64,000 nucleotides of DNA. Origin: an uncultured archaeon. GTDB taxonomy: Archaea; Asgardarchaeota; Jordiarchaeia; Jordiarchaeales; Jordiarchaeaceae. Under the pieces are notes generated by a model. That model saw only the letters and a program-made list of their open reading frames with translations. It made no database searches and had not been told where the DNA came from. Positions 1-64,000 of the stretch are shown here, piece after piece. Location: positions 31,912 through 95,911 of the forward strand of contig CAZECW010000187.1 of NCBI GenBank assembly GCA_964510585.1, read 5' to 3'. The first letter of the stretch is position 1, and each line of letters begins with the position of its first letter. The translations under genes were made by a program, and so were the position numbers.

Positions 1-292
1 TTGGCTCGGGGTTTGTTCAGGTAACATAGATAAATTGTGTGTTAGCTAACCTTCCTTTGGTTTGTAGTTCTTCCCCCAATTCACTTAATTTTGATAGATG
101 TTTATCCTTCTCCAAACTAAATCTACTAGAGTCTTCCATTTTTATGTTAAAATTGTTATTTAGTCTTAGTAGTTTTTTAACATTTTTCAGGATGATAGTA
201 ATTTTTATTTATTTTTGATTTTATTGTTTTTTGATTTGCTGTGTTTAGTTGATTTTATTGAGTCGCTGATTTCGTTTTTTTGGGGTTTGAGT

Positions 293-1393
293 ATGATACT
301 GGTTTTGAATGTTGGCTCTTCCACTATTAAATTCAGGGTTTTTAGAGGAGAAGTTGAAGTTGATGGTGGTTTGATTGATAGGATTGGAGATAAGCCGGCT
401 TTTGTCCGGGCTGGGGTTGAGAAACCGATTGATATAAGCACTCATGAAGAGGGTATCGAGTTTATTAAGGAATATTTGGTGGAGAGAAATTTATTTATTG
501 AGGCTATTGGTCATAGGGTGGTTCACGGTTTAGATATTTCGGAGAGTAAAGTGATTGATGAGAAGGTTTTGGAAAAAATTAGGATAGCGGCTCCATTAGC
601 TCCTTTGCATAATCCTCCCCAGTTGGCGGTTATAAAGGCTTGTGAATCTTTTATGGTGCCTCAAATTGCCGTGTTTGACACATCTTTTCATCAAACTTTG
701 CCCGAGGCCGCTTACACCTATGCTCTTCCCAAAGAAATAATGGAGAAGTATTCTATTAGGAGATATGGTTTTCATGGGATATCCCACATGTATGTTTCCC
801 TTAACGAAGCGGGGAGAGTGGTTTCCTGTCATCTTGGTAATGGGGTATCGCTAGCAGCAATAAGGGATGGGAAATGCGTGGACACTAGTATGGGTTTTAC
901 TCCTCTGGAAGGGCTGGTTATGGGTAGTAGGAGTGGAGATTTAGATCCAGGAATTTTACTTTTTCTTATGAGTAAAGGATTTACTTATCAAGAGCTTGAT
1001 GATATGCTTAATAGGAGATCTGGGTTGCTGGGGCTGTCTGGAGAGAGTAACGATATAAGGGAGCTTATAAAGTCTAACAAGAAGGAGGCGAAACTGGCAA
1101 TTGATGTTTTTGTCTATCGCTTGATAAAGTATATAGGCGCCTATGTTTCTGTTTTAGGCGGTCTGGACACGTTAATATTCACTGGGGGTATTGGTGAGAA
1201 TGAGTGGAGGATTAGGAAAAGGGTTGTGGAGGCTCTTTCCTATCTTGGAGCCGAGCTAAACGAAGAAGATAATATTTTAAACCGGGAAATTATTTCAAGT
1301 AGGGGATCGAGGGTACTTGTTAAGGTTAAAAGGACTAACGAGGAGCTAATGATTGCTAGAGAGGTCTACAGGTTAATTGGGGGCTACCCCTAA
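293..1393 (+). CDS. ackA: acetate kinase (acetate/propionate kinase family)
   Basis: The ORF track entry 215..1393 has an N-terminal extension with no similarity. An internal ATG at 293 yields 'MILVLNVGSSTIKF', the canonical acetate kinase N-terminal ATP-binding motif (NxGSSS[IL]K[FY]). The C-terminal 'IFTGGIGEN' motif is also present. Confidence 0.75.
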   Translation: MILVLNVGSSTIKFRVFRGEVEVDGGLIDRIGDKPAFVRAGVEKPIDISTHEEGIEFIKEYLVERNLFIEAIGHRVVHGLDISESKVIDEKVLEKIRIAAPLAPLHNPPQLAVIKACESFMVPQIAVFDTSFHQTLPEAAYTYALPKEIMEKYSIRRYGFHGISHMYVSLNEAGRVVSCHLGNGVSLAAIRDGKCVDTSMGFTPLEGLVMGSRSGDLDPGILLFLMSKGFTYQELDDMLNRRSGLLGLSGESNDIRELIKSNKKEAKLAIDVFVYRLIKYIGAYVSVLGGLDTLIFTGGIGENEWRIRKRVVEALSYLGAELNEEDNILNREIISSRGSRVLVKVKRTNEELMIAREVYRLIGGYP

Positions 1394-1394
1394 T

Positions 1395-2150
1395 CTATAT
1401 TAGCTCGTTTAGGAATATTAGTCGGTTTGTTGCGTTATACCTTTTCAGTAGATTTAATGGATATTCTATGTCTCCGATTCGGGTTTGGATGTGTGCGTCT
1501 GACCCTATGGAGAGTTTTATGTCTTTTTCTTCGATTATCTTTTGGAATTTTTCATGTTTATAGTTATCTTTGGAAGTGTTTAATTCTACAAAGAGCTGGG
1601 TTTCTAACAATTTTTCGATGACTTTTTCCAATTTGTCATCTTTTAAGTAGCGTACCTCCATGTGTGCTATACCAACTAGGCAAGAATCTGAGAGTATTTC
1701 TTTGAACTTTTTTATTTTTGATATGATTAGGATTGGATCTCTTGTTTCAATGGGATAGTAGCTGTAGGGGTCTGTGACATATTCGAATAAATAGTAGTCA
1801 AAGTTGTGGCTGGTCAGTGTCTCAATGGATTTATCTGATAGGAAATCGTAGGTTCTAGCGTCTACTTCCAGGGCCACTTTTATCCTGATTCGACTTCTAA
1901 ATTCTTCATCTAGGGCTCTAATTTCCTCGTAATAATCCGGCAGTCTTCGAGCAATTTTGGGGTTTTTCTCTGGGTCCATAGAAAAGTGGTCAGCTATACC
2001 TATTAACCGCATACCCTTTGATACTGCATACTCTGCAACTTCTCGGCAAGTGCAGATGCCATCTGACCATTTTGTATGGATATGAAAGTCAAAATTTGGT
2101 TTCAAAACCAATTTTATACCTTCTAGTTGCGTTGTGCTTCCTGCGTACAT
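1395..2150 (-). CDS. PHP-domain (histidinol-phosphatase-like) metal-dependent phosphoesterase
   Basis: Motifs 'FDFHIHTKWSDG' and 'IGIADHF' match the PHP family His-cluster. Confidence 0.6.
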   Translation of the reverse strand: MYAGSTTQLEGIKLVLKPNFDFHIHTKWSDGICTCREVAEYAVSKGMRLIGIADHFSMDPEKNPKIARRLPDYYEEIRALDEEFRSRIRIKVALEVDARTYDFLSDKSIETLTSHNFDYYLFEYVTDPYSYYPIETRDPILIISKIKKFKEILSDSCLVGIAHMEVRYLKDDKLEKVIEKLLETQLFVELNTSKDNYKHEKFQKIIEEKDIKLSIGSDAHIQTRIGDIEYPLNLLKRYNATNRLIFLNELI

Positions 2151-2215
2151 CGCTAACTAGTATAGGGCGCCTACTAAAAGTTTACCATCTAATTATTAAC
2201 ATTTTGCATAATGAC

Positions 2216-2797
2216 TCAAACGTATAAATGCCAAGGAGTTCCTTGGCCTCTGGATGATGCGTTTTTGGAGGCTATCACCACTAGGTCCTCGCTGACCTCG
2301 TATGTTTCTTCTCCCCTTAACTGTGCTTCTTCTACTAATTTGACTAATTTTTTCTTATTCGATTTTTTCCTAAGTGTGGATAGAACCGCCAAGCCTCCAT
2401 TTTCAATTATCCTTGCGATTTCCTTCACTGTTCTTTGTGGGTGCTCTACATTCTGAAGGATAGTTACTCCGAAAACCTTGTTGAAAGACTGGTCTCGGAA
2501 TGGGAGATTGTTCAAGTCGGCTCTTATAAAGTTTGAATTTCTAATTTTTTTCCTCGCAATTTCTATCATCCTCACGGAGAAATCTATTCCCACTACCCTG
2601 TGTTTTGAGGCGATTTTTTCTATGAGCATACCTGTCCCGCAACCAGCATCCAGAACTAGGTCTCCTTTATGTAGGGTTATTTTTGAGAGTATCGATTTGT
2701 ATTTCTCTTCCTGAATTTCTCTGTATCTTTGGTCGTATATCCATGCTGTCTGATCATATAGACTCATCTTTTTTTTGGAGGGGTTTTGGTTCTTCAT
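2216..2797 (-). CDS. class I SAM-dependent methyltransferase
   Basis: Motif I 'VLDAGCGTGMLIEKIA' and the Rossmann-fold methyltransferase pattern are present. Confidence 0.6.
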   Translation of the reverse strand: MKNQNPSKKKMSLYDQTAWIYDQRYREIQEEKYKSILSKITLHKGDLVLDAGCGTGMLIEKIASKHRVVGIDFSVRMIEIARKKIRNSNFIRADLNNLPFRDQSFNKVFGVTILQNVEHPQRTVKEIARIIENGGLAVLSTLRKKSNKKKLVKLVEEAQLRGEETYEVSEDLVVIASKNASSRGQGTPWHLYV

Positions 2798-2852
2798 GGC
2801 AAATTTCTTTTATTGTTACACACAGATAAATAATTGTTGATGGTGGTTTTAC

Positions 2853-3632
2853 ATGAATGTGCGACAACCCGTAGAATACCATTGTAATCCGGATTTCACA
2901 ACTGGAGCTGGGGTAATTATAGATGCTCTCAAAAAAAATCGGACACTAATTATCATAGGTGAGTGTACTATAGAGTATCAGGGGCGTGCAAACTCTGAGT
3001 TAGGTTTAGGGGAGCGCATAGTGCTTATAAAGAAGGATGGAAGCTTTTTGGTTCACCGAGCTTGGGATTCTCAACCAGTAAATTGGCAGCCTCCAGGATG
3101 TATCTTTCAAACCAAATCCAGTAAAAAGGGTGTGCTTCTTAAGGCAATAAGAAAAAAACCAAGGGAATCCATTGGAATATTGTTCCCGAAACTTTTTATC
3201 ATCCTCGTTTTGAATTTGAAGGACGAAGCAGAATTCATCATGTTTGGTAGCGAGGAAGACATGCAGAGGGCAATCCTAGCGAAGCCTGATCTAATTGAGG
3301 AAGGTTTTAAGCCAATTCTAAAAGAAAAGGTGGTTGAGCAGGGATTCGTGGACGTATACGGTGTAGATAATCAGGGTAGAACTTTAGTGATAGAGTTGAA
3401 GAGAAGAAAGGCCCAAGTTCAGGATGTGCTGCAACTATTAAAGTATCTGGAAGATATAAAAAGGAAAAGTGCTGGGCGTCCTGTGAGAGCAATGCTTGCC
3501 GCGCCCTCCATATCTAAAGAAGCGTCTTTAATGATTCAGGCGAAGGGCCTTGAATTCAAAACTCTGAGTCCTAAAACATGCGCTGAAGTTTTAAGATTAA
3601 CCGCCTCGAAAAAAATAACCGAGTTCATGTGA
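2853..3632 (+). CDS. nucS: endonuclease NucS (EndoMS)
   Basis: 'IVLIKKDGSFLVH...QPVNWQPPG' and the C-terminal RecB-like 'VIELKRRKA' motif are typical of archaeal NucS, and the length is about 259 aa. Confidence 0.8.
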   Translation: MNVRQPVEYHCNPDFTTGAGVIIDALKKNRTLIIIGECTIEYQGRANSELGLGERIVLIKKDGSFLVHRAWDSQPVNWQPPGCIFQTKSSKKGVLLKAIRKKPRESIGILFPKLFIILVLNLKDEAEFIMFGSEEDMQRAILAKPDLIEEGFKPILKEKVVEQGFVDVYGVDNQGRTLVIELKRRKAQVQDVLQLLKYLEDIKRKSAGRPVRAMLAAPSISKEASLMIQAKGLEFKTLSPKTCAEVLRLTASKKITEFM

Positions 3633-3863
3633 AAAATGCGTTTAGTTTATATGAACTAGCTCAGAAATAAATTTGAATATCAACCACATCTTTATATACT
3701 ATATGTGATGTGAATATGTGGAAAAAGGGTTCACCCCTAAATTTAATGTTTACAGAATTAAAAGCACGTTTAAAATGCGAAACTGAACATTTCAAAGAGG
3801 TAGAAGTTAAAACTTGCTTTTGCTAATATTTTACTCCTTGGTGGGTATGCCTAGAAGACTACA

Positions 3864-5627
3864 TTGTTGGTAGGAGGAAAAAATTTGGAATCAAGACTTG
3901 AAGAAATATTGAATAGAATAGTTAAGTCGGGCAAAATTAGTCGTGAGGAGGCTTTGAGGCGCATTAATGAGAAAAAGAAGAAGATGGGTGGTTTGCTTAC
4001 GGATGAGGGAGCTGCTCATCTTGTGGCGAAAGAATTAGGGTTAGACGTTTATGAGAATATTAGTTACAAGAAGCCAGCTCTCGAAATCAAGGACATTTCC
4101 TTGGATATGAGGAACGTAACAATTACTGGGGTGATTACTCGCATTTTTCCCGCCAAAGAATTTACTTCTAAAGATGGGAGAAAGGGCAAAATGGCCAGCA
4201 TACTACTTTCTGATAAATCTGGGGAGCTTCGCTTGGTTTTGTGGGGTGAGCACGTAGAACAAATAGAAAAGGGTAAGATAAAGGAGGGGCAAATTGTTCG
4301 CGTGTTCTATGGCTACGTAAAAGAGGGGTTGAAGGGTAATCCCGAGATACATTTGGGGTACAGAGGAAGATTAGAGATAGAGCCTAAAGACGTGAAGCCC
4401 AGTGATTATCCCAAACCAAAAACTGGGCTCATCAAAATAAGTGAAATTGAGCCAAATATGATAAGTGTAGACACTGTAGGCGTCATACAGAGGCTCTCAC
4501 CCACATCAGAATTCACAAGACCAGACGGCAGTCATGGGAGAGTCTGTAATGCAACTATGGTAGATGAAAGCGGGGAAATAAGGGTTGTTTTTTGGGACGA
4601 CCAAGTGGAGTTGGCTGAGAGGCTCAGTGAGGGGGACACAATTAAAGTTGAGGGTGGATACACCAAAGTTGGTCTAAGAGAAGCACCAGAGCTACACATT
4701 GGCAAATTAACAAGAGTGACTGTAAACCCCGACATTGAAGTAAAGGTTGAAATTAGCCCACAGCCTCAAGAAATATCCGCAAAAATCAAAGATTTGAAGC
4801 CTGATATGAGAAGCGTAAACATAGAAGGACGCGTAGTAAGTGTTTCCGATGTCCGAGAATTCACAAGAAAGGACGGATCAAGTGGTAGGATGATTTCATT
4901 CACCATCGCGGATGACACCGCGGGAGTTAGAGTCGCCGCCTGGGGAGACCATGCTGAAACTCTTAGTGGAATCTCGGAGGGTGACACCCTAAAAATAAGG
5001 AGAGCATATACCCGCACTGGTTTACAAGGCGAGGTTGAAGTGCATCTGGGAAGATTTACTGAGGTGGAGTTGAACCCTGCTGAGATTGAAATTCCCGACG
5101 TTAAACTCGATGTTAAACCCAAAGCCACAAGTGTAACGAGAAAAAGCATATCCGAGCTGGAGAACAATCAGACAGTTGAAGTCAGAGCCACCCTGGTCCA
5201 GCTTTACCAGAAAAAACCCGTTTATGAAGCCTGCCCTAAATGCGCCAAAAAAGTTGAAAAAGTAGACGAAGAATGGACGTGTAAGAATTGTGGGCCAGTA
5301 GAGGCTCCAGTAATCCGATACATGTTCAGCGGAGTCTTAGATGATGGCACCGGAGCCATTCGAGCAAACTTTATGGGAGATGCGGCTCAAAAATTGCTAA
5401 GCATGACTCCCGAAAAGGCGTATGAACTGATTAGAAAATCCAGCAACCAAATAGAACCCCTGAAACTGAAGGCGCCAGAGGTGGAGGGCAAAGAAATAGT
5501 AGCCACAGCAAGGGTTACATACAATGAATTTACCAAATTATTGGAACTAAACATAATAGACATTAGAGAACCAACCCCCGAGGAAGAATCAAAAATACTT
5601 ATGTCAAAACTTAATAAGAGAAAGTAG
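3864..5627 (+). CDS. rpa: replication protein A (single-stranded DNA-binding, multi-OB-fold with C4 zinc ribbon)
   Basis: An N-terminal helical RPA1-like segment is followed by three to four repeated OB-fold units ('VTITGVITRIF', 'VDTVGVIQRLS', 'VNIEGRVVSVS', 'VEVRATLVQLY'). A 'CPKC...CKNCG' zinc ribbon lies near the C-terminus. The frame begins at TTG, and no in-frame ATG precedes the conserved N-terminus. Confidence 0.8.
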   Translation: MLVGGKNLESRLEEILNRIVKSGKISREEALRRINEKKKKMGGLLTDEGAAHLVAKELGLDVYENISYKKPALEIKDISLDMRNVTITGVITRIFPAKEFTSKDGRKGKMASILLSDKSGELRLVLWGEHVEQIEKGKIKEGQIVRVFYGYVKEGLKGNPEIHLGYRGRLEIEPKDVKPSDYPKPKTGLIKISEIEPNMISVDTVGVIQRLSPTSEFTRPDGSHGRVCNATMVDESGEIRVVFWDDQVELAERLSEGDTIKVEGGYTKVGLREAPELHIGKLTRVTVNPDIEVKVEISPQPQEISAKIKDLKPDMRSVNIEGRVVSVSDVREFTRKDGSSGRMISFTIADDTAGVRVAAWGDHAETLSGISEGDTLKIRRAYTRTGLQGEVEVHLGRFTEVELNPAEIEIPDVKLDVKPKATSVTRKSISELENNQTVEVRATLVQLYQKKPVYEACPKCAKKVEKVDEEWTCKNCGPVEAPVIRYMFSGVLDDGTGAIRANFMGDAAQKLLSMTPEKAYELIRKSSNQIEPLKLKAPEVEGKEIVATARVTYNEFTKLLELNIIDIREPTPEEESKILMSKLNKRK

Positions 5628-5798
5628 AAAACTTCCAAATAGAGAATCGCTAGTGGGAAAAAGCATTTAAACTGAAATCCAAATTTTATCTTTTTCTACG
5701 CCCTCTAAGAGTGTGAGAGGAGAAAAGTATAAGTTCAACTCTACTTACTGTTACTGCGTAGAAGTGAATCTAATTCTTCTCCTGAAATTGAATAGAGA

Positions 5799-6446
5799 AT
5801 GAAAATACTAAGTATCAATTTGGTGATATGTTTGGCGATATTCTTGGAAGGGAAATCGGAATGCCCTGTATGTGGAAAAAAGACACTTGAAAGTAGCTTT
5901 ACGGACTTGAACATTCCCTACTTTAGTGAGATATATTTAGTGAGGTTTCAATGTTCTTCGTGTGGGTATAAGGTAAGTGACTTTTTAAGTACACGTTACG
6001 GGAAACCAATCAGATGTACTTATAAAGTCAAAAATGAGAAAGAACTAACAGCCCGGGTAATCCGGGCTACCACGGGAACCATAAAAATCCCCGAACTAGG
6101 CACCACAATCGAACCAGGTCCAGCCTCCGAAGCGTATGTAACCAATGTTGAGGGCGTCATTTCCCGAATATTAGAAGTTGCAGAAACCGCAAGGGAATGG
6201 GCTGAAACCGATGAACAGAAAAGAAACAGCGACATTGCCATAGAAAAAATAAAAAAGGCAAAAACAGGGGAAATGCCCTTCACTCTGATACTGGAGGATC
6301 CCTTCGGAAACAGTATGATAGTAGCTAAAAACCAGTCAGAAGTAAAAGTTAAAGAACTAACAGTAGAAGAATTGCGAGATCTCAGAACTGGAGGCTTAAT
6401 ATTCTTTACATCCAGCGACTCGAACGAATCCACACAAGAAGACTGA
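5799..6446 (+). CDS. ZPR1-type zinc-finger domain protein
   Basis: 'CPVCG...NIPYF.EI....F.C..CGYK' matches the zf-ZPR1 architecture, followed by a β-rich domain. Confidence 0.55.
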   Translation: MKILSINLVICLAIFLEGKSECPVCGKKTLESSFTDLNIPYFSEIYLVRFQCSSCGYKVSDFLSTRYGKPIRCTYKVKNEKELTARVIRATTGTIKIPELGTTIEPGPASEAYVTNVEGVISRILEVAETAREWAETDEQKRNSDIAIEKIKKAKTGEMPFTLILEDPFGNSMIVAKNQSEVKVKELTVEELRDLRTGGLIFFTSSDSNESTQED

Positions 6447-6506
6447 CCGCCAAAAATAATTAAAAGCCTTCCCCCAACCATTCAAGAACACAAATATCTC
6501 ATTAAT

Positions 6507-6755
6507 TTAGAATGTTGGCAGCTTTGGAATATTTGCACCTGACTGCAAGGCATTTAGATACAGTGAAGCAATAATCACAATGATAAGAGCGACGCAGGCA
6601 ATAACGACTATGCCTGGTCCAATTTTTGGTCCCGCAGTTTCTTCCTCGAAGAAACGAATGAGACCCGCGCCTGCAACTGGCATCGGGGCTGTATCTCTGG
6701 CTCTTCTTCTCTTAATTTTGGACAATTCTTTTCCTCCTGTAGCTTTACTTTGCAA
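6507..6755 (-). CDS. secG: preprotein translocase subunit Sec61β (archaeal Secβ)
   Basis: The conserved 'AGLIRFFEEE' motif is followed by a single C-terminal transmembrane helix, typical of archaeal Sec61β. Confidence 0.7.
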   Translation of the reverse strand: MQSKATGGKELSKIKRRRARDTAPMPVAGAGLIRFFEEETAGPKIGPGIVVIACVALIIVIIASLYLNALQSGANIPKLPTF

Positions 6756-6964
6756 CCTTTCATATAAAAATGTTTTCTAAAACCAGCTCTTGTGGAACAA
6801 ATTATGAATTTTTAATTTACCCTTAATTTAAAAAACCAAAAATATGCAACAAAAACCCTAGAACCTTAAGCGTTGTGCTCTCCATTAGTTTATTTAGCCT
6901 TTTTAAAATTCGGTTTTAAAAAACAAATTTAAAATCTTTTTATTCTTGTAGAGGGTTTTGATTT

Positions 6965-7267
6965 TTAGAATGTGAATTGGCATTTGCAGGGGTTGCTATT
7001 ACATCTGGGGCACTTTCCGGGGTATTTTGTTTGCACTGCTTCTTCCAAGTCTATGTTTAATACGTTAGCTAGGCTTGCTAGCCAAGCGAAAACATCTGCA
7101 AATTCCTCCTTGATTTTTTCTTTATCTTCGGTTCTTAGTACTCGTGCGAGTTCTCCGATTTCGCTTACCAGCCAAGCAAAATTACCGAGTTTCCCTCTTT
7201 TCTCATCATTTTTAAAGTAAAGGTCACGCATTAACTGTTGGAATTCCTTTATTTCCATTAGGATCAC
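6965..7267 (-). CDS. MazG-like nucleotide pyrophosphohydrolase domain protein
   Basis: 'LVSEIGELARVLR...EEFADVFAWL' matches the MazG/NTP-PPase EExxE/D motifs. A C-terminal Cys cluster 'CPRCNSNPCKC' is also present. Confidence 0.55.
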   Translation of the reverse strand: MILMEIKEFQQLMRDLYFKNDEKRGKLGNFAWLVSEIGELARVLRTEDKEKIKEEFADVFAWLASLANVLNIDLEEAVQTKYPGKCPRCNSNPCKCQFTF

Positions 7268-7685
7268 CTCGCCTGTACAAGTAGGATTTCTATAATTGTG
7301 TGGTCAAACGGAAATTTATCCGCCGTCTATTACCAAGAATTTAAGTGCAGTACACTCATATCTGAATTCAACATTATGTTACTGCTATAATTCCTTTTCT
7401 GGACGATTTATACCTTTGTTTAACGTTTTTGCCATTTCTCTAATTGGTTGGTAATGTTTTTTGGGGTGCTCAAGGTGCAAATAATTTATAATAGTATGTG
7501 ACTATATTTAAATTAGAAGTTCTACAAGTGTCATAGGGCGTCTCAAAAAGATTGGAAAAATCCGCGTCCAAATTCGCGCCTATTAAATATATTTAAATTA
7601 AAAAGTAACAATTAAATAACTCAAAATAAAATCTGCTTTTAGTGGGAACACATAGGATAGGTGTGGCTCAATCAGATATGGAGGA

Positions 7686-8543
7686 ATGAAAATTTTGAAA
7701 GTACAGGACATCATGGAAGATAAAGTACCGTATGTAACAGTGCCAGGGACTAGAGATGAAGTTCTGAGCGTTATGAGGGAGACTAAAAAAACCTACCTAC
7801 CTGTAGTAAAGAAGGGTAAGATGGAGGTTGTAGGAACAATTTCAGAGAGAAATCTTATGGATAAGCCCGAAGAAAGTCAAATTGCGCTACTCATGAAAAG
7901 AGACCCCATAACTGTTTCTAAGGAAACAACAGTGAGGGAGCTAGTTAAGATACTTTTAGAAAACAACCTGAGATACATCCCTGTCACTAAAGACGGCAAA
8001 GAACTGGTTGGGATGGTGTCAGTATCGGATGTGGTTAGGAAGGCCATAGCGGTGGAGAAAGATTTGGGCCCCATAAAAGACTATGTTAAAAAAGAGCTGG
8101 TCACTGTTTGGGAAGGCACACCTATTCCCGTAGCGTTCAAAATAATGAGACTGGCAAGAGTAAATGTATTACCTGTACTTGATGATAATGGTAATTTGTC
8201 GGGTATAGTTGATGATTCTGACTTTCTACATTTAAGCGAGGTGGTTTCCGAAGAGAAAGTGTCAAGTATATCTGCTACCAGCGAGGGCACCGACTGGAGC
8301 TGGGATTCCGGGGACATTTTCCACATCACCACTAAAATACTTCGTTTGCCCAATAAGCCAGTTAAAGAGGTAATGACCAAAAGCGTGGAAACCGTAACAG
8401 AGCTCACAAGCTTTGACGACTGCGCCAGAAAGATGAGAAAGTTCGATTTAAATCAGATACCAGTAACCGACGCTAAAGGAAACCTCAGCGGAATAATACG
8501 CGACATTGACTTAATCAGAGGCTTCTTCCAGATCAGCAAATAA
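7686..8543 (+). CDS. CBS-domain protein (tandem CBS pairs)
   Basis: Repeated 'IPVTD..G.L.GI' CBS signature segments, about four CBS repeats. Confidence 0.65.
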   Translation: MKILKVQDIMEDKVPYVTVPGTRDEVLSVMRETKKTYLPVVKKGKMEVVGTISERNLMDKPEESQIALLMKRDPITVSKETTVRELVKILLENNLRYIPVTKDGKELVGMVSVSDVVRKAIAVEKDLGPIKDYVKKELVTVWEGTPIPVAFKIMRLARVNVLPVLDDNGNLSGIVDDSDFLHLSEVVSEEKVSSISATSEGTDWSWDSGDIFHITTKILRLPNKPVKEVMTKSVETVTELTSFDDCARKMRKFDLNQIPVTDAKGNLSGIIRDIDLIRGFFQISK

Positions 8544-8638
8544 GAATAGAACTCCCCAAAAGCAGTCTCATCGAATTCTCCGTGCCTAGTTTAATAATGC
8601 TGGGTAACTCTTCTATTACTTTATTTACTTCTTTGTGG

Positions 8639-8839
8639 TTACACGCTTCTTAAGCCGTAGTCTCTTACTTTTACACCTGCGACATTTGGTTGCATAGAGG
8701 GCGTTTCGCGCGTAGCACTTCCTACATATCTTGACATATAGTAGGTGTGTTGCCGCAATTCTTCTTTTATCGGGATCTCCAATAGGCATACTCTGTCACC
8801 TGCGAGCTTGAGCACTGTCATTTTAAAGATATGATACAC
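8639..8839 (-). CDS. small hypothetical protein (66 aa), not assignable
   Basis: This is an ORF in an otherwise empty 550-bp gap. It has no recognisable motif and may be spurious. Confidence 0.2.
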   Translation of the reverse strand: MYHIFKMTVLKLAGDRVCLLEIPIKEELRQHTYYMSRYVGSATRETPSMQPNVAGVKVRDYGLRSV

Positions 8840-9094
8840 TTTTAAGCTTTTTCTACAAACTTATAGGCAGTCATATGGATATTTTTTGGTTGTGGGAGTG
8901 GTATTGTCGTCTGTGGGCTTTTTTGAATCTTTACAAACTCTGTTTTCCAAACTTGTAGAACTATTAGAAGAACCGGGCGGCCACTTCATATGCAATGAAA
9001 TAAATTTATGAGTTAGCAATTTAACCTTAAAAATCCAAAATCGTATATTTTCTTTCAACTGATTGTCTGGAAAATTTGAGATGGAGGATAGTGT

Positions 9095-10228
9095 TTGCGC
9101 CTTTTTGAATATGAGTGTAAAAAAATACTTCAAGACCAGGGCATTCCAGTACCTAAGGGTTCAGTTGCCGATTCGCCTGGAGAAGCAGTTAAAATTGCTG
9201 AAGGTTTGAGGGGGCCAGTGGTAGTAAAAGCTCAAATTCCCATTGGAGGCAGAGGCAGACTAGGAGGAGTAAAGTTTGCAGAAGGCCCCAAAGAGGCGGG
9301 AGAAAAGGCTGCCGAGCTGATTGGCTCCTATGTGGGAGATATTAAAGTAGAGCGAGTGTTAATAGAAGAAAAAATTGATTTCAGAGATGAAATCTACATT
9401 GGGATAACCATAGACCGCTCTGCTAAAAGACCAGTTGCCATAGTAAGCCGGTTTGGCGGAATGGACATTGAACAAGTGGCATTTAAAACACCAGATAGGG
9501 TACACAAACATTACATTAATCCAATAAGTGGACTAAATGAGGAAGAATCCATAAATCTGACTGAGAAAATGCGACTTGAAACTGAAGAACTTATACAAGT
9601 TTCTTACATTCTGAAACGTTTGTGGGAAATAACACGCAAATACGATGGAGAATTGGTGGAAATAAATCCTCTGGTTAAAACTGTTGATGGAAAATTCTTA
9701 GCTTTGGATGCCAAACTGGTCATCGATGACAACGCTCTTTTTAGACATCCTGAATTTAAAACACACCAGTCGCCCCTAACTTCCGACTTGGAGGCTAAGG
9801 CGCTTGCAGAAGGCTTGACCTATGTCCAGTTGGATGGTGATATTGGTGTAGTTGGTAACGGTGCAGGGCTGACTATGGCTACCATGGACCTACTTAGCCT
9901 CTATGGCGGGAAACCCGCAGACTTCCTCGACTTGGGTGGAGGGGCTACAAGGGAAAATGTTTCAGCAGCATTAAAAATTCTGCTAAGTAACAAGAGAGTA
10001 AAAGTTGTACTGATAAACGTTCTGGGAGGTATAACCCGCTGCGACGAAGTAGCAATGGGAATAATTAACGCCTATAGTGTGTCTTCTTCAAGAGTTCCTC
10101 TCGTGGTTCGAATGATGGGAACCAACGAAGCAGAGGGGAGAAAACTCCTAAAAGAGATAGGGATAGAAACATTTAGAGATATGGAGGAGGCGGCTCAAAG
10201 AGCAGTGGAATTATCAGGGAGGTTTTGA
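9095..10228 (+). CDS. sucC: succinyl-CoA synthetase (ADP-forming) β subunit
   Basis: The N-terminus 'LFEYECKKILQDQGIPVP...VVVKAQIPIGGRGRLGGVKF' aligns with the SucC ATP-grasp domain. The gene is immediately followed by sucD. Confidence 0.85.
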   Translation: MRLFEYECKKILQDQGIPVPKGSVADSPGEAVKIAEGLRGPVVVKAQIPIGGRGRLGGVKFAEGPKEAGEKAAELIGSYVGDIKVERVLIEEKIDFRDEIYIGITIDRSAKRPVAIVSRFGGMDIEQVAFKTPDRVHKHYINPISGLNEEESINLTEKMRLETEELIQVSYILKRLWEITRKYDGELVEINPLVKTVDGKFLALDAKLVIDDNALFRHPEFKTHQSPLTSDLEAKALAEGLTYVQLDGDIGVVGNGAGLTMATMDLLSLYGGKPADFLDLGGGATRENVSAALKILLSNKRVKVVLINVLGGITRCDEVAMGIINAYSVSSSRVPLVVRMMGTNEAEGRKLLKEIGIETFRDMEEAAQRAVELSGRF

Positions 10229-11101
10229 ATGGCAATTTTGGTGGATAAAGATACCAGAGTAATAGTGCAAGGAATAACTGGATACCAAGGAAGTTTTCAC
10301 ACCAAACTCATGTTAGAGTACGGCACAAAAATCGTTGCAGGTGTGACGCCTGGCAAGGGTGGTGTGGAAGTTCATGGGGTACCCGTGTACAATTCGGTGA
10401 AGGAAGCTCTTTCTGAACACGACGCAAACTCTTCTATTGCATTCGTTCCAGCAAGATTCTGTTTAGAGGCGATTATGGAGGCAATAGAGCAGCACCTGAG
10501 CCCCATAGTAGTAATCACTGAGGGAATACCTGTACACGATTCAATGATGCTCTTGGAAAAGGCAAGAGAGAAAAATGTGTTAATTATTGGGCCAAATACT
10601 CCCGGAATAATTACCCCAAGCCAGTGCAAATTGGGAATTATGCCTGGGCACCTATTTAGCAGGGGAGGCATAGGTTTAGTCAGTCGATCAGGCACTCTAA
10701 CCTATGAGATTGCATCCAAACTAACAAACTCGAAACATGGGCAGTCGACATGTTTGGGAATAGGTGGAGATAAGGTTAATGGATTATCCTACATTGATGT
10801 GCTTGAGATGTTTAGGCAAGATTCACAAACAAGCGCGGTGGTTCTAGTAGGCGAAATTGGGGGTACATTGGAGGAAGAAGCCGCAGAATTTATCAAAGAA
10901 ACGAGGTACGAAAAGCCAGTAATTTCCTTTGTTGCTGGGAAGACCGCTCCATTCGGAAAAACAATGGGACATGCAGGGGCAATAATATCTGGTGGAAGAG
11001 GTTCTCACACAAGTAAAATTAATGCCTTCAAGAAGGCAGGGGTTCACGTAGCCGAAGCTCCCTCTGATGTGGCTAAAATAATTAGTGAGCTAGGATTATA
11101 A
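10229..11101 (+). CDS. sucD: succinyl-CoA synthetase α subunit
   Basis: 'VIVQGITGYQGSFHT', 'GIVSRSGTLTYE' and 'MGHAGAII' include the phospho-His loop, and the sequence is near-collinear with bacterial SucD. Confidence 0.9.
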   Translation: MAILVDKDTRVIVQGITGYQGSFHTKLMLEYGTKIVAGVTPGKGGVEVHGVPVYNSVKEALSEHDANSSIAFVPARFCLEAIMEAIEQHLSPIVVITEGIPVHDSMMLLEKAREKNVLIIGPNTPGIITPSQCKLGIMPGHLFSRGGIGLVSRSGTLTYEIASKLTNSKHGQSTCLGIGGDKVNGLSYIDVLEMFRQDSQTSAVVLVGEIGGTLEEEAAEFIKETRYEKPVISFVAGKTAPFGKTMGHAGAIISGGRGSHTSKINAFKKAGVHVAEAPSDVAKIISELGL

Positions 11102-11146
11102 ATTTAAGCATTTGAAATTTGTTGTTAATATCGATTCGGATTATTT

Positions 11147-11617
11147 TTAGACCATTGTTTCTAGAACGATATGGGCGCTGGTTTCCTCGACGCCGTCAAT
11201 TTCTGAGACTGTCCTTAAGAATTTATCTAGTTTAGATTGTGCCACCTGAGCTATAATGTCAACATCACCTGTAACCCTATAGATTTTTGTTGCTCCCGAC
11301 TTTTTTATTTGCTCGTAGGCTTTCACTCTCTTTTGGGGAAAAACCTTCATGAACACAAATGCGTCAATTCCTGTTTCCCCTAATATACCTAAGGCTTTAC
11401 TTGTAAGATCAATGAATCCCCTGCCTGTTCTGATTAGACTGCTGTCTCGAAGCTTTCTGAGATGATTACTAAGACCCTGCCTAGTGATACCTAACTCTTT
11501 GGCCAGTGATGTTTGAGTCTTGTAAACCGTGCAAACTTGAATGTTTTCGCCATTTTCATAAAACTTTTTTAGAATCTGAATCTGCTTCTCAGTTACCTTA
11601 ATATTCTCTTTTTCCAT
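11147..11617 (-). CDS. Lrp/AsnC-family transcriptional regulator
   Basis: An N-terminal HTH ('QTSLAKELGITRQGLSNHLRKL') is followed by a C-terminal RAM/AsnC ligand-binding domain. Confidence 0.8.
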   Translation of the reverse strand: MEKENIKVTEKQIQILKKFYENGENIQVCTVYKTQTSLAKELGITRQGLSNHLRKLRDSSLIRTGRGFIDLTSKALGILGETGIDAFVFMKVFPQKRVKAYEQIKKSGATKIYRVTGDVDIIAQVAQSKLDKFLRTVSEIDGVEETSAHIVLETMV

Positions 11618-11655
11618 TTTTCAACAATCATCTCTTAATGTTGTTCTATCAGCTC

Positions 11656-11687
11656 TTTACAAATGTAAATATTTACAAATGTAAATA
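11656..11687. promoter_or_regulatory. two tandem perfect 16-bp repeats (TTTACAAATGTAAATA), each an inverted repeat TTTACA-AA-TGTAAA; candidate Lrp operator overlapping the promoter
   Basis: Direct reading of 11656-11671 and 11672-11687. The repeats sit 39-70 bp upstream of the lrp start codon at 11617 on the minus strand. Confidence 0.5.
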
Positions 11688-11850
11688 AAAAGTTTATCTT
11701 TAAATAATGACTAAAATACAGAACAGACTATTCACACCAAAAATGTGACGTTTTTAAATAAAGTGACTATTTATACTCTAAAATAAATCCCGTTATTAGT
11801 AGCCACTTTAAATAGTACATATCCAGTTATGATTTAAGGAGACTGCTACA

Positions 11851-12492
11851 ATGCCTGAAGTAGAATTTAAGTCTGGAAAATTGACTTTGGAAGGCTATTT
11901 AGAACTGCCTAAAGGGGCGGGGCCCTTCCCAGCGTGTATCGTCTGCCATCCTCACTCCCTTTATGGGGGAGAAATGCACAACAATGTGGTTATGGGTGTG
12001 TGTAGCCACCTTGTTAAGAGCCAAATAGCTGCCTTGAGATTCAACTTCCGCGGCGTGGGGAGAAGCCAAGGAGAATTTGGTGAAGGAATCGGAGAACAAG
12101 AAGATGCGGTAGCCGCCCTAGAATTTCTTCTTCAAAGGGACGAAATAGACGCCGAGAGAATAGCCCTAGCAGGATACTCTTTCGGAGCTTTTGTGGGGCT
12201 AGCGGCGCTGAATGGAAACGAGAACATTAAAGCACTTGTAGGCGTCTCTCCCCCCCTAACACTATTCGAATTCAGCTATTTGAAGAACTGCACAAAACCC
12301 AAACTGTTAATAATAGGTGACATGGATCAATTCACACCACTAAAGGTGTTCAAAGAATTCTACGAAAAAATTCCAGAACCCAAAAATAAAAGAATTATAG
12401 AGGGAGCAGACCACTTCTACTGGGGATACGAAAACGAAGTGGGGCAAGTAGTAGCCGACTTTTTAAAGAAAACCTTCAAAAACATACCTTAA
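11851..12492 (+). CDS. α/β-hydrolase fold protein (dienelactone-hydrolase-like)
   Basis: A nucleophile-elbow-like 'AGYSFGAF' motif and the overall α/β-hydrolase length and pattern are present. Confidence 0.5.
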   Translation: MPEVEFKSGKLTLEGYLELPKGAGPFPACIVCHPHSLYGGEMHNNVVMGVCSHLVKSQIAALRFNFRGVGRSQGEFGEGIGEQEDAVAALEFLLQRDEIDAERIALAGYSFGAFVGLAALNGNENIKALVGVSPPLTLFEFSYLKNCTKPKLLIIGDMDQFTPLKVFKEFYEKIPEPKNKRIIEGADHFYWGYENEVGQVVADFLKKTFKNIP

Positions 12493-12513
12493 AGAAAATC
12501 AAAAGAATATCTT

Positions 12514-14222
12514 AAAACCCACATTCCGCACCCCCTTTAACATAAATATATTTTTTCATAGACTGTTCCCAGAAGTGCAAGAATCTTCCGGTGAACCTCC
12601 CTGAGGTTAAGCACCGCAATAATCCTCTCCTCCCCCTCACCCCCCACTTCCAGCAACAGGTGTATCCCCTCAAACAATTGGAACACCCACCGCATGGTGG
12701 GCCGCTTGGTGGGCTTCCCCTTCTGATCCGGAATATGCTCCTCCCTTTCCTCCAGAACCCTGCGAAGCTTGTACTGAGCCACAGAGTAGACAAGCAGGCT
12801 GAGAACCATAATCATAACAAGACTCACGATCCTCTGAGGCTTCTTCAGAAACACCGAGGAGGCGAAGAAAAGGGGGTCTTTAAGGAACCGGAAGTCCCTC
12901 TCAACACTCTGCTGCCCCTTATACTCTTCCAGAAGCTGGTCGCTGTCCAGTTTCAGGTCGTTTGTGGCCACAATAAACTTGCCCCTCCTCCTCTCCTCAG
13001 CGTCCACCCGCTCCTCATCCACATCAAAGGAAGCCCTCACCCTGTAGACCCTTCTGGGGGGCTGCATGTTCCTAACCGGTCTACCCCTTCTTCCAGTCTT
13101 GTTGACCTCAACTATGTTCACTGAGCCTAATTTATGGTACTTCCACCCTTGAGCCGATTTTTGGACTGCGGAGAGGGCGTCCTCCGGGCAGTTGAATTCC
13201 CGGTTCCCCAGGTGCCACAGCTCCCTCTCAATCTTCTCCCCCTCCTTCTTTATGTTTCTTTTCAGGGTTTCCATCTCCCGCTGGTAGCCCTTCTCTGAGA
13301 AAACCACAAGCCACTTCTGCTCCACCCCACCATAATTGCTTCTGTACGCCTGGTGTTTGTAGCCCTCCAGGCTACTTTTAGCCATTTTTTCGGTTTCACA
13401 CTCCTGAATCAGCCTTTTTGCCTCCCAGATGTTCTCTGGGACGCGGCTTATCCACCTAACCAGGGGGGAGATTTCCCGGATGTTGTCATCACTGTAAAGT
13501 GCGGCGTCCATGACGTAGTACACTTCTTCGCCGTCTCCGGCGGCGAGTTCTTTTGAGAACTTTTTTATTACCTCTGGGAAGTGGTTTTTGTCGGAGGCGT
13601 TGCCACTCAGGACGTCGAGCCATATGGGGAGGTCTGACTGGGAGAGGGTGATGAGGGAGACTATGAACTGTTTTAGGTCGCTCCGCCCGTTCTTATTGGG
13701 GCGACCATAAGTTATGGTGATGGGGGTCATGTCTTCTTCTTGCTGTTGGTACTGGCCGTGGACGCTCATGGTGGTGGTGTCGAGGTGGAGGAATTTTTTC
13801 TCGACCCCCATGAGTTTCGCCACTTTGAGGGAGATGTGCATAAAGATCTGGGTGGGGTTGTTCTGGTACAGTCGGTCCAGGGCTCTTCCCAGGGTGTCGT
13901 CGTTGAAGTCTTCTGGTTTTAGGCCTTCCCTTATGAGGAGTTCTACGGGTTTGTTGTGCATGAATCCCGGGAAGAGGTAGAGGGGTTTGCTTGTGAATCC
14001 CAGGGCGTTTATGACCATGGCGAGGACTGCGTCGCCAGTTGTGACCTTCTGCTGGTCGTTTACTCCCACCATGCGGTTTATCTCTTCCACTAGGTGGATT
14101 TCCCTGCACACGCCGGAAACTATGCCCAGATGGTCGATTACTTTGCTGCGGTATTCCATGTCTCAACCATTGTTCTTGAAATTAATAAAAATATAAGTAA
14201 GGGTGCGGAAAGTGGGTTAAAA
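12514..14222 (-). mobile_element. insertion sequence, IS1634/IS4-family, about 1.7 kb, with imperfect terminal inverted repeats
   Basis: The left end reads 'AAAACCCACATTCCGCACCCCC' (12514-12540). The right end reads 'AAGGGTGCGGAAAGTGGGTT' (14199-14222), which is its reverse complement with 1-2 mismatches. The element encloses a single 540-aa DDE transposase gene. Confidence 0.75.
12537..14159 (-). CDS. IS1634/IS4-family DDE transposase
   Basis: It is 540 aa long. The N-terminal 'LGIVSGVCREI...GDAVLAMVINALGF' is typical of IS1634 transposases. The gene is flanked by terminal inverted repeats. Confidence 0.85.
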   Translation of the reverse strand: MEYRSKVIDHLGIVSGVCREIHLVEEINRMVGVNDQQKVTTGDAVLAMVINALGFTSKPLYLFPGFMHNKPVELLIREGLKPEDFNDDTLGRALDRLYQNNPTQIFMHISLKVAKLMGVEKKFLHLDTTTMSVHGQYQQQEEDMTPITITYGRPNKNGRSDLKQFIVSLITLSQSDLPIWLDVLSGNASDKNHFPEVIKKFSKELAAGDGEEVYYVMDAALYSDDNIREISPLVRWISRVPENIWEAKRLIQECETEKMAKSSLEGYKHQAYRSNYGGVEQKWLVVFSEKGYQREMETLKRNIKKEGEKIERELWHLGNREFNCPEDALSAVQKSAQGWKYHKLGSVNIVEVNKTGRRGRPVRNMQPPRRVYRVRASFDVDEERVDAEERRRGKFIVATNDLKLDSDQLLEEYKGQQSVERDFRFLKDPLFFASSVFLKKPQRIVSLVMIMVLSLLVYSVAQYKLRRVLEEREEHIPDQKGKPTKRPTMRWVFQLFEGIHLLLEVGGEGEERIIAVLNLREVHRKILALLGTVYEKIYLC

Positions 14223-14291
14223 TTAATAAAAAAAATGGGACCAAACGGTTCCTCTCTATACTTTTGGTCCGATTAAACTAAGCCCTCTGGC

Positions 14292-14735
14292 TTACTTCTT
14301 CTTTTTGGCTTTTGGCTTCTCCTTTGTTTCTGCTTTTTCTTCCTTTTTCTCTTCCTCTTCTTCAGCCTTTTCGAGTTCCTCGAGGGGGACTGGGGGTGGT
14401 GTGGTCATCATAGTATAACCTATCCAAGCTGCGATGACAAGGATTAGTGTTACTCCCAGCCAGATGGGTATGGCCACGGCTAGGAATCTTGGTGGAACTG
14501 GAATCCAGCTTAGTAATCCCGCTGACCAGTACTGTAAAAGTGCTATGGTGTGGGCGCCAATTATTGGACTTATCTCTCCCGAAGTGAGTGCCAGCATGAG
14601 TTGAATTGTTGTTGCTCCATTGTCCACCTGCGTTCCTATCCAGACCCCAAAGTACAGGGTCCACCAAGTGTACCAGAGGATGATTAACACTGCAACAATG
14701 AATATTATTGCGCCATAAATCTTATCTCTAGCCAT
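14292..14735 (-). CDS. small membrane protein with Lys/Glu-rich C-terminal tail
   Basis: Three to four predicted transmembrane helices are followed by the tail 'EELEKAEEEEEKKEEKAETKEKPKAKKKK'. Confidence 0.4.
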   Translation of the reverse strand: MARDKIYGAIIFIVAVLIILWYTWWTLYFGVWIGTQVDNGATTIQLMLALTSGEISPIIGAHTIALLQYWSAGLLSWIPVPPRFLAVAIPIWLGVTLILVIAAWIGYTMMTTPPPVPLEELEKAEEEEEKKEEKAETKEKPKAKKKK

Positions 14736-15032
14736 TTTCTATACCTTCCAAACATTATTTTTAAGATACCCTTTTAAGTTATTAGCTTTTCGGCACTTCA
14801 CTTTTCTGAGAAGTGTCTAGTAGTGGATATTTCCATATTTACAATACAAGACATTAATAAAAATTTCTCTAATTTGGCAATCGTAATTGGCTCGTTTTCG
14901 TTTGCGTTTGCAAGAAGCGGTTCTACCCAAACCATAAAAGTCAGATTAGAAACAATAGAATTGTAAAATTTAGAAGCTGTAAATAGGAATCCGGCTTAAG
15001 AAAATTGTTTTTGCGTGACCTGTAATTACAAA

Positions 15033-15956
15033 TTAAATTTTTATTTCTTTTAGATATTCTTTTATTGTTAATACCTCGTAGCAGCCTTTTTTCAAGTCGT
15101 TTAACAAGTTTTTGAGGTCGCTTAAGTTTTTGTTGATCTCTTCCTCTTTTAGAATCCTTTTTTCTTTTATGAGATAAGCTAAATGCCAGGGATGGAAGGA
15201 TATCTGAAGTAAACCTCCTTTATCGTTTTTCTGGTAGGCTCTTATGATTTTTTTGTATTGTTCCAGTTTTCTCTTCTTTTCGAAGAGCGCCCATGTGTAC
15301 AGTGTCATTCTTCCGGTGTTTAGGGGATAGACTGGGACGGGGACTTCTATTATGTTTTTTTGGTCTTCTTTTATACGGTAGGGTAATGGGGTTTCTACTG
15401 TTTCCACCATTATTGATGAGTCATATAGGTATCCCAGTTTGGTTAGAGCTTTGAAGGTGTCCGAATTAGTTTTCAGATAGGGGGCTCTAAATCCTTCGGG
15501 TTTCACTTTTAACAAGTTTTTAATGGTTTGCGTGGCTTCTCTCAAAATTTTTAATTGCTCGTTGTAACTGATTCTTATTCTCGTCTCCTCTCCAGTTAAA
15601 TCCTCATGGTTTAATCCATGACAGCCAACCTCGTATTCCCTTAGGGATTTTATGATTTCGCCATGATTTTCTTTGAGATATTTTAGAGTTCTCGCCTCGA
15701 TGAAGAATGTGGCTTTTAACCCTATTTCTCGGAGAAGTTCTAGGGTTTTTGTGAGGCCCTTAACGGTGCAGTCAAAAACCGCATCCTTTTTTCCATCGTA
15801 TTTTGATGTTAGAATATCACTAACTGCATGTTTAACCCCTTTGAGGGGCATGGGGCAATCCCTGTCAAGGTCTATGGTGATTGCGATGTTGATACTTGTT
15901 CCTCCTACAAATATTCGAGTAGTGAAAAACAACATATACATCAACTTTAAAAACAA
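15033..15956 (-). CDS. polysaccharide deacetylase (NodB/CE4 family)
   Basis: 'ATFFIEA...EVGCHGLNHE' matches NodB-homology motifs. Confidence 0.65.
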   Translation of the reverse strand: MFLKLMYMLFFTTRIFVGGTSINIAITIDLDRDCPMPLKGVKHAVSDILTSKYDGKKDAVFDCTVKGLTKTLELLREIGLKATFFIEARTLKYLKENHGEIIKSLREYEVGCHGLNHEDLTGEETRIRISYNEQLKILREATQTIKNLLKVKPEGFRAPYLKTNSDTFKALTKLGYLYDSSIMVETVETPLPYRIKEDQKNIIEVPVPVYPLNTGRMTLYTWALFEKKRKLEQYKKIIRAYQKNDKGGLLQISFHPWHLAYLIKEKRILKEEEINKNLSDLKNLLNDLKKGCYEVLTIKEYLKEIKI

Positions 15957-15991
15957 TTCGGAAAATTCAAGATTGGAGGTCTAGTTGGCAA

Positions 15992-16852
15992 ATGGTGGCG
16001 CAGATACTCGACGGCAAACAGATTGCAAGTAGCATAGAAAACGAGATAATAGAGGAAACAAAGGAGCTCATAGAAAAACACGGCGTAACACCCGGCCTTG
16101 CAGTTATTCTTGTGGGAAGCGATCCCGGCTCTCAAGTCTACGTAAACATTAAGAAAAAAACCAGCAGTAGACTTTCTTTCCACTTTGAAGAACACGTGTT
16201 TCCAGACACCGCGAAAGAGGAGGAAATAATTGAGCTCATCCAAAGATTAAATGATGATGACAAGATTCATGGGATTCTGGTTCAGCTCCCCCTGCCAAAA
16301 CACTTAGATGAAAACAGGATACTCTCAGCTATTTCACCTGAAAAGGATGTGGACGGTTTGCACCCCCTAAACATGGGTAAACTACTCCTGAGACAGGAGG
16401 GTTTCATCCCAAACACGCCCGCCGGCATATTAGAGATGCTTAAGAGAAGCAATATAGACGTGAAGGGAAAGGATGTTGTAATAGTAAACAGGAGCAAAAT
16501 TGTGGGAAGACCACTTATGGTTTTACTAATAAATAACGATGCCACAGTCACCGTTTGCCACACCAAAACAAAAGGTATAAAATCACACACGAGTCGTGCA
16601 GACATCCTTGTGGCAGCGGTGGGTAAACCAAATTTTGTTACCGCCGATATGGTAAAGGAAGGAGCCATAGTGATTGATGTGGGAATAAACAGGGTGGAAG
16701 GTAAACTGTGTGGAGACGTAGACTTTGAAAATGTTAGAAAAAAGGCCTCCTACATTACCCCCGTTCCAGGAGGCGTTGGTCCACTTACAGCAATTATGCT
16801 TATGAGAAATGTTCTCCTGGCAGCGAAGCGAAGCCTAAAAAAATATGAATAG
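15992..16852 (+). CDS. folD: bifunctional methylenetetrahydrofolate dehydrogenase/cyclohydrolase
   Basis: 'QILDGKQIA...PGLAVILVGSDPGSQVYV...ILVQLPLP...DVDGLHPLN...GKDVVIVNRSKIVGRPL' are canonical FolD motifs. Confidence 0.85.
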   Translation: MVAQILDGKQIASSIENEIIEETKELIEKHGVTPGLAVILVGSDPGSQVYVNIKKKTSSRLSFHFEEHVFPDTAKEEEIIELIQRLNDDDKIHGILVQLPLPKHLDENRILSAISPEKDVDGLHPLNMGKLLLRQEGFIPNTPAGILEMLKRSNIDVKGKDVVIVNRSKIVGRPLMVLLINNDATVTVCHTKTKGIKSHTSRADILVAAVGKPNFVTADMVKEGAIVIDVGINRVEGKLCGDVDFENVRKKASYITPVPGGVGPLTAIMLMRNVLLAAKRSLKKYE

Positions 16853-16927
16853 TGTTACGCTCTAAATTTTCATTCTTCTGGTTTTATGGGCATTGAAAAG
16901 TATGGAAAAAAAGGAAGGATTTTTGCT

Positions 16928-17731
16928 TTATTCGTACCTTTTCCGGAACCAGTCTGGCAATACGTATCCGATGTAAGTAGGCATAGCAGATATCATTACA
17001 AGGGTCCATCCTACAAATAGGAAAATTGTCCAACCTCCTAAGATGCTGTCAAGGAGATAGCTTAGGAAGAACAGGATGAATAGCACAGCTGTAATTGACA
17101 CTAATAGAAAGCCTCTCTTGTAGACTTTACTGTCCGTTATTCGCATAGCTTTAATGGAGTAATAAATCAGCAAGCCTTGAGTAACTAGTCCCAGCATAAA
17201 GATGAGGAACCAGTTAACTGTTATGTATATGTTTCCTATGAGGAATGCAATCACTACCCCCATGAAAATCAAGTAGGGTACAACATATTTTATCCTCACT
17301 TCCTTGAAGGCCTCAAAGGTGAACAAATAGATGAAAAGATGTCCTATTGCTGCCGGTATGAGCGCGGCGCTCCACTGGTAAACTAGAAGCGTTGGATACC
17401 CTTCAAAGTGGAGAATTATTGATGTTGTTGTCTGGTCGAAAATCAATAACACTCTTCGCATATCTAGTGGAATTGGGTAGCCAGTCAACAAGTATGGTAT
17501 AATGGTGTAATCCATTAGTATTAATCCCCAGTACTTGGTGTATATAAGGTGTCCATAAGCGGCCATTAAAGCGCCCAAGGTGAACATCAAATAAGTTAGG
17601 GCCAAATACTTGATGGCTTTTCTTTGTTTTTCGCGGTAACGCTGTGCAAAGAGGACACTGAAACCCAAAAGTAATATCGCCATCAAAATCTCGTATATCA
17701 CCAGCTCGTATAAAATGGTTAAATTGATCAC
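16928..17731 (-). CDS. integral membrane protein, unknown function (about eight transmembrane helices)
   Basis: Hydrophobicity pattern only. Confidence 0.35.
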   Translation of the reverse strand: MINLTILYELVIYEILMAILLLGFSVLFAQRYREKQRKAIKYLALTYLMFTLGALMAAYGHLIYTKYWGLILMDYTIIPYLLTGYPIPLDMRRVLLIFDQTTTSIILHFEGYPTLLVYQWSAALIPAAIGHLFIYLFTFEAFKEVRIKYVVPYLIFMGVVIAFLIGNIYITVNWFLIFMLGLVTQGLLIYYSIKAMRITDSKVYKRGFLLVSITAVLFILFFLSYLLDSILGGWTIFLFVGWTLVMISAMPTYIGYVLPDWFRKRYE

Positions 17732-18004
17732 TTTCGCATCCCCAAATATGTTATTCTAACTATTTTTTTCTGTGGTCTTTAATTATTATTTAGAAAAGTC
17801 CATAATTATAGCTTTTTTGGATAAAAAACTTTTATGCAGGGTTGGCGTAGAGCTTTAACTTTTTAGTAAGAACATTTAAGAGATTCTAAAACATGTTTTT
17901 AGGAGATTCACCACTAAAGCTGATGGTTAATAGGTAGATTTTTTACGGAAAATGCTTATTGTGACTCCTTGGAGTATACCCTATTAAAGGGAGTTGAAAA
18001 AGTA

Positions 18005-19540
18005 ATGGTGATTAAGAGGGCTTTAATCAGTGTTTCAGATAAGAGCGGAATCCTTGATTTTGCCTTAAAACTACATGAAATGGGCGTCGAAATAATTGCC
18101 ACAGAGGGCACAGCGGAACTGCTGAAAAAGTCTGTCCCCGTAACCCCTGTTTCCAGCATTACCAAGTTTCCCGAGATGCTCGATGGACGGGTAAAAACAC
18201 TTCACCCCCTGATCCACGCTGCCATACTTGCAAAACGAATTCCTGAACATTTGAGTCAACTTGAGAAGCTCGGAGTTGCACCCATAGATATGGTGGTAGT
18301 TAATCTTTATCCCTTTAAAAAAATCATTAAAGAAAGTGATGATTTGGAGAGAGCCCTGGAGAACATTGACATTGGCGGTGTAACACTGATTAGATCCGCC
18401 GCAAAGAACTATAAAGACGTAGTTGTGGTGGTAAATCCTTCAAGATACGCTGAAATCATAGAGGAGTTGGAGGAAGGGGGAAATGTCAGCACAAAAACTA
18501 GGCAAATTTTGGCGATTGAAGCATTCCTACACACTGCTGAGTACGATGACATAATCTCCAGTTTTCTACAAAAGAAGTTTATTCCCGAAGAGGAATTTCC
18601 AAAAAATCTGAGTCTAAGGTATCACAAGATTCAAGATTTGAGTTATGGCGAGAATCCACATCAAAAGGCGGCGTTTTATAGGGAGCCTGATGTTGTAGAG
18701 CCATGTGTGGCTAACGCAATCCAACTACATGGTAAGCCCCTTTCATTTAACAATGTCTACGATGCCAATGCGGCTTTCGAATTGGTAAAGGAATTTGAGG
18801 AGCCTGCTGTGGCAATCATAAAACACACTAATCCCTGCGGTGCAGCCATTGGAAAAACAATCAGCGAAGCCTATAGGAAAGCCTACGAAACGGATAAAGT
18901 GTCTGCGTATGGGGGCATTGTGGGCTTAAACCGAGAGGTGGATAGGGAAACTGCAGAGCAAATAGCCTCAACATTTATTGAGGTGGTAATTGCGCCGGGC
19001 TTCAGCGACGAGGCTCTCAAAATCCTAAAACAGAAGAAAAATCTAAGATTACTAAAAACACCACCCGTAACTAGGACTCTACCAGGCTGGGATATGAAAA
19101 AGGTTGTGGGTGGACTCTTGGTGGAAACCATGGATGTGGGTAAAATAGATCCAAACCAATTCAGGGTGGTGAGTAGGAGAAAACCCAGCGAAAAGGAGTG
19201 GAAGGCAGCGCTTTTTGGTTGGACACTGGTAAAATACGTAAAATCAAACGCCATTGTTCTTGTAACCGAAGACATGGCTGTGGGAATCGGAGCCGGCCAG
19301 ATGAGTAGAGTAGACTCGGCAAAGATTGCCATAGAGAAAGCCGGGGAAAGGGCTAGGGGAGCTGTTCTGTGTTCAGACGGCTTCATTCCTTTCAGGGACA
19401 CCGTCGACGAGGCGGCAAAGGTGGGTGTAACCGCAATAATCCAGCCAGGAGGTTCGGTAAGAGACAAAGAGGTCACTGAGGCGGCTGATGAACACGACAT
19501 GGTGATGATCCACACCGGAATAAGACATTTCAGACACTAG
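18005..19540 (+). CDS. purH: bifunctional AICAR transformylase / IMP cyclohydrolase
   Basis: 'KRALISVSDKSGI...ATEGTA' is an MGS-like N-terminal domain. 'NLYPF' and the C-terminal AICARFT domain are present. The ATG at 18005 is preferred over the TTG at 17969. Confidence 0.85.
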   Translation: MVIKRALISVSDKSGILDFALKLHEMGVEIIATEGTAELLKKSVPVTPVSSITKFPEMLDGRVKTLHPLIHAAILAKRIPEHLSQLEKLGVAPIDMVVVNLYPFKKIIKESDDLERALENIDIGGVTLIRSAAKNYKDVVVVVNPSRYAEIIEELEEGGNVSTKTRQILAIEAFLHTAEYDDIISSFLQKKFIPEEEFPKNLSLRYHKIQDLSYGENPHQKAAFYREPDVVEPCVANAIQLHGKPLSFNNVYDANAAFELVKEFEEPAVAIIKHTNPCGAAIGKTISEAYRKAYETDKVSAYGGIVGLNREVDRETAEQIASTFIEVVIAPGFSDEALKILKQKKNLRLLKTPPVTRTLPGWDMKKVVGGLLVETMDVGKIDPNQFRVVSRRKPSEKEWKAALFGWTLVKYVKSNAIVLVTEDMAVGIGAGQMSRVDSAKIAIEKAGERARGAVLCSDGFIPFRDTVDEAAKVGVTAIIQPGGSVRDKEVTEAADEHDMVMIHTGIRHFRH

Positions 19541-19634
19541 ATATCAGAACCTAAAACTCGTAGGATTTTTAAGCTGGCCAATTCTTTTTTTACCTAGGGT
19601 TCTTTTAGTCCATAATTCTTGGAAGGAAACTATA

Positions 19635-20603
19635 ATGCAGGAGTTATTGGTTCCGCCCGATGTTCTAAAACTGCTCAAAAAGCAGAAATACCAGATTGTT
19701 GGGAGGCACTCTGCAGTTAAAAAATGCCGCTGGCTGCATAACAGCCTAGTTCAGGGCAGACACTGCTATAAGCAGGAATGGTACAACATCAAATCCCACA
19801 GATGCTTGCAGATGACCCCCACGGTAATCCACTGTACAAATCGCTGCCTTTCCTGCTGGCGTGTGGAGCCGGGAGACCTAGGATACCATTGGGACCAGTT
19901 AGCTTTTGGAGCGGACGTAGACGACCCAGAGGAAATAGTTGAAGGGTGCATCAAAGCTCAGAGAAAAATTTTATCCGGCTTTAATCCCTCTCACCACACT
20001 AAGGTCTCCTTGGAGAAGTGGAGGGAGGCTATGGAGCCCAAACATGTGGCGATAAGTTTGGCTGGTGAGCCAACCCTTTATCCCCGCCTGAGTGATTTGA
20101 TTGAAGAATTTCACAGTAGAAGAATGACCACCTTTCTTGTAACCAATGGAAATCTTCCCGAGGTACTCGCAGAGATTACAGAGCCCACACAACTGTATGT
20201 TTCCGTTTATGGGCCGAATAAAGAGGTTTACAATAGGGTTTGTCGTCCTCTCCTCAGCGATGCTTGGGAGAGACTGATGAGATCCTTGGAACTGTTAGGC
20301 AGTTTCAGTTGCCCCACGGTTATGCGGCTGACACTAACCAATGGTTTAAATTTTATAGACCCAGAGGGTTATGCTAAACTGGTTGATAGGGCCAATCCTA
20401 CATATGTGGAGTGTAAGAGCTATGTTTCTGTTGGTTACTCCCTCAACCGTGGTTTGAATGCGGATAATATGATTTGGGCTGCTGACGTGAGGAAATTTGC
20501 GGAGAAAATTGCTGAGTTTTCCGGGTACAACCTTATTGGCCATTCTGTTCCCAGCAGGGTCACACTTCTGAGCAGGTTGGAGAAGCCAATAAAGGTGGCT
20601 TAG
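19635..20603 (+). CDS. taw1: tRNA 4-demethylwyosine synthase (TYW1/Taw1, radical SAM)
   Basis: 'GRHSAVKKCRW' and the radical-SAM cluster 'CTNRCLSCWR' are characteristic of archaeal Taw1. Confidence 0.75.
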   Translation: MQELLVPPDVLKLLKKQKYQIVGRHSAVKKCRWLHNSLVQGRHCYKQEWYNIKSHRCLQMTPTVIHCTNRCLSCWRVEPGDLGYHWDQLAFGADVDDPEEIVEGCIKAQRKILSGFNPSHHTKVSLEKWREAMEPKHVAISLAGEPTLYPRLSDLIEEFHSRRMTTFLVTNGNLPEVLAEITEPTQLYVSVYGPNKEVYNRVCRPLLSDAWERLMRSLELLGSFSCPTVMRLTLTNGLNFIDPEGYAKLVDRANPTYVECKSYVSVGYSLNRGLNADNMIWAADVRKFAEKIAEFSGYNLIGHSVPSRVTLLSRLEKPIKVA

Positions 20604-20609
20604 TTTAAG

Positions 20610-21275
20610 TTGGTGGTCGGCTTGAGTGATATTACTGAGGAAGTTCTTAGTTTAGTTGTGGCTGCTACCCTAGCTTCCCAGAGCTACTATGTATGTTTAC
20701 AGCCAGAAATTCTTGGCAAGAAGTATAGGCCAAGTGTTGCGGCCATTAAACCCAGACTAAGCGAGCTTAAAAAACGTGTTGAGAGAGGAGTTATCCCCCC
20801 AGAAATTGTTTACTATCTGGACGATGAGCAGTGGACTGGCGAGACAAACCTCACAAGCGAAACTAAAGAGGGCGGTTTTTCCTATGGAGAGTTTTTGGGT
20901 AACTCACCTTGGGTTGAGAAAAAAGTTGATGGTGGAGCTATTTATTGGCGTTTGAGAGATTACCAGATTCCGTCCCGGGAGTGTGTAATGGTTAATTGTG
21001 GGTTTGAAAATCCTATAAGGGCTGTGCGTACGCTTAAGGAACTGAAAGACTGCTGTAATAGGGCATACCTAGTATTCCCCTTTTATGTTGATGAGGATTT
21101 TCTTGATCATTGTGTTGATAGTGGCGTTGGTTTCCAAGTTTTTCATCGGGAAGTGGGTTTGCTTAAGGAGCTTGTTCCCGCTGAGTTCGAGGAGGTGAAG
21201 AACCACAAGTCCTTCCGTTTCCTCTGTGAGTTTGTGTTGGGAGAAAATCTGCGTTATAGGGTGGGAGAAAAATAA
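20610..21275 (+). CDS. hypothetical protein, 7 bp downstream of taw1 (possible wyosine-pathway partner)
   Basis: No confident motif. Tight coupling to taw1 suggests an operon. Confidence 0.35.
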   Translation: MVVGLSDITEEVLSLVVAATLASQSYYVCLQPEILGKKYRPSVAAIKPRLSELKKRVERGVIPPEIVYYLDDEQWTGETNLTSETKEGGFSYGEFLGNSPWVEKKVDGGAIYWRLRDYQIPSRECVMVNCGFENPIRAVRTLKELKDCCNRAYLVFPFYVDEDFLDHCVDSGVGFQVFHREVGLLKELVPAEFEEVKNHKSFRFLCEFVLGENLRYRVGEK

Positions 21276-21292
21276 TTAGGGAGTCTTTAACT

Positions 21293-22051
21293 TTGTCTCA
21301 TGGTATAGTGTTGTCAGTTTCGGGTAAAGGTGGTGTGGGAAAAACAACGTTCACCGCCCTGCTATTACGCGAGCTAGTAGGGTTGGGGAAATATGATGTG
21401 CTTGCCATTGATGCTGATCCCTCTATGAATCTATCTACTGTTCTTGGATGCGGGGTTGGAGGAACAGTTGGGGACTTGGTTGATAGACTGAGTAGAGAAA
21501 CGGATTCAGAAGAAATTGATGCCACACTGGAACAAATGATTTGGAAAATTGTGGCTGAAAATCGGACGTTTGACCTTCTCTCAATGGGCTTCACTGAAAG
21601 AGAGGGATGCTACTGTACCGTAAACCGTGTTTTAGCCCGGATAATTGATTCGTTAACAATGCTGTACGACATAGTTTTAATAGATACTGAGGCGGGATTA
21701 GAACACATCAGCCGAAGAACCGACAGGGACGTGGATGCTTTTTTCATAATAACTGATCCCTCAAAGATGGGGCTCCTCACAGTGTTAAGGATAATTGACC
21801 TCACAAAAAAACTACACATTAACTTCAAAGACATATACCTTGTGGGTAATAGATTCCCAAAAAATGCCGAAAAAATGTTGTACGACTTTGCTCAGGAGAT
21901 AGGAATTCAGTGCATTGCCTCCCTTCCACTCGATGTGAACATTTCACAGTTTAATCTATTGGGAAAATCCCTCTTGGAACTTCCAGAGAATTCAGCAATA
22001 ATAGAGCCCTTGAAAAACATAGTGAAGAACTATATAAAACCACTCCTTTAA
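21293..22051 (+). CDS. MinD/ParA/CooC-like P-loop ATPase
   Basis: A deviant Walker A 'SGKGGVGKTT' and the overall CooC/MinD organisation are present. Confidence 0.65.
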   Translation: MSHGIVLSVSGKGGVGKTTFTALLLRELVGLGKYDVLAIDADPSMNLSTVLGCGVGGTVGDLVDRLSRETDSEEIDATLEQMIWKIVAENRTFDLLSMGFTEREGCYCTVNRVLARIIDSLTMLYDIVLIDTEAGLEHISRRTDRDVDAFFIITDPSKMGLLTVLRIIDLTKKLHINFKDIYLVGNRFPKNAEKMLYDFAQEIGIQCIASLPLDVNISQFNLLGKSLLELPENSAIIEPLKNIVKNYIKPLL

Positions 22052-22141
22052 AGGGAACTGAGTGCTGGCTACGAAAGATTAGGTTTGGATTCCCAAATTT
22101 TTAAATCCTTTAAAACAGTTTTGTAAGGTCATAACCTGAAA

Positions 22142-22621
22142 TTGGGGTGGTCAAAATTGGTTGAGCTGACTGAGGAAAACATTAAGCTGATAAAAAACTA
22201 TTTGAACTCTTCACCTTACTATAAACTGTTAGGAATGGAAGTCGTAGATATAAACGAAAATTACTCCAAACTAAGAATACCCTTCAAAAATGATTTGCTT
22301 CAGATACAGGGTGTCGTACATGGGGGAGTTGTGGCTTCCATTGCTGACGCAGCTGTAGCCATAGCATTATTCTCATTAGTTGATTTGGGAGACATTTTAT
22401 CCACTATCGAAATTAAGGTAAATTATTTAGCGCCAGTAAAGTCTGGAGAAATCATCGCAGAAGGAAGAATAATTCATAAAGGGTCCAGAATAGCCCTAGG
22501 GGAGGCAGATGTCAAAAATGAGGGCAGACTTGTGGGTAAAGCCCTAGCCACCTACATGATAATCAAAGGTGAGGGTAAAAATACACCTTTCCAAAAGTGG
22601 AGGCAGCAGACCAAGAAGTGA
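22142..22621 (+). CDS. PaaI/hotdog-fold thioesterase
   Basis: 'GVVHGGVVASIADAA' is a hotdog-fold thioesterase motif. Confidence 0.7.
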   Translation: MGWSKLVELTEENIKLIKNYLNSSPYYKLLGMEVVDINENYSKLRIPFKNDLLQIQGVVHGGVVASIADAAVAIALFSLVDLGDILSTIEIKVNYLAPVKSGEIIAEGRIIHKGSRIALGEADVKNEGRLVGKALATYMIIKGEGKNTPFQKWRQQTKK

Positions 22622-22676
22622 ACTAGACTATTCTCCCGATTTTGGATTTTGGCATACGTTTTTGGGTGTTTCTTTG

Positions 22677-22907
22677 TCACTTTACCTTTTTTGTGAATAT
22701 TGTTCTGGTCTCCGTGATTCCTCCAATTCTTCTAACCTTATCCAGCACGAAATCTATACCTGTTTCCACATCTTTAATGTCGATTTCCGCCAGAAAATCG
22801 TATTCTCCAGTAAGCAAATAGACTGCACTAACTTCATCCAGTTTCGCTAAATCCTGAGCCACCTTCATTTCCTTTCCAACCGCAACCCTTCCAATTAGTA
22901 TTATCAT
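22677..22907 (-). CDS. stand-alone Lrp/AsnC C-terminal (RAM) ligand-binding domain protein
   Basis: A 76-aa βαββαβ-like 'VYLLTGEYDFLAEI' pattern. Confidence 0.5.
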   Translation of the reverse strand: MIILIGRVAVGKEMKVAQDLAKLDEVSAVYLLTGEYDFLAEIDIKDVETGIDFVLDKVRRIGGITETRTIFTKKVK

Positions 22908-23009
22908 TCTCTTCCCTCCAAAATTTTTAATACAATTAACTCTTCGACAAATCTATTACCCAATAGAGATATTAAATATGCCCAGTAAGATGCGGGAATT
23001 ATGAAGCTT

Positions 23010-23816
23010 TTAAATGAGGCCCTTTAACTCCTTAATTTTATTTACAATTTGGGGCAAAGCCACATCTGCTGGTCTTCTAATTACCACATCACACAAATCT
23101 GAGATGCCAGTTTCGTAGGGATTAACTTCAATCAACCAGGCGTTATTCATCTGTTTTGCCCTGATAGGTAATCCCGCAGCAGGATACACAAGTGCGCTTG
23201 TTCCTATGGTGAGCATACAGTCTGATTTTGAGGCTTCCACAAAGCACTTTTTGAGCACATCTTGGGGGATGGGCTCGCCGAAGAATACGGTGTCAGTTTT
23301 AATTATTCCTCTTTTGCATGTTGGGCATTTGGGTGGTAGGCTGTCGATGGTTATGGAAAATGTTTGGGGTTCAAATCTTTGGCCGCACTCTATGCATCTT
23401 AGGAGGAACGCGTTCCCGTGGATTTCGGCGATGTTTTGGCTGCCAGCTCTGCGGTGGAGATTGTCTATGTTCTGTGTAATTACACATTTTAGGAATCCCA
23501 TTTTTTCTAATTCGGCTAGGGCGAAGTGTGAGGGGTTGGGTTTAGCTGTTGAGAGTGTTTCAATGAAATCCCGGTAAAATCCAGTTCTGGTGAGTCTTTC
23601 TCTCCACCACTTTACGGGGTCTTCAAGAAATCTCTGGTAACCGTTTGGTGGTGGTTCTCCATGTTTTGTCCAGAGTCCACCTGGGCCTCTGAATGGTGGT
23701 ATTCCGCTGGCTACGGATATTCCGGCTCCTGTAAGAGCTACCACATATTTAGAAGTGATAATTATTCTGGCTGCGTCCTCGATTTCCTCTCCATACTCTT
23801 TGAAGATCTGTCCCAT
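23010..23816 (-). CDS. cobB: NAD-dependent protein deacylase (Sir2 family)
   Basis: 'GAGISVASGIPPFRG', 'QNIDNLH' and the zinc ribbon 'C..C......C..C' are present. Confidence 0.85.
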   Translation of the reverse strand: MGQIFKEYGEEIEDAARIIITSKYVVALTGAGISVASGIPPFRGPGGLWTKHGEPPPNGYQRFLEDPVKWWRERLTRTGFYRDFIETLSTAKPNPSHFALAELEKMGFLKCVITQNIDNLHRRAGSQNIAEIHGNAFLLRCIECGQRFEPQTFSITIDSLPPKCPTCKRGIIKTDTVFFGEPIPQDVLKKCFVEASKSDCMLTIGTSALVYPAAGLPIRAKQMNNAWLIEVNPYETGISDLCDVVIRRPADVALPQIVNKIKELKGLI

Positions 23817-23994
23817 TCTTCTATCAGCTCGCTCAGCACAGGAATAGTTTTGATGTTTTCAAGAGAGCTAATTATAATTTGTTAATTATATTTAAAATCG
23901 TTGTGTTGCGTCTAACTGTTTTTTGTGTTATGTGTGGGAAACGAATGAGAAAGATTCAAATTAGCCGTGTACATTATCCTCTCAAAATTCTGAA

Positions 23995-24711
23995 TTGTTT
24001 CCTTTGCCCTTCAGAAGTATGATTGATGAGGAGAATAAGTTGACTAATGATGAAACAGTTGAAACAAGCGATTTGGAGAGTATAGTGAACCGTATTGCTA
24101 GTTATCTTAATGAACAATACAATTTGAGGGAGTCAACCCTCACTCTCTCCCGAGACATAATTAGGCTCTCGGGACAAGCTGTTAGATTCATTCATCGTCT
24201 GGATTTCGATAAAGCTATGAAAAAAATTGAAGAAGCCAAAATTAAAGTGGACGAGATAAATAAAAAGCTTGAAAAGTACCCTGAATTTAAAGATAAGGGC
24301 TTCATTAGTTCAGCCTATCAGGAATATGCGGAGGCTAACCTTCTTTTTTCGCTTCTCAAATATAACAAGTTTGTTTCCTTCGAGGCCTTGGACGTGCCAT
24401 GTGTTTCCTATCTTTTGGGTTTGGGAGATCTGGTTGGTGAGTTGAGAAGGCATATTCTGGACTCCATAAGGCGAGAGGATATAGAGAAGGCCGAATCCTT
24501 ACTTGACCTTATGGAGGAAGTGTACACGCTTCTTATGACCATTGATTATCCTGAAGCCTTAACCTCGGGATTAAGGCGCAAATGCGACGTTGCCAGAAGC
24601 CTAGTTGAAAAAACCCGCGGCGATATAACCCTGGCGATTCAAAACAAGCAGCTCATAAAGAAGATGCAAGATTTGTCAGAGCTCCTCGGAGGGAAAAAGG
24701 ACGAAGTTTGA
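23995..24711 (+). CDS. translin-family protein
   Basis: It is all-helical. 'YLLGLGDLVGELRR' matches the conserved translin 'YL.G..DLTGEL.R' segment. Length is about 230 aa. Confidence 0.55.
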   Translation: MFPLPFRSMIDEENKLTNDETVETSDLESIVNRIASYLNEQYNLRESTLTLSRDIIRLSGQAVRFIHRLDFDKAMKKIEEAKIKVDEINKKLEKYPEFKDKGFISSAYQEYAEANLLFSLLKYNKFVSFEALDVPCVSYLLGLGDLVGELRRHILDSIRREDIEKAESLLDLMEEVYTLLMTIDYPEALTSGLRRKCDVARSLVEKTRGDITLAIQNKQLIKKMQDLSELLGGKKDEV

Positions 24712-24805
24712 CATAAAAAAAATACTGGAAAAAGCGGAGCAAGACTATGAAAAAGCTTGGATTGAAACAAAAAATCTACTCACAATAAAGGGCCGAAAAT
24801 TCAAA

Positions 24806-26251
24806 TTGGAGCCTAAGGGCGCACCAAATCCCATAATTGAATTTAACAGCTTGGTTAGACGGGTTCTAATCGAAATGGGATTCGAGGAAGTTGTACTTCC
24901 CATGATAGTTAAGGAATCCGACGTCTACCAAGAATACGGTCCAGAGGCTCCAGTCATACTTGACAGACTCTTCTATTTAGCCGGACTCCCAAGGCCCGAC
25001 ATTGGTCTAGGTGCTGATTCAATCAAAAAAATTAGGGAAATCGTGCCCGATTTTGATAAAGTTAAGGAGTTACAGGATATTCTGAGACGGTACAAAAAGA
25101 ATGAGATAGAGTCAGACGACCTAGTTGAAACCATGGTTACGGAGCTGGGAGTCAGAGAAGAACAGGCCACGAGTATTTTGGATAATGTTTTTTTGGAGTT
25201 TAAGGAGAGAAAACCGGTTCCCACAGATTTGACTTTAAGGTCACATATGTCTGCGCTTTGGTTTCCAGTCCTCTCCGCGGTTATGAATAAGTGGAAACTT
25301 CCGATACAGCTTTTCACCATAGGAAGAAAATTCAGGAGAGAGCAGAGGTTAGACGCCACCCACCTTTATTCCTCCTACACCGCATCCTTTGTAATCATGG
25401 CGGAAGAAATAACCTTGGAGGATGGTATGGAAATTGTTAGAGACTTTCTGAGAAGGACAGGCTTCCAAGAAGTAGATTTCAGGTTTAAAAAGGCAACCTC
25501 AAAGTACTATGCTCCCCAAACAGAGTTTGAAATATTTGTCAGACATCCCAAATCTGGAGATTGGCTGGAAGTAGGAGACAGTGGTTTCTACTCGCCAGTA
25601 AGCCTCGCGAAGTTTGGTATAGAATACCCCGTACTAAATGCCGGCTTTGGAATAGAAAGATTTGTTATGATAAAAACTGGAGAAACAGACATCCGAAGGC
25701 TTTCCTATCCCTACTTCTACAAAGACGTAGGATTTACTGATGAGGAAATAGCTGAGGGAATCTATATTGAAGAGAAGCCGCAAACCGAAACTGGGAGAAA
25801 AATTATGCAGGAGCTGATTAAAACCGCCGAGGCTCATAGAGATGCGGAGGCCCCCTGTGAATTCGTAGCTTGGAGTGGAACAATTGATGGGAAAAAGGTT
25901 TCAGTCAAAATATTGGAAAAAGATAAGGATACAAAACTTTTGGGACCAGCCATCCTAAACCGAATATACGTCTATGACGGAAACATACTGGGCCTACCAG
26001 AAGAAAAGGCAGTGGGAACACCAACAAACATCCGCTATCTGGACGCTTTAGGAGCCTATGCAGCGCGGAGAATCGAAGAAATGATAGAAAAAAATGAGAA
26101 AAACCTAGAACTGAGAATAAGAATAGCAAAAAAGGCCTCCGACGTCAATATAGGGGTAACCACTCCAGTAAGGCATTTCATAACTTCAAAAAGCAAAAAG
26201 ATAGACATAAGAGGACCAGTATTCTTCACTGTATCCGCATCTGTAGAATAG
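24806..26251 (+). CDS. sepS: O-phosphoseryl-tRNA(Cys) synthetase (SepRS)
   Basis: 'VLDRLFYLAGLPRPDIGLG', 'TLRSHMSALWF', 'IGRKFRREQ' and 'GPAILNRIYVYDGNILGLP' match class-II SepRS segments (from memory). The TTG at 24806 is the first listed start, but the conserved N-terminal helix is encoded upstream; see findings. Confidence 0.8.
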   Translation: MEPKGAPNPIIEFNSLVRRVLIEMGFEEVVLPMIVKESDVYQEYGPEAPVILDRLFYLAGLPRPDIGLGADSIKKIREIVPDFDKVKELQDILRRYKKNEIESDDLVETMVTELGVREEQATSILDNVFLEFKERKPVPTDLTLRSHMSALWFPVLSAVMNKWKLPIQLFTIGRKFRREQRLDATHLYSSYTASFVIMAEEITLEDGMEIVRDFLRRTGFQEVDFRFKKATSKYYAPQTEFEIFVRHPKSGDWLEVGDSGFYSPVSLAKFGIEYPVLNAGFGIERFVMIKTGETDIRRLSYPYFYKDVGFTDEEIAEGIYIEEKPQTETGRKIMQELIKTAEAHRDAEAPCEFVAWSGTIDGKKVSVKILEKDKDTKLLGPAILNRIYVYDGNILGLPEEKAVGTPTNIRYLDALGAYAARRIEEMIEKNEKNLELRIRIAKKASDVNIGVTTPVRHFITSKSKKIDIRGPVFFTVSASVE

Positions 26252-26333
26252 ATAAAATTTTTTCCTCCCTAAAATGAATTCTGTTCAGAAGGCTACGCAA
26301 AAGGTATTAAACTAAGAAGCAATATTCTGTTTA

Positions 26334-27041
26334 ATGTTCGGAAGACTTGATTTGAATGAGGGTCAATCCTTGGAAGAGGAGCTCTGGTTTACTTTATTCA
26401 CACTGGCAAGAATGGGAGCCCAGTCAAAAACCTTAGAGATATCCTCCACCCAGCTGGGTAAAAAAATGAATATAAGTCAGCAAACTGCCTCCCGACGCTT
26501 ACAACAGCTGGAGGAAAAGGGTTGGCTAACCAGAGAAATAACGAGAAGAGGCCAGTTTGTCCGACTAACGGATCAAGGGATTAACATGCTCTTAGAAATA
26601 TATTTGTGGCTGCAAACAATTTTTGATAAGAAGCCCCCGGTTCTCATCATTGAGGGTGAATTATTTAGTGGAATGCGTGAAGGAGGCTACTATATCTCTG
26701 TTAATGGTTATAAGAAACAGTTTAAGGAAAAACTGGGCTTCGAACCCTACCCGGGAACCCTAAACCTGAGGCTAAAATCTTACTCGGATCTTCAAGCCAA
26801 AAAAATGTTACAAAAACAACCCGGAATTATGATCGAACAGTTTGAGAATAAGGGAAGAACCTTTGGCGCCGTCAAAATGTTCAAAACTCTTATCAACGAA
26901 AAAGTAGAGGGAGCGGTGTTACTAATTCAACGCACCCACTATGGCGAAGATGTTTTAGAGGTAGTGGCACCAGAATATCTCCGGGAAAAATTGAACCTCA
27001 AAGACGGAGACAAAATTCGACTGAGAATATCTCTCACCTAA
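26334..27041 (+). CDS. ribK: CTP-dependent riboflavin kinase with N-terminal HTH domain (archaeal RibK)
   Basis: 'GYYISVNGYKKQFKEKLGFEPYPGTLNL' matches the archaeal RibK cradle-loop barrel. An N-terminal winged-helix domain is present. Confidence 0.75.
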   Translation: MFGRLDLNEGQSLEEELWFTLFTLARMGAQSKTLEISSTQLGKKMNISQQTASRRLQQLEEKGWLTREITRRGQFVRLTDQGINMLLEIYLWLQTIFDKKPPVLIIEGELFSGMREGGYYISVNGYKKQFKEKLGFEPYPGTLNLRLKSYSDLQAKKMLQKQPGIMIEQFENKGRTFGAVKMFKTLINEKVEGAVLLIQRTHYGEDVLEVVAPEYLREKLNLKDGDKIRLRISLT

Positions 27042-27164
27042 GATGGGGAGTTAACCTAACCTCCAAAAATTGCTAAATCCACCACAAAAAATAAAACAAT
27101 TAGACATTCTTCAGTCTAATTGCAAAAACTCCAGCAATTTTTATGGGCAAAGCAGGGAGAAAGA

Positions 27165-27644
27165 ATGAGTAATCCAGGAAAGAGAGTTATGGCCTTTGGA
27201 ACATTCGACTTGGTACATGTGGGGCATATAAAGTTCTTTGAAGAAGCCAAGAAACTCGGAGGTAAAAACTCAGAGTTAATAGTTGTCATTTCCAGGGATA
27301 GCAATGTTCTAAAAATGAAAAAGCGTCCTCCAATTTTTAATGAGGAGGAGAGGAAGACTGTTGTTCAAGCACTAAAACCAGTAGATAAAGCAATACTGGG
27401 ACACGAAGGAGAAGATATGCTTCAGATCGTTAAAGAGAACAACCCCGACATAATAGTCTTGGGCTACGATCAAAGAATAGAGCCTGAAGAGTTTCAAAAA
27501 TTCAAACAGGAGCTAAAAGAGAAAGGAATCAACGCTAAAGTCGTCCGCCTCCCGAAATACGGCACTGGATTAAACAGCTCAACCATCATTGTGAAGAAAA
27601 TACTTGAAAGAAACAAAAACAATTTTAAAAATGAGGAAAAATAA
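27165..27644 (+). CDS. ribL: FAD synthase (archaeal RibL, cytidylyltransferase-like)
   Basis: 'AFGTFDLVHVGHIKFF...LIVVISRDSNV...ALKPVDKAILG' is collinear with archaeal RibL (HxGH motif). The ATG at 27165 is preceded by GGGAGA. Confidence 0.8.
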   Translation: MSNPGKRVMAFGTFDLVHVGHIKFFEEAKKLGGKNSELIVVISRDSNVLKMKKRPPIFNEEERKTVVQALKPVDKAILGHEGEDMLQIVKENNPDIIVLGYDQRIEPEEFQKFKQELKEKGINAKVVRLPKYGTGLNSSTIIVKKILERNKNNFKNEEK

Positions 27645-27721
27645 ATCCCCAAAATAAATCAAACCGAAATAATTACTCATCTTCTTTATTTTGTTTAACG
27701 ATTAATCATTTTAATCCTCGT

Positions 27722-28510
27722 GTGGGAGAATTCTTGAAAACCATAAAAATTAAGGAAGGCTTACCCATATCCGAAATTTTGAAAAAGTATCCCGATCTGG
27801 TAAGACCCTGTTTAATATCCCAGAATCCCCCAAAAATTGATCTCAAAAACAGAGACGCCTTGGCAGTTTACAATAAACTAGTCGCTCGTGAAATCTTGAG
27901 AGTTGAACTATCCCTACATCCAAAAGCCCTAGTACCCTCCATAATGAGCCGGCTGGAATTCGTTAAACTAACGGTGAAACCCCATGAAACTGTGCTAGAT
28001 GTGGGAACGGGATCAACTGCGATATGTGCCATAATAGCCGCCAAAATATTAGGCGCCAAAGTTTACGCCACAGAAATGGTTGAAGAATATTACTTAAATG
28101 CTCACATAAACATAATCCAGAACTCTTTACAAGATAGAATACAGCTAGTCAAGTCCTCAGGCCAAATCATTGATGGAGTCATCCCAGAGGACTTAAATTT
28201 CGACGCCATCATAAGCACCCCTCCATACCTCCCCTCAAAAGTAAAACCCTTAGGCAAAAAATTCGGGGGCAGCGCAGAAGAATTATTAGGCGGTGGCAAA
28301 ACGGGAGCCGAGTTTTCGCTAAAATTGATAAAACAGGGAGCCCCTCACCTAAAAAGGGGCGGTAGAATAGGACTAATCATACCTATGAAAAAGGAAACAG
28401 TTGCAGAATGCATAACACACGCCATGAAGGAGGAGAAATTACGTGTACAAAATATTCGCCTAATAACTGGCAACAGAGAACGCCGCATCATAATCGGAAA
28501 GAAAAATTAA
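27722..28510 (+). CDS. SAM-dependent methyltransferase (HemK/PrmC-like, 'TPPY' variant of the NPPY motif)
   Basis: 'VLDVGTGSTAICAI' (motif I) and 'IISTPPYLPS' (motif IV) are present. The start codon is GTG. Confidence 0.5.
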   Translation: MGEFLKTIKIKEGLPISEILKKYPDLVRPCLISQNPPKIDLKNRDALAVYNKLVAREILRVELSLHPKALVPSIMSRLEFVKLTVKPHETVLDVGTGSTAICAIIAAKILGAKVYATEMVEEYYLNAHINIIQNSLQDRIQLVKSSGQIIDGVIPEDLNFDAIISTPPYLPSKVKPLGKKFGGSAEELLGGGKTGAEFSLKLIKQGAPHLKRGGRIGLIIPMKKETVAECITHAMKEEKLRVQNIRLITGNRERRIIIGKKN

Positions 28511-28525
28511 CCCTTCAAAAAACTT

Positions 28526-29326
28526 TTACCTTTCAAGTATCATCTTTGGCGCCCCCGCAAGCTTCACCAGAGCCTCAGCCTCCTTAAAATGAAGTTTCCC
28601 AGTAACTATGAGAATGTGTGGAGGGGAACCAAAGTCAAAAGAAATTAAATCATCTAAAAAACCAGCCTTCACCAATGGTTCTGGTGATCCTGCCCTCGCG
28701 ATTCCCACCAAAACAGCCTCTTTGAGAACCTGCCTCCTTTTTTTACTGTCAAAATAATTCAAAAACTCCAAACCCTCCTTGACCGTCATATAACGAGATG
28801 TGTCGGCCCTAATGTCCAGATAAACAAGCGTATGGAGTCCTCTGAGCCTGTTCTTCCTAACCACAAGGTAGGGGGACTCGGGAAAATAGTTGGCTTCGGG
28901 AAAAGGTATGCTTACCGAGTTTCCAAACTTATAATTGGCCAATCCACAAACACTGGGGGCAGCAGAGAGAATAGAAGCCGCATGAACAATTTTAGTATCT
29001 ATGCCCATATTTATTGCACGCAGCCTCAAATCAACATGAGTAGTGGATATCAAAGGATCGCCTGGAACCAGAAAAGCGACGTATCCTTCTTGTGCGTCGC
29101 GCAAAATGGATTCATGAGGATTCTCCTCTACCTCCCTTCTTGATAGTACATTAATCTTCTTGCCCACCAATTTTTCCAAGGTCTTAAGGTTAAGACCTCC
29201 CATAAAGCTGGTGTAAAACTCGGCGTAAATCTTGTCGGCTTTTCGTGCCTCCTCCAAACCCCTGAGCGTCAAATCATACTCATTCCACAATCCTAAACCA
29301 ATAAACACCAGCTTACCCAATTTCAA
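28526..29326 (-). CDS. dph5: diphthine synthase
   Basis: 'LVFIGLGLWNEYDLTLRGLEEARKADKIYAEFYTS' is a typical DphB N-terminus. The protein has a tetrapyrrole-methylase fold. Confidence 0.85.
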   Translation of the reverse strand: MKLGKLVFIGLGLWNEYDLTLRGLEEARKADKIYAEFYTSFMGGLNLKTLEKLVGKKINVLSRREVEENPHESILRDAQEGYVAFLVPGDPLISTTHVDLRLRAINMGIDTKIVHAASILSAAPSVCGLANYKFGNSVSIPFPEANYFPESPYLVVRKNRLRGLHTLVYLDIRADTSRYMTVKEGLEFLNYFDSKKRRQVLKEAVLVGIARAGSPEPLVKAGFLDDLISFDFGSPPHILIVTGKLHFKEAEALVKLAGAPKMILER

Positions 29327-29393
29327 GCACCTAAACAGGCCGATGATCGCAAAAATACTTGGAACAATTAAGATTTAATCATTGCTTCAACAG

Positions 29394-29801
29394 TTAACTC
29401 TCCATTATGGGCATGAAAACCGCTTTCACCTGCTGGATTCCTCTGATTCCCCTCACTCTGCCCATTAAATCTAGAAGTCTCTTAGAATCGCCTTCGGCAA
29501 TGAGAATCTCCAAACAATATTGATCCTTTATATGTCTATGTATGTTCTCAATTATGATGTCGTCAAACTCGTGGCGAATCTCTGAGATTCTGTTCTCCAC
29601 ATCTTTCCTCTTATACTCACTAGTGATCATTATGGTGGCCGCGGATTTTTCCTCCCCCAACTTATTAATCTCTGACTCCGCTATTAGATTGCGAATGGCG
29701 TCTCTGAAAGCTTCGGATCTGCTGTAGTATCCTCTGTTCTCCATGAATTTCTCAAACTGTGACAATAACTCTTCAGGCAGGGTTATGCTAACTACAGTCA
29801 T
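29394..29801 (-). CDS. nikR: nickel-responsive regulator NikR
   Basis: An RHH N-terminus 'VSITLPEELL..FE......GYYSRSEAFRDAIR' is followed by a C-terminal ACT-like metal-binding domain. Confidence 0.8.
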   Translation of the reverse strand: MTVVSITLPEELLSQFEKFMENRGYYSRSEAFRDAIRNLIAESEINKLGEEKSAATIMITSEYKRKDVENRISEIRHEFDDIIIENIHRHIKDQYCLEILIAEGDSKRLLDLMGRVRGIRGIQQVKAVFMPIMES

Positions 29802-29920
29802 TCAAAACCACCAATAATATTAACTAATTACATTAAAATTAATATCTTATTAATATTTTTCCATTATTTTTTGGCATTAAGTTAATATAATTGTTGTTTA
29901 TTGGTTTTTTGGGAATCTTC

Positions 29921-32002
29921 ATGGAAAAAAGACGAGACCAAGGAACAGAGTGCCACGAGGTCTGCGAACTAGAAGGAGTGCATTGCGCTGATTGCGCGGA
30001 GAGAATTGAGAGGGTGCTCTCCACTTTAGAGGGGGTTACCCGTTCAGAGGTTAATTTTGCTGCAAAAACCCTTACAATCGATTATGATAAGGAAAAGGTT
30101 AGCATCGACGAAATTAAGGAAACAGCCAGAAAAATAGGCTACAATCTTAGGCTCCACGAAAAACCCAATTTGGAAACTAAAAAGTATATTCTGGATATTC
30201 TCCGGATCGGCTTCATCGGCTTCCTAATGTTTGTTAGCTGGGCAAACTTGCTTCCCTCATATATGGGTTATGACGCGTCACTAGTCGCAGTTGCTGTAGG
30301 TGCTTATCCCATACTGAAGGATGCCTTCTTTTCCCTAAGAGCTAGGAAGATTGAGGTCTCTGTTTTTATAAGCATCGCCCTCATTGCCACAGTTATTCTG
30401 GGAGAGTTTCTGTCAGCAGCTGCAATAACATTTTTTGTCCTAACAGCTTGGTTTGTTGAAGAGTTTACTGTGGATAAGAGTCGAAGAGCTATACAGGAAA
30501 TTGTTGAGATAGCCCCCAAGAATGCACTCGTAATGAGAGACGGTAAGGAGTCACTGTTACCCATTGAGGAGATAAAAACCAGTGACATAGTGATAGTCAA
30601 ATCTGGAGAAAAAATCCCAGTAGATGGCAGAATAATCTCTGGGCAGGCTCTAGTTAATCAAGCAGCAATTACTGGAGAATCCCTATCTGTGGAAAAGGGC
30701 TTGGGAGACCCTGTTTTTGCGGGAACCATAAGTGAGGTGGGCGTAATTCAAATAAGAGTTGAAAGAACTGGTGGCGACACCACAATAGGAAGAATCATTA
30801 GAATGGTGGAGGAGGCTCAAGAGGGCAAAGCTGCCATACAAAAAGTAGCCGATAGATTCACCACATACTTTACACCACTGGTTCTAGCCATATCATTCCT
30901 CACATTCCTACTAACTAACAGTATTATAACTGCAGTTACAGTATTGGTTGTCGCTTGTCCCTGTGCTGTAGCTTTAGCCACACCCCTTGCTGTGGTAGCC
31001 ACAATTGGAAAATCTTCCAAGAGGGGAGCTTTGATTAAAGGGGGAAACTATCTTGAAGCATTGGGAAGGGTGAACATTATTGCCATGGATAAAACTGGAA
31101 CCCTAACTATGAACAAGCCCCAAGTAATAGATGTAAAGGGATTTGACGGTCACAGTGAAGAAGAAATAGTTCAGCTGGCAGCAATAGCCGAAAAACGCTC
31201 AGAACACCCCCTGGCCATCGCAATAATGAAGAGGGCTGAAAAGGAGGGAATAACTGTTCCAGCGCCTGAAGAGTCAGAAATCATACGGGGTAAAGGAATA
31301 ATTGTGAAAAGCAACGGCAGAAAAATTATACTGGGAAACATGGAACTTATGAGAAACAATAATGTCAAGATTCCCAGCAGTGTAAAGAGATATATCTGGG
31401 AGAGGGAAGAAGAGGGAAAGACCGCACTACTCATCTCCCATGACGGTCATGTTTGTGGAGTAATAACTGTGGCAGACGCGCCCCGATATAAGTCTAAGGA
31501 AACCATAGCTGAACTGAAAAAACTGGGTGTAAAAACAATGATGCTTACTGGTGACAGTGCCCGAACCGCCAGAGCCATAGCTAACCAGCTGGGCATAGAC
31601 GAAGTAATAGCGGAAATGTTGCCTGAAGAAAAGGCCAACAAAATAAAAGAACTAGAAGACTCTGGAAAGAGGGTGGCTATGGTGGGCGACGGAATAAATG
31701 ATGCGCCAGCCCTAGCCCAAGCCACAGTAGGAATAGCTATGGGAGCTGCGGGAACCGCCGCCGCCATGGAAGCGGCAAACATTGTACTTATGGCAGACGA
31801 TCTGGCAAAAATTCCCGAAATAATCCAGGCAGGCAAAAAAACCCTTAGAACAATAAAACAAAACATCACCATTGGAATAATATTCAACATTATTGGTGTA
31901 GGTTTGGCGGCATTCGGCTTTCTTACACCCTTCCTAGCGGCAGTAGCACACTTCCTACCCGACCTAGTTGTATCTCTAAACTCTTCCAAGCTGATTATTT
32001 AA
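29921..32002 (+). CDS. P1B-type heavy-metal-translocating ATPase
   Basis: The transmembrane 'CPC' motif, 'DKTGTLT', 'TGD' and 'GDGINDAPAL' are present. The N-terminal metal-binding segment 'CHEVCELEGVHCADCA' is atypical. The ATG at 29921 is preferred. Confidence 0.85.
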   Translation: MEKRRDQGTECHEVCELEGVHCADCAERIERVLSTLEGVTRSEVNFAAKTLTIDYDKEKVSIDEIKETARKIGYNLRLHEKPNLETKKYILDILRIGFIGFLMFVSWANLLPSYMGYDASLVAVAVGAYPILKDAFFSLRARKIEVSVFISIALIATVILGEFLSAAAITFFVLTAWFVEEFTVDKSRRAIQEIVEIAPKNALVMRDGKESLLPIEEIKTSDIVIVKSGEKIPVDGRIISGQALVNQAAITGESLSVEKGLGDPVFAGTISEVGVIQIRVERTGGDTTIGRIIRMVEEAQEGKAAIQKVADRFTTYFTPLVLAISFLTFLLTNSIITAVTVLVVACPCAVALATPLAVVATIGKSSKRGALIKGGNYLEALGRVNIIAMDKTGTLTMNKPQVIDVKGFDGHSEEEIVQLAAIAEKRSEHPLAIAIMKRAEKEGITVPAPEESEIIRGKGIIVKSNGRKIILGNMELMRNNNVKIPSSVKRYIWEREEEGKTALLISHDGHVCGVITVADAPRYKSKETIAELKKLGVKTMMLTGDSARTARAIANQLGIDEVIAEMLPEEKANKIKELEDSGKRVAMVGDGINDAPALAQATVGIAMGAAGTAAAMEAANIVLMADDLAKIPEIIQAGKKTLRTIKQNITIGIIFNIIGVGLAAFGFLTPFLAAVAHFLPDLVVSLNSSKLII

Positions 32003-32048
32003 AAAGAAAGAAAAGAGACACATTTTTGATATTTGAAATTTGGGATAG

Positions 32049-32672
32049 CTATCTTCCTTTTATCCCTAGGAGGATGGCTTGTATTCCACGAATTATGAAA
32101 CCTAAGGATAGGGAAAAGACCAGCAACAAGTAGCCCGCCGAGGGAATTATGAAGTAAAAGCCTATGGGCGGAATGTAGGTACCGTTAAGCACAAGTAAGA
32201 AGGGTGGCCAGTACCACAAGATGGTTCCTAATGTGGGGTTCAACAGGATAAAGAAAGATGCAGTGACAATCAAGATGCCAAAAAACAGTAGAAGAGCCCT
32301 ATAACCCGTGTCGAGATCCGAGTCAAATGCTCCTTGGATTATCCCGTTGAAACCGTTAAAAAGCAAACCCACACCCAGAAGTATGATCAAAATTGAGATG
32401 CCAATCAGGGGAAAAACTATCACTATAACTGCTATTACTAAAGATGTTATTCCTAGTACTAGCCATAAAACTCGCCACTCACTGGGAAGCTCCTTATCCT
32501 CCAATCCCACAGAAACTCCCACCAATCCTACGATTAAGAGCGAAAAGGCGAAAAGCAGAATCATGGTGAAAATTGCCACGGTGTAAAACAGCCAAACCGC
32601 AACTGCAAACGTGATAGCCATTAAACCCAGTATCGCCAACAGAGCTCGATACCAACTAGGTGCTTGACTCAA
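32049..32672 (-). CDS. integral membrane protein (DUF308/HdeD-like repeat pattern)
   Basis: Six predicted transmembrane helices with repeated G-rich spacing. The assignment is weak. Confidence 0.35.
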   Translation of the reverse strand: MSQAPSWYRALLAILGLMAITFAVAVWLFYTVAIFTMILLFAFSLLIVGLVGVSVGLEDKELPSEWRVLWLVLGITSLVIAVIVIVFPLIGISILIILLGVGLLFNGFNGIIQGAFDSDLDTGYRALLLFFGILIVTASFFILLNPTLGTILWYWPPFLLVLNGTYIPPIGFYFIIPSAGYLLLVFSLSLGFIIRGIQAILLGIKGR

Positions 32673-32923
32673 AACAAATTCTCCTCCAACTCTTTAAAAC
32701 AAAAATTCAGTCACACCGTTTAAGACTTACCTGTGAGCAAGTTTTCTAAAACATTCCTCCAACAGAATATACAATACTCCCCCTTTTTTAGGTGTTTTTC
32801 TCCCTTTGGGTGAGTTTGGCTCTTCAAGGTCTTTCCGATTCTAAGGCCCATAATGAATGGTAAGGCAAAAATGCTTTCCATATTCCCTACAGACTAAGTC
32901 ACACCTATTTTTCTCCACAAAAA

Positions 32924-32931
32924 ATTTATGT
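32924..32931 (+). promoter_or_regulatory. candidate archaeal TATA box (TTTATGTA) with upstream A-rich BRE-like tract for the tRNA gene
   Basis: The sequence CACAAAAAATTTATGTA lies about 40 bp upstream of the tRNA 5' end. Confidence 0.35.
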
Positions 32932-32971
32932 ACCCAAACGCTTAATTCTCTAACCGTCCAAAAAAATAACA

Positions 32972-33112
32972 GCGGGCTGCTAGCTCAGAAGAATGGATTC
33001 ATATTTATTCGTCTGAGCAATTAGGTAGAGCGCCAGGCTCTTAACTTGGTGGTCGCGGGAAACCATAAGAGGCGTACTCTGGTTCGCGAATTCGAATCCC
33101 GTGCAGCCCGCC
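32972..33112 (+). tRNA. tRNA-Lys (anticodon CUU) interrupted by two non-canonical introns (D-loop region and 53/54 T-arm)
   Basis: Manual fold: acceptor GGGCUGC/GCAGCCC; D-stem GCUC/GAGC; anticodon stem CCAGG/CUUGG with loop CUCUUAA; T-stem GCGGG/CCCGU; T-loop UUCGAAU. Inserts of about 33 nt and about 31 nt disrupt the D-loop and the T-stem/loop junction. Confidence 0.65.
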
Positions 33113-33170
33113 TAAACATTTAATTCCACCACATGTCTTTTTTTAAATTTCTCGAAGGAGATATGGTTTT

Positions 33171-34235
33171 TTGGCGGATCTAATTCCTTGTCTAGTAATC
33201 TCTAAAAAGAGGGCACAGGAGGCCAAAATTGTTCTCTCGGAGCTAGGTCTCCTTGACAATAGGATGCGTGTTTCAAGTGATTCCGGAAATATTTTTTGGC
33301 CTCTGGTTAGGGAGATTTCAGAGAGTGAGCGTTCCATTTTGGAAAGCAGGCTGGGTGTTTTTGAGTTGGCTTACACTGAGCCCAAGCTTAGGATGAAGCG
33401 GCCAAAGAGTATTCTGGAGGAGTTATACGAAAAACTTTCTCCCAGCCAGTTGGCTTCACTGCCCCACTCTTATGATGTGGTGGGCGACATTGCAGTGCTT
33501 GAGATTCCGCAGGAGCTTTCTGATAAAGGCTCCCTTATAGGTAATGCAGTTTTAAATGTGCACAAAAATGTGAGGGTGGTTTTGGCTAAGGCTGGGAGGG
33601 TAAATGGTGTAACCCGCGTTCGAAAGTTTATTCATCTTGCGGGAGAGAATAGGACAACTACGCTGCATAGGGAGAATGGCTGCGTTTTCCGGGTGGATTT
33701 ATCCTCGGCTTATTTTAGTCCACGCCTAGTGACTGAGCATGCCCGCGTAGCAAGACAGGTTTCTCCCGGCGAAGTGGTGGTGGATCTCTTTGCGGGTGTA
33801 GGTCCCTTCTCCATTCAAATCGCTAAAAGGGTGGATGCGCACGTGTATGCCATTGATATTAACGAGTCGGCAGTGGAATTGTTGAAGCAGAATATTCATT
33901 TGAATAAGGTTGAGGGTAGAGTTTTCCCAATCTTGGGCGACGCTCGAAAAGTGGTGGAAGAGAGGCTTTCTTCCAAAGCGGATCGGGTTATTATGAATCT
34001 CCCAGGCGAGGCTGAGAATTACATTGATGTTGCATGCCGGGCAATTAAGTCGGGGGGAGGAGTAATTCATTACTACCAGTTCTCTACATCCGAGTCTGCA
34101 GACGAGGTGATTGAATCCCTAACCAGAGGTGTTGAGGCAAGTTCCCGAAATGTGGTTAAAATTCTCGGCTTTAGGAAGGTGCGGCCAAGCGCACCACGAG
34201 AGTGGCAAGTAGTTGTGGATGCACAAATCAAATAA
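33171..34235 (+). CDS. trm5: tRNA (guanine37-N1)-methyltransferase, Trm5/Taw2 family
   Basis: 'VVDLFAGVGPFSIQIA' and 'NLPG' are Trm5/TYW2 class-I methyltransferase motifs. The fold resembles a PACE N-terminal domain. Confidence 0.75.
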   Translation: MADLIPCLVISKKRAQEAKIVLSELGLLDNRMRVSSDSGNIFWPLVREISESERSILESRLGVFELAYTEPKLRMKRPKSILEELYEKLSPSQLASLPHSYDVVGDIAVLEIPQELSDKGSLIGNAVLNVHKNVRVVLAKAGRVNGVTRVRKFIHLAGENRTTTLHRENGCVFRVDLSSAYFSPRLVTEHARVARQVSPGEVVVDLFAGVGPFSIQIAKRVDAHVYAIDINESAVELLKQNIHLNKVEGRVFPILGDARKVVEERLSSKADRVIMNLPGEAENYIDVACRAIKSGGGVIHYYQFSTSESADEVIESLTRGVEASSRNVVKILGFRKVRPSAPREWQVVVDAQIK

Positions 34236-34387
34236 CCTGTTTCCACATTGAATCACCCAGAAGCTCTCACGCTATACATATTGTGGAGGGCGGGCTTCCT
34301 CGTCTCAATTTTTGTTGGGATAATCCCGAACATGCTAGAATTGTAGACGAATTTTGGAGTTTTTTGTGGAAAACTAGTTGTATCCTT

Positions 34388-34822
34388 TTAGGGGGCTTCC
34401 GCGATTAGGGTTATTTCGACCTTGGTTTGGGGATCCTTCAATTTTTGGACTAGTTCTCTGTTTAGGTCTAGTGCTGCCTTGTTGGCTTTTATCATTATTG
34501 TTCTATCACTGTGGTAGGTGCTTTTTCTCGCCACTATGTCGTGGGGATGGGTGAAGGTTAGGTGGGGGCTCCCCTGGCCCTTAATGGTTTCTGTTTGGTT
34601 GTTGACTTTTAATATCATGGTGATGGTTGAATTTTCTTTTTTCGCCAATTCTTTAAACGATTCGCTGAGCTGTTTGGCTCCCTTATCTGCGCATACGGCT
34701 ACTATGCAGTCTCCCCTGATTGTTAAGTCTTCTCTGGTTGTTATTTCTAGGGTTGTTCTGTGTGTGGCGGAAATGTTTGGGTGGCCCCGTGCATGTATCG
34801 TTTCTTTTGCTTTTTTGGCCAA
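34388..34822 (-). CDS. DUF371-family protein
   Basis: 'ARGHPNISATH...ITT' is typical of archaeal DUF371. Confidence 0.45.
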   Translation of the reverse strand: MAKKAKETIHARGHPNISATHRTTLEITTREDLTIRGDCIVAVCADKGAKQLSESFKELAKKENSTITMILKVNNQTETIKGQGSPHLTFTHPHDIVARKSTYHSDRTIMIKANKAALDLNRELVQKLKDPQTKVEITLIAEAP

Positions 34823-34846
34823 GTCTTTTTACACCGATAATTATTT

Positions 34847-35646
34847 TTGTATGACGCGCAATTAAATGTTAAGAGAGGATGCAAAAAAGAGTTGCGTGAG
34901 TGGAGATTTTTGGCAAAAAAGGACCTATTGTTTGAAAAGAAAAGACTTCTGGAAGAGTTGAAACGCTCGGGGTTTGTTACTCGGGAAAACGTGATGCGTG
35001 CGTTCCTAGAGGTTCCCAGGGAAGAGTTTGTGCCCCAGAATCTCAGGGACAAGGCCTATGCTGATCATCCTCTTCCCATTCCTGGAGGTCAGACTATATC
35101 TGCGCCACACAAAGAGCACATATTATGCTTTTTGGGCGTGACATGGTTGTAATGATGTGTGACGTACTAGAATTGGAAGAGGGTATGAAGGTACTAGAGG
35201 TGGGCACGGGGTCCGGCTACCACGCAGCACTATGCGCCGAAATAGTGGCGCCCACCGGCTCTAACGCTAAAGGCCATGTTTACACTATTGAACGGATTCC
35301 AGAATTGGTAGAATTCGCCATAGATAATTTGAGGAGGGCGGGGTACCTTGACCGGGTAACCGTCATCACTGGGGATGGTTCGGAAGGATACAAGGAAATG
35401 GCTCCCTACGATGCTATACTCGTCACAGCCGCAGCTCCCAGAGTTCCCCAACCCCTAGTTGACCAACTAAAAATAGGGGGGAGAATGGCCATTCCCCTAG
35501 GAAGCCTCTTTATGTACCAGGAGCTGGTAGTAATTGAAAAAGTGGAGGAGGGCAAAACCAAAAAACAAAGATTCGGCTCAGTAGCCTTCGTCCCCCTACT
35601 GGGAAAATGGGGATTCAGCACGAATTCCAGCTCTTTATCTCTCTAA
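34847..35646 (+). pseudogene. pcm: protein-L-isoaspartate O-methyltransferase (PCMT), reading frame interrupted at a T5 run (two overlapping ORFs, 34847..35152 and 35125..35646)
   Basis: The upstream ORF ends '...GGQTISAPHKEHILCFLGVTWL*'. The downstream ORF in the +1 frame begins 'MLFGRDMVVMMCDVLELEEGMKVLEVGTGSGY' (PCMT motif I). One extra T in 35129-35133 would fuse them. Confidence 0.7.
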
Positions 35647-35661
35647 TTTTTGTGAATGTGG

Positions 35662-36696
35662 TTATGGTTTGAAGAACTGTTCAAGGCGGGATTGGGCCTT
35701 GACCTTTTCCTCTTCCCTTACGCGCTCCAGTGCCTTTTGCACCCTCTCTCTGGAGAAGTCATGTTCATCACAGAGTATGGAGTACACCTGATTTTTATCT
35801 ACGGGTTCCCACTTTATCTTGTAGTTGTCAGTTAACTGGGGCTTAAGGAATAACTTTTTAATTTCTTCCACTGGCGGAAAAATCTCCAGTTTTTCTTCCT
35901 CCACTACTTTTTCTATGCTTCCCTTCTCCTTTATCAGTTTTAGCGCAGTTTTCACACCTATCCCCTTAACTCCCTCATTATAGTCTGTGCCAAGCAAGAT
36001 TCCTATACCTATCAACTGCTCACACGTGATTCCAAGGCTCTCCAGATTCTCATCAAGCAATACAAGTTCCGGCTCCACCCTAACATAAACGTCTCTCTTG
36101 GGCAATTTCCTTCTTCCCGATATTGTGAGATTTCGCACCAAGCGGGGGGAACCATAAAGTAGGGAATCATAGTCCTGGCTGGCAACCCCCCAAGCATCTC
36201 CCCGACGCGCCATGTAGGACGCTTGAGCCTCTCCCTCCGAAGGAGCCTGTACGTAGGGTACACCCATAGCCTCCAATAGCCTTTTGCTCTCCTCAACCAT
36301 CTCGTCTGTCAACTTTGATGAGGCCTGAGCAAACTTCCTAGCCTCCTCCAAGTCCCCCTTCTCAAGAGCCTCCTCCCACCTCTTGGCCGCTTCCCTCCTA
36401 ATTTTTACTCTCTCCTCCACAGTTTCCAATTTTAGTTCTGGAGGTTCACCATCAAACACGTAAACCGGCTTAATCCCCGCCTCCAGCAAGTTGATCGTCC
36501 TATAAAAAATACCGCTCAAGTGAGAGGTAATGTTACCCCTACTATCCATAAGGCTGGTGCCATCAGGCTGCCTAATTATCGCCAGAAACTGGTAAAGAGC
36601 ATTCATAGCATCTATAGCAATCACACGGCCCGAAAGCTCCTTCAAATCTATCTGCCGAAAAGACAACAAGTCCCTAAGATTCACTCCCATAACCAA
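35662..36696 (-). CDS. fen1: flap endonuclease 1
   Basis: 'IAIDAMNALYQFL...VYVFDG.PP.LK' and the C-terminal PIP-like tail are present. The protein is collinear with archaeal FEN-1. Confidence 0.9.
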   Translation of the reverse strand: MVMGVNLRDLLSFRQIDLKELSGRVIAIDAMNALYQFLAIIRQPDGTSLMDSRGNITSHLSGIFYRTINLLEAGIKPVYVFDGEPPELKLETVEERVKIRREAAKRWEEALEKGDLEEARKFAQASSKLTDEMVEESKRLLEAMGVPYVQAPSEGEAQASYMARRGDAWGVASQDYDSLLYGSPRLVRNLTISGRRKLPKRDVYVRVEPELVLLDENLESLGITCEQLIGIGILLGTDYNEGVKGIGVKTALKLIKEKGSIEKVVEEEKLEIFPPVEEIKKLFLKPQLTDNYKIKWEPVDKNQVYSILCDEHDFSRERVQKALERVREEEKVKAQSRLEQFFKP

Positions 36697-36906
36697 ACAC
36701 CCAAACCCAATTCACCGTTCAAGAATAAACTTTTTGAAAAATAGTATTATAACCTATCTACTTATCCTTTTTTATCAGAAAACATCACACAAAAAACTTA
36801 TCCCAGCTAGTTCAATCAGATCGTCCCAAAAATATGGGAGGAGGAAGCCAAAACAATTTTTATGGGCGGAATACCCGCAACAAATCTATCCCCTAAACCA
36901 TTTATC

Positions 36907-37170
36907 TTAGTCCTCTCCAATTGCCAGAAACTCCTGTCCAGGCTTAATTAGCTCCACCCTTCTTCTGGTTTTCGTTATTCTAGAAACATGAATTATTCCC
37001 TCAATCTCAAGAGACATCAAAACATCATTAAGCTCGGTATCGGAAACCGGCATATTCTCCTTTTCCAAACTAGCCATCAGCTCATCATCCAAAATGATAC
37101 CCTGACGCTTATTCAAAATAGCAATAATCATATTCTTCAAAGGAATACTTTTCCACAGACCGTTGCCCAA
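36907..37170 (-). CDS. small hypothetical protein (87 aa)
   Basis: ORF only. It may be winged-helix-like. Confidence 0.3.
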   Translation of the reverse strand: MGNGLWKSIPLKNMIIAILNKRQGIILDDELMASLEKENMPVSDTELNDVLMSLEIEGIIHVSRITKTRRRVELIKPGQEFLAIGED

Positions 37171-37572
37171 AAGGAAGCCTCCTGAAAACCATCAACACAC
37201 TTTACAAGTAAAATACAAAAAATCCAATTTAAATAAAACACATACACAATTAAAACCTTTCTACAAGCAACGCAAAAAAACAAAGACTTACTCCACACCC
37301 CACAATAAAACTCTAAAAAACAAAAGACACTTCACATCTACACAGCCCCATTATCCCATCTCACCAGCAAAATCCTAAAGGACCAACACAAAAATTCCCA
37401 GCTAACCCCTACTGCACAATCCGAAATTAAGAATCCAAAAATCCAAACAAAACAAGTGCTTATCACAATAAAAATGGGCAGTAGCCAAAAATTAGGCATT
37501 TACAAAATATAATGTTCCACATCCCCCCTTCTTTCAAATAATTGAGGGAGAGATTTTGGGAGACCTACCGAA

Positions 37573-38382
37573 TCACTCCTCCACAATCGCCACGGGACGA
37601 CACCAACCAGCTGACGCCCCAGTAATCTTTATCGGAAAACAAGCCACCTTAAACCCAAACGGCCTAGGAATCTTATCCAAATTCGCAAGCTTCTCAATAT
37701 GACAATACTCCCTATCCCTACCCGCAAAATGCGCCTCCCATATAATGTTCCTATTCCTAGTTCTCTCAAACTCCTCCCTAATAGATACGAAGGGGCGGTC
37801 AAACCCCCAGGAATCAATACCCATTATTTTGACACCTTGGTCGCAGAGCCAAATTGTTGATTCTCTACCCATGCCGCAGCCTCGATTAAGGTATTCCGGG
37901 GTGCCCCAGTACTTGTCAACCCCGGTCATGATTAGTACAATGTCTAGAGGTTTGATCCTGTACTTAATCTTATTCAGGGCATTTTTAATGTCTTGAACGG
38001 TTATGACGGAGCCGTCAGGTTTGTGCCTCATATCCAACACTACACCATCGCTGAAACACCACTCCAAAGGAATCTCATCAATGGTTTTGGACTTTTTACC
38101 CTCAGACGTTGGGAAATAGTGCCACGGCGCGTCAAGGTGGGTACCCGTATGAGTCTGCAGCTTAATTGTATCATTAGCCCAACCCAAACCATCGGGCAAA
38201 TCCGAGTCCCCTGCACCAAAAACCAACTTCATCAGCTCCGCTCCCTTCTTATGATCCTCATGCGCGATCTCGGGCAAAACAAATTCACTTGGGACAGACT
38301 CAATGGGAACACTCAAATCAATAAATCTAAGCCTACCCATACCAAAACCTCCCAAAAACATACATAATACAAAGTTATACAA
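37573..38382 (-). CDS. cyclase-family protein (kynurenine-formamidase-like)
   Basis: 'HTGTHLDAPWHY' is the HxGTHxDxPxH cyclase-family signature. Confidence 0.7.
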   Translation of the reverse strand: MYNFVLCMFLGGFGMGRLRFIDLSVPIESVPSEFVLPEIAHEDHKKGAELMKLVFGAGDSDLPDGLGWANDTIKLQTHTGTHLDAPWHYFPTSEGKKSKTIDEIPLEWCFSDGVVLDMRHKPDGSVITVQDIKNALNKIKYRIKPLDIVLIMTGVDKYWGTPEYLNRGCGMGRESTIWLCDQGVKIMGIDSWGFDRPFVSIREEFERTRNRNIIWEAHFAGRDREYCHIEKLANLDKIPRPFGFKVACFPIKITGASAGWCRPVAIVEE

Positions 38383-38522
38383 GACGAAATATAAAAAAAT
38401 ATTCTTCTTCTAGCGTAACTTCTGCAAAATAAAAGTTTTGATAAAAAAATGGGGAACATTAATCCAAAACCAAACAAAAATTGGGAAGCAACCTATTATT
38501 AAAAACCGCCGAAAAGGAAGGG

Positions 38523-40802
38523 TTAAACCACATGGGAAACCGGAGGAGCCGCCTGGTAGAATCTTTCCTCCACCCTCTCATACCACCGCATCATGTCTGG
38601 TGTGACAGTTGGATGAATCTTTTTCAAAGCAGCCTCAAAATGTCGCATATAAACCTTATCCGCATTTATGTCTTCTCGAAGAGCCAGGATAGCTGCCTCA
38701 CGGCACACTGCCTCAATATCTGCCCCAACAAAGTTTTTAGCTTCCCTATTCAACTTTTCAAGATCCACGTCATCGCCGAGAGGCATGCCTCTTCCCCGCG
38801 TGTATAACTCAAATATCTGTAAGCGTGCAGCATCATCAGGAGCAGGAACCAGAATTAAGCGGTCAAAACGGCCCGGACGCAAAAGCGCAGGGTCTAAAAT
38901 ATCAGGACGATTAGTAGCAGCAATCACAACCACATCATGTAAAGTCTCCAAACCATCAATCTCAGTTAGGAGAGAACTAATCACCCTCTCAGTAACCTGT
39001 GAGTCGCCAGCACCCATACCCCTACGTGGCGCCAATGCATCGAATTCATCAAAGAAAATGATGGCCGGCGACGCAAGACGCGCCTTCCGAAAAACCTCAC
39101 GCACTGCCTTCTCAGATTCTCCAACCCACTTCGATAGCAGCTCGGGGCCCTTTACTGGTATGAAGTTTGCTTCGGATTCTGTTGCTACTGCTCGTGCTAA
39201 CAAAGTTTTGCCGCATCCCGGAGGCCCGTATAGTAGTACTCCTTTTGGTGGTTGTACTCCCATTCTGGTGAATGCTTCGGGGTTTTTTAGGGGCCATTCT
39301 ACTGCTTCTCTGAGTTGTTGTTTTACTTCTTCTAGTCCTCCGATTTCTTCCCAGTGTACTGTTGGTACTTCTATGAGTACTTCTCTTATGGCTGAGGGTT
39401 GGATTTCTTTGAGTGCGTTTATGAAGTCTTCTTGGGTTACTTCCATAGATTCGAGGATGTGGGTGGGGATGGTTTCTTCTTCTAGGTCGATTCTGGGTAG
39501 GTATCTTCTTAGTGCTTTCATGGCTGCTTCTCGGCAGAGTGCTTCGAGGTCTGCTCCTACGAATCCGTGTGTGGTTTGGGCTAGTTGTATTATGTCTACG
39601 TTGTCTGCGATGGGCATTCCTCTTATGTGGATTTGTAGGATTTCTATGCGTCCCTGTTTGTCGGGTACGCTGATTTCTATTTCTCTGTCGAATCTTCCGG
39701 GTCTTCTGAGTGCGGGGTCGAGTGCGTTTACTCTGTTTGTGGCTCCTATTACTATGACTTTTCCTCTGCCTTTTAGTCCGTCCATGAGTGCTAATAGTTG
39801 GGCTACTACTCTTCTTTCCACTTCCCCTGTTACTTCTTCACGTTTGGGTGCTATGGAGTCTAGTTCGTCTAGGAATATGATGCTGGGGGCGTTGTCTTCG
39901 GCTTCTTTGAATATTTCTCGGAGTTTCTTTTCTGATTCTCCGTAGAATTTTGACATGATTTCGGGTCCGTTTATTGATATGAAGTGGGCTTCGGCTTCGT
40001 TAGCAACAGCTTTGGCGATAAGTGTCTTTCCACATCCCGGCGGCCCATGGAGTAGTACTCCTTTTGGTGGTTCTATTCCTAGGCGTTTAAATAGTTCGGG
40101 GTGTTTTAGTGGTAGTTCTATCATTTCTCTTACTTTTTGTATTTCTTCGTGTAGTCCTCCTATGTCTTCGTATGTTATTTGGGGTATCCCTGTGGGGATT
40201 TCTGTGAGGGGTTTTTCGCTGATGCGTAGTTCTGTTTGGGGTTTTACTATGACGATTCCTTTTGGTGTGGTTTTTACTACTACGAAGAGGATGGCTCGGC
40301 TTAGGACTGTGATGTGTATGGTGTCTCCTTGGTTTACGGGGTGTCCTACGAGTTTGCTTTTTACGAAGCGCTCGAAGCGTTCTTCTACTGGGAATCTTAC
40401 GCTGGTTGGGGCTAGTATTACTGATGTGGCTGGTTTTTCGTTGGCTTTTCTGATGATTACTTTGTCGCCTAGGCTTACGTTGGCGTTTCGTCTTAGGTAT
40501 CCGTCCATTCGGACTAGTCCTTTGTCTTTGTCTTCGGGGTATGCTGGCCAGGCTATGGCGGCGGTGGTTTTTTTGCCTCTTATTTCTACTATGTCTCCTG
40601 TTTGGATGCCTAGTTTTTCCATTGCGGCGTTATCTATTCTTACTATGAATCTTCCTGCGTCGCGCTTCTGCGCTTCTTCTACACGTAGCTCTATATCTAC
40701 CAATTTGACACCAACTTCAAATTTTTTGGAGGGTTTTTGAGCATCGGTTGTAAAGGGGTATTCTCTACTCATTACATTTGTTTTTGTTAGATTTAAAAAC
40801 AT
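38523..40802 (-). CDS. cdc48: CDC48/VCP-like AAA+ ATPase (two AAA domains)
   Basis: An N-terminal double-psi-barrel-like domain is followed by two Walker A motifs ('GPPGCGKT' twice), two Walker B motifs ('IIFLDELD', 'IIFFDEFD') and an SRH region. Confidence 0.9.
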
Positions 40803-40997
40803 TGTCTTGGTTGCACTAGTATTTGTGGCTTTTTTCCGGTTTTTGTGGTCTGGTTTCAGGTATGTGTGGTGGTTTCTTTTGGGTAGTGGCTTTTATTGGG
40901 GGGTAAAAATAGTTTTTGGGTTGTCTTTGTTTGGTTATTTGGTTTTTGGGATGGGGTTTTTGGTGGTTTTTTGGTTTTTGTTTTGTGTTTATTTGAT

Positions 40998-41273
40998 TTA
41001 TATTCTTCTTACCATTTCGACTTCGATTTGGCTGACTTCTTCTATTTCTGATATTGCTTTTTCAACGTGGTCTGTTCCCCCCTCGGCTTCTGGTAGTACT
41101 ATGTTTAGTCTTAGGGCTTTTAGTCCAAATGCGATTGGGACTTCTGAAGAGCTGTGTATTTTGGCTCCTTGGGGGAGATTTTTTTCTATTTTTTCCTTTA
41201 GTTTTTCCAAGTTTACTTCGGTTGATTCCGGAAATATTTTTATGGTGGCTACGACTTTTGCCAAATGTTGCAC
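40998..41273 (-). CDS. ef1b: translation elongation factor aEF-1β
   Basis: The 91-aa 'KIFPES...NLE.L...I...LP.GA.I......PIAFGLKAL' matches aEF-1β. Confidence 0.8.
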   Translation of the reverse strand: MQHLAKVVATIKIFPESTEVNLEKLKEKIEKNLPQGAKIHSSSEVPIAFGLKALRLNIVLPEAEGGTDHVEKAISEIEEVSQIEVEMVRRI

Positions 41274-41285
41274 CTCTTTCCTTTT

Positions 41286-41462
41286 TTATGGTCCTTCAAA
41301 ATTACATAGGGGACACTTGAAAGTGTTTGAGAATAGTCTGCACCTTTCGCAGCGCCAGATGGTATATTTGCCGCAGTTGGGGCAGGGGAACCTTACTGCT
41401 CCCTTTTCAGGTGACACTATTTTGCCACAGCTTGTGCACAGTTGCGGTTTGATTTCAGACAT
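41286..41462 (-). CDS. small Zn-ribbon protein (58 aa; COG2888-like Zn-ribbon RNA-binding protein commonly adjacent to aEF-1β)
   Basis: Manual translation gives MSEIKPQLCTSCGKIVSPEKGAVRFPCPNCGKYTIWRCERCRLFSNTFKCPLCNFEGP. It falls below the 60-aa ORF-track cutoff. It contains four CxxC pairs and sits next to aEF-1β. Confidence 0.55.
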   Translation of the reverse strand: MSEIKPQLCTSCGKIVSPEKGAVRFPCPNCGKYTIWRCERCRLFSNTFKCPLCNFEGP

Positions 41463-41567
41463 AGTTATCCTCCTGTCTTCTGAGTTTATTTGTTGTTCCC
41501 ACTTAGAACTCGAGGGTTTTTAAATTTATGTTGTCTCTACTTAAAATATTTATTCAAACTTTCAAGG

Positions 41568-42770
41568 TTATTGTATATTTTTTCCTGTCTTCTTTTTTAT
41601 TGGTATGACTGAGGCTAGGAAGTTTAGTAGGATGCTGATGGAGAGCGAGGGTTTTAAGAGTATTTTCCTAATCACTCCTGACTCGAAGTCCATGTCTCCC
41701 ACTTCTTCTATGACTGTGTGGAACTCTTCTCGGGTAAGTGTTTCGAAAAGTCTGTCCAGGGTTCTATCCTCCATTCTGTTTAGAATTTTTCTGGCCAAGA
41801 GCATAGAGTTGAACTCTCTGGAGAGCAGTTTTTTCCACTTTTTCTGATACGCTGAGAGTCTCCCTCCACTCACGTTTTTTTCGTTGACCGCTTCGGCGGC
41901 GACTTCACCTGCAATCTGTGCGCATAGTCCGCCCATAATCACCCCTCCTCCTGTTGTTGGCTTCACCTGTCCAGCTGCGTCGCCTACGACTAGAAATCCG
42001 TCGGTGTAGGTCTTTGGGATTGGCCCGCTTAGGATTATGCTGCCGCCAAACTTTTTGACTGGAACGGCGTGCAAGAGCTTTTTTGAGGCTATGGGATGAT
42101 TTTTAATAAATTTTTCTAGATATTTTAGGGCGTGATGGTGAGCGCCGAGTCCCACTCTTGCGGTGTTCTCACCTGTGGGGATTATCCAGGCAAAGAATCC
42201 TGGTGCCACCTTGTTTCCGAGGAATATTTCCACCTCTTCTGGGTTTACCTGAGCGTTTTTCACCTCAATTTGAACTCCCGGTATTATTCCTCTGGATACG
42301 GCGGCCAGCCCCATTTCTCGAACAAATTTTCCTCTTACTCCCTCGGCGTCGATTATGACTTTAGTTTTAAAATGTTGCTCTTTTTTCTGTGAAACTTTTA
42401 GGATTTTGATTTCGCCCATTTTTACAGATAAGACCTTGGTGCCTGTAAATAGTGACACGTTTTCTTTTTGGGCGAGGCTTGCTAGGTACTGGTCAAGTAG
42501 GGGACGGTTAACAACATACGCTTGAGTGTTTCTGCGTGAAACGCTAAACGTTGCGCCTTGGGGGGAATAAAATGTGGCGCCCTTAACCCTGTTTAGGATG
42601 CATTCCTTTGGAACATTTATGTTCAGCCGCCTGAATCCGGTTGTACTGATTAGGCCCGCGCAGTGCTCTGGCAGGCCTACATAGGGGTGTTCCTCGATTA
42701 TTGCAACTTTTACGCCTTTTTTGGCAGCGTTTTGAGAGGCTATTGCTCCTGATGGTCCGCAGCCGATCAC
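41568..42770 (-). CDS. geranylgeranyl reductase family protein (digeranylgeranylglycerophospholipid reductase-like)
   Basis: An FAD Rossmann motif '(DIIV)IGCGPSGAIAS' and GGR-family body are present. The conserved N-terminus is broken from its ATG (42805-42807) by a frameshift in an A5 run; see findings. Confidence 0.8.
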   Translation of the reverse strand: MIGCGPSGAIASQNAAKKGVKVAIIEEHPYVGLPEHCAGLISTTGFRRLNINVPKECILNRVKGATFYSPQGATFSVSRRNTQAYVVNRPLLDQYLASLAQKENVSLFTGTKVLSVKMGEIKILKVSQKKEQHFKTKVIIDAEGVRGKFVREMGLAAVSRGIIPGVQIEVKNAQVNPEEVEIFLGNKVAPGFFAWIIPTGENTARVGLGAHHHALKYLEKFIKNHPIASKKLLHAVPVKKFGGSIILSGPIPKTYTDGFLVVGDAAGQVKPTTGGGVIMGGLCAQIAGEVAAEAVNEKNVSGGRLSAYQKKWKKLLSREFNSMLLARKILNRMEDRTLDRLFETLTREEFHTVIEEVGDMDFESGVIRKILLKPSLSISILLNFLASVIPIKKKTGKNIQ

Positions 42771-42982
42771 AATTATGTCGAAGTTTTGTTCTGGAGCGAT
42801 TTTTCATCCCACCTTGTGGGCATTTTTGGTTAAAAATGTTTAAGTGGGGTTATTTTTAAGGGTTACAGAAAAACACTTTAAACTCTAGCCATATAGAAGG
42901 GAAACAGGTATGACATTTTAAAGGAACTATTTAGGTGTGCTCATCTTTTACGTTTCCTCTTTGCTAAAGGAGTCGCTTTGAA

Positions 42983-43339
42983 ATGTTTGAGTACAAAATG
43001 GCAATTTTGGTACGAACCGATTTAAAAATGAGTAAGGGAAAAATCGCGGCACAGGTGGCGCATGCAGCGGTTTCAGCCTCAGAGGAAGCTAGGAAGAGGA
43101 ATCCGGACTGGTGGGGGAAATGGATGAATGAGGGCCAGAAGAAGGTTGTGGTTAAGGTAAAATCTTTGGATGAACTTAAAAGGTATGAGTACCAAGCGAT
43201 TAGGAATAAGATTCCCCATTCTTTAATAATTGATAGGGGTCTCACGGAAATACCGCCTGGCACTGTTACTGCTCTTGCTATCGGACCGGCGCCAGAATCA
43301 CTCATAGACAGTATTACGGGCGGGCTACCTCTGCTTTAG
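42983..43339 (+). CDS. pth2: peptidyl-tRNA hydrolase, archaeal type (Pth2)
   Basis: 'KMAILVRTDLKMSKGKIAAQVAHAAV' matches the canonical Pth2. Confidence 0.85.
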   Translation: MFEYKMAILVRTDLKMSKGKIAAQVAHAAVSASEEARKRNPDWWGKWMNEGQKKVVVKVKSLDELKRYEYQAIRNKIPHSLIIDRGLTEIPPGTVTALAIGPAPESLIDSITGGLPLL

Positions 43340-43356
43340 CAAATGTCGGTGAGATT

Positions 43357-44730
43357 ATGAGTGAACTAGAAAAAATCATTGGAATAGAGTTTTTCGCTAC
43401 CAAGTCTAAAGGAATAGGAGGAGAACTCAGGAAGAGATGGGAGGACTTCGTAGTGGAGGAAATAACTCCCCAAAAGGAGATACTTTACGCTCTAGGCCCC
43501 AATTCCGAAACAAGCAGACCGGATGGTGAGCATGGAAATGGAGGAGAAACTGTGGGGGATTATACTATTTTTACTCTTGAGAGGCACGGTTTGTATAATA
43601 CATTTGAGGCTTTGGATAAAATTGCTCATAGTTTGAGGATTGGAATAAAAAGGTTTTCCTATGCGGGGGTGAAGGATAAAAGGGCGGTTACAACCCAAAG
43701 GGTTAGTGTTTGGAGGGTTGACCCAGAGAGACTGAAAAAACTGAATATTAAGGGACTTTACATAAGGGATGTGCGTAGGGGCGCGGAAGCTGTTAAGCTT
43801 GGAGATTTATGGGGCAACCACTTTCGTATCACTGTTAGAGGTATAAACTTGGAAAAGTCGGAGGTGGAGCTAATAGTTAAGAAAACCTGTGATGAGATAG
43901 CGGATTTGGGTGGTGTCCCCAACTTTTTTGGCTATCAAAGATTTGGGCTTCGGAGACCCTTGTCTCACCTTGTGGGAACTAAGCTGGTTAAGAACGAGTT
44001 TAGGGAGGCTGCAATGCTATTTTTAGCAAAAGCTTATCCCCTTGAAGGAATGGATGCCCAAGAGGCGCGTAATTATTTGTATGAGACTGGAGACTTTGCT
44101 GGAGCTTTGAAAAAGTTTCCCAAGCGCCTAACTTTTGAGAGAACAATGTTAAAGCATTTGTCTCAACATCCCAATGATATTCTGGGCGCCTTTAGGCGGA
44201 TTCAAAGAGGTCTACTTATGATGTTTATACATGCCACGCAGTCTTACCTATTTAATAGAATTCTTAGTCTAAGGCATAAATGCGGTCTCCCACTAAACAG
44301 TGCTGTGGTGGGGGATATTGTGGCTCCAGTTCAGGGTGCTTCGCCGAGAGATTATATGCTGGTCACGGAAGAAAACATTTCAAAAATAAACGAGCAGGTT
44401 AAATCTGGAACATTGGGCGTTGCAATACCTTTGATAGGGTATGATATAACTCTTCCCATGTTTCAGCCAGGGGAGCTGGTAGAAAAAATTTTACAGGAAG
44501 AGGGTTTAAGTCCAAGCATGTTTAGACTTCAATCTATACCTGAGATAAGTTCAAAAGGAGGATACCGACTAATACTCTCAAAAGTATCTGACTTGAAAGT
44601 GTTGGACATAAGTGAAGATGAGTATAGTGAAAACGCGATTAAACTTACAATTTCCTTCTCGCTGTCCAAGGGCAGTTACGCCACAATGGTGCTCAGAGAA
44701 TTTATGAAAACAGAACCCACAAAGTATTAG
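43357..44730 (+). CDS. truD: tRNA pseudouridine(13) synthase TruD/Pus7-like
   Basis: The N-terminal 'GIGGELRKRWEDFVVEEI' and 'GYQRFG' motifs of the TruD family are present. Confidence 0.75.
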   Translation: MSELEKIIGIEFFATKSKGIGGELRKRWEDFVVEEITPQKEILYALGPNSETSRPDGEHGNGGETVGDYTIFTLERHGLYNTFEALDKIAHSLRIGIKRFSYAGVKDKRAVTTQRVSVWRVDPERLKKLNIKGLYIRDVRRGAEAVKLGDLWGNHFRITVRGINLEKSEVELIVKKTCDEIADLGGVPNFFGYQRFGLRRPLSHLVGTKLVKNEFREAAMLFLAKAYPLEGMDAQEARNYLYETGDFAGALKKFPKRLTFERTMLKHLSQHPNDILGAFRRIQRGLLMMFIHATQSYLFNRILSLRHKCGLPLNSAVVGDIVAPVQGASPRDYMLVTEENISKINEQVKSGTLGVAIPLIGYDITLPMFQPGELVEKILQEEGLSPSMFRLQSIPEISSKGGYRLILSKVSDLKVLDISEDEYSENAIKLTISFSLSKGSYATMVLREFMKTEPTKY

Positions 44731-44826
44731 TAAAAAGTGAAGAACAATAAATTAATTAGTAATTGATACTTCTCATCGAAGACCGTGAAGGAATTTAAAA
44801 CAGCAATCCGTCGGAGGTAAAACATA

Positions 44827-46137
44827 ATGTCAGAATGTTCCGAGGATATTCATAAGACACACTTCACCAGTGAGATAGGTCCAGACCTTGATGGAAAAAT
44901 CGTGGTTTTAGCTGGATGGGTAGAAAGCATCCGAAAATTGGGTGGAATAAAATTCATCATTTTGAGGGATAAGGAGGGGCGTTCACAGATCACCGTCCCC
45001 AAGAGCAACTCAAAGGTTTTCGATGAGGTAGACAAATTAGGCAAGGAATACGTTATCCTGGTGCGGGGAAAGGTGAGAAAGATCGAAAAGGCGCCCCAAG
45101 GAGCTGAGGTAATCCCCGAAGAAATAAAAATACTAAACACGTCAATCTCTCCTCTTCCATTAGACCCCTCAGGTAAGGTTGACGCGAATCTTGATACCCA
45201 GCTAGACAATAGGGTGCTAGACCTTAGGCGTCCAGAAAAAACGGCTATTTTTATTATTCGCCACGAGGCAAGTAAGGCTATCAGAGAGTTCCTAATCAAG
45301 AGGGGCTTTATAGAAATTAACACCCCCAAAATCATTGCCTCCGCTTCTGAGGGTGGAGCCGACCTCTTCCCTATCTCATACTACGAGAAGGAGGCGTTCC
45401 TAAGCCAATCAGCTCAACTTTACAAAGAGCAGATGTCTAGTGTTTTTGAGAAGGTTTTCGAGATCGCCCCCTGTTACCGCGCCGAGTTAAGCCGCACAGT
45501 CAGACACCTAAGCGAAGTTTACACAGTTGATGTGGAAGTAGCCTTTAACAACTATTTAGACGTAATGGAACTCCTCGAAGAACTAATTTCCCACGTGTTT
45601 AAACATATAAAGAAAAAATGTTCTGAAGAATTAAAAACGCTAAATCGGGAATTGCCAGTTCTCAAAACTCCTTTTCCCCGCTACACCTATACTGAAATTG
45701 TAGAAAAGCTACAGGCTGAGGGAATCGAAATGAACTGGGGAGAGGACATCTCTACACAGGCTTACCGCAAACTTGGAGAAATATTGAAGGGACTATACTT
45801 CATAGTGGATTGGCCCACTGCTGGAAAGCCCTTCTACATACTGCCCCGAAAAGACAACCCCGAAATATGTGAATCATTTGATCTCATGTATGAGTGGCTG
45901 GAGCTGGCCTCTGGAGGAACAAGGATACACAAAAAAGACATGCTTATTGAGAGGCTAAAGGAGCAGAAACTGAATCCTGAATCGTTCGCATTCCACCTAA
46001 AAACATACGATTGGGGAATGCCCCCACATGCAGGATGGGGATTGGGATTAGACCGACTAGTTATGGTTCTCACTGGAGCGGAGAATATAAGAGACTGCGT
46101 CTTATACCCCCGGGACCGAGACCGACTCACGCCCTAA
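44827..46137 (+). CDS. aspS: aspartyl-tRNA synthetase (archaeal type)
   Basis: An OB anticodon-binding N-terminal domain is followed by class-II motifs ('FRAE', 'GGGLGLDRLVM'). Length is about 436 aa. Confidence 0.85.
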   Translation: MSECSEDIHKTHFTSEIGPDLDGKIVVLAGWVESIRKLGGIKFIILRDKEGRSQITVPKSNSKVFDEVDKLGKEYVILVRGKVRKIEKAPQGAEVIPEEIKILNTSISPLPLDPSGKVDANLDTQLDNRVLDLRRPEKTAIFIIRHEASKAIREFLIKRGFIEINTPKIIASASEGGADLFPISYYEKEAFLSQSAQLYKEQMSSVFEKVFEIAPCYRAELSRTVRHLSEVYTVDVEVAFNNYLDVMELLEELISHVFKHIKKKCSEELKTLNRELPVLKTPFPRYTYTEIVEKLQAEGIEMNWGEDISTQAYRKLGEILKGLYFIVDWPTAGKPFYILPRKDNPEICESFDLMYEWLELASGGTRIHKKDMLIERLKEQKLNPESFAFHLKTYDWGMPPHAGWGLGLDRLVMVLTGAENIRDCVLYPRDRDRLTP

Positions 46138-46182
46138 AAAAGAGGTAACTACAGAAAAATTACAAGACCTTTAGCGAGATAA

Positions 46183-46210
46183 GCCCCCACTCATAGTGGC
46201 GGAAGGGGGC
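46183..46210. terminator. GC hairpin (GCCCCC-N16-GGGGGC) in the convergent gap between aspS and the KH-protein gene
   Basis: Direct reading. This may be a bidirectional terminator or a structural element. Archaeal termination usually relies on T-tracts, so confidence is low. Confidence 0.25.
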
Positions 46211-46217
46211 AAAAAGG

Positions 46218-46724
46218 CTACTCAAAAACTATTCTAATTTTTTCCTTGGTTAAATTATAAACAATGTTCTCTAAAGTAGGTACGTCTGTGGGGAGTCTTC
46301 TACTATCTGATTTCTTGATTCTCACCTTTTTCTCCAGCGTGCCGTCTGGAAGCCAAATTGTGTTCACGCCCAAAACTGGGATTGGAGATAGAATGTCCTC
46401 TATGGTCTTTTTTGTGGAGGAAGTTGCCTCTATAACTCTAACTTTTTTCTTTAATTCATCACTTAAAACTTTAACAATTTTGCCTTTTGGACCTATAAAG
46501 TGTGATATGTCGCCTGGACCAACGACTATTATGATTAAATTGTTGGTTTCAATGGAGCCTCTGAACTCCGCTTCTTTGAGGTTGGGAAACTTACTTTCAA
46601 GTTCTAGGAGACTCTTAGCTACCTTTAAATCTAGGGGCGTCACTTCCCCTCGTTCTATCTTTTCCCTACATGTGGAACAGTAAACTCCACTTTTAAGACA
46701 AAAAGAACATACGGGAACCTTCAA
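46218..46724 (-). CDS. putative RNA-binding protein: N-terminal C4 Zn-ribbon plus KH domain
   Basis: 'CSFC...CSTC' and a KH GXXG loop 'IGPKGKIVKVL' are present. Confidence 0.45.
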   Translation of the reverse strand: MKVPVCSFCLKSGVYCSTCREKIERGEVTPLDLKVAKSLLELESKFPNLKEAEFRGSIETNNLIIIVVGPGDISHFIGPKGKIVKVLSDELKKKVRVIEATSSTKKTIEDILSPIPVLGVNTIWLPDGTLEKKVRIKKSDSRRLPTDVPTLENIVYNLTKEKIRIVFE

Positions 46725-46964
46725 TTCTCAAGTCTCCGAATACGAGTAATCATGAGGCTGTAAGTACCGGTTAAGGCAGTTTTCCGCCGATAATAAACAG
46801 CAATTTTAGTGTAGTTTTTATAGGAAGAGAGATTGCTTAAAAAACTTTTGTTAAATTAGACTTGTTGAGGCGCTCTGTCCAGAGAGGTGCAGTGTGCTTT
46901 TGGTGAAAAAGAAAATGTATTAATTAAAGAAAAAATTTGATAAAAAACCAAAAAAGCCGTCCAC

Positions 46965-47240
46965 TTAGTCTTTTCCCAGTGTGATCTCAATAGTTGAAAC
47001 ATTAATCGTTGAACCGTTCTCTGCCGTGATGGGCTCAGTTCCAATTTTTATGTCCTTAGGTTTAGCCTCTGAAACGAATCTGTTTCTCACTATCTCCGCC
47101 ACGTCTACAGCTCTGCTTATGGAGCGGCCACGTGCCTTCAAAGTCACTTCCTTTTTTCCGTTATGGAAAAGAGTTATGCATGCTAAAACATAATTCATCA
47201 CGGGTTTGGATCCTATGTAGATAGAGTTTTCTTCTGACAT
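46965..47240 (-). CDS. albA: chromatin protein Alba
   Basis: '[11 protein letters not shown]...[20 protein letters not shown]' is a canonical Alba sequence. Confidence 0.85.
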
Positions 47241-47544
47241 GTTTGTTACCTCTTCCGCGCTTTTGGATTAGTTGCATAACTACTAAACGCCGTATCTACC
47301 TAGAAATAATAAAGTTTTTGGTGACACAAAAAGTCTAATTATTAAGCAAAAAACTAAGAACCGTTTTTAAAGAGGAATACCCATAAAGAATAACTACTTT
47401 TTAAAAATATGATGATTTTCGTTTTCATAACTCGGGCTTCTGCAACAAACATATAGTTGAATTTTTATATCTTTAAAAAAAATATAAAATTAAAGATTTA
47501 AACATAGTATATTAAATCCTTCCAATCTCTAAAAATTCTGGGTA

Positions 47545-49599
47545 ATGGTTAATATGATTAAGGCGTTCCACATTCTTCTGAAGTCCGGTGAGCCCCTTTT
47601 CCACAGGGTTTATGGTAAGGAGCAGGTTGATGAATCGCTTTTTTCGGGGTTTCTAGGCGCTGTTTACAACTTTGCTCAGGAACTGGGCCATGGAGATATT
47701 AAGACTGTGGAGGTTGGTGATGCAAGGTTCGTATGCGAAGTTTCTGAGAACTTGATTTTCGTGGCTGTTGTTGGAAAAGACGACGATGAACAAGAACTAA
47801 AAAATTTTCTAGGCTTTGCTTCTAGAGCCTTTGTTAACCGCTTCAGAGAGGAACTTAAAACATGGCGTGGAAATGTGTCTATCTTTAGGGAATTCACCCA
47901 AGAGTTAGATCACTTAGTGGAAGATTATCAAACGAAGCGCCTCCCCGGTAAGGTTAAACTGGTGCCTTTTCTAAGAGATTCTTCTGGGGGATCAAGTTAC
48001 CCCTTTGATGTGGAAATAGCCTCTGTTTTCTGTTTACTGGAAGATATAAGAGATCGTGGAGGGGGCTTTCTCTGGAAAAAGCCAGAGGAGGCGTTGAGGG
48101 GTATTGTAAGAGTTTTATGGCCTTTTTGGATAGTGCCTTTTGAGGATGGAGACCGGGGAGTTATAGTGGATGCTATGAGTATGGCGCCCCTCCAAATACG
48201 AACCAAGCGTTACTCGGCTTTAGATAAAGCTGATAATTTTCTCAAAATAAATAGTGTAGATGTGTTTGTAAATTCTCTTGAGGATCTAATATTGGATTTA
48301 GAAAGTGAGAAATCGGAGGAATTTCCACTATATGGATTTTTAGTTCCAGAGTTAGTTAAAGATTTGGAGATCAGCTTTTCTCAAGCCAGAGTGGGTGAGA
48401 CTAAGGATTATGTTGTAGTCCGCCCCCTTGTAACTCGCACCCAGACGGTTGAGAATAAAACTGTTTTTATGAAGTTAATTCAAGATTTGGAAACAAGTTC
48501 TCAAAGACTAATGGAAAAGGAAAATTTCTTAACATTAATAACTGAGAAGTGGCTTAAGGTAATAAATGAAAAGATGGTGGAGACCCGGGAAAGTTATAGA
48601 GTCAAAATAGAGGAAACAGTTAAGGATGTCGAGAAGCAGATTGGAATACTCTTACAGCTCAGAGAGGAGGAACTGAAAAAACTTGATGCTTGGTTTGCTG
48701 AAGCAGATAAGAATCTTATACTGGAAATAAAAGAATTGTTTGGTCCACTGATTGAGGTTTTAGAAGATGTGGCGCTGAAATCCACCGAGGAGATAGGAAA
48801 GTCAATCGATGAAAAAATTAGTGTGTTGGAAGTTATAGAGGGGAGAATTCAAAAATTAGCCAACGTTTCGGAGTATATGAATAAGACCAAGAAATTGGTG
48901 GAGAACATTTCTAAGAGTATAAAGAAAATTGATTCAACTATTGAGAAAATAAACAAGAAAATAGAAGTTGACAAAAATTCCATTCTGAAAGACTTTGACA
49001 GAAAAATCATGGAACAAAACAGTCGAGTAGACTCGCTAAAAGAAGAAGCAAAAGATGTCCTCAGCAAACAACAGTTTTTAATGGATAGAATTACATCTAA
49101 ACTCCAAGAATTAAGGCAGCTGATTCAACGTGAACGCAAAGAAGTCGACCGGCTTTTAAAATTGTTAACTTCATTGATAATTAAATTGCCGGACAAAATA
49201 TTTTCTCCATCTCTATTTTATATCCCCCTATATATTGGAAAATTCGAAGATACGAAGCAAGAAAGATTTTTTGTGGTACCCCCATTAGTTCTGCTAAAAT
49301 CGAATGAAACTATTAGTTGTGACTTTGGACAGAAAACACTTCCCCTGGATCTACCTAACCCTGCGTTTCTAGAAGCTGTAAAACGAAAGGCTGAAACACT
49401 AATTAATGATAGTAAGGAGCTAAAATTAGAAATTCTAAAGGGGTTTAAAAAATCAAATCTAATAAATTCGCAACAAATAGAGACAAGCGTTTACGAGGGC
49501 TTAAACAATCTATTACGCCTCAATATTCTTACTGAGAAGGACTTTCAAATTTTGAAAGCTAGAGCCAAGGAGGTTTTTAGGACGGAGGAGAGAGTTTGA
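47545..49599 (+). CDS. large coiled-coil protein with N-terminal Roadblock/longin-like α/β domain
   Basis: The N-terminal roughly 110 aa has a βααββα pattern ('IKAFHILLKSGEPLF...FLGAVYNFAQELG...IKTVEVGDARFVCEVSENLIFVAVVG'). The remainder is heptad-rich and K/E-rich. Confidence 0.5.
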   Translation: MVNMIKAFHILLKSGEPLFHRVYGKEQVDESLFSGFLGAVYNFAQELGHGDIKTVEVGDARFVCEVSENLIFVAVVGKDDDEQELKNFLGFASRAFVNRFREELKTWRGNVSIFREFTQELDHLVEDYQTKRLPGKVKLVPFLRDSSGGSSYPFDVEIASVFCLLEDIRDRGGGFLWKKPEEALRGIVRVLWPFWIVPFEDGDRGVIVDAMSMAPLQIRTKRYSALDKADNFLKINSVDVFVNSLEDLILDLESEKSEEFPLYGFLVPELVKDLEISFSQARVGETKDYVVVRPLVTRTQTVENKTVFMKLIQDLETSSQRLMEKENFLTLITEKWLKVINEKMVETRESYRVKIEETVKDVEKQIGILLQLREEELKKLDAWFAEADKNLILEIKELFGPLIEVLEDVALKSTEEIGKSIDEKISVLEVIEGRIQKLANVSEYMNKTKKLVENISKSIKKIDSTIEKINKKIEVDKNSILKDFDRKIMEQNSRVDSLKEEAKDVLSKQQFLMDRITSKLQELRQLIQRERKEVDRLLKLLTSLIIKLPDKIFSPSLFYIPLYIGKFEDTKQERFFVVPPLVLLKSNETISCDFGQKTLPLDLPNPAFLEAVKRKAETLINDSKELKLEILKGFKKSNLINSQQIETSVYEGLNNLLRLNILTEKDFQILKARAKEVFRTEERV

Positions 49600-49609
49600 A
49601 AAATAAAAT

Positions 49610-50722
49610 TCAACCAATCAGTTCATATACTGTTGTTCTCTGAACTGGGATCCGTCCACAGTCTTTGATGAGGGCTATTATAGTTTCGGGGGGAAGATAC
49701 TCTCCACTAGGAGAGCCCGCAATTTTTGAAATATTTTCCTCGATTAATGTTCCCCCGAAATCATTCGCGCCCGCGTTTAAGCAGAACTGAGCAAATTTTG
49801 TGCCAAGCTTAACCCAGCTCACCTGGATGTTATTTATCAACCCGTCGAACATTAGGCGGGAAATAGCATAAACTTTCACATCTTCCATGCCCGTGGCGCC
49901 TGGCCGGGAGGAAAAATTCTTGTAGAGCTCTGTTTGTTGGTGAATGAAGCTGAGTGGAACAAACTCTGTGAATCCCCTAGTTCTCTTCTGTATATTCCTT
50001 AAAATATCCATATGGACTGCCTTGTCCCTACTGCTTTCTATATGCCCATACATCATAGTGCTTGAGGTCAATATTCCTAACCTATGGGCTTCCTCAATAA
50101 TCTTAATCCATTCCTTTACTGATATTTTCGTGGGGCAAATCACTTCCCTAACTTTATCCACTAATATTTCTGCTGCTGTTCCGGGCATGGAGTTTAATCC
50201 TGCTTCCTTTAGAATCTTTAAGACTTCGCGTGTGCTTAAACCTTCCTTTCTTGCAGCGTGGTATATCTCCATTGGGCTGAAGGCGTGAATGTGTATGTCT
50301 GAGCTAACCCTTCTCACTGCTTTTATTATTTCTATGTATAAGTCAAGGGTAGCTTCTGGGTGCAGTCCACCTTGAATGCAAACTTCGGTGGCTCTCATAT
50401 TTATTGCTTCGCGGGTTTTGTTTTCAATCTCTTTTGTTGATAAAAGAAATTGTTTCGGAGAGTCTTTGTCTTCCCTAAATGCGCAAAAACGGCATCTATT
50501 GATGCACACATTTGTAAAGTTAATGTTTCGATTTATGACGTAAGTTACAATGTCACCCACAGCTCTTCTCCTAATCTGATCTGCAACAAGGATTAGGGCT
50601 AGAAACTCTTGGCCAGTGCAATTGAACAGGAGTTCTGCTTCGTCTACTGAAGGGGGATGTCCATCTATGGCTTTTTGAAGTATGTGGGAAACTTCTCCAT
50701 TTATGTTATCTAGCAAATTCAA
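49610..50722 (-). CDS. cofH: radical-SAM FO synthase subunit 2 (CofH-like; MqnC/MqnE family not excluded)
   Basis: 'NINFTNVCINRCRFCAFRED' is present. The gene is paired with and overlaps a CofG-like gene. Confidence 0.6.
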   Translation of the reverse strand: MNLLDNINGEVSHILQKAIDGHPPSVDEAELLFNCTGQEFLALILVADQIRRRAVGDIVTYVINRNINFTNVCINRCRFCAFREDKDSPKQFLLSTKEIENKTREAINMRATEVCIQGGLHPEATLDLYIEIIKAVRRVSSDIHIHAFSPMEIYHAARKEGLSTREVLKILKEAGLNSMPGTAAEILVDKVREVICPTKISVKEWIKIIEEAHRLGILTSSTMMYGHIESSRDKAVHMDILRNIQKRTRGFTEFVPLSFIHQQTELYKNFSSRPGATGMEDVKVYAISRLMFDGLINNIQVSWVKLGTKFAQFCLNAGANDFGGTLIEENISKIAGSPSGEYLPPETIIALIKDCGRIPVQRTTVYELIG

Positions 50723-51855
50723 TTTTTACACTTCCTGTAACCTTTTTCGTCTGCCAATTTGTGGATGAGGGGGGCAACCTTACCAGAAACATAGCCTTTT
50801 TGTATATATTTCGGATAAATTGGTAATCTTTCTACCAGTCTGAACTTATTTTCTCCAGTTATTTTTTCAAGCTTTTGCCTAGTTGGCCAAGGATTATTTG
50901 GATTAATTTCATCCGAGGTTACGGGTGAGATTCCTCCCCAGTCATTCATCCCCGATACAAGTAGCTCACGTTCGCGTCCAATGTTTAAATTTGGGGGAAT
51001 CTGAATACTCGTTTCGCCTTTAAAAACTAATCGGGTAATAGCTGCGGTTAGCATAATGTCGCTTAAACTTGGCGGCTGCGCCTTTTCCATAGGTGTGCCT
51101 GGTATTGGAGTGAAATTCTGAATTATTATTTCCTGTATGTGGTCATATTTCTCATGGAGCTCTTTTAAGGCGAATATGCTTTCTATTCTCTCCTCAACTG
51201 TTTCTCCTATTCCTAGAAGGATGCCAGTTGTGAAGGGTACCTTTAACTCTCCCGCATATTTTATAGTTTTGATTCTTCTTTCAGGTAATTTTCCAGGGCT
51301 GTGCTCATGTGGTTCCCCTACTCCGCATAGTCTCTCACTACAGTTTTCCAGCATAAGGCCCATACTGGCATTTACCTGTTTTAGCTTTTCAATCTCCCGT
51401 TTCTCCAGGATTCCCGGATTACTGTGAGGAAGCAATCCCACATCTAGTGCCAATAGACAAAGATCGTAGAGATAGTCCACCATTGAGGAGTATCCCCAAT
51501 CCTCAAGTAAATCTCTAACTTCGGGATACTTTTCTTCGGGTTTCTCACCAAAGGTGAAGAGGGCTTCAGTGCACCCCGCCCTTTTTCCACTAATTAAGAG
51601 ATTTTTTACTTCTTCGGGGCTCAAAATCCTCGCAAGCGGATCCCCCAGCTCCTTTCGAAAACCACAATAACTGCAACGGTTTCTACAAATATTTGTTAGG
51701 GGAATAAAAACGTTTAGAGAAAATGTTACAATGTCACCATAATACTTTTTCCTTATTCTATTAGCTGCATCACATACAGCCCGAAGATTTTTTTCACTTG
51801 ATAAATTTAGTGCTTCCTCAAATGTTAAGTCCTCGAAATCAATATTCTTGAGCAC
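50719..51855 (-). CDS. cofG: radical-SAM FO synthase subunit 1 (CofG-like)
   Basis: 'NVFIPLTNICRNRCSYCGFRKE' is present. There is a 4-bp overlap with the cofH-like gene. Confidence 0.6.
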   Translation of the reverse strand: MLKNIDFEDLTFEEALNLSSEKNLRAVCDAANRIRKKYYGDIVTFSLNVFIPLTNICRNRCSYCGFRKELGDPLARILSPEEVKNLLISGKRAGCTEALFTFGEKPEEKYPEVRDLLEDWGYSSMVDYLYDLCLLALDVGLLPHSNPGILEKREIEKLKQVNASMGLMLENCSERLCGVGEPHEHSPGKLPERRIKTIKYAGELKVPFTTGILLGIGETVEERIESIFALKELHEKYDHIQEIIIQNFTPIPGTPMEKAQPPSLSDIMLTAAITRLVFKGETSIQIPPNLNIGRERELLVSGMNDWGGISPVTSDEINPNNPWPTRQKLEKITGENKFRLVERLPIYPKYIQKGYVSGKVAPLIHKLADEKGYRKCKN

Positions 51856-51905
51856 GACCCAAGCCCTCTTTCCTTAAGTTGAATTGTAAATATTGGTTGA
51901 ATCTG

Positions 51906-53045
51906 CTATAGGGAGGGAGTATTTTTCTTTTTGGCAGATGGGAAGGAGCCCATTATTTTTACTTCTCCTGCGCTTTTGCTAATATTCATTATTGCCTCCT
52001 TAACCTTGGGGTCTTTTCTGTGGCCTTCCAAATCCACAAAAAATATGTAGTCCCCTAGAACTCTTTTTGAGGGTCTAGACTCGATTCTTGTAAGGTTAAT
52101 GTTTCTTTCTTTGAACTGCTCTAAAACTTCGCATAAAGCACCAGGTCTATCCTGCAATAGAAATATGGCTATGGAGGTTTTATCTTGGCCTGTTGGTTCA
52201 GTGTCTTCAGAGGCTATTACTGCGAACCGGGTTTCATTGGTTTGTTCATCCTGTATTCCCTCAGCGAGCACAGTCATTCCATAAAGTTTTGCGGCTGCTA
52301 GGCTACCGATGGCCGCTATGTTTGTGTCTTCTTCTTCTGCAACTATCTTAACCGCTTCTGCAGTGCTAAGAGTTTCATATAGATGTGCATGTGGTAGCTT
52401 TTTGGCTAGAAATGTTCTACACTGGGCCAAAGCCTGTGGATGAGAGTAAACCTTAGTTATTTTGTCAAGGCTTATTTTTTCTTTTGAAATTAAATTGTGT
52501 ACCACGGGGAGGATGATTTCTCCACAGATCTTCGCCTCGCTTCGAGCTAAGAGATCTAGGGTTATCGTTACACTGCCTTCAACTGAATTTTCAATGGGAA
52601 CGATTCCAATGTCTACATGTTTATTTTCCACCGCAGAGATTATACTTGCGATTGTTGACATAGGAATCAGTTCCGCTTCGGTTCCCGCTGCGTACTTTAG
52701 GGCGGCTTCCTCTGTGAAGGTTCCACGTGGGGATAGATAAGCAATTTTTTTGACTTCACCCCTCACCTCGCCTTCCGTTCTTCTTCCATAGTCAATGATT
52801 TCAAGGAAAATCTTATTCACAAAACTGGGATCTAAGCCCATTTCGACTGCCCTTTTTTCACTATTGGCAATTACTTGTGTTTCTCTTTTCTGGTCTCTAA
52901 TCTTCAGTTTCAAGCTTGACTTTACTTTGGCCAGCTCCCTGATCTTATCTCTTCTCTGTGCTAAAAGCTCCACTATCTGTGAATCGATTTCGTCTATTTT
53001 CTTTCTAATGGCTGCCAATTTATCTTCATAATTTTCTGATGTCAC
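51906..53045 (-). CDS. pheA: bifunctional chorismate mutase / prephenate dehydratase (P-protein) with ACT domain
   Basis: The N-terminal CM helix 'LAAIRKKIDEIDSQIVELLAQR', the PDT 'IAYLSPRGTFTEEAA' and a C-terminal ACT domain are present. Confidence 0.8.
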   Translation of the reverse strand: MTSENYEDKLAAIRKKIDEIDSQIVELLAQRRDKIRELAKVKSSLKLKIRDQKRETQVIANSEKRAVEMGLDPSFVNKIFLEIIDYGRRTEGEVRGEVKKIAYLSPRGTFTEEAALKYAAGTEAELIPMSTIASIISAVENKHVDIGIVPIENSVEGSVTITLDLLARSEAKICGEIILPVVHNLISKEKISLDKITKVYSHPQALAQCRTFLAKKLPHAHLYETLSTAEAVKIVAEEEDTNIAAIGSLAAAKLYGMTVLAEGIQDEQTNETRFAVIASEDTEPTGQDKTSIAIFLLQDRPGALCEVLEQFKERNINLTRIESRPSKRVLGDYIFFVDLEGHRKDPKVKEAIMNISKSAGEVKIMGSFPSAKKKNTPSL

Positions 53046-53215
53046 TTCTCACACCAATCTACGACTTAAGAATGCAGATTACTTTTTTAGATTTATAACT
53101 TTCTGTTAGGTAGCATTGGGACTTGCAAAACCAATATATTGTCCTTCGAGTCTCTTTTCAATATTAAGAAATTTAAGTCCTTTGACCTATTTCCGGAATT
53201 TACGGTGCCTAAAAA

Positions 53216-53997
53216 TGTGTAAATTGTTAGCCTTATCTTGTAGTAGTGAAGAAGATAACAAAAGTATTTTAGAAGCCTTTGTTAAAAAATTTGGGTCTAC
53301 AAATCCAGATGGTTGGGGAATGGCCTATCTGGACGAATCAACTGGACTATACTGTATCAAAAAGGTTTACCATAGGGACCGAAGACGGTTGGAGGAGACT
53401 TTCTTCCGTGATTTAGGAGAGGTAAAAACTAGGTCGTTAATCGCTCATTTACGAAAGGCATCGATCGGTCGGAAGAGTCAAGAGAACTGTCATCCCTTCG
53501 AAGGATACATAGATAACCACCAATTTATCTTTGCACATAATGGTACTGTGTGGCCCAGAAAAGTTCTTGAATCTAAACTAGTTAACCATAAACCAAAATC
53601 TGATGATCCCACGGATTCAGAACTGGTTTTCTGCTACATTATGGAAGTTTTAGAAGAAAGAGGCGTCAATCTGAACTCGTGGCGGGATATGGTTGAAACT
53701 ATAAATAGTGTAGTTTTAAGCATCCGCTCAGAGGCCCTCATTACTAAATTAAATTTTATACTCGCCGATAAAAGTTACATATACTGCTACAACTGGGGTG
53801 AACTCCAATATTCACTAATGGAGGAAAGCACCAATTGCAAACTTCCCAACGAAACATTCTCCCCCTGTAATGGAAAATTTTTAGTGTGCAGTAGACCTCT
53901 ACTAGAAAACTCTTCTTGGAACTCCGTACCTCCAAAAACCATTTTGGTTCTGCGAGAGGGAAAAATACAATTCTCAAGCAAAAATACTAGATTCTAG
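53216..53997 (+). CDS. class-II (Ntn) glutamine amidotransferase domain protein
   Basis: The internal start 'MCKLLALSC' places the Ntn nucleophile Cys at position 2. 'GWGMAYLD' is a GATase_2 motif. Confidence 0.6.
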
Positions 53998-54141
53998 GTA
54001 GCTAATTTTTAAATTAAACCCAAATATATATAATTATAAGATGTACTCCTAACAATTAATTTAGATTTAATGATAATTGGCTATTTAAAAAAATAGACCA
54101 ATTTTCTATGAAGCATTATCCGTTTTTGGAGGGTAACCCAA

Positions 54142-55428
54142 TTGAAAGCACTAGTACTGGCGGGCGGAACAGGTAAAAGACTCTTCCCCCTAACAGAGAC
54201 TCTTCCCAAATCCATGATTCCACTGGCTGGGAAACCGGTGCTGGAGTATGTTATAGAATACTTGGTTCACACCAACTTGAATGACATCATCATTGTGGTG
54301 GGGCCTAAAAAGGAGCAAATTTGTGATTACTTCTCAACAGGTAAGGATTTCGGGGCAAATATTTCGTATGTAGAGCAAAAGAGACCGGTGGGAGTGGAGG
54401 ACGCGATTCTCACCGCTCTACCCGTATTAGAAAAAGAGGAGGAATTCCTAATTGTTCATTCTGATTTTGTTGCCTCCAGCGAAATAATCCGTAGAGCTAT
54501 AGAATATCATAAGGGTTTAGATTCAGATGCCACTATTGTGATTACCTTGGTTGACGATCCTACTCTTTATGGTGCGGTGGAAATTGATGAAAACGCGAGA
54601 ATAAAGAGAATTATTGAGAAGCCTAAAAAAGAGGAGGCCCCAAGCAACTATGCTGCAGCAGGAGTTTATGTCTTTAAGGGGGAGTTCCTAAAGAAATTAG
54701 AGGAAACAAAGAGATTCGACACATCTGTCCAATCAATGATACAGGAGGATAAAACAGTTTATGGTATGGTTTGGGAAAAGGATTGGACCGAGATAACCTA
54801 TCCTTGGGATATTCTAGAGGCTAATCGATTCATTCTGGCTCAAAGGCTTAAGGGTAAGGGCTCTTTTATTGCAGAGAGCGCGCAGATTGACAGCACTGCC
54901 AAAATAGAGGCTCCGGTTTGGATTTGTGACGACGTGATAATAAGGCCTCGCGCGGTCATAAGAGGCCCCTGTTTCATTGGTCCAGACAGTTTTATTGGTG
55001 ATGGAGCCCTAATAAGAGACCACACCTCAATAGGTAAGCATGTTTCCATAGGGTTCGGAGTAGAAATAAAGAATAGTATAATAATGGATGACTCTTCTGT
55101 TGGAAGATTGAGCTATATTGGCGAGAGTATAATAGGGAGATCAGTTAAAATAGGGGCGGGAACCCAGACGTGGAATATTAAAATGAGGGGAGGCCCCCCA
55201 ATAGAAATGAATATTGATGGTAAAAAAGTTCCAGTACCCGCAGAAAGATTCGGTGCCATTATAGGGGAGAATGCCGAAGTAAGCATTAACGTGTCAATAT
55301 TTCCAGGCAAAAAAATTGGAGCGGGGTCAACAGTGTTTCCCGGAGTGATAGTTGAGGAGGATGTTCCTTCATATTCAGAGGTAAGAGCCAAACAAGAAAT
55401 TGAAACCATAGCAAAAAAGGGATTCTAA
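54142..55428 (+). CDS. sugar-1-phosphate nucleotidyltransferase with C-terminal left-handed β-helix (GlmU-like)
   Basis: 'KALVLAGGTGKRLFPLT...PK.MIPLAGKP' is an NTP-transferase motif. Hexapeptide repeats occur in the C-terminal half. Confidence 0.7.
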   Translation: MKALVLAGGTGKRLFPLTETLPKSMIPLAGKPVLEYVIEYLVHTNLNDIIIVVGPKKEQICDYFSTGKDFGANISYVEQKRPVGVEDAILTALPVLEKEEEFLIVHSDFVASSEIIRRAIEYHKGLDSDATIVITLVDDPTLYGAVEIDENARIKRIIEKPKKEEAPSNYAAAGVYVFKGEFLKKLEETKRFDTSVQSMIQEDKTVYGMVWEKDWTEITYPWDILEANRFILAQRLKGKGSFIAESAQIDSTAKIEAPVWICDDVIIRPRAVIRGPCFIGPDSFIGDGALIRDHTSIGKHVSIGFGVEIKNSIIMDDSSVGRLSYIGESIIGRSVKIGAGTQTWNIKMRGGPPIEMNIDGKKVPVPAERFGAIIGENAEVSINVSIFPGKKIGAGSTVFPGVIVEEDVPSYSEVRAKQEIETIAKKGF

Positions 55429-55435
55429 TTTAGAA

Positions 55436-56062
55436 TTGTCCGTGATACCTATGTTGGATGCTTTTTATCAAAAATTAGGTGAGGACATCAAAACCGCTAA
55501 CGATTTGGAGAAGAGGGGGGATTTTAGAGCTGCGGCGAAACTTTGGATTGAGATAGCTGAATACTGCTTAAAATTTGCTAGATCTGAATATGCTTCTGAG
55601 GAAATTAGAAAAAACCTTATTGAGAGGTCTGAAGGCTATATTGAGCATGCAAAAATGCTAAAAATTAGACCAGCACCCTTAAAGGGCTCCATAGAAAAAA
55701 GCTCCCAAGCAATAGACTATTTGGAAAAAGCTTTGGATGATAAGGTTAGAGCTGATAAACAGTGGATGGCCCTTGACCTAAACTCGTACATAATGACTAT
55801 GTTTAGTGTAATTGAAAAACTCCTCTACCACGTTTATATATCCAAAACGGGTAATCTTCCAAGCCTCGAAGAAACATTTACTTCTCTTGTTAAATGGGCC
55901 TACAGGGAAGGAATCATCAGTGATCACCCCGACAATATTGAATTCGTTAGGCTCCTTTACGAAAAATTATCCAAAAAATCGCAAAAAATAACTAGTGAAC
56001 AGGCTATGGAAGCAAGAGAAATAATGGAGCGAGTGTATAAAGAGTTATGCGAAAACCTATAA
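55436..56062 (+). CDS. MIT-domain protein (standalone; no AAA domain)
   Basis: Residues about 10-80 form a three-helix pattern that aligns by eye with Vps4/spastin MIT domains ('DLEKRGDFRAAAKLWIEIAEYCLKFA...RKNLIERSEGYIEHAKMLK'). Confidence 0.45.
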   Translation: MSVIPMLDAFYQKLGEDIKTANDLEKRGDFRAAAKLWIEIAEYCLKFARSEYASEEIRKNLIERSEGYIEHAKMLKIRPAPLKGSIEKSSQAIDYLEKALDDKVRADKQWMALDLNSYIMTMFSVIEKLLYHVYISKTGNLPSLEETFTSLVKWAYREGIISDHPDNIEFVRLLYEKLSKKSQKITSEQAMEAREIMERVYKELCENL

Positions 56063-56076
56063 TTTTCGCATGCCTT

Positions 56077-56778
56077 CTACTTCTTTTTCCAAACCTTCTT
56101 TATTTCCTCTTCAGAGGCTAGTCTGAAGGTTTGAGTTTCTGCGTCAATGATGCCTAAATCTATGTCTTCAGGCTGAAGGTTTTCAGAAACTTCTCTCAAG
56201 GTGTCTACCGCCAGTTTTAACATTTCACTTATCGACATATCCTCTTTATACCCTGCTTTCAGAATTTCCAAAGCCTTAGGTTCATTAGCCCCAACCGCTG
56301 CAGCTTTGCTTTTGGTCAAGGCTCCCGAAGTGTCTATGAGAACTATTTCCGGGCCCCCTCTGCTTATTCCTCCAAAAAGTAAGGCACATCCAAATGGGCG
56401 TGTTCCTCCTAACTGTGTAAAGCGCTGCATGAGACGCCCTAGCCTTTGGGCAAGTGTACTAACATCTATTTTTTCATCGTATGTTACTCTATACGATTGA
56501 GCTATGATTCTTGCTCTGTCAAGTAGAAGTCTTGAATCCGACATGTATCCGGCACTTGTGGCGCCTATGTGGTCGTCTATTTTCAAAACTTTTTCATGGG
56601 ATTCAAGCAGTTTGCTATGTGTTTTCGCCACCCCTGCCAATACCACGCCCTTAGATGTTTTTATTCCGACAGCCGGCGCTCCTTTTTTAACTGCTTCGCT
56701 GGAATACTCCACTTGAATAATACGCCCTTCAGGAGAGTACATGGTGCTACTTTTATCATAATCCATCTCGTCGGACAT
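56077..56778 (-). CDS. psmA: proteasome α subunit
   Basis: The α-type N-terminal extension 'YDKSSTMYSPEGRIIQVEYSSEAVKKGAPAVGIK' and an Ntn-hydrolase body are present. Confidence 0.85.
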   Translation of the reverse strand: MSDEMDYDKSSTMYSPEGRIIQVEYSSEAVKKGAPAVGIKTSKGVVLAGVAKTHSKLLESHEKVLKIDDHIGATSAGYMSDSRLLLDRARIIAQSYRVTYDEKIDVSTLAQRLGRLMQRFTQLGGTRPFGCALLFGGISRGGPEIVLIDTSGALTKSKAAAVGANEPKALEILKAGYKEDMSISEMLKLAVDTLREVSENLQPEDIDLGIIDAETQTFRLASEEEIKKVWKKK

Positions 56779-57004
56779 TAGACGTCTCCTCTTATATTTT
56801 GACCTATATCCTATAGGAATTGAAAGTTTCTAAATATTTCCCAAATCCTTGCAATTACCTAATTTTTAAATCTTTTTAATTTCGCATTATTTGTACTATG
56901 CGAATCTGTTTCTAAACTCTAAATCCACTAGTTAAAGCAGGGTGTGTTAGGAACGACTGAAGTTTCCACTAATCCATTCAATCCTCAGTTTCTATACTGG
57001 AATT

Positions 57005-57829
57005 TTACTTGCTAGAAATTTTTTTGAGCACATCTTGAATATCATATAAGCAGGTTAAGACACTTTCTATATCAAGTATATCCTGCTGGAGCAAGTTGCC
57101 AGCACGTGAAAGATCTATCTGTAATCTGAGCATAAAGGGCGAAAAACCTTCATTTAATTCAGGGTTTTCCGTATAAATCGCCGCGTGTATCAAGTCAACG
57201 CCACCAAAGCCCAGGTCGAAAAGCAAGTCGTCAACTTTCAAAAGAAATTCGACTATTCGTTGCTTATCACCCTTGGTGCGTAGTTCTGCCTCGGCATCAG
57301 ACAGACTCTTACTAATCTCGTCCAGCCTCTTTTTCAGAGAATCCGTGTTTATAGGCATCTCCTCTCGATACATTGTTGCCTCTGGACAGAAATTAAACCA
57401 CCACTCAAGGTAGTGCGCTGTGCTGCAAAAGAATTTTTTATCATGATTTAATGGCTCCACGGAAACAGTGTACATGCATTCTTCACCACAAATAGTGCAA
57501 ACCCCAGCCCCATCTTGATATGGTCTAATATCTCCACAAAAAGGTACACGAACGTACATAGCGTCGCCTTTAGGGGGTAAAAGTTTGGGGGGAATTTGCA
57601 ACTCTTTACTGAACGGTTTTGAGTCTAATTCGGCAAATATTGCAGTCCAGACCGGGCCTCGTGGAGTTCTAACTAAAAGAGGGTTTCTTCTCGGGTGGTT
57701 GTTGCAATATGTCCAATACGGATCTTCGATTTTGAATTTTCTAACCTCACAGAAGGGCTCTTGGCTTTTATCACTATTTGCTTTATTGAATTTACAGGTT
57801 CCACAGCAATCGCTGCCACCATTAGGCAT
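57005..57829 (-). CDS. cysteine-rich hypothetical protein (N-terminal Cys cluster, C-terminal helical domain)
   Basis: 'CCGTCKF...C..C' is followed by multiple further Cys residues. There is no family match by eye. Confidence 0.3.
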   Translation of the reverse strand: MPNGGSDCCGTCKFNKANSDKSQEPFCEVRKFKIEDPYWTYCNNHPRRNPLLVRTPRGPVWTAIFAELDSKPFSKELQIPPKLLPPKGDAMYVRVPFCGDIRPYQDGAGVCTICGEECMYTVSVEPLNHDKKFFCSTAHYLEWWFNFCPEATMYREEMPINTDSLKKRLDEISKSLSDAEAELRTKGDKQRIVEFLLKVDDLLFDLGFGGVDLIHAAIYTENPELNEGFSPFMLRLQIDLSRAGNLLQQDILDIESVLTCLYDIQDVLKKISSK

Positions 57830-58187
57830 AATAATTCTCTCCTAAAACCACACGCTGCAGTTAATCCTTTCTGCTTATCTGATATGTGCTTACATAGGGT
57901 CAGGGGGTAGTTGAATTTTGCACATTTCAGGTATATTTATTGGGTGTTGTAAGGTTTCGAGTGTTCATCGCTTCCAAAATGTTATGTGTGGTGTATCTTT
58001 CGTCAATAGTATGTGCTGAGTTGTAGTGTAATGCCATTTTAATATATTTAACTGTTTTATCAATTTTTATATGAAATTATGGTGTTTCTGGGATTTTACT
58101 AAACTTCTTTTTTAAGAATTAGGGTAATACTCTGGTAACGTCTGGCTATAGTTTCTCACTCTACAGGGATAATAGTCAATATAATAA

Positions 58188-59726
58188 GTGACTTTCACTA
58201 GGTTTTTTAAAGGCGGTGGGTTCGATTTGATGTCCCTGGATAGATTCAAGTGTACTTCTTGTAATGAGGCTGAGGCGGCTTACTACTGTGAGGAGTGCAA
58301 ATCAGCTTTCTGTCTGGGATGCGCCCAGGAGAGAAGGGAGGAGTTTTTTATCTGCGGTTCATGTGGCTTCAAGGAAACAAACCTTGGAATGGATAGGGAT
58401 AAGAAAAGCTCCTCAAGATGTCCGAATTGTGGTTCAACTGATTTGAGATCTGGGATTAGAAAATGGAAACTTTGTCCTAATTGTCGCTCTGGTATGGTTA
58501 TAAGCGTTCAAGATAAGAGGGTGGAGCTTAAAAAAACCTTTATTGATAATGTTAACAGCATTCTATATGGTTATGAATTGTTGAAAGATTTTTCGAGGAG
58601 ACTTAGGGAAACTAGAAAGAGGCTAATCTTTCTCAGGCACAGAAGGTATTTCCACTATCCAAAAATGGAGGAAACTCTAATCTCCCTTTTCCAAGAAATT
58701 ATTTCCTTGAAAAAGAAGGTGGAGGCGCGGGCTCAACAGGTCTTAAATGTGATTCAAGTGCAACTCGTGGATTTTTCTTACCCTGATAATTGGAGCCCAC
58801 GTGATTTTGCACAGATTCAAACAGCTGTGGACAGGATAAAAGCCGATGTGAATGACTACAAAGTATATGTGAAGGGTCTTATGGAACTACCTGAAAGGAA
58901 TCTCGATACGGTTGTTTCCTTGGTAAAATTGCTGAGTTTTCATTGGAAGTTCTTTGAGGAACATAGAGAAAAAATTGATTTAGAAATTGGGGAAAAACCT
59001 GTGGCAGCCATTCAGAGGGTAAAATATGTGGGAAGCTCTTTTCTCAGTTTAGAAAAATGTAGTGGAATACTTTTGTTAACAGATAAAAGGATAATTTTTA
59101 TCAGAGAAAAAGGAATTTTAAACAAGTCGTACCAGAAACATTTTGAACTCCCCCTAAAAGCTCACAAAATCGTAGTTGAAGGATCAATATGGAAAAAACT
59201 CTCTTTTGAAGGTTCCCAAGGGGATGTGCGATTCTCCGCATCCAAAAATACCCTAAAAGCAATTGAAAGATACGTAGAATTGGCTAAAAACTTTGATAAA
59301 AGTTCCATAAAGGATAAAACCCAAACTGACAAATTGGAAAAGCTGGAAATAACCCTAGACGACCTGAAAACTGAGCTACACAAAAAAATTATGAGCGTTT
59401 TCACACCCCAAATTAAGGAGCCCACTCGCGGATTTGAACTACAGCCACCTGTTCCCACCGTTACCCCCAGAGTTGCTCAAAAGTCCGCACCCCCACTAAC
59501 CACTTATAATCGGGTACAAGTTCAAACTGTGGAAGGATCAAAAAGAGGGGATGTTCTGGATTGGGAACGAAGGAAATTCTCCATTGAGCAGCTTCTCAAA
59601 AAAATTGAGGAACTTTGGCGGCGTGGAGACATTTCTGTAGAGGAGTACCTGAAAAGAATGAAGAATCTTTATGAGGAACTCTACGTCTTGAACCAGAAAT
59701 TAAAGGAAATCGAAGTTCAGGCGTAA
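58188..59726 (+). CDS. multi-zinc-finger / coiled-coil / PH-like (GRAM or bacterial-PH) / SHOCT-like tail protein
   Basis: The N-terminal B-box-like 'CTSCNEAEAAYYCEECKSAFCLGCA' is followed by two CxxC ribbons and a long coiled coil. 'GILLLTDKRIIFIREKG' is PH/GRAM-like. The C-terminal 'ELWRRGDISVEEYLKRMKNL' is SHOCT-like. Confidence 0.45.
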   Translation: MTFTRFFKGGGFDLMSLDRFKCTSCNEAEAAYYCEECKSAFCLGCAQERREEFFICGSCGFKETNLGMDRDKKSSSRCPNCGSTDLRSGIRKWKLCPNCRSGMVISVQDKRVELKKTFIDNVNSILYGYELLKDFSRRLRETRKRLIFLRHRRYFHYPKMEETLISLFQEIISLKKKVEARAQQVLNVIQVQLVDFSYPDNWSPRDFAQIQTAVDRIKADVNDYKVYVKGLMELPERNLDTVVSLVKLLSFHWKFFEEHREKIDLEIGEKPVAAIQRVKYVGSSFLSLEKCSGILLLTDKRIIFIREKGILNKSYQKHFELPLKAHKIVVEGSIWKKLSFEGSQGDVRFSASKNTLKAIERYVELAKNFDKSSIKDKTQTDKLEKLEITLDDLKTELHKKIMSVFTPQIKEPTRGFELQPPVPTVTPRVAQKSAPPLTTYNRVQVQTVEGSKRGDVLDWERRKFSIEQLLKKIEELWRRGDISVEEYLKRMKNLYEELYVLNQKLKEIEVQA

Positions 59727-59808
59727 ACCGTTACAAACTAGATATCTATAACTTAATTACCTAAAAACCATTGAAATTTTTGAAAATTGTGTAAAAAGAA
59801 ATTCTCAA

Positions 59809-60444
59809 TTACTCCTTTTCTTTGGGCTTCTTTGAACTCTCCAATTCCCTTTTCAGGTCTTCTAGCTCAGATGCCAAGGAAGATTTTTCTGTTATTATGT
59901 CCCCCTGCGGTACTTTGGGTTCCTCTATGCCCTCCAATGCAATTTCCGCCTCTAGACGGTTTAACTCACTTTCAATATCTCCTGCCTCTTCGACGCCCAT
60001 TTCGGAAGGAGTTGCCAAAATGTCTGAGCTTCTAGAAATATCGCGCATAGCTTCCTCTTGCTCTATAATCATTTCGAGTATCTTTTCTGAGTTGACGAGT
60101 TTTCGGGCGTTTTCAAGCTCTGCTCCGGCGAGTTCAAATGCTTCCTTGAGTTCTAAGACATCATAGGCTTCTTCTATGGCGATGATTCTCGTTTCAAGGT
60201 TCTCAATAAATGCGGTGTACTTGCCTAGAAAATTCTGGTATCTTCTGAATTTTCTGAGGGCGAATGTTGCCATGCCTTTGTTGCCCATTTTTAGATACTG
60301 TTTAGCCTTGTTTCTTTCCTCGATTGCCTTCCTCTCGTAGTTTCGTGAACGCAGAGTTAGCCTATTTATACTAGTTCTTAGCTGTGCGATTATCTCGTCC
60401 TTGTTTTTGGGCCTTTTTCCAAAGAGTATATCTTTAATACTCAT
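59809..60444 (-). CDS. ESCRT-III / Snf7-family protein
   Basis: The α1-α2 hairpin 'AIEERNKAKQYLKMGNKGMATFALRKFRRYQNFL...LETRIIAIEEA' is the Snf7 signature. The C-terminus is acidic with a MIM1-like 'LEDLKRELE'. Confidence 0.7.
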   Translation of the reverse strand: MSIKDILFGKRPKNKDEIIAQLRTSINRLTLRSRNYERKAIEERNKAKQYLKMGNKGMATFALRKFRRYQNFLGKYTAFIENLETRIIAIEEAYDVLELKEAFELAGAELENARKLVNSEKILEMIIEQEEAMRDISRSSDILATPSEMGVEEAGDIESELNRLEAEIALEGIEEPKVPQGDIITEKSSLASELEDLKRELESSKKPKEKE

Positions 60445-60540
60445 ACTTTTCTCCTCTAAGAGTATTCATAGGTTACCTAATAAATATAATAACTTCAATT
60501 CTTTATTAAACTATACTCTTTAGGCATTATTATACATATT

Positions 60541-61578
60541 CTACCCATATATTCTGTTTATTTCTTTTTGTCTGGTTTCAATAAAATCGATGAAATTTTC
60601 CAGTGAAGGATCCTCCTCAGCTTCTTCATGAACTAGTTCTGCTATGCTGAGCAGGGAGGCTGCTACATGTGTGCGTGCGGGCTCGGATTTTATCTCGGGC
60701 TTAATGAGAGCTACTATTCTCTTTTCAAAATCATTGAAAGTTAAAATCCTATCCACAAGGAGAATAAATGATTCGGTTATTCCCCTCTCCAAGTCCTGTT
60801 TTTCGTCTAATATCAAGTTGGCTGCCAGATTTTTGAGGGCCGGTTTCACAATGTCCTCTCTAAACCAATTGAAAAGTTTGCTCTTCTTATCTGATGGAGG
60901 AAGAAAGCTTGAAGCAGGGGCACTAATATTTTTAGGCTCTTTTTTAAGGTTCTCCGCCATTTTATGAATATTTGAACTTTTAATGGTCTCCATTGCCGCT
61001 AGTACCAGCGACTTCACCCCCAAAACCACTTCTCCTCTACTAAACCCCTCTAACATTTTTTCCAGAGCATGTCTGGCTTCCTCGAAGGAAACCTCTTTTG
61101 AAATAAAAGACTTGAAAAGTTCCAAGATTTTTGCTCTTGTTTCCAGAGCTTCACTGTAACCAACGCTATCCAGTGTCAAGATTCTGTAGCCTGGATCCAG
61201 AACTTGCTTGTCAAACCATCTTACAACTATGTATTCATCAGTAATTCTCTCTAAATCTTTTAGAGTAAGTTTGGGATCAGCTTCCTCCAACTCATTGCAA
61301 AGCTGCGAAGCGAATGTTTCAAATACTGAAGAGACGTAGTTTTGGAGAACTTCATCCAATTTGAGACCTTCTAAAATCTTCTCAACCCTCTTTTTGAACG
61401 CGGGCTCAGAAATTTTTCCCTCCACCCGCTTTTTAAAATATGGAAACACTTTCTCCCTGACCATTTGAGATTTCTCAATAAAATTAGCTACAATACTGTC
61501 TAGGACGCCGAAAACCACATACTCAAAAAATTCTCTTAAGATTTTTAGACCCTCTTCTGAATCAAAAATGTAGGGCAT
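60541..61578 (-). CDS. hypothetical α-helical protein (345 aa) between the HerA-like ATPase and Snf7 genes
   Basis: There is no motif. Its position inside the putative operon is the only evidence. Confidence 0.3.
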   Translation of the reverse strand: MPYIFDSEEGLKILREFFEYVVFGVLDSIVANFIEKSQMVREKVFPYFKKRVEGKISEPAFKKRVEKILEGLKLDEVLQNYVSSVFETFASQLCNELEEADPKLTLKDLERITDEYIVVRWFDKQVLDPGYRILTLDSVGYSEALETRAKILELFKSFISKEVSFEEARHALEKMLEGFSRGEVVLGVKSLVLAAMETIKSSNIHKMAENLKKEPKNISAPASSFLPPSDKKSKLFNWFREDIVKPALKNLAANLILDEKQDLERGITESFILLVDRILTFNDFEKRIVALIKPEIKSEPARTHVAASLLSIAELVHEEAEEDPSLENFIDFIETRQKEINRIYG

Positions 61579-61594
61579 TTAAATTCACCAAGAA

Positions 61595-63964
61595 TCATTC
61601 GATGAGTGACCTGCGCAGCTGCTCGATTTTTTCGAAAGTTTTCCTCTTTAAGAAAACATATTCATCCTCAGTCATCCTACCCAACTCAAAGTACTCATGT
61701 AGGCTCCTCAAATATTTCTGGAATTTCTCTATCTGCCTCAGAATCTCCTCCTGCCTTTTCTCCTTATCAGACACCTGTTCTTCCTCCTCTTCCTCTAATG
61801 GTTTAACACCCACTGGTTCGCTTACCGGTTTACTAATTTCCGGTTTAACGCCCTCTTCGGCGCTGATTCTGGGTATTGGTGGTGGGCTGGGTAATTCTGG
61901 AAGTTCTTCCTCTGTTATGGTTTCTCTCGTTAAGGGTTTTGGTCTTGGTGTGCGGGGAGCCGCCTTTAAGCCTTTAACTGTCTCTTTAATTGTTGTTACC
62001 ATGCCTGCTGCCTCATTTTTAAGCGCCGAAGTGGATGAAACACTAATTATTGTGTTTTCCTCGGTTTCAACTATCCCTACGGCCAATCTTGATTTCTCCT
62101 TGGAGGCTAAAACTACAGGTACGCTTTTTGTTGTGTCTATCTCTATTTGCCAACCTTCCTCCTTCAATTTTGTGTAGATTTCACGGATGGCTTCTCTGCT
62201 ATGCGCCTGTGTCACTATTGGTTCTGCTACTCCCTCCATTTTGGGGGCAGGGTACAAATGATCATAAAATCTGTATTCCAAGACTCGTTTTAGGTAGTCG
62301 GAGGCCAAATCCGTCGGTAAGCTGAGCACGGGCGGGGCTGGTATTGATATGTCTGGGGACACTTCCACCATTTCTTCTTCTGTAACTTCTTCCAAAGCTT
62401 CTAAAGCCTCAGCCTCTGCTTCGGGTGTGCCTCTTGTTTCCTCAACAGTTTTCTCAATTTCTGGAGTGGCAACCTGTTTTGAAGCAATGGCTGTGAGTTC
62501 TTCAATTATCTTGGGAAGGGCTTCGCGGCCAGAATGCTGACTCAGCCTGGGTCTTATCTTAACTACAAGGGCACGGTTACTTGTGATAGATTCGTCTGAA
62601 ACAATGGTCATTCCAACGGGAATGTTTCGTATAAATCCAGAATCCTTTATTTCTATGGGGACTTCCGCTGGTGATCTTTTTATGAAGGCAATAATGTCTG
62701 GTTCATAGGACAAATAGTGTGTTATCAACACGTCTAGTTGAGATAAAATTCTACTATCTGTGGCTGAGGGTTGCTGGGTCACAAGCACTAATCCACAGCC
62801 GGGTTTTCTTCCCAGTTTAGCATATTCTACGAGGGGTTCAGAAGCTGCGGTAACACCCTTAGAGGGAGCGAGTAGATGCGCTTCGTCAATCATCAGCCAA
62901 GTCACAGGAATCTCCGCCTCAACCTTTTCATCGATTGTTTCGCCCAACTGTGCAGCCTCTTCCATTCTTGATATCTGTGCTCTCACCTTGAGTATCTTAC
63001 GTGCCAGTATACCAATGATTAGGGCACGCAGGCTGTCATCTAGATGACTTACGTCAATGACAGATACCTGATTGGGAACCGCTAACTGAGTTAAGCTAGT
63101 TCCTTTGGCTGAGAAGATTCCCCACTGATTCGCAGATGAAAGTCTAGCAACCAAAGCTCTTCTAGTGTCACGTCTAAATCCTTTGTCCTCAGAAATGATG
63201 TCGGAACAATTCTCGATACATTTAATTAAATCCTCTATGCTGTAATCGTTTCCTTTACCGGGGACATCTAGTTCTTGGTCATCAATTGTAGCTCTGTAGC
63301 CTTTTTTAACCCTATCAATGACCTGTTCTGTTAAGAGACCGAGCGTGCTAAACCTGTCTATACCAAAGGTGTGGCACCAATCGTCAGCTGTTAACTCTGA
63401 AGGCCTCAACGAGAAGGGCTTATCCCTCGTTTGCTCCGGAACCTTATCATAGAAACCGATTGGAATAAAGACCTTCACGTTATCGAAGCCCTTGGGAGTG
63501 AGACTCCATTTTTCAAGAGCCTCCAATTCCTTTTCGTCCCAATTGGGGTACTTCATACTCCAAAAAATTCCCATAGGATCAACAATAATTGTAGCGATTC
63601 CCAGTCTTGATTCAGCCAATTCCTCCGCAATGACTCCCATAGTGTAGGATTTGCCAGAGCCCCTATGACCACTTATAAATATAACGTGAGGCTTTACCCC
63701 ATCAAGAAGAACCTTACAACCAAGCAGGTTCACATCTTTGCTGGTTCTCTCTCCCACACAACCAATGTAAAATGTTCCCTTGCAGCCAAGTTTGGCTTGT
63801 GTGGATTTTGTTCTCCCCAAAATTACTGATTCGCCCAAACTGTCTCTCAGAACGGTGAGTGGAGTGTCAACTATTTTAGGCGTGTCAACTATGTTTACCT
63901 TCTCAGAGTTAATTATGCTCGCCTCACCAAGAATGTAGGCCAACGCCTGCCAATAGTCCTTCAA
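61595..63964 (-). CDS. HerA/FtsK-superfamily (DUF87-like) ATPase with long acidic/Pro-rich linker and SHOCT-like C-terminal tail
   Basis: Walker A 'ISGHRGSGKSYT', 'IIVDPMGIF' (HerA 'DPHGEY'-like), Walker B 'LMIDEAHLL' and 'GRKPGCGLVLVTQQPS' are present. The C-terminal 'LGRMTEDEYVFLKRK' is SHOCT-like. Confidence 0.7.
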   Translation of the reverse strand: MKDYWQALAYILGEASIINSEKVNIVDTPKIVDTPLTVLRDSLGESVILGRTKSTQAKLGCKGTFYIGCVGERTSKDVNLLGCKVLLDGVKPHVIFISGHRGSGKSYTMGVIAEELAESRLGIATIIVDPMGIFWSMKYPNWDEKELEALEKWSLTPKGFDNVKVFIPIGFYDKVPEQTRDKPFSLRPSELTADDWCHTFGIDRFSTLGLLTEQVIDRVKKGYRATIDDQELDVPGKGNDYSIEDLIKCIENCSDIISEDKGFRRDTRRALVARLSSANQWGIFSAKGTSLTQLAVPNQVSVIDVSHLDDSLRALIIGILARKILKVRAQISRMEEAAQLGETIDEKVEAEIPVTWLMIDEAHLLAPSKGVTAASEPLVEYAKLGRKPGCGLVLVTQQPSATDSRILSQLDVLITHYLSYEPDIIAFIKRSPAEVPIEIKDSGFIRNIPVGMTIVSDESITSNRALVVKIRPRLSQHSGREALPKIIEELTAIASKQVATPEIEKTVEETRGTPEAEAEALEALEEVTEEEMVEVSPDISIPAPPVLSLPTDLASDYLKRVLEYRFYDHLYPAPKMEGVAEPIVTQAHSREAIREIYTKLKEEGWQIEIDTTKSVPVVLASKEKSRLAVGIVETEENTIISVSSTSALKNEAAGMVTTIKETVKGLKAAPRTPRPKPLTRETITEEELPELPSPPPIPRISAEEGVKPEISKPVSEPVGVKPLEEEEEEQVSDKEKRQEEILRQIEKFQKYLRSLHEYFELGRMTEDEYVFLKRKTFEKIEQLRRSLIE

Positions 63965-64000
63965 ACTTTTAAGATCAATTTGTTCCGCAATATATCTTCT

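What the first reader, a model, noticed from the sequence alone, without database searches (positions are those of the whole stretch)
24659..24808. SepRS conserved N-terminal helix encoded upstream of any canonical start, overlapping the translin 3' end
The SepRS reading frame is open from 24659. It encodes '...KFDIKKILEKAEQDYEKAWIETKNLLTIKGRKFK' before the TTG at 24806. From memory, this resembles the N-terminal helix of methanogen SepRS ('FDIKKVLELAEKDFETAW...'). No ATG, GTG or TTG occurs in that stretch. The only ATG, at 24664, is in the translin frame, and an A5 run at 24694-24698 lies between. Possible explanations are an ATT (24671) or other non-canonical start, a homopolymer indel, or an actual translin-SepRS coupling or fusion.
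Basis: partly seen in the sequence, partly recalled or inferred. Interest (0 to 1): 0.5.

Follow-up and report, generated by a model that had tools for sequence, protein, structure and literature searches.

The report
SepRS gene starts at conserved ACG
In one family of Asgard archaea, the gene for the enzyme that loads phosphoserine onto cysteine tRNA has an ACG codon where its relatives have the ATG start. That ACG is preserved in 15 independent assemblies, so it is most likely a rare, deliberately kept non-standard start codon and not a sequencing error or a gene fusion.

Summary
The SepRS frame is open from 24659 and has no ATG, GTG or TTG before 24806. It nevertheless encodes the conserved SepRS N-terminal helix.

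- **Position of the N-terminus.** Lys 24704 aligns with residue 2 of A. fulgidus SepRS (PDB 2DU3). ACG 24701-24703 is therefore the Met1 equivalent.
- **Conservation.** All 15 Jordarchaeaceae/Freyarchaeia sequences (78-98% aa identity) have ACG there. All have an invariant GGAGGGAA whose GGAGG core ends 8 nt upstream, and a translin/TRAX stop 8 nt downstream.
- **Sister clade.** A sister Jordarchaeales clade has ATG at the same position with the same overlap.
- **The helix is translated.** Its pN/pS is 0.16, the same as the gene body.
- **The C is selected.** The C of ACG is a silent site for translin. A T there would give ATG, yet it never varies; only 3 of 58 comparable sites are invariant.
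- **The Shine-Dalgarno is selected.** The two Gly codons forming GGAGGG are the only invariant 4-fold sites in the last 150 translin codons.

Rejected: a homopolymer indel, ATT 24671, ATA 24713 and TTG 24806. A +1 frameshift fusion and C-to-U editing are unlikely but not excluded.

Best reading: Shine-Dalgarno-directed initiation at ACG, probably coupled to translin termination. All public gene models in this clade are mis-started.

Side finding: a clade-conserved 32-nt bulge-helix-bulge-like intervening sequence splits the PCMT gene (35111-35142).

The parts
24040..24711 (+). Translin/TRAX-family gene. The start is uncertain: TTG 24040 gives 223 aa, as called in relatives; ATG 24019 and TTG 23995 are the alternatives. 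The stop is TGA 24709-24711. Its last 24 nt carry the Shine-Dalgarno sequence and the first three codons of SepRS.
   Evidence: Pfam PF01997, E 1.9e-11. Relatives have 223-aa translin calls. pN/pS is 0.147 in this frame. A TRAX-SepRS operon is described in PMC5424206.
24688..24693 (+). Shine-Dalgarno sequence GGAGG(G) for SepRS. It lies inside the translin codons GGA GGG.
   Evidence: Invariant in 15 of 15 relatives. These are the only two invariant 4-fold synonymous sites in the last 150 translin codons. The 8-nt spacing to ACG equals the most common spacing among window genes.
24701..24703 (+). ACG, the proposed SepRS initiation codon. It is the positional homologue of the ATG in the sister clade and of Met1 in A. 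fulgidus SepRS.
   Evidence: ACG in 15 of 15 clade members. ATG sits at the identical position and overlap geometry in L010-L013. The PDB alignment places Lys 24704 at residue 2. The C at 24702 is silent for translin yet invariant, while 0 of 17 and 3 of 41 comparable sites are invariant.
24709..24711 (+). Translin stop codon TGA, 8 nt downstream of the A of ACG. It lies within SepRS codons 3-4 (TTT GAC).
   Evidence: The stop sits at the same offset in all 15 relatives (TAA in L009) and in the ATG-clade loci L010-L013.
24704..24805 (+). Coding sequence for the conserved SepRS N-terminal helix (KFDIKKILEKAEQDYEKAWIETKNLLTIKGRKFK).
   Evidence: pN/pS is 0.159 in this frame and about 1 in the other two (measured on 24713-24805); the gene body gives 0.166. 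Aligns to residues 2-35 of 2DU3.
24806..24808 (+). TTG, the first canonical start by mechanical ORF calling. It is in fact an internal, family-wide conserved Leu codon.
   Evidence: Leu in ...F[KR]L[KE].... The upstream helix is under selection.
24701..26251 (+). Full-length SepRS (O-phosphoseryl-tRNA synthetase) coding sequence as re-annotated here: 516 codons plus stop.
   Evidence: Aligns end to end with PDB 2DU3, 2DU7, 5X6C and 2ODR, E 3.5e-128. Pfam PF01409. 1371 homologues found.
26334..27644 (+). Downstream genes of the operon: a CTP-dependent riboflavin kinase with an HTH domain (26334-27041) and a cytidylyltransferase-like gene resembling FAD synthetase (27120-27644).
   Evidence: Pfam matches for 27120-27641. 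Same gene order in relatives. Operon described in PMC5424206.

Best explanation
SepRS in this family (Jordarchaeaceae/Freyarchaeia, Asgard archaea) is translated from the near-cognate codon ACG at 24701-24703.

**Proposed mechanism (inferred)**
- The small ribosomal subunit is positioned by a perfect GGAGG Shine-Dalgarno sequence 8 nt upstream, inside the translin/TRAX coding sequence.
- Ribosomes finishing translin stop only 8 nt downstream of the ACG. Much of the initiation is therefore probably termination-reinitiation coupling.
- Initiator Met-tRNA pairs with ACG with a mismatch at the middle position. This gives a full-length SepRS beginning (M)KFDIKK..., made at a low and possibly regulated level relative to translin.

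**Evolutionary origin**
- ACG arose from ATG by a T-to-C change that is silent in translin (AAT to AAC).
- It has since been kept by selection.

**Shown versus inferred**
- Shown: positional homology to ATG/Met1; translation of the helix; nucleotide-level selection on GGAGGG and on the C of ACG; absence of any conserved alternative start.
- Inferred: that the initiator tRNA reads ACG; the coupling to translin termination; the dosage rationale.
For: 1. ACG is present in 15 of 15 independent assemblies at 78-98% SepRS identity.
2. Sister-clade loci L010-L013 have ATG at exactly this position, with the translin stop at +8..+10 and the same gene order. L014 has the same order with ATG at 3001, but its translin ends 6 nt later.
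3. Residue 2 of the solved A. fulgidus SepRS aligns to codon 24704. About 85 of 112 other SepRS sequences start 2-3 residues before the F/L.
4. The helix region has pN/pS 0.159 in the SepRS frame and about 1 in the other frames.
5. The C of ACG is a translin synonymous site and is invariant. Only 0 of 17 (translin) and 3 of 41 (SepRS) two-fold pyrimidine sites are invariant, and T is usually the preferred base.
6. The third positions of GGA GGG are the only invariant 4-fold sites in 150 translin codons.
7. A Shine-Dalgarno match of at least 5 nt precedes 28 of 61 window genes, against 5.7% of random positions. The most common spacing is 8 nt, the same as for ACG.
8. No other codon is a conserved start candidate. 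The +12 codon is ATA, ATC, GTC or CTA. The 24671 column is ATT, ATC, GTT, GTC or CCT. The codon before ACG is AGG, AGA, GTA, GCG, ACA, GCA or ATA.
9. Termination-reinitiation coupling of overlapping genes has been demonstrated in archaea (PMC6728339).
10. ACG can start translation with an N-terminal Met even in E. coli, at low level (bioRxiv 10.1101/063800).
11. About 30% of the putative alternative start sites found by harringtonine ribosome profiling in Haloferax were near-cognate codons (PMC7261190).
Against: - There is no direct evidence: no proteomic, Ribo-seq or transcript data.
- My literature searches found no reported native ACG start in archaea.
- In E. coli, ACG falls in the group of 57 codons that start translation at only 0.1-1% of the AUG level. 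Archaeal aIF1 has been shown to discriminate against AUU (PMC4705826).
- The sixth G of GGAGGG is not needed for pairing with an assumed CCUCC anti-Shine-Dalgarno sequence, yet it is invariant. The 16S rRNA 3' end of this lineage was not examined.
- The evidence that the C is selected rests on one site (about 5% chance).
- No other ACG start was found in the 64-kb window. This lineage therefore shows no general tolerance for ACG.
Confidence: 0.68

Rival explanations
1. Programmed +1 ribosomal frameshift. Ribosomes translating translin would slip +1 on the invariant GGG-A (24691-24694), or on the A run after it, and continue in the SepRS frame. The product would be a translin-SepRS fusion of about 740 aa reading ...LLGGK-RTKFDIKK....
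For: The SepRS frame is +1 relative to translin and is open across the junction. GGAGGGAA is invariant, including a G that Shine-Dalgarno pairing does not need. A Shine-Dalgarno-like element near a +1 shift site is known from bacterial prfB (my own knowledge).
Against: - The A run is not conserved: A5, A4, A3 and A2 all occur.
- The 0-frame codon after GGG is the ordinary Lys codon AAA or AAG. It is neither a stop nor, as far as I can judge, a rare codon, so nothing would pause the ribosome.
- There is no conserved RNA structure: the consensus fold is -3 kcal/mol.
- None of the 120 listed SepRS homologues has a Translin Pfam domain on record, and their lengths (334-545 aa) are those of SepRS alone.
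- The sister clade makes two separate proteins from the same geometry using ATG.
- SepRS-frame residues upstream of GGAGGG vary radically (S, Y, F, L). They follow translin's silent sites.
- A linker Thr would not explain why ACG never changes.
Confidence: 0.07
2. C-to-U RNA editing converts ACG to AUG in the mRNA, as happens at plant organelle start codons. The start would then be canonical at the RNA level.
For: ACG is exactly one C-to-U change away from AUG and sits at the Met position. ACG-to-AUG start-codon editing is well known in plant organelles, and C-to-U editing of a tRNA is known in archaea (my own knowledge).
Against: - I know of no report of mRNA C-to-U editing in archaea, and my searches did not address editing.
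- At edited sites, related genomes commonly carry a genomic T. Here 0 of 15 do, although T would be silent for translin.
- No conserved structure or recognisable editing motif surrounds the site.
Confidence: 0.04
3. Sequencing or assembly artefact, or a strain-specific mutation. A homopolymer indel or a T-to-C error would have destroyed a normal ATG start or a fused frame in this one assembly.
For: A5 and A8 runs flank the site, and the sequences come from metagenome assemblies.
Against: The same ACG, the same frames and the same stop offset occur in 15 sequences. They come from NCBI genome assemblies (including a complete chromosome, CP147778.1), JGI, ENA and Logan. The homopolymers differ by substitutions, and the alignment from -150 to +150 is ungapped.
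Confidence: 0.01
4. SepRS starts at a different, lineage-variable non-canonical or downstream codon: ATT 24671, ATA 24713 or TTG 24806. ACG would then be just an internal or untranslated Thr codon.
For: Public annotations choose ATT at the 24761 equivalent (P0001), or TTG and ATG codons further downstream (P0003-P0008). L005 and L009 have upstream in-frame TTG codons.
Against: - TTG 24806 and the other downstream starts would delete a helix that is under selection and is present in solved structures.
- ATA 24713 is GTC in L016 and CTA in L018, and lies 20 nt from the Shine-Dalgarno sequence.
- The ATT 24671 column is not conserved, and I see no Shine-Dalgarno sequence upstream of it.
- Upstream canonical starts exist in only 2 of 15 sequences.
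- K/R-F/L-D/N after ACG matches the family N-terminus.
Confidence: 0.08

Closest known systems
TRAX(translin)-SepRS-riboflavin kinase-FAD synthase operon of clade I SepRS (Mukai et al. 2017, mBio, PMC5424206)
   Same: Same genes in the same order. The paper proposes that clade I SepRS derives from an ancestral operon containing an archaeal TRAX homologue. I also see the order Taw1-translin-SepRS in another Asgard lineage (L021).
   Different: The term 'start codon' does not occur in the paper's main text. Here the two genes overlap by 11 nt, and the SepRS ATG has been replaced by a conserved ACG.
Termination-reinitiation translational coupling of overlapping gene pairs in archaea and bacteria (Huber et al. 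2019, PMC6728339)
   Same: Co-directional overlapping genes. The downstream start lies next to the upstream stop, and a Shine-Dalgarno sequence sits inside the upstream gene.
   Different: The overlaps the paper names are ATGA and TGATG, with canonical start codons. Here the overlap is 11 nt and the restart codon is ACG. Coupling was not tested here.
infC (IF3) AUU start codon in bacteria
   Same: A conserved, selectively maintained weak non-canonical start codon in a translation-apparatus gene, used to set or regulate expression (my own knowledge).
   Different: infC uses AUU and has a demonstrated autoregulatory loop through IF3's own start-codon proofreading. No such loop is known or evident for SepRS. 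The domain of life and the initiation factors (aIF1/aIF2) also differ.
Eukaryotic ACG-initiated proteins, including yeast ALA1 (alanyl-tRNA synthetase mitochondrial isoform from ACG codons)
   Same: ACG is read by initiator Met-tRNA as a near-cognate start, and again in an aminoacyl-tRNA synthetase gene (my own knowledge).
   Different: In eukaryotes ACG usually produces an additional N-terminally extended isoform by leaky scanning. Here ACG appears to be the only start, selected by a Shine-Dalgarno sequence.
prfB (RF2) +1 programmed frameshift
   Same: An upstream frame ends at UGA, the downstream frame is +1, and a Shine-Dalgarno-like element lies nearby.
   Different: There is no CUU-U type slippery codon at the stop. 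The last sense codon is GTT, ATT or ACT, and it varies. The conserved SepRS residues begin upstream of the stop.
Plant organelle ACG-to-AUG start-codon editing
   Same: A genomic ACG at the position of an orthologous ATG start.
   Different: Archaeal lineage, no known editing machinery, and no relative with a genomic T.

Membership tests
O-phosphoseryl-tRNA synthetase (SepRS) | [quoted passage not shown] | tested here: met
   phmmer against PDB: 2DU3 E 3.5e-128, query residues 16-530 aligned to chain residues 2-534. Also hits 2DU7, 5X6C and 2ODR.
O-phosphoseryl-tRNA synthetase (SepRS) | Pfam class II core domain (tRNA-synt_2d) and the SepRS_C domain | tested here: inconclusive
   PF01409 is clearly met (1.5e-46, 159 bits). 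PF18006 SepRS_C scores 26.3 bits, just under its 26.9-bit cut-off. The PDB alignment covers the C-terminal domain.
Translin/TRAX family | Match to Pfam PF01997 above the gathering score | tested here: met
   44.8 bits against a cut-off of 25.9, E 1.9e-11, residues 45-206.
Near-cognate (non-AUG) initiation codon | A codon one base from AUG, conserved at the position homologous to the orthologues' initiator Met | tested here: met
   ACG in 15 of 15. ATG at the same position in the sister clade. Equivalent to Met1 of 2DU3.
Near-cognate (non-AUG) initiation codon | A ribosome-binding signal at functional spacing, and no conserved canonical start in the open frame | tested here: met
   Invariant GGAGG 8 nt upstream, which is the most common spacing in the window. 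Canonical upstream starts occur in only 2 of 15 sequences.
Near-cognate (non-AUG) initiation codon | The protein N-terminus or a ribosome initiation footprint maps to the codon | not testable with these tools
   Needs proteomics or start-site ribosome profiling of an uncultured archaeon, or a reporter in a model archaeon.
Programmed +1 ribosomal frameshifting (prfB/antizyme type) | A conserved slippery P-site codon followed by a slow-to-decode 0-frame codon (a stop or a rare codon) | tested here: not met
   The only invariant candidate, GGG-A, is followed by the Lys codon AAA or AAG. The codons before the stop vary (GTT, ATT, ACT) and cannot re-pair in the +1 frame.
Programmed +1 ribosomal frameshifting (prfB/antizyme type) | Orthologues in which the two ORFs are fused in frame | tested here: not met
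   None of the 120 listed SepRS homologues has a Translin Pfam domain on record. Lengths are 334-545 aa.
C-to-U start-codon editing | Some relatives carry a genomic T at the edited position | tested here: not met
   C in 15 of 15, although T is silent for translin.
C-to-U start-codon editing | Transcripts carry U where the genome has C | not testable with these tools
   No transcript data available.
Termination-reinitiation coupled gene pair | Co-directional genes with the downstream start overlapping or adjacent to the upstream stop, conserved across relatives | tested here: met
   An 11-nt overlap is conserved in all 15 ACG-clade sequences and in ATG-clade loci L010-L013.
Termination-reinitiation coupled gene pair | Translation of the downstream gene depends on translation of the upstream gene | not testable with these tools
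   Needs a reporter with a premature stop in translin.

The most novel reading that the evidence does not exclude
ACG is a true initiation codon, maintained by selection, in an aminoacyl-tRNA synthetase gene that looks indispensable in Asgard archaea. It would be kept in preference to ATG because weak, stringency-sensitive initiation tunes or regulates SepRS output relative to the co-translated TRAX protein. SepRS may be prone to such starts more widely: a Helarchaeota genome has ATC at the same position. This would be the first natural ACG start documented in archaea, in the lineage closest to eukaryotes, where ACG initiation is established.
Probability: 0.35. Interest if true: 0.7.

Novelty: new variant of a known kind. 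Interest (0 to 1): 0.55.

Why it matters
**Annotation.** None of the eight public gene models seen for this clade starts at ACG.
- Seven (P0001, P0003-P0008) lack 20-58 N-terminal residues. One of these (P0001) is started at ATT.
- The eighth (P0002) is extended upstream from a TTG.
- Gene callers that allow only ATG, GTG and TTG cannot get this gene right.

**Biology.** The data give comparative evidence for three things.
- An archaeal ribosome uses ACG as a start.
- Selection keeps ACG, although one silent transition would restore ATG.
- The Shine-Dalgarno sequence embedded in the upstream gene is under nucleotide-level selection.

Together these make a testable case for start-codon-level dosage control of the tRNA-dependent cysteine pathway. 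They also bear on how eukaryote-like near-cognate initiation is in Asgard archaea.

**Side finding.** A clade-conserved 32-nt bulge-helix-bulge-like intervening sequence in the PCMT gene suggests that this lineage splices protein-coding mRNAs.

Tried and rejected
- **Homopolymer indel at A5 (24694-98) or A8 (24715-22).** Rejected. Fifteen assemblies align without gaps, and the runs differ only by substitutions.
- **ATT 24671 as the start.** Rejected. The column is not conserved, and I see no Shine-Dalgarno sequence before it.
- **ATA 24713 as the start.** Rejected. It is GTC in L016 and CTA in L018, and it lies 20 nt from the Shine-Dalgarno sequence.
- **TTG 24806 as the start.** Rejected. The helix upstream has pN/pS 0.16 and is present in solved SepRS structures.
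- **+1 slippage or transcriptional slippage on the A run.** Rejected. The run shrinks to A2-A3 in L006, L008 and L009.
- **Ribosome hop from GAC 24700 to GAC 24710.** Rejected. The take-off codon is AAC in five relatives.
- **Splicing that would join ATG 24664 to the SepRS frame.** Rejected. That ATG is not conserved, and RNAalifold finds no structure (-3 kcal/mol).
- **Other ACG starts in the window.** Only one GGAGG-N3-12-ACG lies in frame with an ORF of at least 80 aa, and that is SepRS. Nine other genes with long start-less upstream stretches all have Pfam domains that begin after their canonical start.
- **Special tRNA or RNA element nearby.** No tRNA gene and no Rfam family was found in the window.
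- **Literature.** Searches for an ACG start codon in archaea found nothing relevant.
- **L024 (P0036).** It looked like a third odd SepRS start, but it has a usable GTG preceded by GAGGA and possibly a 1-nt indel. I do not count it.
Full report
**1. The observation**

I read 24000-25200 and translated all frames.
- A translin-family ORF (PF01997) runs in frame 1 and ends with TGA at 24709-24711.
- The SepRS frame (frame 2, that is +1) has a TAA at 24656-58 and is open from 24659.
- It contains no in-frame ATG, GTG or TTG until TTG 24806, the mechanical ORF start.
- It encodes RRCKICQSSSEGKR-T-KFDIKKILEKAEQDYEKAWIETKNLLTIKGRKFK.
The second run is A8 at 24715-22.

**2. Where the SepRS N-terminus is**

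- Against solved structures, the extended translation aligns end to end with A. fulgidus SepRS (2DU3, E 3.5e-128). Query residue 16 (Lys, codon 24704) aligns to chain residue 2. The preceding codon, ACG 24701-03, therefore corresponds to Met1.
- Of the 112 listed SepRS homologues outside the close clade, about 85 begin M-x-[FL]-[DN] or M-x-K-[FL]-[DN].
- The helix is therefore a standard part of the enzyme.

**3. It is clade-wide, not an error**

- The closest database proteins (Jordarchaeaceae, Asgard archaea; 79-98% identity) are almost all called as N-terminally truncated products of 458-496 aa. One starts at ATT. One (P0002, 531 aa) is called from an upstream start codon and also has Thr at the Met position.
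- I retrieved DNA for 14 relatives from NCBI genome assemblies (including the complete chromosome CP147778.1), JGI, ENA and Logan.
- All 15 sequences align without gaps from -150 to +150.
- All share ACG at the Met position, an invariant GGAGGGAA whose GGAGG core ends 8 nt upstream, and the translin stop at +8..+10 (TGA; TAA in L009).
- The A runs differ by substitution (A5, A4, A3, A2), so a homopolymer indel is excluded.
- Only 2 of 15 sequences (L005 and L009) have any canonical in-frame start upstream. Both are TTG, and they sit at different positions.

**4. ACG is the positional homologue of ATG**

- A sister Jordarchaeales clade (about 61% identity; P0009 and P0010) has the same gene order: Taw1-like radical SAM, translin, SepRS, riboflavin kinase, then a cytidylyltransferase-like gene resembling FAD synthetase.
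- In L010-L013 it also has the same geometry. ATG is at locus position 3001 and the translin stop is at 3009-3011.
- The translin tail there is ...N-E-V* (AAT GAG GTT TAA). In the ACG clade it is [DN]-E-[VIT]* ([GA]AC GA[AG] ...).
- A T-to-C change that is silent for translin (AAT to AAC) therefore turned ATG into ACG.

**5. The helix is translated**

| Region | Frame | pN/pS |
|---|---|---|
| 24713-24805 (outside the overlap) | SepRS | 0.159 |
| 24713-24805 | other two frames | 1.08 and 0.95 |
| Next 300 nt of the gene | SepRS | 0.166 |
| Translin body | translin | 0.147 |

- Upstream of GGAGGG, the SepRS-frame residues vary radically (S, Y, F, L). They simply follow translin's silent sites, so that stretch is not constrained as SepRS protein.
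- After ACG, the residues K/R-F/L-D/N match the family N-terminus.

**6. Nucleotide-level selection**

- The C of ACG is the third position of translin's Asp/Asn codon. A T there would be silent for translin and would create ATG.
- It is C in 15 of 15 sequences.
- Among 13 non-redundant sequences, 0 of 17 comparable two-fold pyrimidine sites in translin and 3 of 41 in SepRS are invariant. T is usually the preferred base.
- The third positions of the GGA GGG codons are the only invariant 4-fold sites in the last 150 translin codons.
- Both the Shine-Dalgarno sequence and the identity of the ACG codon are therefore under selection beyond what either protein requires.

**7. Shine-Dalgarno usage in this genome**

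- Of 61 long ORFs in the window, 28 have a match of at least 5 nt to the assumed anti-Shine-Dalgarno complement upstream of a candidate start. At random positions the rate is 5.7%.
- I picked the best of several candidate starts for each ORF, which inflates the gene figure somewhat.
- The most common aligned spacing is 8 nt, the same as GGAGG to ACG.

**8. Alternatives examined**

- *Other start codons.* The columns for ATT 24671, ATA 24713 and the codon before ACG are not conserved as start-capable codons.
- *+1 frameshift fusion.*
  - The A run is not conserved.
  - The only invariant candidate slip site, GGG-A, is followed by an ordinary Lys codon.
  - There is no conserved RNA structure (RNAalifold -3 kcal/mol).
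  - No listed SepRS homologue has a Translin domain on record.
  - It cannot be excluded from sequence alone. It would neatly explain the invariant sixth G, so I leave it about 7%.
- *C-to-U editing.* No relative has a genomic T, and I know of no mRNA editing in archaea. About 4%.
- *Hop or splicing.* A hop from GAC to GAC, or splicing to ATG 24664, is not supported by conservation.
- *A genome-wide habit.* No other gene in the window needs a non-canonical start. This is a gene-specific feature.

**9. Mechanism proposed**

- The Shine-Dalgarno sequence places ACG in the P site.
- Ribosomes terminating translin 8 nt downstream are held by the same sequence and reinitiate. Termination-reinitiation coupling of overlapping genes has been demonstrated in Haloferax and E. 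coli (PMC6728339).
- ACG supports low-level initiation with an N-terminal Met even in E. coli (10.1101/063800).
- About 30% of the putative alternative start sites mapped in Haloferax were near-cognate codons (PMC7261190).
- The persistence of ACG, when a silent reversion would give ATG, suggests that weak or stringency-sensitive initiation is itself advantageous, for example to hold SepRS low relative to TRAX.
- This last step is inference.

**10. Relation to what is known**

- The TRAX-SepRS-RFK-FADS operon was described by Mukai et al. 2017 (PMC5424206). The term 'start codon' does not occur in that paper's main text.
- My searches found no report of a native ACG start in archaea.
- The closest functional analogues, from my own knowledge, are the infC AUU start and eukaryotic ACG-initiated synthetase isoforms such as yeast ALA1.
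- I classify this as a new variant of a known kind: non-AUG initiation combined with translational coupling.

**11. Things seen in passing**

- *A second odd SepRS start.* A Helarchaeota genome assembly (L023) has ATC at the Met-equivalent codon, a GGTGA 6 nt upstream and an in-frame TGA inside that Shine-Dalgarno sequence. NCBI annotated ATT 12 nt downstream as the start. It is a single contig.
- *A split PCMT gene.*
  - The window's PCMT gene is split at 35111-35142 by 32 nt. Removing them restores ...GGQTISAPH|MVVMMCDVLEL....
  - Fifteen close relatives with 76-100% identity are called as 158-167-aa C-terminal fragments. Homologues at 64% identity or less are 219-255 aa.
  - A relative at 76% identity (L025) has a 32-nt insert at the same place. 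Its hairpin shows a compensatory C-G to G-C change.
  - The junctions fall after the second base of two 3-nt bulges that flank a GCGCC/GGCG helix.
  - This is bulge-helix-bulge geometry, which suggests an mRNA intron cut by the tRNA splicing endonuclease.

Noticed in passing
window 34847-35646 (+); intervening sequence 35111-35142; relative L025 about 1154-1185: The PCMT (protein-L-isoaspartate O-methyltransferase) gene is split into two frames by a 32-nt insert. Removing it restores ...GGQTISAPH|MVVMMCDVLEL....

- Fifteen close Jordarchaeia/Freyarchaeia relatives are called as 158-167-aa C-terminal fragments. More distant homologues are called at 219-255 aa.
- L025 (76% identity) has a 32-nt insert at the same site, with a compensatory base-pair change in its hairpin.
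- The junctions lie in two 3-nt bulges flanking a 4-5-bp helix.

This is probably a bulge-helix-bulge mRNA intron.
   Followed up: partly
L023 1170-1205 (Helarchaeota genome assembly, JBQSBJ010000139.1): A second SepRS gene without a canonical start. The Met-equivalent codon is ATC (1189). GGTGA lies 6 nt upstream, and an in-frame TGA sits inside that Shine-Dalgarno sequence. The NCBI model starts at ATT 1201. It is a single contig, so an error cannot be excluded.
   Followed up: partly
L021 790-4096; L010-L014 1296-4566; window 19635-20603 and 24040-26251: A Taw1-like wyosine radical-SAM gene, then translin/TRAX, then SepRS form a conserved tRNA-related cluster in several Asgard lineages. In L021 a 63-nt spacer and an ATG separate translin from SepRS. 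In the window, four forward-strand ORFs (one ParA/MinD-like ATPase, one thioesterase, two with no Pfam assignment) and a reverse-strand Sir2 gene lie between Taw1 and translin.
   Followed up: partly
window 24019-24040: The translin start is ambiguous. TTG 23995 is the mechanical start. ATG 24019 has no obvious Shine-Dalgarno sequence. TTG 24040 is preceded by GAGGAG and gives the 223 aa called in relatives.
   Followed up: no
L024 1183-1208: In this SepRS locus (P0036) an out-of-frame ATG (GTGATGGGCGG) would give M-A-A-R-I-D-V if one G were removed. This could be a 1-nt indel in the assembly, or the start may have moved to GTG 1201.
   Followed up: no
window 1-64000: No tRNA gene and no Rfam family was detected in 64 kb. 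G+C content is 41.9%.
   Followed up: yes

Follow-up and report, generated by a model that had tools for sequence, protein, structure and literature searches.

Does a stretch of DNA in which standard searches find no RNA gene nevertheless carry a functional tRNA gene and, if so, how would the inserts that interrupt it be removed? The question is raised by positions 32972-33112 of the 64-kb stretch analysed here (the window), which a preliminary description had taken for a tRNA-Lys(CUU) gene with two introns at non-canonical positions. ARAGORN, with or without its -i intron option, finds no tRNA in the raw window, and Rfam gives no match when the whole window is searched at the gathering threshold or at E ≤ 1, and no tRNA when the locus itself is searched at E ≤ 10; no Rfam family was credibly detected by standard search of the 64 kb. 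No open reading frame of at least 80 aa overlaps the locus, and a crude acceptor-plus-T-loop scan of the window for further hidden tRNAs left this locus as the only credible one. Our reading, which draws on the sequence of the locus and of its relatives, is that positions 32974-33110 (+) are very probably a functional gene for the tRNA-Lys(CUU) of a Freyarchaeia/Jordarchaeia archaeon, with introns at tRNA positions 15/16 and 53/54.

The gene is made up of three exons and two short introns, all on the plus strand. Exon 1 (32974-32988, tRNA positions 1-15) holds the acceptor 5′ strand GGGCUGC, U8 and A9, the D-stem 5′ strand GCUC, A14 and G15, and is followed by intron 1 (32989-33020, 32 nt), which lies in the D-loop at position 15/16. 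Exon 2 (33021-33059, positions 16-53) supplies the remainder of the D-loop and D-stem (UUAGGUA, GAGC), a G, the anticodon arm (CCAGG, CUCUUAA, CUUGG), the variable loop UGGUC and the T-stem 5′ strand GCGGG; its anticodon loop CUCUUAA is uninterrupted, as had been proposed, and contains the anticodon CUU at 33040-33042. Intron 2 (33060-33090, 31 nt) separates the T-stem from the T-loop at position 53/54, and exon 3 (33091-33110, positions 54-73) contributes the T-loop UUCGAAU, the T-stem 3′ strand CCCGU, the acceptor 3′ strand GCAGCCC and the discriminator G73. The preliminary description had given the coordinates of the second insert exactly; it had rightly placed the first one in the D-loop but began it 3 nt too early (about 32986-33019, instead of a start at 32989), and its gene span, correctly located, took in an extra leader GC and trailer CC. 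The CC 3′ of the discriminator (33111-33112, +) is a partial CCA, the A of which is not encoded. The leader GC (32972-32973) can pair with G73 and C33111 (C74), which extends the acceptor helix of the precursor by 2 bp to 9 bp.

When both inserts are removed in silico, ARAGORN calls a 74-nt tRNA-Lys(ctt) with all four stems (acceptor, D, anticodon and T), followed by the genomic CC, in agreement with the identity and the stems originally assigned to the locus. The spliced cloverleaf has stems of 7, 4, 5 and 5 bp, a 7-nt anticodon loop and a 7-nt T-loop, and the spliced sequence GGGCUGCUAGCUCAGUUAGGUAGAGCGCCAGGCUCUUAACUUGGUGGUCGCGGGUUCGAAUCCCGUGCAGCCCG contains the conserved U8, A14, G15:C48, G18 G19, A21, U33, G53, U54 U55 C56, A58 and C61. 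Removal of one insert alone leaves ARAGORN with nothing or with an inferior parse that has a 3-bp T-stem. A covariance search had been put forward as the test that could overturn the assignment, and its outcome depends on the model: Rfam has no match, and a custom model built from six bacterial tRNA-Lys genes, fetched by accident in our pattern scans and including no window sequence, has its best match in the window at this very locus when both strands of the 64 kb are searched with filters off. The match (32977-33062, 15.9 bits, E 0.024) comprises the 5′ two-thirds of the gene only; the alignment covers UAGCUCAG, GAGC, the anticodon arm with CUCUUAA, and GGUC, puts 39 nt at the 6 D-loop positions of the model and loses the T arm exactly where intron 2 begins. 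As this model recognises a tRNA-Lys carrying an insert in its D-loop, and since two insertions of ~30 nt are costly, we read the Rfam miss as a failure of the Rfam model on the inserts and not as evidence against a tRNA.

Elements that would be needed for transcription can be proposed on both sides of the gene. A candidate promoter upstream (32915-32949, +) consists of a purine-rich stretch, TTTATGTA (32925-32932) and TTAATT (32942-32947), candidate BRE/TATA elements by the archaeal promoter consensus, and the region is almost invariant in four orthologous loci and still recognisable in a more distant one (L014). Downstream, a run of seven T (33138-33144, +), conserved in orthologues, possibly serves as a transcription stop for the tRNA, and the adjoining TTTTTTAAATTT may also provide a TATA box for the Trm5/TYW2-like gene, the start of which is at 33171.

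The boundaries of both inserts follow the bulge-helix-bulge (BHB) rule, according to which the cut on each strand falls two bases 3′ of a 4-bp helix, in one of two 3-nt bulges. The compatibility with a BHB substrate that had been suggested for the D-loop insert holds for the junctions of both inserts, each of which has 4 Watson-Crick central pairs between two 3-nt bulges. In intron 1, the central helix is formed by GCUC 32983-32986 (tRNA positions 10-13) and GAGC 33015-33018, with bulges AG↓A (32987-32989) and AA↓U (33019-33021; arrows mark splice sites), an inner helix of 3 bp (AGA 32990-32992 and UCU 33012-33014) and an outer helix of 3 bp (32980-32982 and 33022-33024). The CUCAGA/UCUGAG helix pointed out earlier is therefore real but does not lie wholly inside the insert: it is the D-stem 5′ strand, A14, G15 and the first intron base that pair with the 3′ part of the intron. 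In intron 2, CGCG 33054-33057 (tRNA positions C48-G51) faces CGCG 33085-33088, the bulges are GG↓A (33058-33060) and AA↓U (33089-33091), the inner helix AACC 33061-33064/GGUU 33081-33084 comprises 4-5 bp, as AACC(A)/(U)GGUU, and a distal hairpin is formed by AGAG 33068-33071 and CUCU 33077-33080. As an outer helix is lacking, this intron counts as a relaxed BHB, with a relaxed motif at its 3′ site. Counted as 4 Watson-Crick central pairs, 3-nt bulges and an inner helix of at least 3 bp, the motif arises at only 2.5e-4 of the site/length combinations in the window, and yet it is found at both tRNA junctions. Moreover, A14, G15 pairing with C48, a 9-nt D-loop, G53-C61 and U54 are obtained with these boundaries only, and a shift of either intron by one base, as read from the sequence, alters the spliced product. 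A C/D-box guide RNA in intron 1 was considered and rejected on inspection, as there is a CUGA only, no C box, and 32 nt are too short. No match to the 3′ exon that could represent an attachment site of a viral or integrative element was found in viral contigs.

The same geometry bears on the possibility that the inserts are removed or tolerated without a BHB endonuclease, be it by self-splicing, by trans-splicing of tRNA halves or as parts of an unspliced functional RNA. We regard this as very improbable: the junctions obey the BHB rule exactly, all parts of the gene lie together on one strand, preceded by a single conserved promoter-like region, and inserts of 28-34 nt are far below the size of group I or II ribozymes. 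For the window itself, a group I or II self-splicing intron was rejected on the same grounds, with inserts of 31-32 nt against a ribozyme core of hundreds of nucleotides and no Rfam intron matches.

By sequence identity and gene content, the window belongs to the Freyarchaeia/Jordarchaeia, i.e., to an Asgard archaeon. In 8-kb alignments it is 90.5% and 86.7% identical to the Jordarchaeia isolates QZM_A3 and RPF2, and over 1.9 kb it is 87.3% identical to the Freyarchaeota SQRJ_82. When 185,579 species genomes were scanned with the two-gap exon pattern, the archaeal matches were three contigs only, two from Candidatus Jordarchaeia and one from Candidatus Freyarchaeota; three bacterial matches proved to be tRNA-Lys genes with chance flanks, and a metagenome scan with the same pattern returned bacterial tRNA-Lys genes only, likewise matched by chance flanks. 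A JGI metagenome contig, which is an independent assembly, is 99.97% identical to the window and carries an identical tRNA gene, so the inserts are no assembly artefact. The neighbouring genes include archaeal ones for diphthine synthase, NikR, a copper ATPase, a Trm5/TYW2-like methyltransferase, FEN1 and CDC48, as well as translin, together with eukaryote-like signature proteins typical of Asgard genomes: Snf7/ESCRT-III (59809-60444, -), a FUZ/MON1/HPS1-type longin-domain protein (47545-49599, +) and ZPR1 (5799-6446, +). The Trm5/TYW2-type methyltransferase gene (33171-34235) lies 60 nt downstream of the tRNA, and further tRNA-related genes in the window encode a radical-SAM wyosine-formation enzyme (19635-20603), TruD (43357-44730) and the peptidyl-tRNA hydrolase PTH2 (42983-43339). 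The only GC-rich patch of the window (0.50 vs ~0.40) is a transposase ORF (12537-14159, -) with DUF4277 and DDE_Tnp_1 domains, probably an insertion sequence.

Is the gene functional, or is it a tRNA pseudogene in decay, which has picked up two insertions and no longer gives rise to a functional tRNA? The silence of the standard detectors at the locus would fit decay, as would the fact that the BHB folds differ from the computed minimum free energy (MFE) fold: the BHB conformer is ~12 kcal/mol less stable than the latter, which retains the T-stem and in which an unbroken GCUCAGA/UCUGAGC helix takes in the 5′ bulge of intron 1, so that its bases are paired. The orthologous loci speak strongly against it. 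Among four loci, the window and the three closest Jordarchaeia/Freyarchaeota MAG loci, the exons vary at 0 of 74 positions, whereas 17 of 75 and 30 of 75 columns vary in the flanks of the tRNA gene (23-40%). The introns of these loci vary at 12 of 63 columns, and none of the 12 falls among the 30 helix-forming positions (hypergeometric P 1.3e-4, a value to be read with the reservation that adjacent indel columns are not independent), i.e., the helix-forming positions are selectively conserved. The three closest relatives taken alone show no covariation, all pairs being invariant, and it is seen only when more distant loci are added, which were reached by following the neighbouring PCMT gene. 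The resulting 11 distinct orthologues, including the window, are all spliced in silico to a tRNA-Lys(ctt) according to ARAGORN. Across the six distinct spliced sequences, 126 of 126 cloverleaf cells are paired (100%) with 4 compensatory pairs, the changes residing in the acceptor and T stems, and this level is matched by 0 of 500 shuffles, slid controls reaching 30-49%. The helices of the 53/54 intron, which could be compared in 7 orthologues only, are 98.8% paired with two compensatory pairs (C-G/U-A/U-G, and A-U/U-A). Since the tRNA also lies upstream of Trm5 in all relatives, the adjacency being conserved, we give the pseudogene very little chance and retain the functional gene as our reading.

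The relatives differ in the set of introns that the gene carries. The 15/16 intron is present in all 11 distinct orthologues, while those at 37/38, 53/54 and 59/60 come and go, with two to three introns per gene. The combination of the window, 15/16 and 53/54 without 37/38 or 59/60, is shared by L004, L007 and L008; L012, L016/L017, L020/L021 and L018 have 15/16 and 37/38 and lack the other two; L013, L014 and L022 have 15/16, 37/38 and 53/54 and lack 59/60; and L023 has 15/16, 53/54 and 59/60 and lacks 37/38. In L018, which has no 53/54 intron, the uninterrupted sequence GCGGGUUCGAAG (GCGGG↓TTCGAAG) shows the junction that we predict for the spliced gene of the window. When placed at 59/60, the third insert of L023 has a perfect UUCG/CGAA central helix; a placement at 61-63 was rejected, as there is no BHB there. 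In several relatives, intron 1 has a mismatch at its fourth central pair (G10-N). In L012, L016/L017 and L020/L021, the T-loop reads UCCGAUU, with C for the near-universal U at position 55, alongside the T-stem GUGGG/CCCAC.

We give almost no credence to the remaining parse, in which the gene would have, beyond the D-loop insert, a single 33-nt intron near the canonical site, at 38/39, where UCUGG would form the 3′ side of the anticodon stem and GCGAA the 5′ side of the T-stem: although ARAGORN -i reports it once intron 1 alone is removed, its T-stem has 3 bp, its variable region is shortened, no BHB can form because CUCU cannot pair with GGCG, and the true 37/38 introns of L012-L022 add to or replace the 53/54 insert and have the same exon sequence ACUUGGUGGUCG on their 3′ side. 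The parse had suggested that a local duplication of the segment from the anticodon stem to the T-stem gave rise to intron 2; this idea was rejected, the similarity between intron 2 and the exon being not significant (633 of 2000 shuffles), which also counts against the parse itself.

We infer both the splicing of this tRNA and the enzymes that carry it out, and the route that we propose for the two-intron gene is as follows. The precursor transcript would comprise ~137 nt plus leader and trailer, and in it the 3′ part of each intron would pair with the exon bases just upstream of the intron's own 5′ splice site. The splicing endonuclease, presumably of the broad-specificity (αβ)2 type with an L1 loop, would cut each bulge between its second and third base. 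An RtcB-type ligase would then join the exons and probably circularise the introns, and the ends would be finished by RNase P, 3′ end processing enzymes and the CCA-adding enzyme. No splicing endonuclease or ligase gene was found within the 64-kb window. Asgard archaea have been reported to possess an (αβ)2 EndA, the L1 loop of which confers broad specificity, and for the sister lineage Atabeyarchaeia at least two K01170 endonuclease genes and RtcB are listed.

How unusual is such a gene? In one Freyarchaeia and two Atabeyarchaeia genomes, 92-95% of the tRNA genes bear introns (Valentin-Alvarado et al. 2024, PMC11291895); these introns are often non-canonical and more than half of the genes have several of them. 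The authors of that work treat Jordarchaeia as a later name for Freyarchaeia. Given their report, the tRNA-Lys of the window is ordinary for its lineage, and the expectation voiced at the outset that a multi-intron tRNA would mark the lineage is borne out, the window falling into the Freyarchaeia/Jordarchaeia, whose intron-rich tRNA genes were already published. The Lys-CTT gene of the published complete Freyarchaeia genome has a 28-nt intron from nt 16 and a 19-nt intron at ~37/38 (PMC11291895). It belongs to the same class and is the same gene, with a first intron that likewise starts at nt 16, but its second intron is 19 nt long and located at ~37/38 by the table coordinates, in contrast to the 31 nt at 53/54 in the window; its architecture is that of L012, L016 and L020. 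The genus-level lineage of the window, near QZM_A3, RPF2 and SQRJ_82, is outside the three genomes tabulated there, and the variation of the intron set between lineages is a modest new addition to the known intron-rich tRNA sets.

Positions 53/54 and 59/60 are known non-canonical intron sites in Crenarchaeota (Yoshihisa 2014, PMC4090602). The multi-intron tRNA genes of Thermoproteales (Sugahara et al. 2007/2008), to the extent that this review describes them, share with the gene of the window short non-canonical BHB introns, several per gene, and also relaxed motifs, which in Thermoproteales, in the same account, need a heterotetrameric endonuclease; Thermoproteales belong to the TACK superphylum, whereas the window is from an Asgard archaeon. 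The ectopic multiple tRNA introns of Cyanidioschyzon merolae and of nucleomorphs likewise occur in the D and T arms and depend on BHB for recognition (PMC4090602), but those genes are eukaryotic nuclear ones cut by the Sen complex, and several are permuted, unlike the gene of the window.

A second interrupted gene lies 2 kb downstream of the tRNA. The gene for PCMT (protein-L-isoaspartate O-methyltransferase; 34847-35646, +) appears as a pair of overlapping ORFs (34847-35152 and 35125-35646) both in the window and in the JGI annotation. A candidate intron of 32 nt (35109-35140, +) would separate exons 34847-35108 and 35141-35646. Its central helix is CGCC 35103-35106/GGCG 35135-35138 with bulges AC↓A and UG↓A, followed by a 9-bp inner helix (35110-35118/35126-35134) and a 7-nt loop (35119-35125), and there is an outer helix of 2 bp. 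With the insert removed, the mRNA reads GCG CCA C↓AC AUG (SAPH↓M), and both the frame and the invariant GQTISAPH↓M motif are restored. The spliced product of 255 aa gives a single continuous match to Pfam PCMT (positions 3-208 of 210, 234 bits), the unspliced halves matching positions 3-62 and 61-208, and it aligns without gaps through GQTISAPHM with full-length PCMTs of Hel-, Thor- and Lokiarchaeota, Bathyarchaeota and Methanomethylicia. All relatives in the protein database that are more than 76% identical are C-terminal fragments of 158-167 aa, while homologues of 64% identity or less are full length, and the database holds no full-length relative above 64%.

The insert is found at the same place in 11 of 11 distinct Freyarchaeia/Jordarchaeia loci and is absent from other Asgard PCMTs. 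Its length is 31-32 nt, its loop is hypervariable, and 97% of its helix cells are paired in the 11 sequences, with one compensatory pair (GC in six, AU in three). The two ORFs could alternatively be joined by programmed frameshifting, which was rejected on two counts: the bridging peptide would be unconserved inside an invariant motif, and the relative frame differs between lineages, +1 in L022 with its 31-nt insert and +2 in the lineages with 32 nt, which excludes a conserved programmed frameshift. Equally strong BHB motifs occur only twice elsewhere in the window, and neither of them restores a frame; a BHB-like motif at 45284-45315 (+), with 4 Watson-Crick pairs and a 9-bp inner helix, is taken as a chance match, since it lies inside the intact coding region for motif 1 of a class II aaRS and its removal breaks the frame. 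We thus propose the PCMT insert as a candidate BHB intron of a pre-mRNA in this Asgard lineage. We found no prior report of a PCMT intron in the searchable literature, in which the only confirmed case of BHB splicing of an archaeal pre-mRNA is that of cbf5 in Crenarchaeota. The cbf5 intron (Watanabe 2002; Yokobori 2009, PMC2738675) measures 16-44 bp, compared with 31-32 nt for PCMT, and the two are alike in that they interrupt a conserved motif of a protein-coding gene with BHB-like junctions and lead to mis-annotation as two ORFs or a frameshift (PMC2738675). They differ in that the splicing of cbf5 has been demonstrated experimentally in Crenarchaeota, whereas for PCMT, another gene in an Asgard lineage, it is we who infer it.

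Taken together, we consider it likely that BHB splicing in the Freyarchaeia/Jordarchaeia extends beyond tRNA, through a clade-wide PCMT intron, and that the tRNA-Lys(CUU) intron set is in flux among close relatives. The tRNA gene shows that essential genes of this lineage escape routine annotation, as neither ARAGORN nor Rfam sees a tRNA in 64 kb, and pipelines without BHB-aware steps will under-call its RNA genes and split some of its protein genes. The tRNA-Lys(CUU) gene adds a genus-level example to the intron-rich Asgard tRNA sets, and the gain and loss of introns among the four sites used in this one gene, across short evolutionary distances, bears on how BHB introns spread. If our reading is true, the lineage would be a natural system for following the spread of protein-spliced introns in archaeal relatives of eukaryotes. 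The candidate mRNA intron of PCMT, if true, would be more surprising and novel than the tRNA introns themselves. The eukaryotic analogue of such an event is the non-conventional splicing of HAC1/XBP1, in which RtcB joins the exons in animals. If the PCMT intron is indeed spliced, mRNA splicing dependent on the tRNA machinery would occur in the archaeal group closest to eukaryotes.

Follow-up and report, generated by a model that had tools for sequence, protein, structure and literature searches.

An Asgard archaeal longin domain joined to an apparently undescribed, predicted hairpin-stalk module that also occurs alone or with a Rab-like GTPase

Asgard archaea encode dozens of Rab-, Arf- and Rag-like small GTPases and well over a hundred longin and Roadblock families, although what the GTPases act on is hard to see because cultured cells show little or no endomembrane. 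The longin fold has the topology β-β-α-β-β-β-α-α, with a five-stranded sheet sandwiched by helices; Roadblock/LC7 domains (MglB, LAMTOR) follow the order α-β-β-α-β-β-β, with a helix before the first strand. In tri-longin Rab GEFs (Mon1, Ccz1, Fuzzy, Inturned, HPS1 and HPS4) three consecutive longins (LD1–LD3) are present, and each protein has GEF activity on a Rab and forms a heterodimer with a paralogous TLD partner; longin SNAREs carry an R-SNARE motif and, after it, an anchor of the transmembrane or lipid type. Two further groups are relevant for their long helices. Golgins consist of a parallel coiled coil, very long and for the most part unbroken, plus a C-terminal GRIP, GRAB or transmembrane element, and SMC/Rad50/RecN proteins carry Walker A in the N-terminal half-head and the signature motif and Walker B in the C-terminal half-head.

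About 130 Roadblock/longin families, as well as longin–GTPase fusions, have already been described in Asgard archaea, where multidomain longin/Roadblock proteins have acquired lineage-restricted architectures via domain shuffling (10.1101/2020.10.19.343400; PMC10933270). In a cultured Asgard archaeon, GTPase genes are generally not in operons with longin or Roadblock partners, which makes the pairing of a regulator with its target hard; longin domains also play GTPase-independent roles, for example in SNAREs and adaptor-complex cores (PMC10933270). Longin subunits of the GAP type (FLCN, SMCR8, NPRL2) have a GP motif in the loop before β2 and a conserved arginine finger (PMC12290439).

The window analysed here, a 64-kb stretch of DNA from an uncultured archaeon of the Jordiarchaeaceae, contains a monocistronic ORF of 684 aa (47545..49599 including the stop codon, forward strand), exactly where the earlier note had placed it. 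A conserved, A/T-rich spacer of ~300 nt lies between the ORF and a divergent Alba gene (46965–47240, reverse strand), and on the other side the convergent cofH gene (49610–50722, reverse strand) ends just 10 nt from the stop codon. Relatives that are only ~62% identical have the same gene order (TruD, AspRS, KH protein, Alba / gene / CofH, CofG, PheA). The surrounding genes have housekeeping functions and offer no clue to that of the ORF; an Rfam scan of the 64-kb window returned no RNA family. Genes for ESCRT components (Snf7 and a candidate Znr-PH-CC-SB protein) are found 9–11 kb downstream, an arrangement that is syntenic in relatives; the intervening genes, about seven in number, are unrelated housekeeping genes of either strand.

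The real start codon is probably not the ATG at 47545 but that at 47554..47556 (forward strand; M4), from which a 681-aa product beginning MIKAF would be made. The majority of homologues begin MIKAF or MVKAF at this position. When the upstream DNA of three loci was aligned, the ATG at 47554 was common to them, whilst two (L003 and L005) have no ATG at the 47545 position and in L005 an in-frame TAG occurs a little upstream of the common ATG; the lack of conservation of the first ATG and this stop codon together point to the second. Residue numbers given here nonetheless follow the 684-aa ORF. Some 85 nt upstream of the start, the A/T-rich block TAGTTGAATTTTTATATCT (47454..47472, forward strand) is invariant in the three loci, the coding regions of which are only ~63% identical, and is a candidate archaeal TATA/BRE element that may serve as the promoter.

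The N-terminal module (residues ~5–131; 47557..47937, forward strand), as delimited by predicted structure, profile and fold search, is a genuine longin domain. In the AF2 model, residues 7–131 form strands at 7–12 and 17–22, a helix at 30–46, strands at 54–57, 60–67 and 70–77, and helices at 82–105 and 111–131, which is the longin order β-β-α-β-β-β-α-α. The earlier note had described the N-terminus as Roadblock/LC7/longin-like and had allowed that AlphaFold might reveal an unrelated fold; the longin part of that description stands on the AF2 topology, the Pfam match and Foldseek, whilst the Roadblock/LC7 identity is rejected since the helix preceding the first strand is absent. Pfam PF19036 (Fuz_longin_1) matches residues 7–97 with 30.1 bits, against a curated cut-off of 26.1. 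The ‘Fuz’ label is not specific, because the N-termini of relatives instead match Clat_adaptor_s (22.6 bits against a cut-off of 22.5), Longin or Intu_longin_1. Foldseek searches of the Protein Data Bank (PDB) returned nearly exclusively longin domains (AP σ/µ, COPI ζ/δ, Mon1-Ccz1, Fuzzy-Inturned, BLOC-3, Sec22b and VAMP7), and the model superposes on solved longin structures, with SNARE-type and adaptor-type longins among the best matches. The subfamily signature comprises G15, D29-E30, L32, S34-G35-F36, A39, F43, F96, W107, G109, F114 and F117. The GP motif and the arginine finger that GAP-type longins carry are absent from the domain, in which only G15 is invariant. A longin SNARE was considered and rejected: there is no Synaptobrevin/SNARE Pfam match at E ≤10, nor a transmembrane or lipid anchor.

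The structure of the protein was predicted with AF2 from an alignment of 74 sequences including divergent relatives (mean pLDDT 90.6, pTM 0.72); a model from 11 close sequences (pLDDT 54) was discarded. The remainder of the protein, hereafter the core module, begins with a middle α/β domain (residues 136–297; 47950..48435, forward strand, as are all the segments that follow), delimited by the model and by the family motifs LPF, ExAxxFxLxExxRxKGGG, WPxWxxP and DG(L/M). Two coiled-coil helices follow, of residues 298–417 (48436..48795; net charge −7) and 427–542 (48823..49170; net charge +7), joined by a predicted hairpin turn (residues 418–426; 48796..48822; pLDDT ~60). A β-rich segment (residues 543–605; 49171..49359) contains the most conserved motif of the family, YxPxY...R(F/Y)xxxPP, and the protein ends in a four-helix region (residues 606–683; 49360..49593) with conserved NLL and GLxxL motifs. 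The most conserved features of the core sit in what would be its head (LPF, ExAxxFxLxExxRxKGGG, WPxWxxP, DG(L/M), YxPxY...RxxxxPP, NLL and GLxxL).

The uninterrupted heptad-rich region of ~550 aa proposed in the earlier note is not borne out. The coiled-coil part spans residues ~298–542 (245 aa, 1 Pro), in two arms, and a Pro-poor stretch is found only at residues 301–545 (one Pro, 43% charged); the predicted globular parts to either side contain 10 Pro and 11 Gly (residues 131–300) and 8 Pro (residues 546–684). Both long helices have a family-averaged hydrophobic period of 3.55–3.65 residues (z 17–19; none of 1000 shuffles reached the observed value), compared with z 0.5 for the middle domain in the same test. 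The family-averaged spectrum was used since the single-sequence 3.5-residue Fourier signal is weak, owing to register shifts.

The two ~118-residue helices most likely fold back on one another into an antiparallel stalk of ~17 nm. This arrangement is suggested by the equal length of the arms and the nine-residue joint between them, by their opposite net charges, by the location of insertions and deletions and by the nature of the viral structural matches: length variation over the 74 members is concentrated at residues 403–442, with covarying arm lengths (r 0.77), and Foldseek against a viral library returned only hairpin proteins of the SMC/Rad50/SbcC type, at the level of architecture (TM 0.1–0.2). 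The C-terminal part would then adjoin the α/β domain to form a ‘head’ at the base of the stalk. In the close Jord/Frey family the blocks flanking the stalk tip (residues 401–420 and 441–460) are the most conserved in the protein, whereas in the wider family the length varies at the turn; the conserved flanks suggest a lineage-specific binding site at the tip. The golgin- or tether-like architecture put forward previously is accordingly not upheld, the coiled coil being most likely folded back between globular parts, with no GRIP or GRAB domain and no membrane anchor. The protein is soluble, with no transmembrane segment (maximum 19-residue hydropathy, KD19, 1.12), and its C-terminus reads ...RTEERV. 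A P-loop ([AG]x4GK[ST]) is absent.

A profile search, run exhaustively over 1.84 billion representative proteins, returned 1114 hits at E ≤0.001. A word-indexed homologue search, even with the 74-sequence alignment, recovered only the close family plus P0012 and P0177, probably because coiled-coil words swamp its candidate list. The best 150 of the 1114 hits fall into three classes: full-length relatives of 650–700 aa (P0013–19 and P0154), many proteins of ~540 aa that cover only profile positions ~135–680, and many short or differently extended proteins that cover only positions 1–125. About 60 longin-less core clusters (at 50% identity) are present among these 150. Such longin-less forms are real, since L007 has stop codons that shut the frame upstream of its core, and in five other loci (L008 and L010–13) the open frame reaches at most ~60 codons upstream of it. 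An end-to-end alignment of the window protein with the core-family HMM scores 611 bits, and the conserved motifs flank a two-arm helical region of ~240 aa. Members that have a name in their source are, without exception, annotated as ‘hypothetical protein’ and come from Asgard archaea (Jord-, Frey-, Hel-, Hermod- and Promethearchaeota), and the close homologues carry the labels Candidatus Jordarchaeaceae, Freyarchaeota and Lokiarchaeia. As far as these searches indicate, the core module (residues ~136–684) is an Asgard-restricted family, usually a stand-alone protein of ~540 aa, that is widespread in Asgard archaea. The combination described earlier as uncommon in archaea is so outside the Asgard archaea, but not as regards the core module within them. 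A rough neighbour-joining tree, which carries no support values, places all longin-bearing members together with P0112 (see below) in one of the two main divisions of the family.

The core module has no family in Pfam, NCBIfam or PADLOC, where matches are far below cut-off and fall within the coiled-coil arms or within zinc ribbons present at some C-termini. Profiles of the middle and C-terminal domains gave only chance-level matches to PDB sequences (E ≥0.1), member-wise Pfam scans of both domains found nothing recurrent, and no part of the core is present in the best Foldseek matches in the PDB. An SMP_LBD match of the window protein (E 0.016–0.03) was dismissed as noise, since only one member out of 30 shows it. 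An identity as a defence-system or SMC protein was also rejected, because the PADLOC/NCBIfam matches to ZorA, JetC, LmuB and SMC are confined to coiled-coil segments.

The link to small GTPases comes from domain fusions. Of the best 150 representatives, at least nine join this longin subfamily directly to an Arf/Sar-like GTPase, which has its P-loop around residue 133 and NKxD around residue 237; where named, these fusions are Asgard ‘SAR1 family’, ‘ARF-like’ or ‘SRβ’ GTPases. The window longin is 35% identical to that of one such fusion (P0027; 122 aa, ungapped, E 4e-28). In P0112 (684 aa), a Ras/Rab-type GTPase domain takes the place of the longin and is followed by a flexible, Pro/Ser/Thr-rich linker and then a complete core. 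The GTPase domain is intact (Pfam Ras, 187 bits, residues 8–167; G1–G5 motifs present, including GDGAVGKT, DTGGQE, NKLD and SAK), and the core module reaches 182.8 bits (E 5e-58) with a family profile from which P0112 had been left out. Among the best 150 hits, this core–GTPase fusion is a single cluster; its occurrence on five contigs from three sources (NCBI, JGI and ENA) shows that it is no assembly chimera. From the longin-less members, the longin-fused members and P0112, as sequenced, it is apparent that the N-terminal slot of the core is variable: empty, filled by a longin, or filled by a Rab-like GTPase.

Genomic neighbourhoods add nothing to this link. No Arf/Ras-like GTPase gene or second longin gene was detected in the 64-kb window, in agreement with the statement in the earlier note that no GTPase gene is adjacent, and the regions ±8 kb of family members (eight independent neighbourhoods) contain no GTPase gene, no longin gene and no common neighbour. 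The link to small GTPases, which the earlier note had recommended looking for in relatives, is supported by fusions and not by operons. The absence of adjacent GTPase genes is as expected from the operon organisation reported for the cultured Asgard archaeon (PMC10933270).

We consider it probable, though well short of assured, that the window protein is a two-module protein in which a longin is joined to a core scaffold or adaptor governed by a small GTPase. The core module would act as a structural scaffold or adaptor, the activity or location of which is set by the GTPase. In P0112 this switch would be built in, as the N-terminal Rab-like domain; in the window protein the longin would replace the built-in GTPase and recruit the switch in trans. 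It might do so by binding a GTPase directly, in the manner of the longin platforms of TRAPP, Mon1-Ccz1 and SRX-SRβ, or by associating, longin to longin, with a longin–GTPase fusion protein. Partners would bind at two output surfaces, the conserved head and the lineage-conserved tip of the stalk. A bolder proposal, which is possible but doubtful, is that the core, as a ~17-nm hairpin-stalk protein, is the first effector or scaffold family to be recognised as directly connected to Asgard small GTPases, with switching in cis (P0112) or in trans (longin) and with a new head fold. If so, it would represent a prokaryotic analogue, or even a forerunner, of the eukaryotic coiled-coil tethers and adaptors that are recruited by GTPases.

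The most credible rival, which we nonetheless regard as unlikely, is a structural protein independent of GTPases, in which the longin is only a dimerisation or assembly module of a cytoskeletal, ESCRT-associated or other scaffold lacking a nucleotide switch. Repeated fusion of the same longin subfamily to Arf/Sar-like GTPases, and the Rab-like GTPase of the sister core protein P0112 at the very position of the longin, argue against it, even though eukaryotic longins do have GTPase-independent roles, in adaptor σ/µ cores and longin SNAREs (PMC10933270), and longins of both these types are among the best structural matches. There is likewise no GTPase gene near, and the syntenic ESCRT genes downstream might be taken to favour an ESCRT-associated role, but the unrelated housekeeping genes on both strands that separate them from the gene weaken that connection. 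A golgin-like tether, namely a parallel dimeric rod that captures membranes or vesicles at a distance via terminal GTPase-binding sites, is improbable. The combination of a longin with a long helical region is in its favour, as are weak Pfam matches to the trafficking families COG4_N, BLOC1S3 and Snapin; the latter are noise, far below cut-offs, and the coiled coil is not of 550 aa but of 245 aa, lies between conserved globular parts, and is split by a turn, at which indels cluster, into two equal and oppositely charged arms. Nor does the protein have a GRIP/GRAB domain, transmembrane segment or lipid anchor.

Two further identities fare worse. An archaeal tri-longin Rab GEF of the Mon1/Ccz1/Fuzzy/HPS type with a coiled-coil insertion, which would have its second and third longins, in divergent form, in the middle and C-terminal parts, is very improbable: only LD1-type matches are seen, with no Fuz/Intu longin_2 or longin_3 at E ≤10 in the window protein and neither model among the 25 most-matched families listed for the 74 members. 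By hhalign, the middle domain shows no relation to the profile of the N-terminal longin (probability 0.4%), and no tri-longin paralogue was found in the 64-kb window. Least credible of all is a chromosome or DNA-repair protein of a degenerate SMC/Rad50-like kind, whose split head, with its antiparallel coiled coil, would be an ATPase-dead ABC head. The earlier note had asked whether the protein belongs to this family; it is not a member, as ATPase motifs (including the P-loop) are lacking, the NCBIfam SMC match reaches 14–21 bits against a cut-off of 729 and involves coiled-coil segments only, and fold searches of the PDB returned no SMC heads. These observations outweigh the architecture-level Foldseek matches to viral SMC/Rad50/SbcC proteins, the weak SMC/ASRP/JetC/LmuB matches in some family members, and the presence of the chromatin protein Alba as the divergent neighbour.

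With the GTPase-governed scaffold or adaptor as the preferred reading, the part of this protein that appears undescribed is the Asgard-only partner module, with its confidently predicted structure and its alternative longin and Rab-like GTPase fusions. That one module occurs naked, longin-fused or fused to a Rab-like GTPase is ‘Rosetta-stone’ evidence, in which a link is inferred from domain fusion, and nominates the core as a downstream partner of Asgard GTPases. The family is therefore a candidate for what these GTPases control, which can be tested with recombinant proteins. Should the head fold prove new or membrane-binding, the family would supply a missing piece for a pre-eukaryotic origin of trafficking-like machinery; should it be neither, the protein would be one more case of longin domain shuffling in Asgard archaea.

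Eukaryotic longins that serve as GTPase platforms (TRAPPC1/C4, Mon1-Ccz1, Fuzzy-Inturned, SRX-SRβ and AP σ/µ-Arf1) are only 9–19% identical to the window longin, and the window protein has one longin domain, not three. Unlike the longin SNAREs (VAMP7, Sec22b and Ykt6), it has no SNARE motif, C-terminal transmembrane segment or CaaX box, and its helical part is four times longer and located between globular domains. With SMC/Rad50 proteins and chemoreceptor hairpins it shares a layout of globular base, antiparallel two-helix stalk (as predicted here) and conserved tip, but it has no ATPase motifs and TM-scores do not exceed 0.2; for chemoreceptors, there is one MCP model among the Foldseek matches in the PDB, at rank 45, and MCPsignal at E 1.9 is no match. 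This likeness is one of architecture, not homology.

The Asgard multidomain longin/Roadblock proteins come from the same host group, and the window longin belongs to a subfamily fused to Arf/Sar/Rag-like GTPases. Text searches of the accessible literature found no description of the longin plus hairpin-stalk architecture or of the partner module. The longin is joined here to none of the GTPase, Vps28-C, adaptin appendage, DENN, TRAPPC3 or two-component domains, but to a ~550-aa hairpin-stalk module for which Pfam, NCBIfam and the PDB contain no relative. In its overall character the window protein nevertheless fits the published pattern of lineage-restricted longin shuffling without operon linkage to GTPases.

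In the spacer between the target gene and the divergent Alba gene (window 47241-47544), several blocks stay unchanged between loci that share only about 63% identity in their coding regions. Among them, AATAAT..AAAGTTTTTGGTGA lies toward Alba, whilst ATTTTTATAT and AAATATAA lie toward the target; the blocks probably represent the two divergent promoters.

The longin subfamily and the core module each occur with other domains. In P0112, a relative encoded at 8001-10055 in three contigs (L015, L016 and L017; from NCBI assembly GCA_016840515.1, JGI 3300028897 and one ENA assembly), a Rab-like GTPase is followed by a Pro/Ser/Thr-rich linker and the full core module. A further accessory domain of the core module is the double zinc ribbon (DZR; 33.6 bits), carried at the C-terminus by P0157 and two other core-family members, all longin-less. 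Outside the window, the representative protein P0038 (425 aa) joins a longin domain of the target's subfamily to a prenyltransferase α-α toroid domain (Pfam Prenyltrans, 105 bits), a fusion that is notable because the function of eukaryotic Rab proteins and of Ykt6 requires prenylation.

The gene neighbourhoods of longin-less relatives include an odd insertion: on contig L010 (6706-10151) the core-family gene P0033 lies between genes for the large and small aconitase-family subunits, which are usually an adjacent pair, with all three on the same strand. On L015, the two aconitase-family genes are adjacent to each other and lie approximately 4 kb from P0112. Elsewhere, the core-family gene P0177 is followed directly at its 3′ side, on the same strand and after a gap of 118 nt, by a gene for a 592-aa protein (L008, 2822-4600), which carries the P-loop GDPGTGKS and belongs to none of the Pfam families. 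The ENA contig L009 has this pair of genes too; the 592-aa protein has no homologue in the 64-kb window.

Approximately 10 kb downstream of the target, beyond about seven unrelated genes, lies an ESCRT-III/Snf7 gene (59809-60444, minus strand; 65 bits), the position of which is syntenic in the relatives L005 and L006. Immediately upstream of it, on the shared strand, is a 345-aa ORF without a Pfam family (60541-61578, minus), itself preceded by a gene for a HerA/DUF87-type ATPase of 789 aa (61595-63964, minus). A 274-aa ORF (57005-57829, minus) likewise has no Pfam family. A 208-aa ORF (55436-56062, plus) gives an MIT-like match at its N-terminus, which at 23 bits falls short of the 30-bit cut-off, as well as a faint match to HEPN; the ORF could be an ESCRT-III-interacting protein.

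Convergent with the Snf7 gene is a 512-aa ORF (58188-59726, plus), a 519-aa counterpart of which adjoins Snf7 in both L005 and L006. This ORF has no significant Pfam match; its sub-threshold signals comprise zinc ribbons (residues 22-104), a bacterial PH domain (residues 290-350; E 0.007) and a Vps23_core/steadiness box (residues 466-500; E 0.04). The order of these sub-threshold signals, from zinc ribbons through PH domain to steadiness box, is the same as that in Znr_PH_CC_SB, a putative Asgard ESCRT-I protein (PMC11188069), making the 512-aa ORF a candidate protein of this type.

What the first reader, a model, noticed from the sequence alone, without database searches (positions are those of the whole stretch)
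55436..56062. Standalone MIT-domain protein near an ESCRT-III gene whose C-terminus carries a MIM-like helix
MIT domains bind ESCRT-III MIM helices. The canonical MIT carrier, Vps4, is absent from the window. This 208-aa protein has an MIT-like three-helix N-terminus plus an unknown C-terminal domain, and it lies about 4 kb from the Snf7 gene, whose tail reads 'SELEDLKRELESSKK'.
Basis: inference. Interest (0 to 1): 0.6.

Follow-up and report, generated by a model that had tools for sequence, protein, structure and literature searches.

The report
MIT–HEPN protein near ESCRT-III genes
A small protein found only in one narrow group of Asgard archaea joins a genuine MIT domain, the module eukaryotic proteins use to dock onto ESCRT-III membrane-cutting filaments, to a HEPN-fold domain. 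Its closeness to an ESCRT-III gene has not been shown to be more than inherited gene order.

Summary
The ORF at 55436..56062 (+) is real. Its true start is probably the ATG at 55451, giving 203 aa. It is conserved in 17 protein clusters, all from Jord-/Freyarchaeia (Asgard).

Its N-terminus is a true MIT domain:
- Pfam MIT matches all 18 orthologues, though below the curated cut-off.
- A family profile hits solved MIT domains at E=6e-5.

Its tail forms a predicted terminal helix with MIM1-like hydrophobic spacing, preceded by a conserved P-x-x-P element.

The proposed functional link is not established:
- MIT–HEPN stays near Snf7 only in close relatives whose whole ~20 kb is collinear.
- A more divergent Jordarchaeales locus keeps the Snf7 cluster without it.
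- Published tables list Vps4 in Freyarchaeia genomes.

What is deeply linked to this Snf7 is a HerA-like ATPase with a ~345-aa partner. In Lokiarchaeia this pair sits inside the canonical Vps4/ESCRT/ubiquitin cluster.

Verdict: a new MIT-domain architecture, plausibly an ESCRT-III-tail-binding accessory factor, of moderate interest.

The parts
55451..56062 (+). MIT-HEPN gene. The likely start is the ATG at 55451 (203 aa). The mechanical ORF starts at a TTG at 55436 (208 aa).
   Evidence: ORF list. 17 homologous clusters of at least 72% identity all start at the ATG-equivalent. There is a 22-nt spacer after the stop of the upstream NTP-transferase gene.
55451..55666 (+). MIT domain, a three-helix bundle (ORF residues ~6-77).
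55667..55717 (+). Flexible linker (ORF residues ~78-94), variable in length among orthologues.
   Evidence: pLDDT below 50 for residues 79-93. Insertions of up to 8 residues occur here in the orthologue alignment.
55718..56059 (+). HEPN-fold domain, five helices (ORF residues 95-208). The R157-x6-H164 string is not conserved at the Arg.
59809..60444 (-). ESCRT-III (Snf7-family) gene, 211 aa.
   Evidence: Pfam Snf7 E=8.9e-18. The AF2 model has the ESCRT-III helix pattern.
59836..59907 (-). Predicted terminal helix of Snf7 (residues 180-203), carrying L-x3-L-x2-L-K (LASELEDLK).
   Evidence: AF2 helix 180-203. The motif L-x3-[LI]-x2-L-K is kept in both ESCRT-III paralogues of the cluster and is closely matched in the Lokiarchaeial Snf7 that sits next to Vps4.
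59908..59925 (-). Proline element E-P-K-V-P (residues 174-179) ahead of the terminal helix. It loosely resembles a MIM2.
   Evidence: P176 and P179 are invariant across both Jordarchaeial paralogues. P176 is invariant across four Asgard lineages. The paralogue reads L-P-S-A-P.
58188..59726 (+). Context: 512-aa protein with Zn ribbons, a PH-like domain, a coiled coil and a steadiness-box-like end. This architecture has been described as a likely Asgard ESCRT-I component.
   Evidence: Weak Pfam hits to Zn ribbons, bPH_3 and Vps23_core. Architecture described by Makarova et al. 2024, PMC10936438. Conserved next to Snf7 in all Jordarchaeial loci.
60541..61578 (-). Context: 345-aa helical protein of unknown function, the conserved partner of the HerA-like ATPase.
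   Evidence: No Pfam, NCBIfam or PADLOC hit. 35% identical (E=2e-77) to the gene after the HerA-like gene in a Lokiarchaeial ESCRT cluster. Homologues also follow it in Thor- and Heimdallarchaeia.
61595..64000 (-). Context: HerA/FtsK-type ATPase, cut by the end of the window. It is ~1012 aa in a near-identical contig, where a second Snf7 follows it.
   Evidence: Pfam DUF87 and HerA_C. Full gene and second Snf7 in L009. Family widespread in Asgard and other archaea.
54142..55428 (+). Context: sugar-phosphate nucleotidyltransferase gene ending 22 nt upstream of the MIT-HEPN start. It is possibly co-transcribed.
   Evidence: Precomputed Pfam NTP_transferase, hexapeptide and LbH_EIF2B families on the orthologous gene in every related locus. 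Spacing read from the sequence.
56077..56778 (-). Context: proteasome alpha subunit gene, convergent with MIT-HEPN. It separates MIT-HEPN from the ESCRT-III block.
   Evidence: Pfam Proteasome E=9e-46.

Best explanation
The gene encodes a lineage-specific two-domain protein: an N-terminal MIT domain, a ~15-residue flexible linker, and a C-terminal HEPN-fold domain.

The most likely mechanism is as follows.
- Inferred, not shown: the MIT domain docks onto the exposed C-terminal tail (P-x-x-P element plus terminal amphipathic helix) of polymerised ESCRT-III. The published asCOG table lists two ESCRT-III families for Freyarchaeia genomes, matching the two Snf7 genes of this cluster. One lies 3.7 kb away, and the other about 8 kb away, just past the window end.
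- Inferred from what HEPN domains generally do: the HEPN domain dimerises. The protein would then be a bivalent MIT adaptor or regulator that works alongside Vps4, which the same table lists for Freyarchaeia genomes. Eukaryotic MITD1 and Vta1/LIP5 pair MIT domains with a dimerising C-terminal module in the same way.
- The HEPN domain is probably not an RNase, because the arginine of its only R-x6-H string is not conserved.

Shown: the gene, its conservation, the MIT homology, the HEPN fold, and the ESCRT-III fold and tail helix. Inferred: MIT-tail binding, HEPN dimerisation, and lack of catalysis.
For: MIT homology:
- Pfam MIT matches 18/18 orthologues.
- A profile of the N-domain puts nine MIT domains first among solved structures, best E=5.9e-5.
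- The family HMM finds the MIT of a Lokiarchaeial Vps4.

Groove residues: VPS4A V13 and L64, whose mutation abolishes MIM2 and MIM1 binding (PMC11218997), align without gaps to aliphatic residues I18 and I69. I69 stays aliphatic in all 18 orthologues. Residue 18 is Thr in two.

Ligand side:
- Both ESCRT-III paralogues of the cluster, and the Lokiarchaeial orthologue beside Vps4, keep a terminal helix motif L-x3-[LI]-x2-L-K after a P-x-x-P element.
- Asgard Vps4 MIT domains have been shown by ITC to bind such tails (Lu et al. 2020, PMC7240154).
- The Freyarchaeia asCOG table lists two ESCRT-III families, one copy each, plus Vps4.

Architecture: human MIT proteins are typically MIT plus an effector or dimerisation module recruited to ESCRT-III tails (PMC9477494).

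Location: 3.7 kb from the ESCRT-III block in the window, and near the same block in eight fetched related loci.
Against:
- The gene is not in the ESCRT-III operon. It is on the other strand, separated by the proteasome alpha gene and a variable spot, and sits 22 nt behind a sugar nucleotidyltransferase gene.
- Linkage is seen only among close relatives whose whole ~20 kb is collinear.
- The divergent Jordarchaeales locus L011 keeps the ESCRT-III block without MIT-HEPN.
- The sister MIT + Zn-ribbon family in Lokiarchaeia has no ESCRT neighbours.
- The Snf7 helix has Glu/Asp where a canonical MIM1 has Arg.
- Some MIT domains bind non-ESCRT ligands, for example Atg1-Atg13.
- Pfam MIT scores stay below the gathering cut-off.
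Confidence: 0.45

Rival explanations
1. The MIT domain has a partner other than ESCRT-III, and the position near Snf7 is inherited gene order. The protein would act in an unrelated process, for example with the co-directional sugar nucleotidyltransferase gene 22 nt upstream. Alternatively it could be a small HEPN-type ligand-binding protein with a helical protein-interaction head.
For: - There is a 22-nt spacer to the upstream NTP-transferase gene, and the same order occurs in all related loci that reach that far.
- The whole region is collinear, so proximity to Snf7 carries little information.
- L011 keeps the ESCRT-III block without the gene.
- The closest MIT relatives, the Lokiarchaeial MIT + Zn-ribbon proteins, sit among non-ESCRT genes in both contexts read.
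- MIT domains with non-ESCRT ligands are known.
Against: - Most characterised MIT domains bind ESCRT-III tails.
- Aliphatic residues align with both VPS4A groove positions.
- The organism's ESCRT-III tails carry conserved MIM-like elements.
- Nothing ties HEPN or MIT domains to PF00483-type sugar nucleotidyltransferases.
Confidence: 0.3
2. It is an ESCRT-III-recruited nuclease. The MIT domain brings a catalytically active HEPN RNase dimer to sites of ESCRT-III assembly. There it could process or destroy RNA at budding or division sites, or act as a defence triggered by virus budding.
For: - An R-x6-H string with an invariant His precedes a helix.
- MIT-plus-enzyme architectures are the rule in eukaryotes.
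Against: - The Arg is replaced by Gln in 4 and Lys in 1 of 18 orthologues that are otherwise at least 72% identical. One orthologue (P0014) has no basic residue at either of the two positions.
- There are no PADLOC defence-family hits.
- No homologue was found in viral contigs.
- There is no neighbouring antitoxin-like minimal nucleotidyltransferase.
Confidence: 0.15
3. It is a HEPN toxin of a HEPN-MNT-type toxin-antitoxin pair, with the upstream nucleotidyltransferase as antitoxin.
For: The best structural matches include HEPN toxins of HEPN-MNT pairs (5yep, 7ae2, 8xdj). A gene annotated as a nucleotidyltransferase lies directly upstream.
Against: - The upstream gene is a 428-aa PF00483 sugar-phosphate nucleotidyltransferase with a hexapeptide-repeat C-domain. 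It is not a minimal Pol-beta-type MNT.
- The RX4HXY motif is absent; the sequence reads R/Q/K-x6-H-P-D.
- There is no PADLOC hit.
- The locus is stably syntenic among housekeeping genes rather than mobile.
Confidence: 0.03

Closest known systems
MITD1 (human MIT-domain-containing protein 1)
   Different: The C-terminal module of MITD1 is a phospholipase-D-like membrane-binding domain, whereas this one has a HEPN fold. There is no sequence relationship beyond the MIT domain. ESCRT-III binding is untested here.
Vta1/LIP5
   Different: Vta1 has two tandem MIT domains and a VSL domain that binds Vps4. Here there is one MIT and a HEPN fold. Vta1-like proteins were reported in Njord-, Hod-, Loki- and Thorarchaeia, not in Jordarchaeia.
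MIT domain of Vps4/CdvC
   Different: There is no AAA+ ATPase or Vps4_C domain, so the protein cannot disassemble filaments by itself.
Small single-domain HEPN proteins (AF0298/UPF0332, TT1696, HEPN toxins of HEPN-MNT pairs, sacsin HEPN)
   Different: This domain is fused to MIT. There is no MNT partner, no conserved Rx4-6H or RX4HXY motif, and no relative detectable by sequence outside the family.
Lokiarchaeial MIT + Zn-ribbon proteins (unnamed; P0019-P0053)
   Same: They are the closest sequence relatives of the N-domain (E 1e-7 to 8e-4 against 1.84 billion representatives). They are of similar size (200-280 aa) and also have the MIT at the N-terminus.
   Different: Their C-terminal half is an acidic disordered linker, a conserved LPxGFKEI...DFKIITPHD motif and a Zn ribbon, not a HEPN domain. 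They are not encoded near ESCRT genes.

Membership tests
MIT domain (Pfam PF04212) | Antiparallel three-helix bundle of about 70 residues | tested here: met
MIT domain (Pfam PF04212) | Sequence-profile match to the family | tested here: inconclusive
   Pfam MIT gives E=7.9e-5 but 23.1 bits, against a curated cut-off of 30. All 18 orthologues match, best 1.4e-5. A broader family profile reaches E=5.9e-5 and 7e-4 on solved MIT domains, with nine MIT hits first. The match is statistically significant but below Pfam's own threshold.
MIT domain (Pfam PF04212) | Binds a MIM element, typically an ESCRT-III tail, in the H2/H3 or H1/H3 groove | not testable with these tools
The only indirect evidence is that aliphatic residues align with VPS4A V13 and L64.
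HEPN superfamily | Four- to five-helix up-and-down bundle of the HEPN type | tested here: met
HEPN RNases (catalytic subgroup) | Conserved Rx4-6H motif forming a composite active site | tested here: not met
   The only such string in the domain is R157-x6-H164. The Arg is Gln in 4 and Lys in 1 of 18 orthologues; the His is invariant.
HEPN superfamily | Homodimerisation | not testable with these tools
   Only monomer prediction was available.
HEPN-MNT toxin-antitoxin pair | Adjacent minimal (Pol-beta-type) nucleotidyltransferase and an RX4HXY motif | tested here: not met
   The upstream gene is a 428-aa PF00483 sugar nucleotidyltransferase. The motif is absent. There is no PADLOC hit.
Vps4 / CdvC | MIT followed by an AAA+ ATPase cassette and a Vps4_C domain | tested here: not met
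   The protein has 203-208 aa, no P-loop, and a HEPN fold as its second domain.
Vta1/LIP5 | Tandem MIT domains plus a C-terminal VSL domain | tested here: not met
   There is one MIT domain only, the C-domain has a HEPN fold, and there is no Pfam Vta1 hit.
ESCRT-III (the neighbouring gene, 59809..60444) | Snf7-family core hairpin plus an autoinhibitory or MIM-bearing C-terminal helices | tested here: met
   Pfam Snf7 E=8.9e-18, above the cut-off. The AF2 model has helices 15-52, 56-92, 96-137 and 154-171 and a terminal helix at 180-203.
MIM1 (canonical consensus, from my own knowledge: (D/E)xxLxxRLxxL(K/R)) | Leu at i, i+4 and i+7, with Arg at i+3 and a terminal Lys/Arg | tested here: inconclusive
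   The tail reads L-A-S-E-L-E-D-L-K and the paralogue reads L-E-K-D-I-K-K-L-K. The hydrophobic spacing and the terminal Lys fit, but the Arg position holds Glu or Asp. Lu et al. describe Asgard MIM1-like motifs as Leu/Ile-rich C-terminal helices.

The most novel reading that the evidence does not exclude
MIT-HEPN could be an ESCRT-III-targeted effector that has no eukaryotic counterpart. A HEPN dimer, either an RNase or a nucleotide- or RNA-sensing module, would be delivered by a MIT-MIM contact to sites where the cell's only two ESCRT-III proteins polymerise. Membrane scission, vesicle formation or virus budding in an Asgard archaeon would then be coupled to RNA cleavage or sensing. It would also mean that the MIT-MIM cofactor code, in which many different effectors hang on ESCRT-III tails, was already diversifying in archaea with its own lineage-specific effectors.
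Probability: 0.12. Interest if true: 0.75.

Novelty: new variant of a known kind. Interest (0 to 1): 0.45.

Why it matters
In eukaryotes, ESCRT-III tails recruit about twenty different MIT-domain cofactors, including kinases, proteases, deubiquitinases and severing ATPases. This recruitment network is usually treated as a eukaryotic elaboration.

Two families of small non-Vps4 MIT proteins appear here in Asgard archaea: MIT-HEPN in Jord-/Freyarchaeia and MIT-Zn-ribbon in Lokiarchaeia. If they bind ESCRT-III, cofactor recruitment through MIT-MIM contacts began before eukaryotes, with partners that eukaryotes do not use.

Binding can be tested directly with a 75-residue domain and two ~45-residue tails.

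If instead the MIT domain binds something else, it would be an early example of MIT use outside the ESCRT system.

Tried and rejected
- **Co-folding.** I submitted a MIT-(GGS)n-Snf7-tail chimera.
- **AFDB Foldseek search.** I wanted to find other MIT+HEPN architectures, but the library was not available.
- **Genome-collection scans with broader alignments.** The MIT alignments A3 and A4 had no stretch conserved enough to build a search pattern. The scan with the narrow alignment A1 found only five Jord-/Freyarchaeial species.
- **Viral contigs.** No relative was found.
- **Single-sequence search of solved structures.** Nothing meaningful came up. Only family profiles reached MIT domains.
- **Sequence relatives of the HEPN half.** None was found outside the family among 1.84 billion representatives, so its active-site register could not be aligned residue by residue to characterised HEPN RNases.
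- **Vps4 replacement idea.** I considered that this cluster replaces Vps4 with the HerA-like ATPase, with MIT-HEPN supplying the missing MIT. I rejected it because published asCOG counts list Vps4 in all analysed Freyarchaeia genomes. The HerA-like module also sits next to a normal Vps4 in Lokiarchaeia, with no MIT-HEPN there.
- **Vta1-like ESPs of Eme et al. 2023.** I checked whether MIT-HEPN is what they reported. It is not, because those were not found in Jordarchaeia.
- **HEPN in Makarova et al. 2024.** That paper's HEPN mentions are unrelated neighbouring HEPN genes.
- **C-terminal motif shared by the HerA-like and 512-aa proteins.** The similarity is not significant (E=0.18).
- **Promoter and terminator scan.** I did not run it, because the tool models bacterial sigma-70 signals.

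Full report
**Observation.** The ORF at 55436..56062 (+) is present as described. It starts at a TTG, but all 17 homologous protein clusters begin at the equivalent of the ATG at 55451 (MLxAFYQKL...). The product is therefore most likely 203 aa. All homologues are 72-97% identical, and every one that carries an organism name comes from Candidatus Freyarchaeota, Jordarchaeia or Jordarchaeaceae, except one MAG labelled Lokiarchaeia. An exhaustive HMMER scan of 1.84 billion cluster representatives found one full-length representative only. A scan of one genome per GTDB species found five species, all Jord-/Freyarchaeial. No viral contig encodes it. The window is therefore Asgard (Jord-/Freyarchaeia), and the gene is a narrow lineage-specific invention.

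**The N-terminal domain is a real MIT domain.**
- Pfam MIT matches residues 18-76 at E=7.9e-5 (23.1 bits, against a curated cut-off of 30). It matches all 18 orthologues, best 1.4e-5.
- A profile of the orthologues ranks seven MIT domains first among all solved structures, though weakly at E about 0.1-0.2.
- After adding the distant Lokiarchaeial relatives, the profile reaches E=5.9e-5 (chitin synthase MIT) and 7e-4 (VPS4A MIT). The first nine hits are all MIT.
- The AF2 model has mean pLDDT 85.9 and three helices at 3-26, 30-48 and 55-77.
- The family HMM also picks out the MIT domain of a genuine Lokiarchaeial Vps4 among 2,580 ORFs (E=4.8e-5).
- In the ungapped alignment to VPS4A, V13 and L64 align to I18 and I69. 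Mutating those two VPS4A residues abolishes MIM2 and MIM1 binding respectively (PMC11218997). I69 stays aliphatic in all 18 orthologues; residue 18 is Thr in two.

**The C-terminal domain is a HEPN fold, not an unknown.** After a disordered, length-variable linker (residues 79-93) come five helices at 95-206.
- Pfam HEPN aligns end to end but weakly (E=0.072 here; 8 of 18 orthologues, best 7.3e-4).
- The only R-x(4-6)-H string in the domain is R157-x6-H164. The His is invariant, but the Arg is Gln in four orthologues and Lys in one, although the family is at least 72% identical overall.
- There is no PADLOC defence hit.
- The upstream gene is a 428-aa sugar-phosphate nucleotidyltransferase, not a minimal MNT antitoxin.
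- I therefore read the HEPN module as most likely non-catalytic, serving dimerisation or ligand binding. This is inference.

**The ESCRT-III neighbour.**
- The gene at 59809..60444 (-) is a Snf7-family protein (E=8.9e-18).
- Its model shows the ESCRT-III helix pattern, a disordered stretch (137-152), helix 154-171, a proline-containing linker and a terminal helix at 180-203.
- Related contigs show a second Snf7 paralogue (24% identical) just beyond the window end.
- Both paralogues keep P-x-x-P (EPKVP, LPSAP) followed by L-x3-[LI]-x2-L-K. The Lokiarchaeial orthologue encoded beside Vps4 keeps a single proline followed by the same helix motif.
- The hydrophobic spacing and terminal Lys fit a MIM1. 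The canonical Arg is replaced by Glu or Asp.
- Lu et al. 2020 describe Leu/Ile-rich MIM1-like helices and Pro-rich MIM2-like motifs in Asgard ESCRT-III. They showed by ITC that Asgard Vps4 MIT domains bind the two classes of Asgard ESCRT-III subunit.

**Is the linkage meaningful?**
- In eight fetched Jord-/Freyarchaeial loci, MIT-HEPN is followed by the proteasome alpha gene, the Zn-ribbon/PH/coiled-coil protein and Snf7. Where the contig reaches further, the 346-aa gene, the HerA-like ATPase, the second Snf7, a methyltransferase and TauE follow.
- In the loci long enough to show it, the upstream ~10 kb is equally conserved: Alba, a 681-aa protein, CofH, CofG, PheA, a glutamine amidotransferase and the nucleotidyltransferase. 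The conservation is therefore that of closely related genomes, not specific evidence of a functional tie.
- MIT-HEPN is on the opposite strand from the Snf7 operon. It is separated from it by the proteasome gene and a variable spot, which holds a 274-aa Cys-rich ORF in the window and other small genes in L001.
- It sits 22 nt behind the nucleotidyltransferase gene.
- The HerA-like protein of a divergent Jordarchaeales genome is 40% identical. That locus keeps TauE, the methyltransferase, Snf7, HerA, Snf7, the 484-aa protein and proteasome alpha. The synteny then breaks, and no MIT-HEPN is found within 10 kb.
- The Lokiarchaeial MIT + Zn-ribbon relatives lie among unrelated genes in both contexts read.
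- The refutation criterion "no conserved linkage" is thus neither met nor cleanly avoided: linkage exists only over a range too short to be informative.

**Vps4.** It is absent from the window. The only classical AAA Walker-A matches belong to CDC48 at 38523..40802, and the other scanned ORFs are housekeeping. However, Supplementary Data 5 of Valentin-Alvarado et al. 2024 lists, in all seven Atabeya-/Freyarchaeia genomes, the Vps4 asCOG (at least 1 copy) and Vps25 (1 copy). It also lists two ESCRT-III asCOGs, at one copy each except that one genome lacks one of them. The column headers were not in the part I read, but every column is at least 1 for Vps4. MIT-HEPN is therefore an additional MIT carrier, not a substitute for Vps4's MIT. 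The two Snf7 genes of this cluster are probably the organism's only ESCRT-III subunits. If the MIT domain binds any ESCRT-III tail, it binds one of these two.

**Mechanism proposed (confidence about 0.45).** The MIT domain binds the exposed tails of polymerised ESCRT-III, and the HEPN domain dimerises. Together they would give a bivalent accessory factor comparable in layout to MITD1 or Vta1/LIP5. The domain identities are shown; binding, dimerisation and lack of catalysis are inferred. The rivals are:
- a non-ESCRT partner with merely inherited proximity (0.30);
- an ESCRT-III-recruited active HEPN RNase (0.15);
- a HEPN-MNT-type toxin (0.03).

**Comparison with known systems.** Human MIT proteins are typically a MIT domain plus an effector module recruited by ESCRT-III tails through at least seven binding modes (PMC9477494). 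A MIT-HEPN combination was not found in the literature I could search. The only paper holding all four search terms (MIT domain, HEPN, archaea, ESCRT) mentions HEPN only as unrelated neighbouring genes. Eme et al. 2023 report Vta1-like proteins in other Asgard lineages but not in Jordarchaeia. I file this as a new variant of a known kind: an MIT-domain cofactor with a new partner domain.

**What the surroundings revealed.**
- The Snf7 gene's deep genomic partner is not MIT-HEPN. It is a HerA/FtsK-type ATPase (Pfam DUF87 and HerA_C; about 1012 aa, cut by the window end) with a ~345-aa helical protein.
- Homologues of the ATPase occur throughout Asgard and other archaea.
- In a Promethearchaeota contig, Snf7, the HerA-like gene and the 344-aa gene follow each other with 42- and 7-nt gaps. 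They lie directly opposite Vps4 and Vps25, flanked by UEV, Vps28 and Vps22 on one side and by Arf, RING, ubiquitin, E2 and E1 genes on the other.
- In a Heimdallarchaeial contig the order is HerA-like gene, 304-aa gene, Snf7.
- A Thorarchaeial contig keeps the HerA-like gene and its partner without Snf7. A Bathyarchaeial homologue stands alone.
- The partner proteins are homologous to one another: Jord to Loki 35% identity, E=2e-77; Jord to Thor E=2e-9; Heimdall to Thor 42% identity.
- I found no paper linking HerA or DUF87 to ESCRT.
- This lies outside the finding I was given, but it may be the more interesting lead.

**Verdict.** Novelty: new variant of a known kind. Interest: 0.45.

Noticed in passing
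window 60541..64000 (-); L009:873-5625; L012:9344-13649; L013:10001-14876; L011:9384-13806; L016:6906-10665: A HerA/FtsK-type ATPase (~870-1015 aa) and a homologous ~300-350-aa helical partner form a conserved two-gene module in Jord-, Loki-, Heimdall- and Thorarchaeia. The module is directly adjacent to ESCRT-III genes in Jord- and Lokiarchaeia, and one gene away in Heimdallarchaeia. In Lokiarchaeia it sits inside the canonical Vps4/Vps25/Vps22/Vps28/UEV + ubiquitin cluster. I found no paper connecting HerA or DUF87 with ESCRT. This suggests a second, non-AAA+ ATPase associated with Asgard ESCRT-III.
   Followed up: partly
P0019-P0053; L002:4535-5200; L014:10001-10732: Lokiarchaeota/Promethearchaeota encode a family of 200-280-aa proteins. 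Each has an N-terminal MIT-like domain, an acidic disordered linker, a conserved LPxGFKEI...DFKIITPHD motif and a C-terminal Zn ribbon. They are the closest relatives of the MIT domain studied here. They do not reach Pfam MIT on their own, and they are not encoded near ESCRT genes.
   Followed up: partly
window 58188..59726 (+): This 512-aa protein has Zn ribbons, a PH-like domain, a coiled coil and a weak Vps23-core/steadiness-box-like end. It matches the 'Znr_PH_CC_SB' architecture that Makarova et al. 2024 propose as an Asgard ESCRT-I component. It is divergently placed next to Snf7 in all Jordarchaeial loci, including the divergent L011.
   Followed up: partly
window 61595..63964 (-): The 789-aa ORF listed here is an artefact of the window end. 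The real HerA-like gene runs past base 64000 and is ~1012 aa in a near-identical contig. A second Snf7 gene (203 aa) lies just beyond it.
   Followed up: yes
window 59908..59925 (-) and L009:873-1484: Both ESCRT-III paralogues carry a conserved P-x-x-P element (EPKVP, LPSAP) just before the terminal helix. They would therefore have tandem MIM2-like and MIM1-like elements, an arrangement known from human IST1.
   Followed up: partly
window 57005..57829 (-): This 274-aa Cys-rich ORF has no family hit. It occupies a variable spot between the proteasome alpha gene and the Zn-ribbon/PH protein. It is present only in the closest strain (L010) and is replaced by other small genes or nothing in L001 and L004-L008.
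   Followed up: no
window 47545..49599 (+): This 684-aa protein has an N-terminal longin domain of the FUZ/MON1/HPS1 type (E=6e-7) and a long coiled-coil region. It is conserved at the same place in the Jord-/Freyarchaeial loci that extend that far.
   Followed up: no
window 63964..61595 C-terminal end and 59560..59726: The HerA-like ATPase and the 512-aa protein both end in a helical segment with a similar G-[RD]-[MI]-[ST]-x-[DE]-E-Y motif. The pairwise similarity is not significant (E=0.18).
   Followed up: partly
window 12537..14159 (-): A DDE transposase (DUF4277 + DDE_Tnp_1) lies in the only GC-rich patch of the window (GC 0.50 against about 0.41 elsewhere). It is probably an insertion sequence.
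   Followed up: no
window 24806..26251 (+): This is a class II tRNA synthetase with a weak SepRS C-terminal domain hit. It is possibly an O-phosphoseryl-tRNA synthetase.
   Followed up: no
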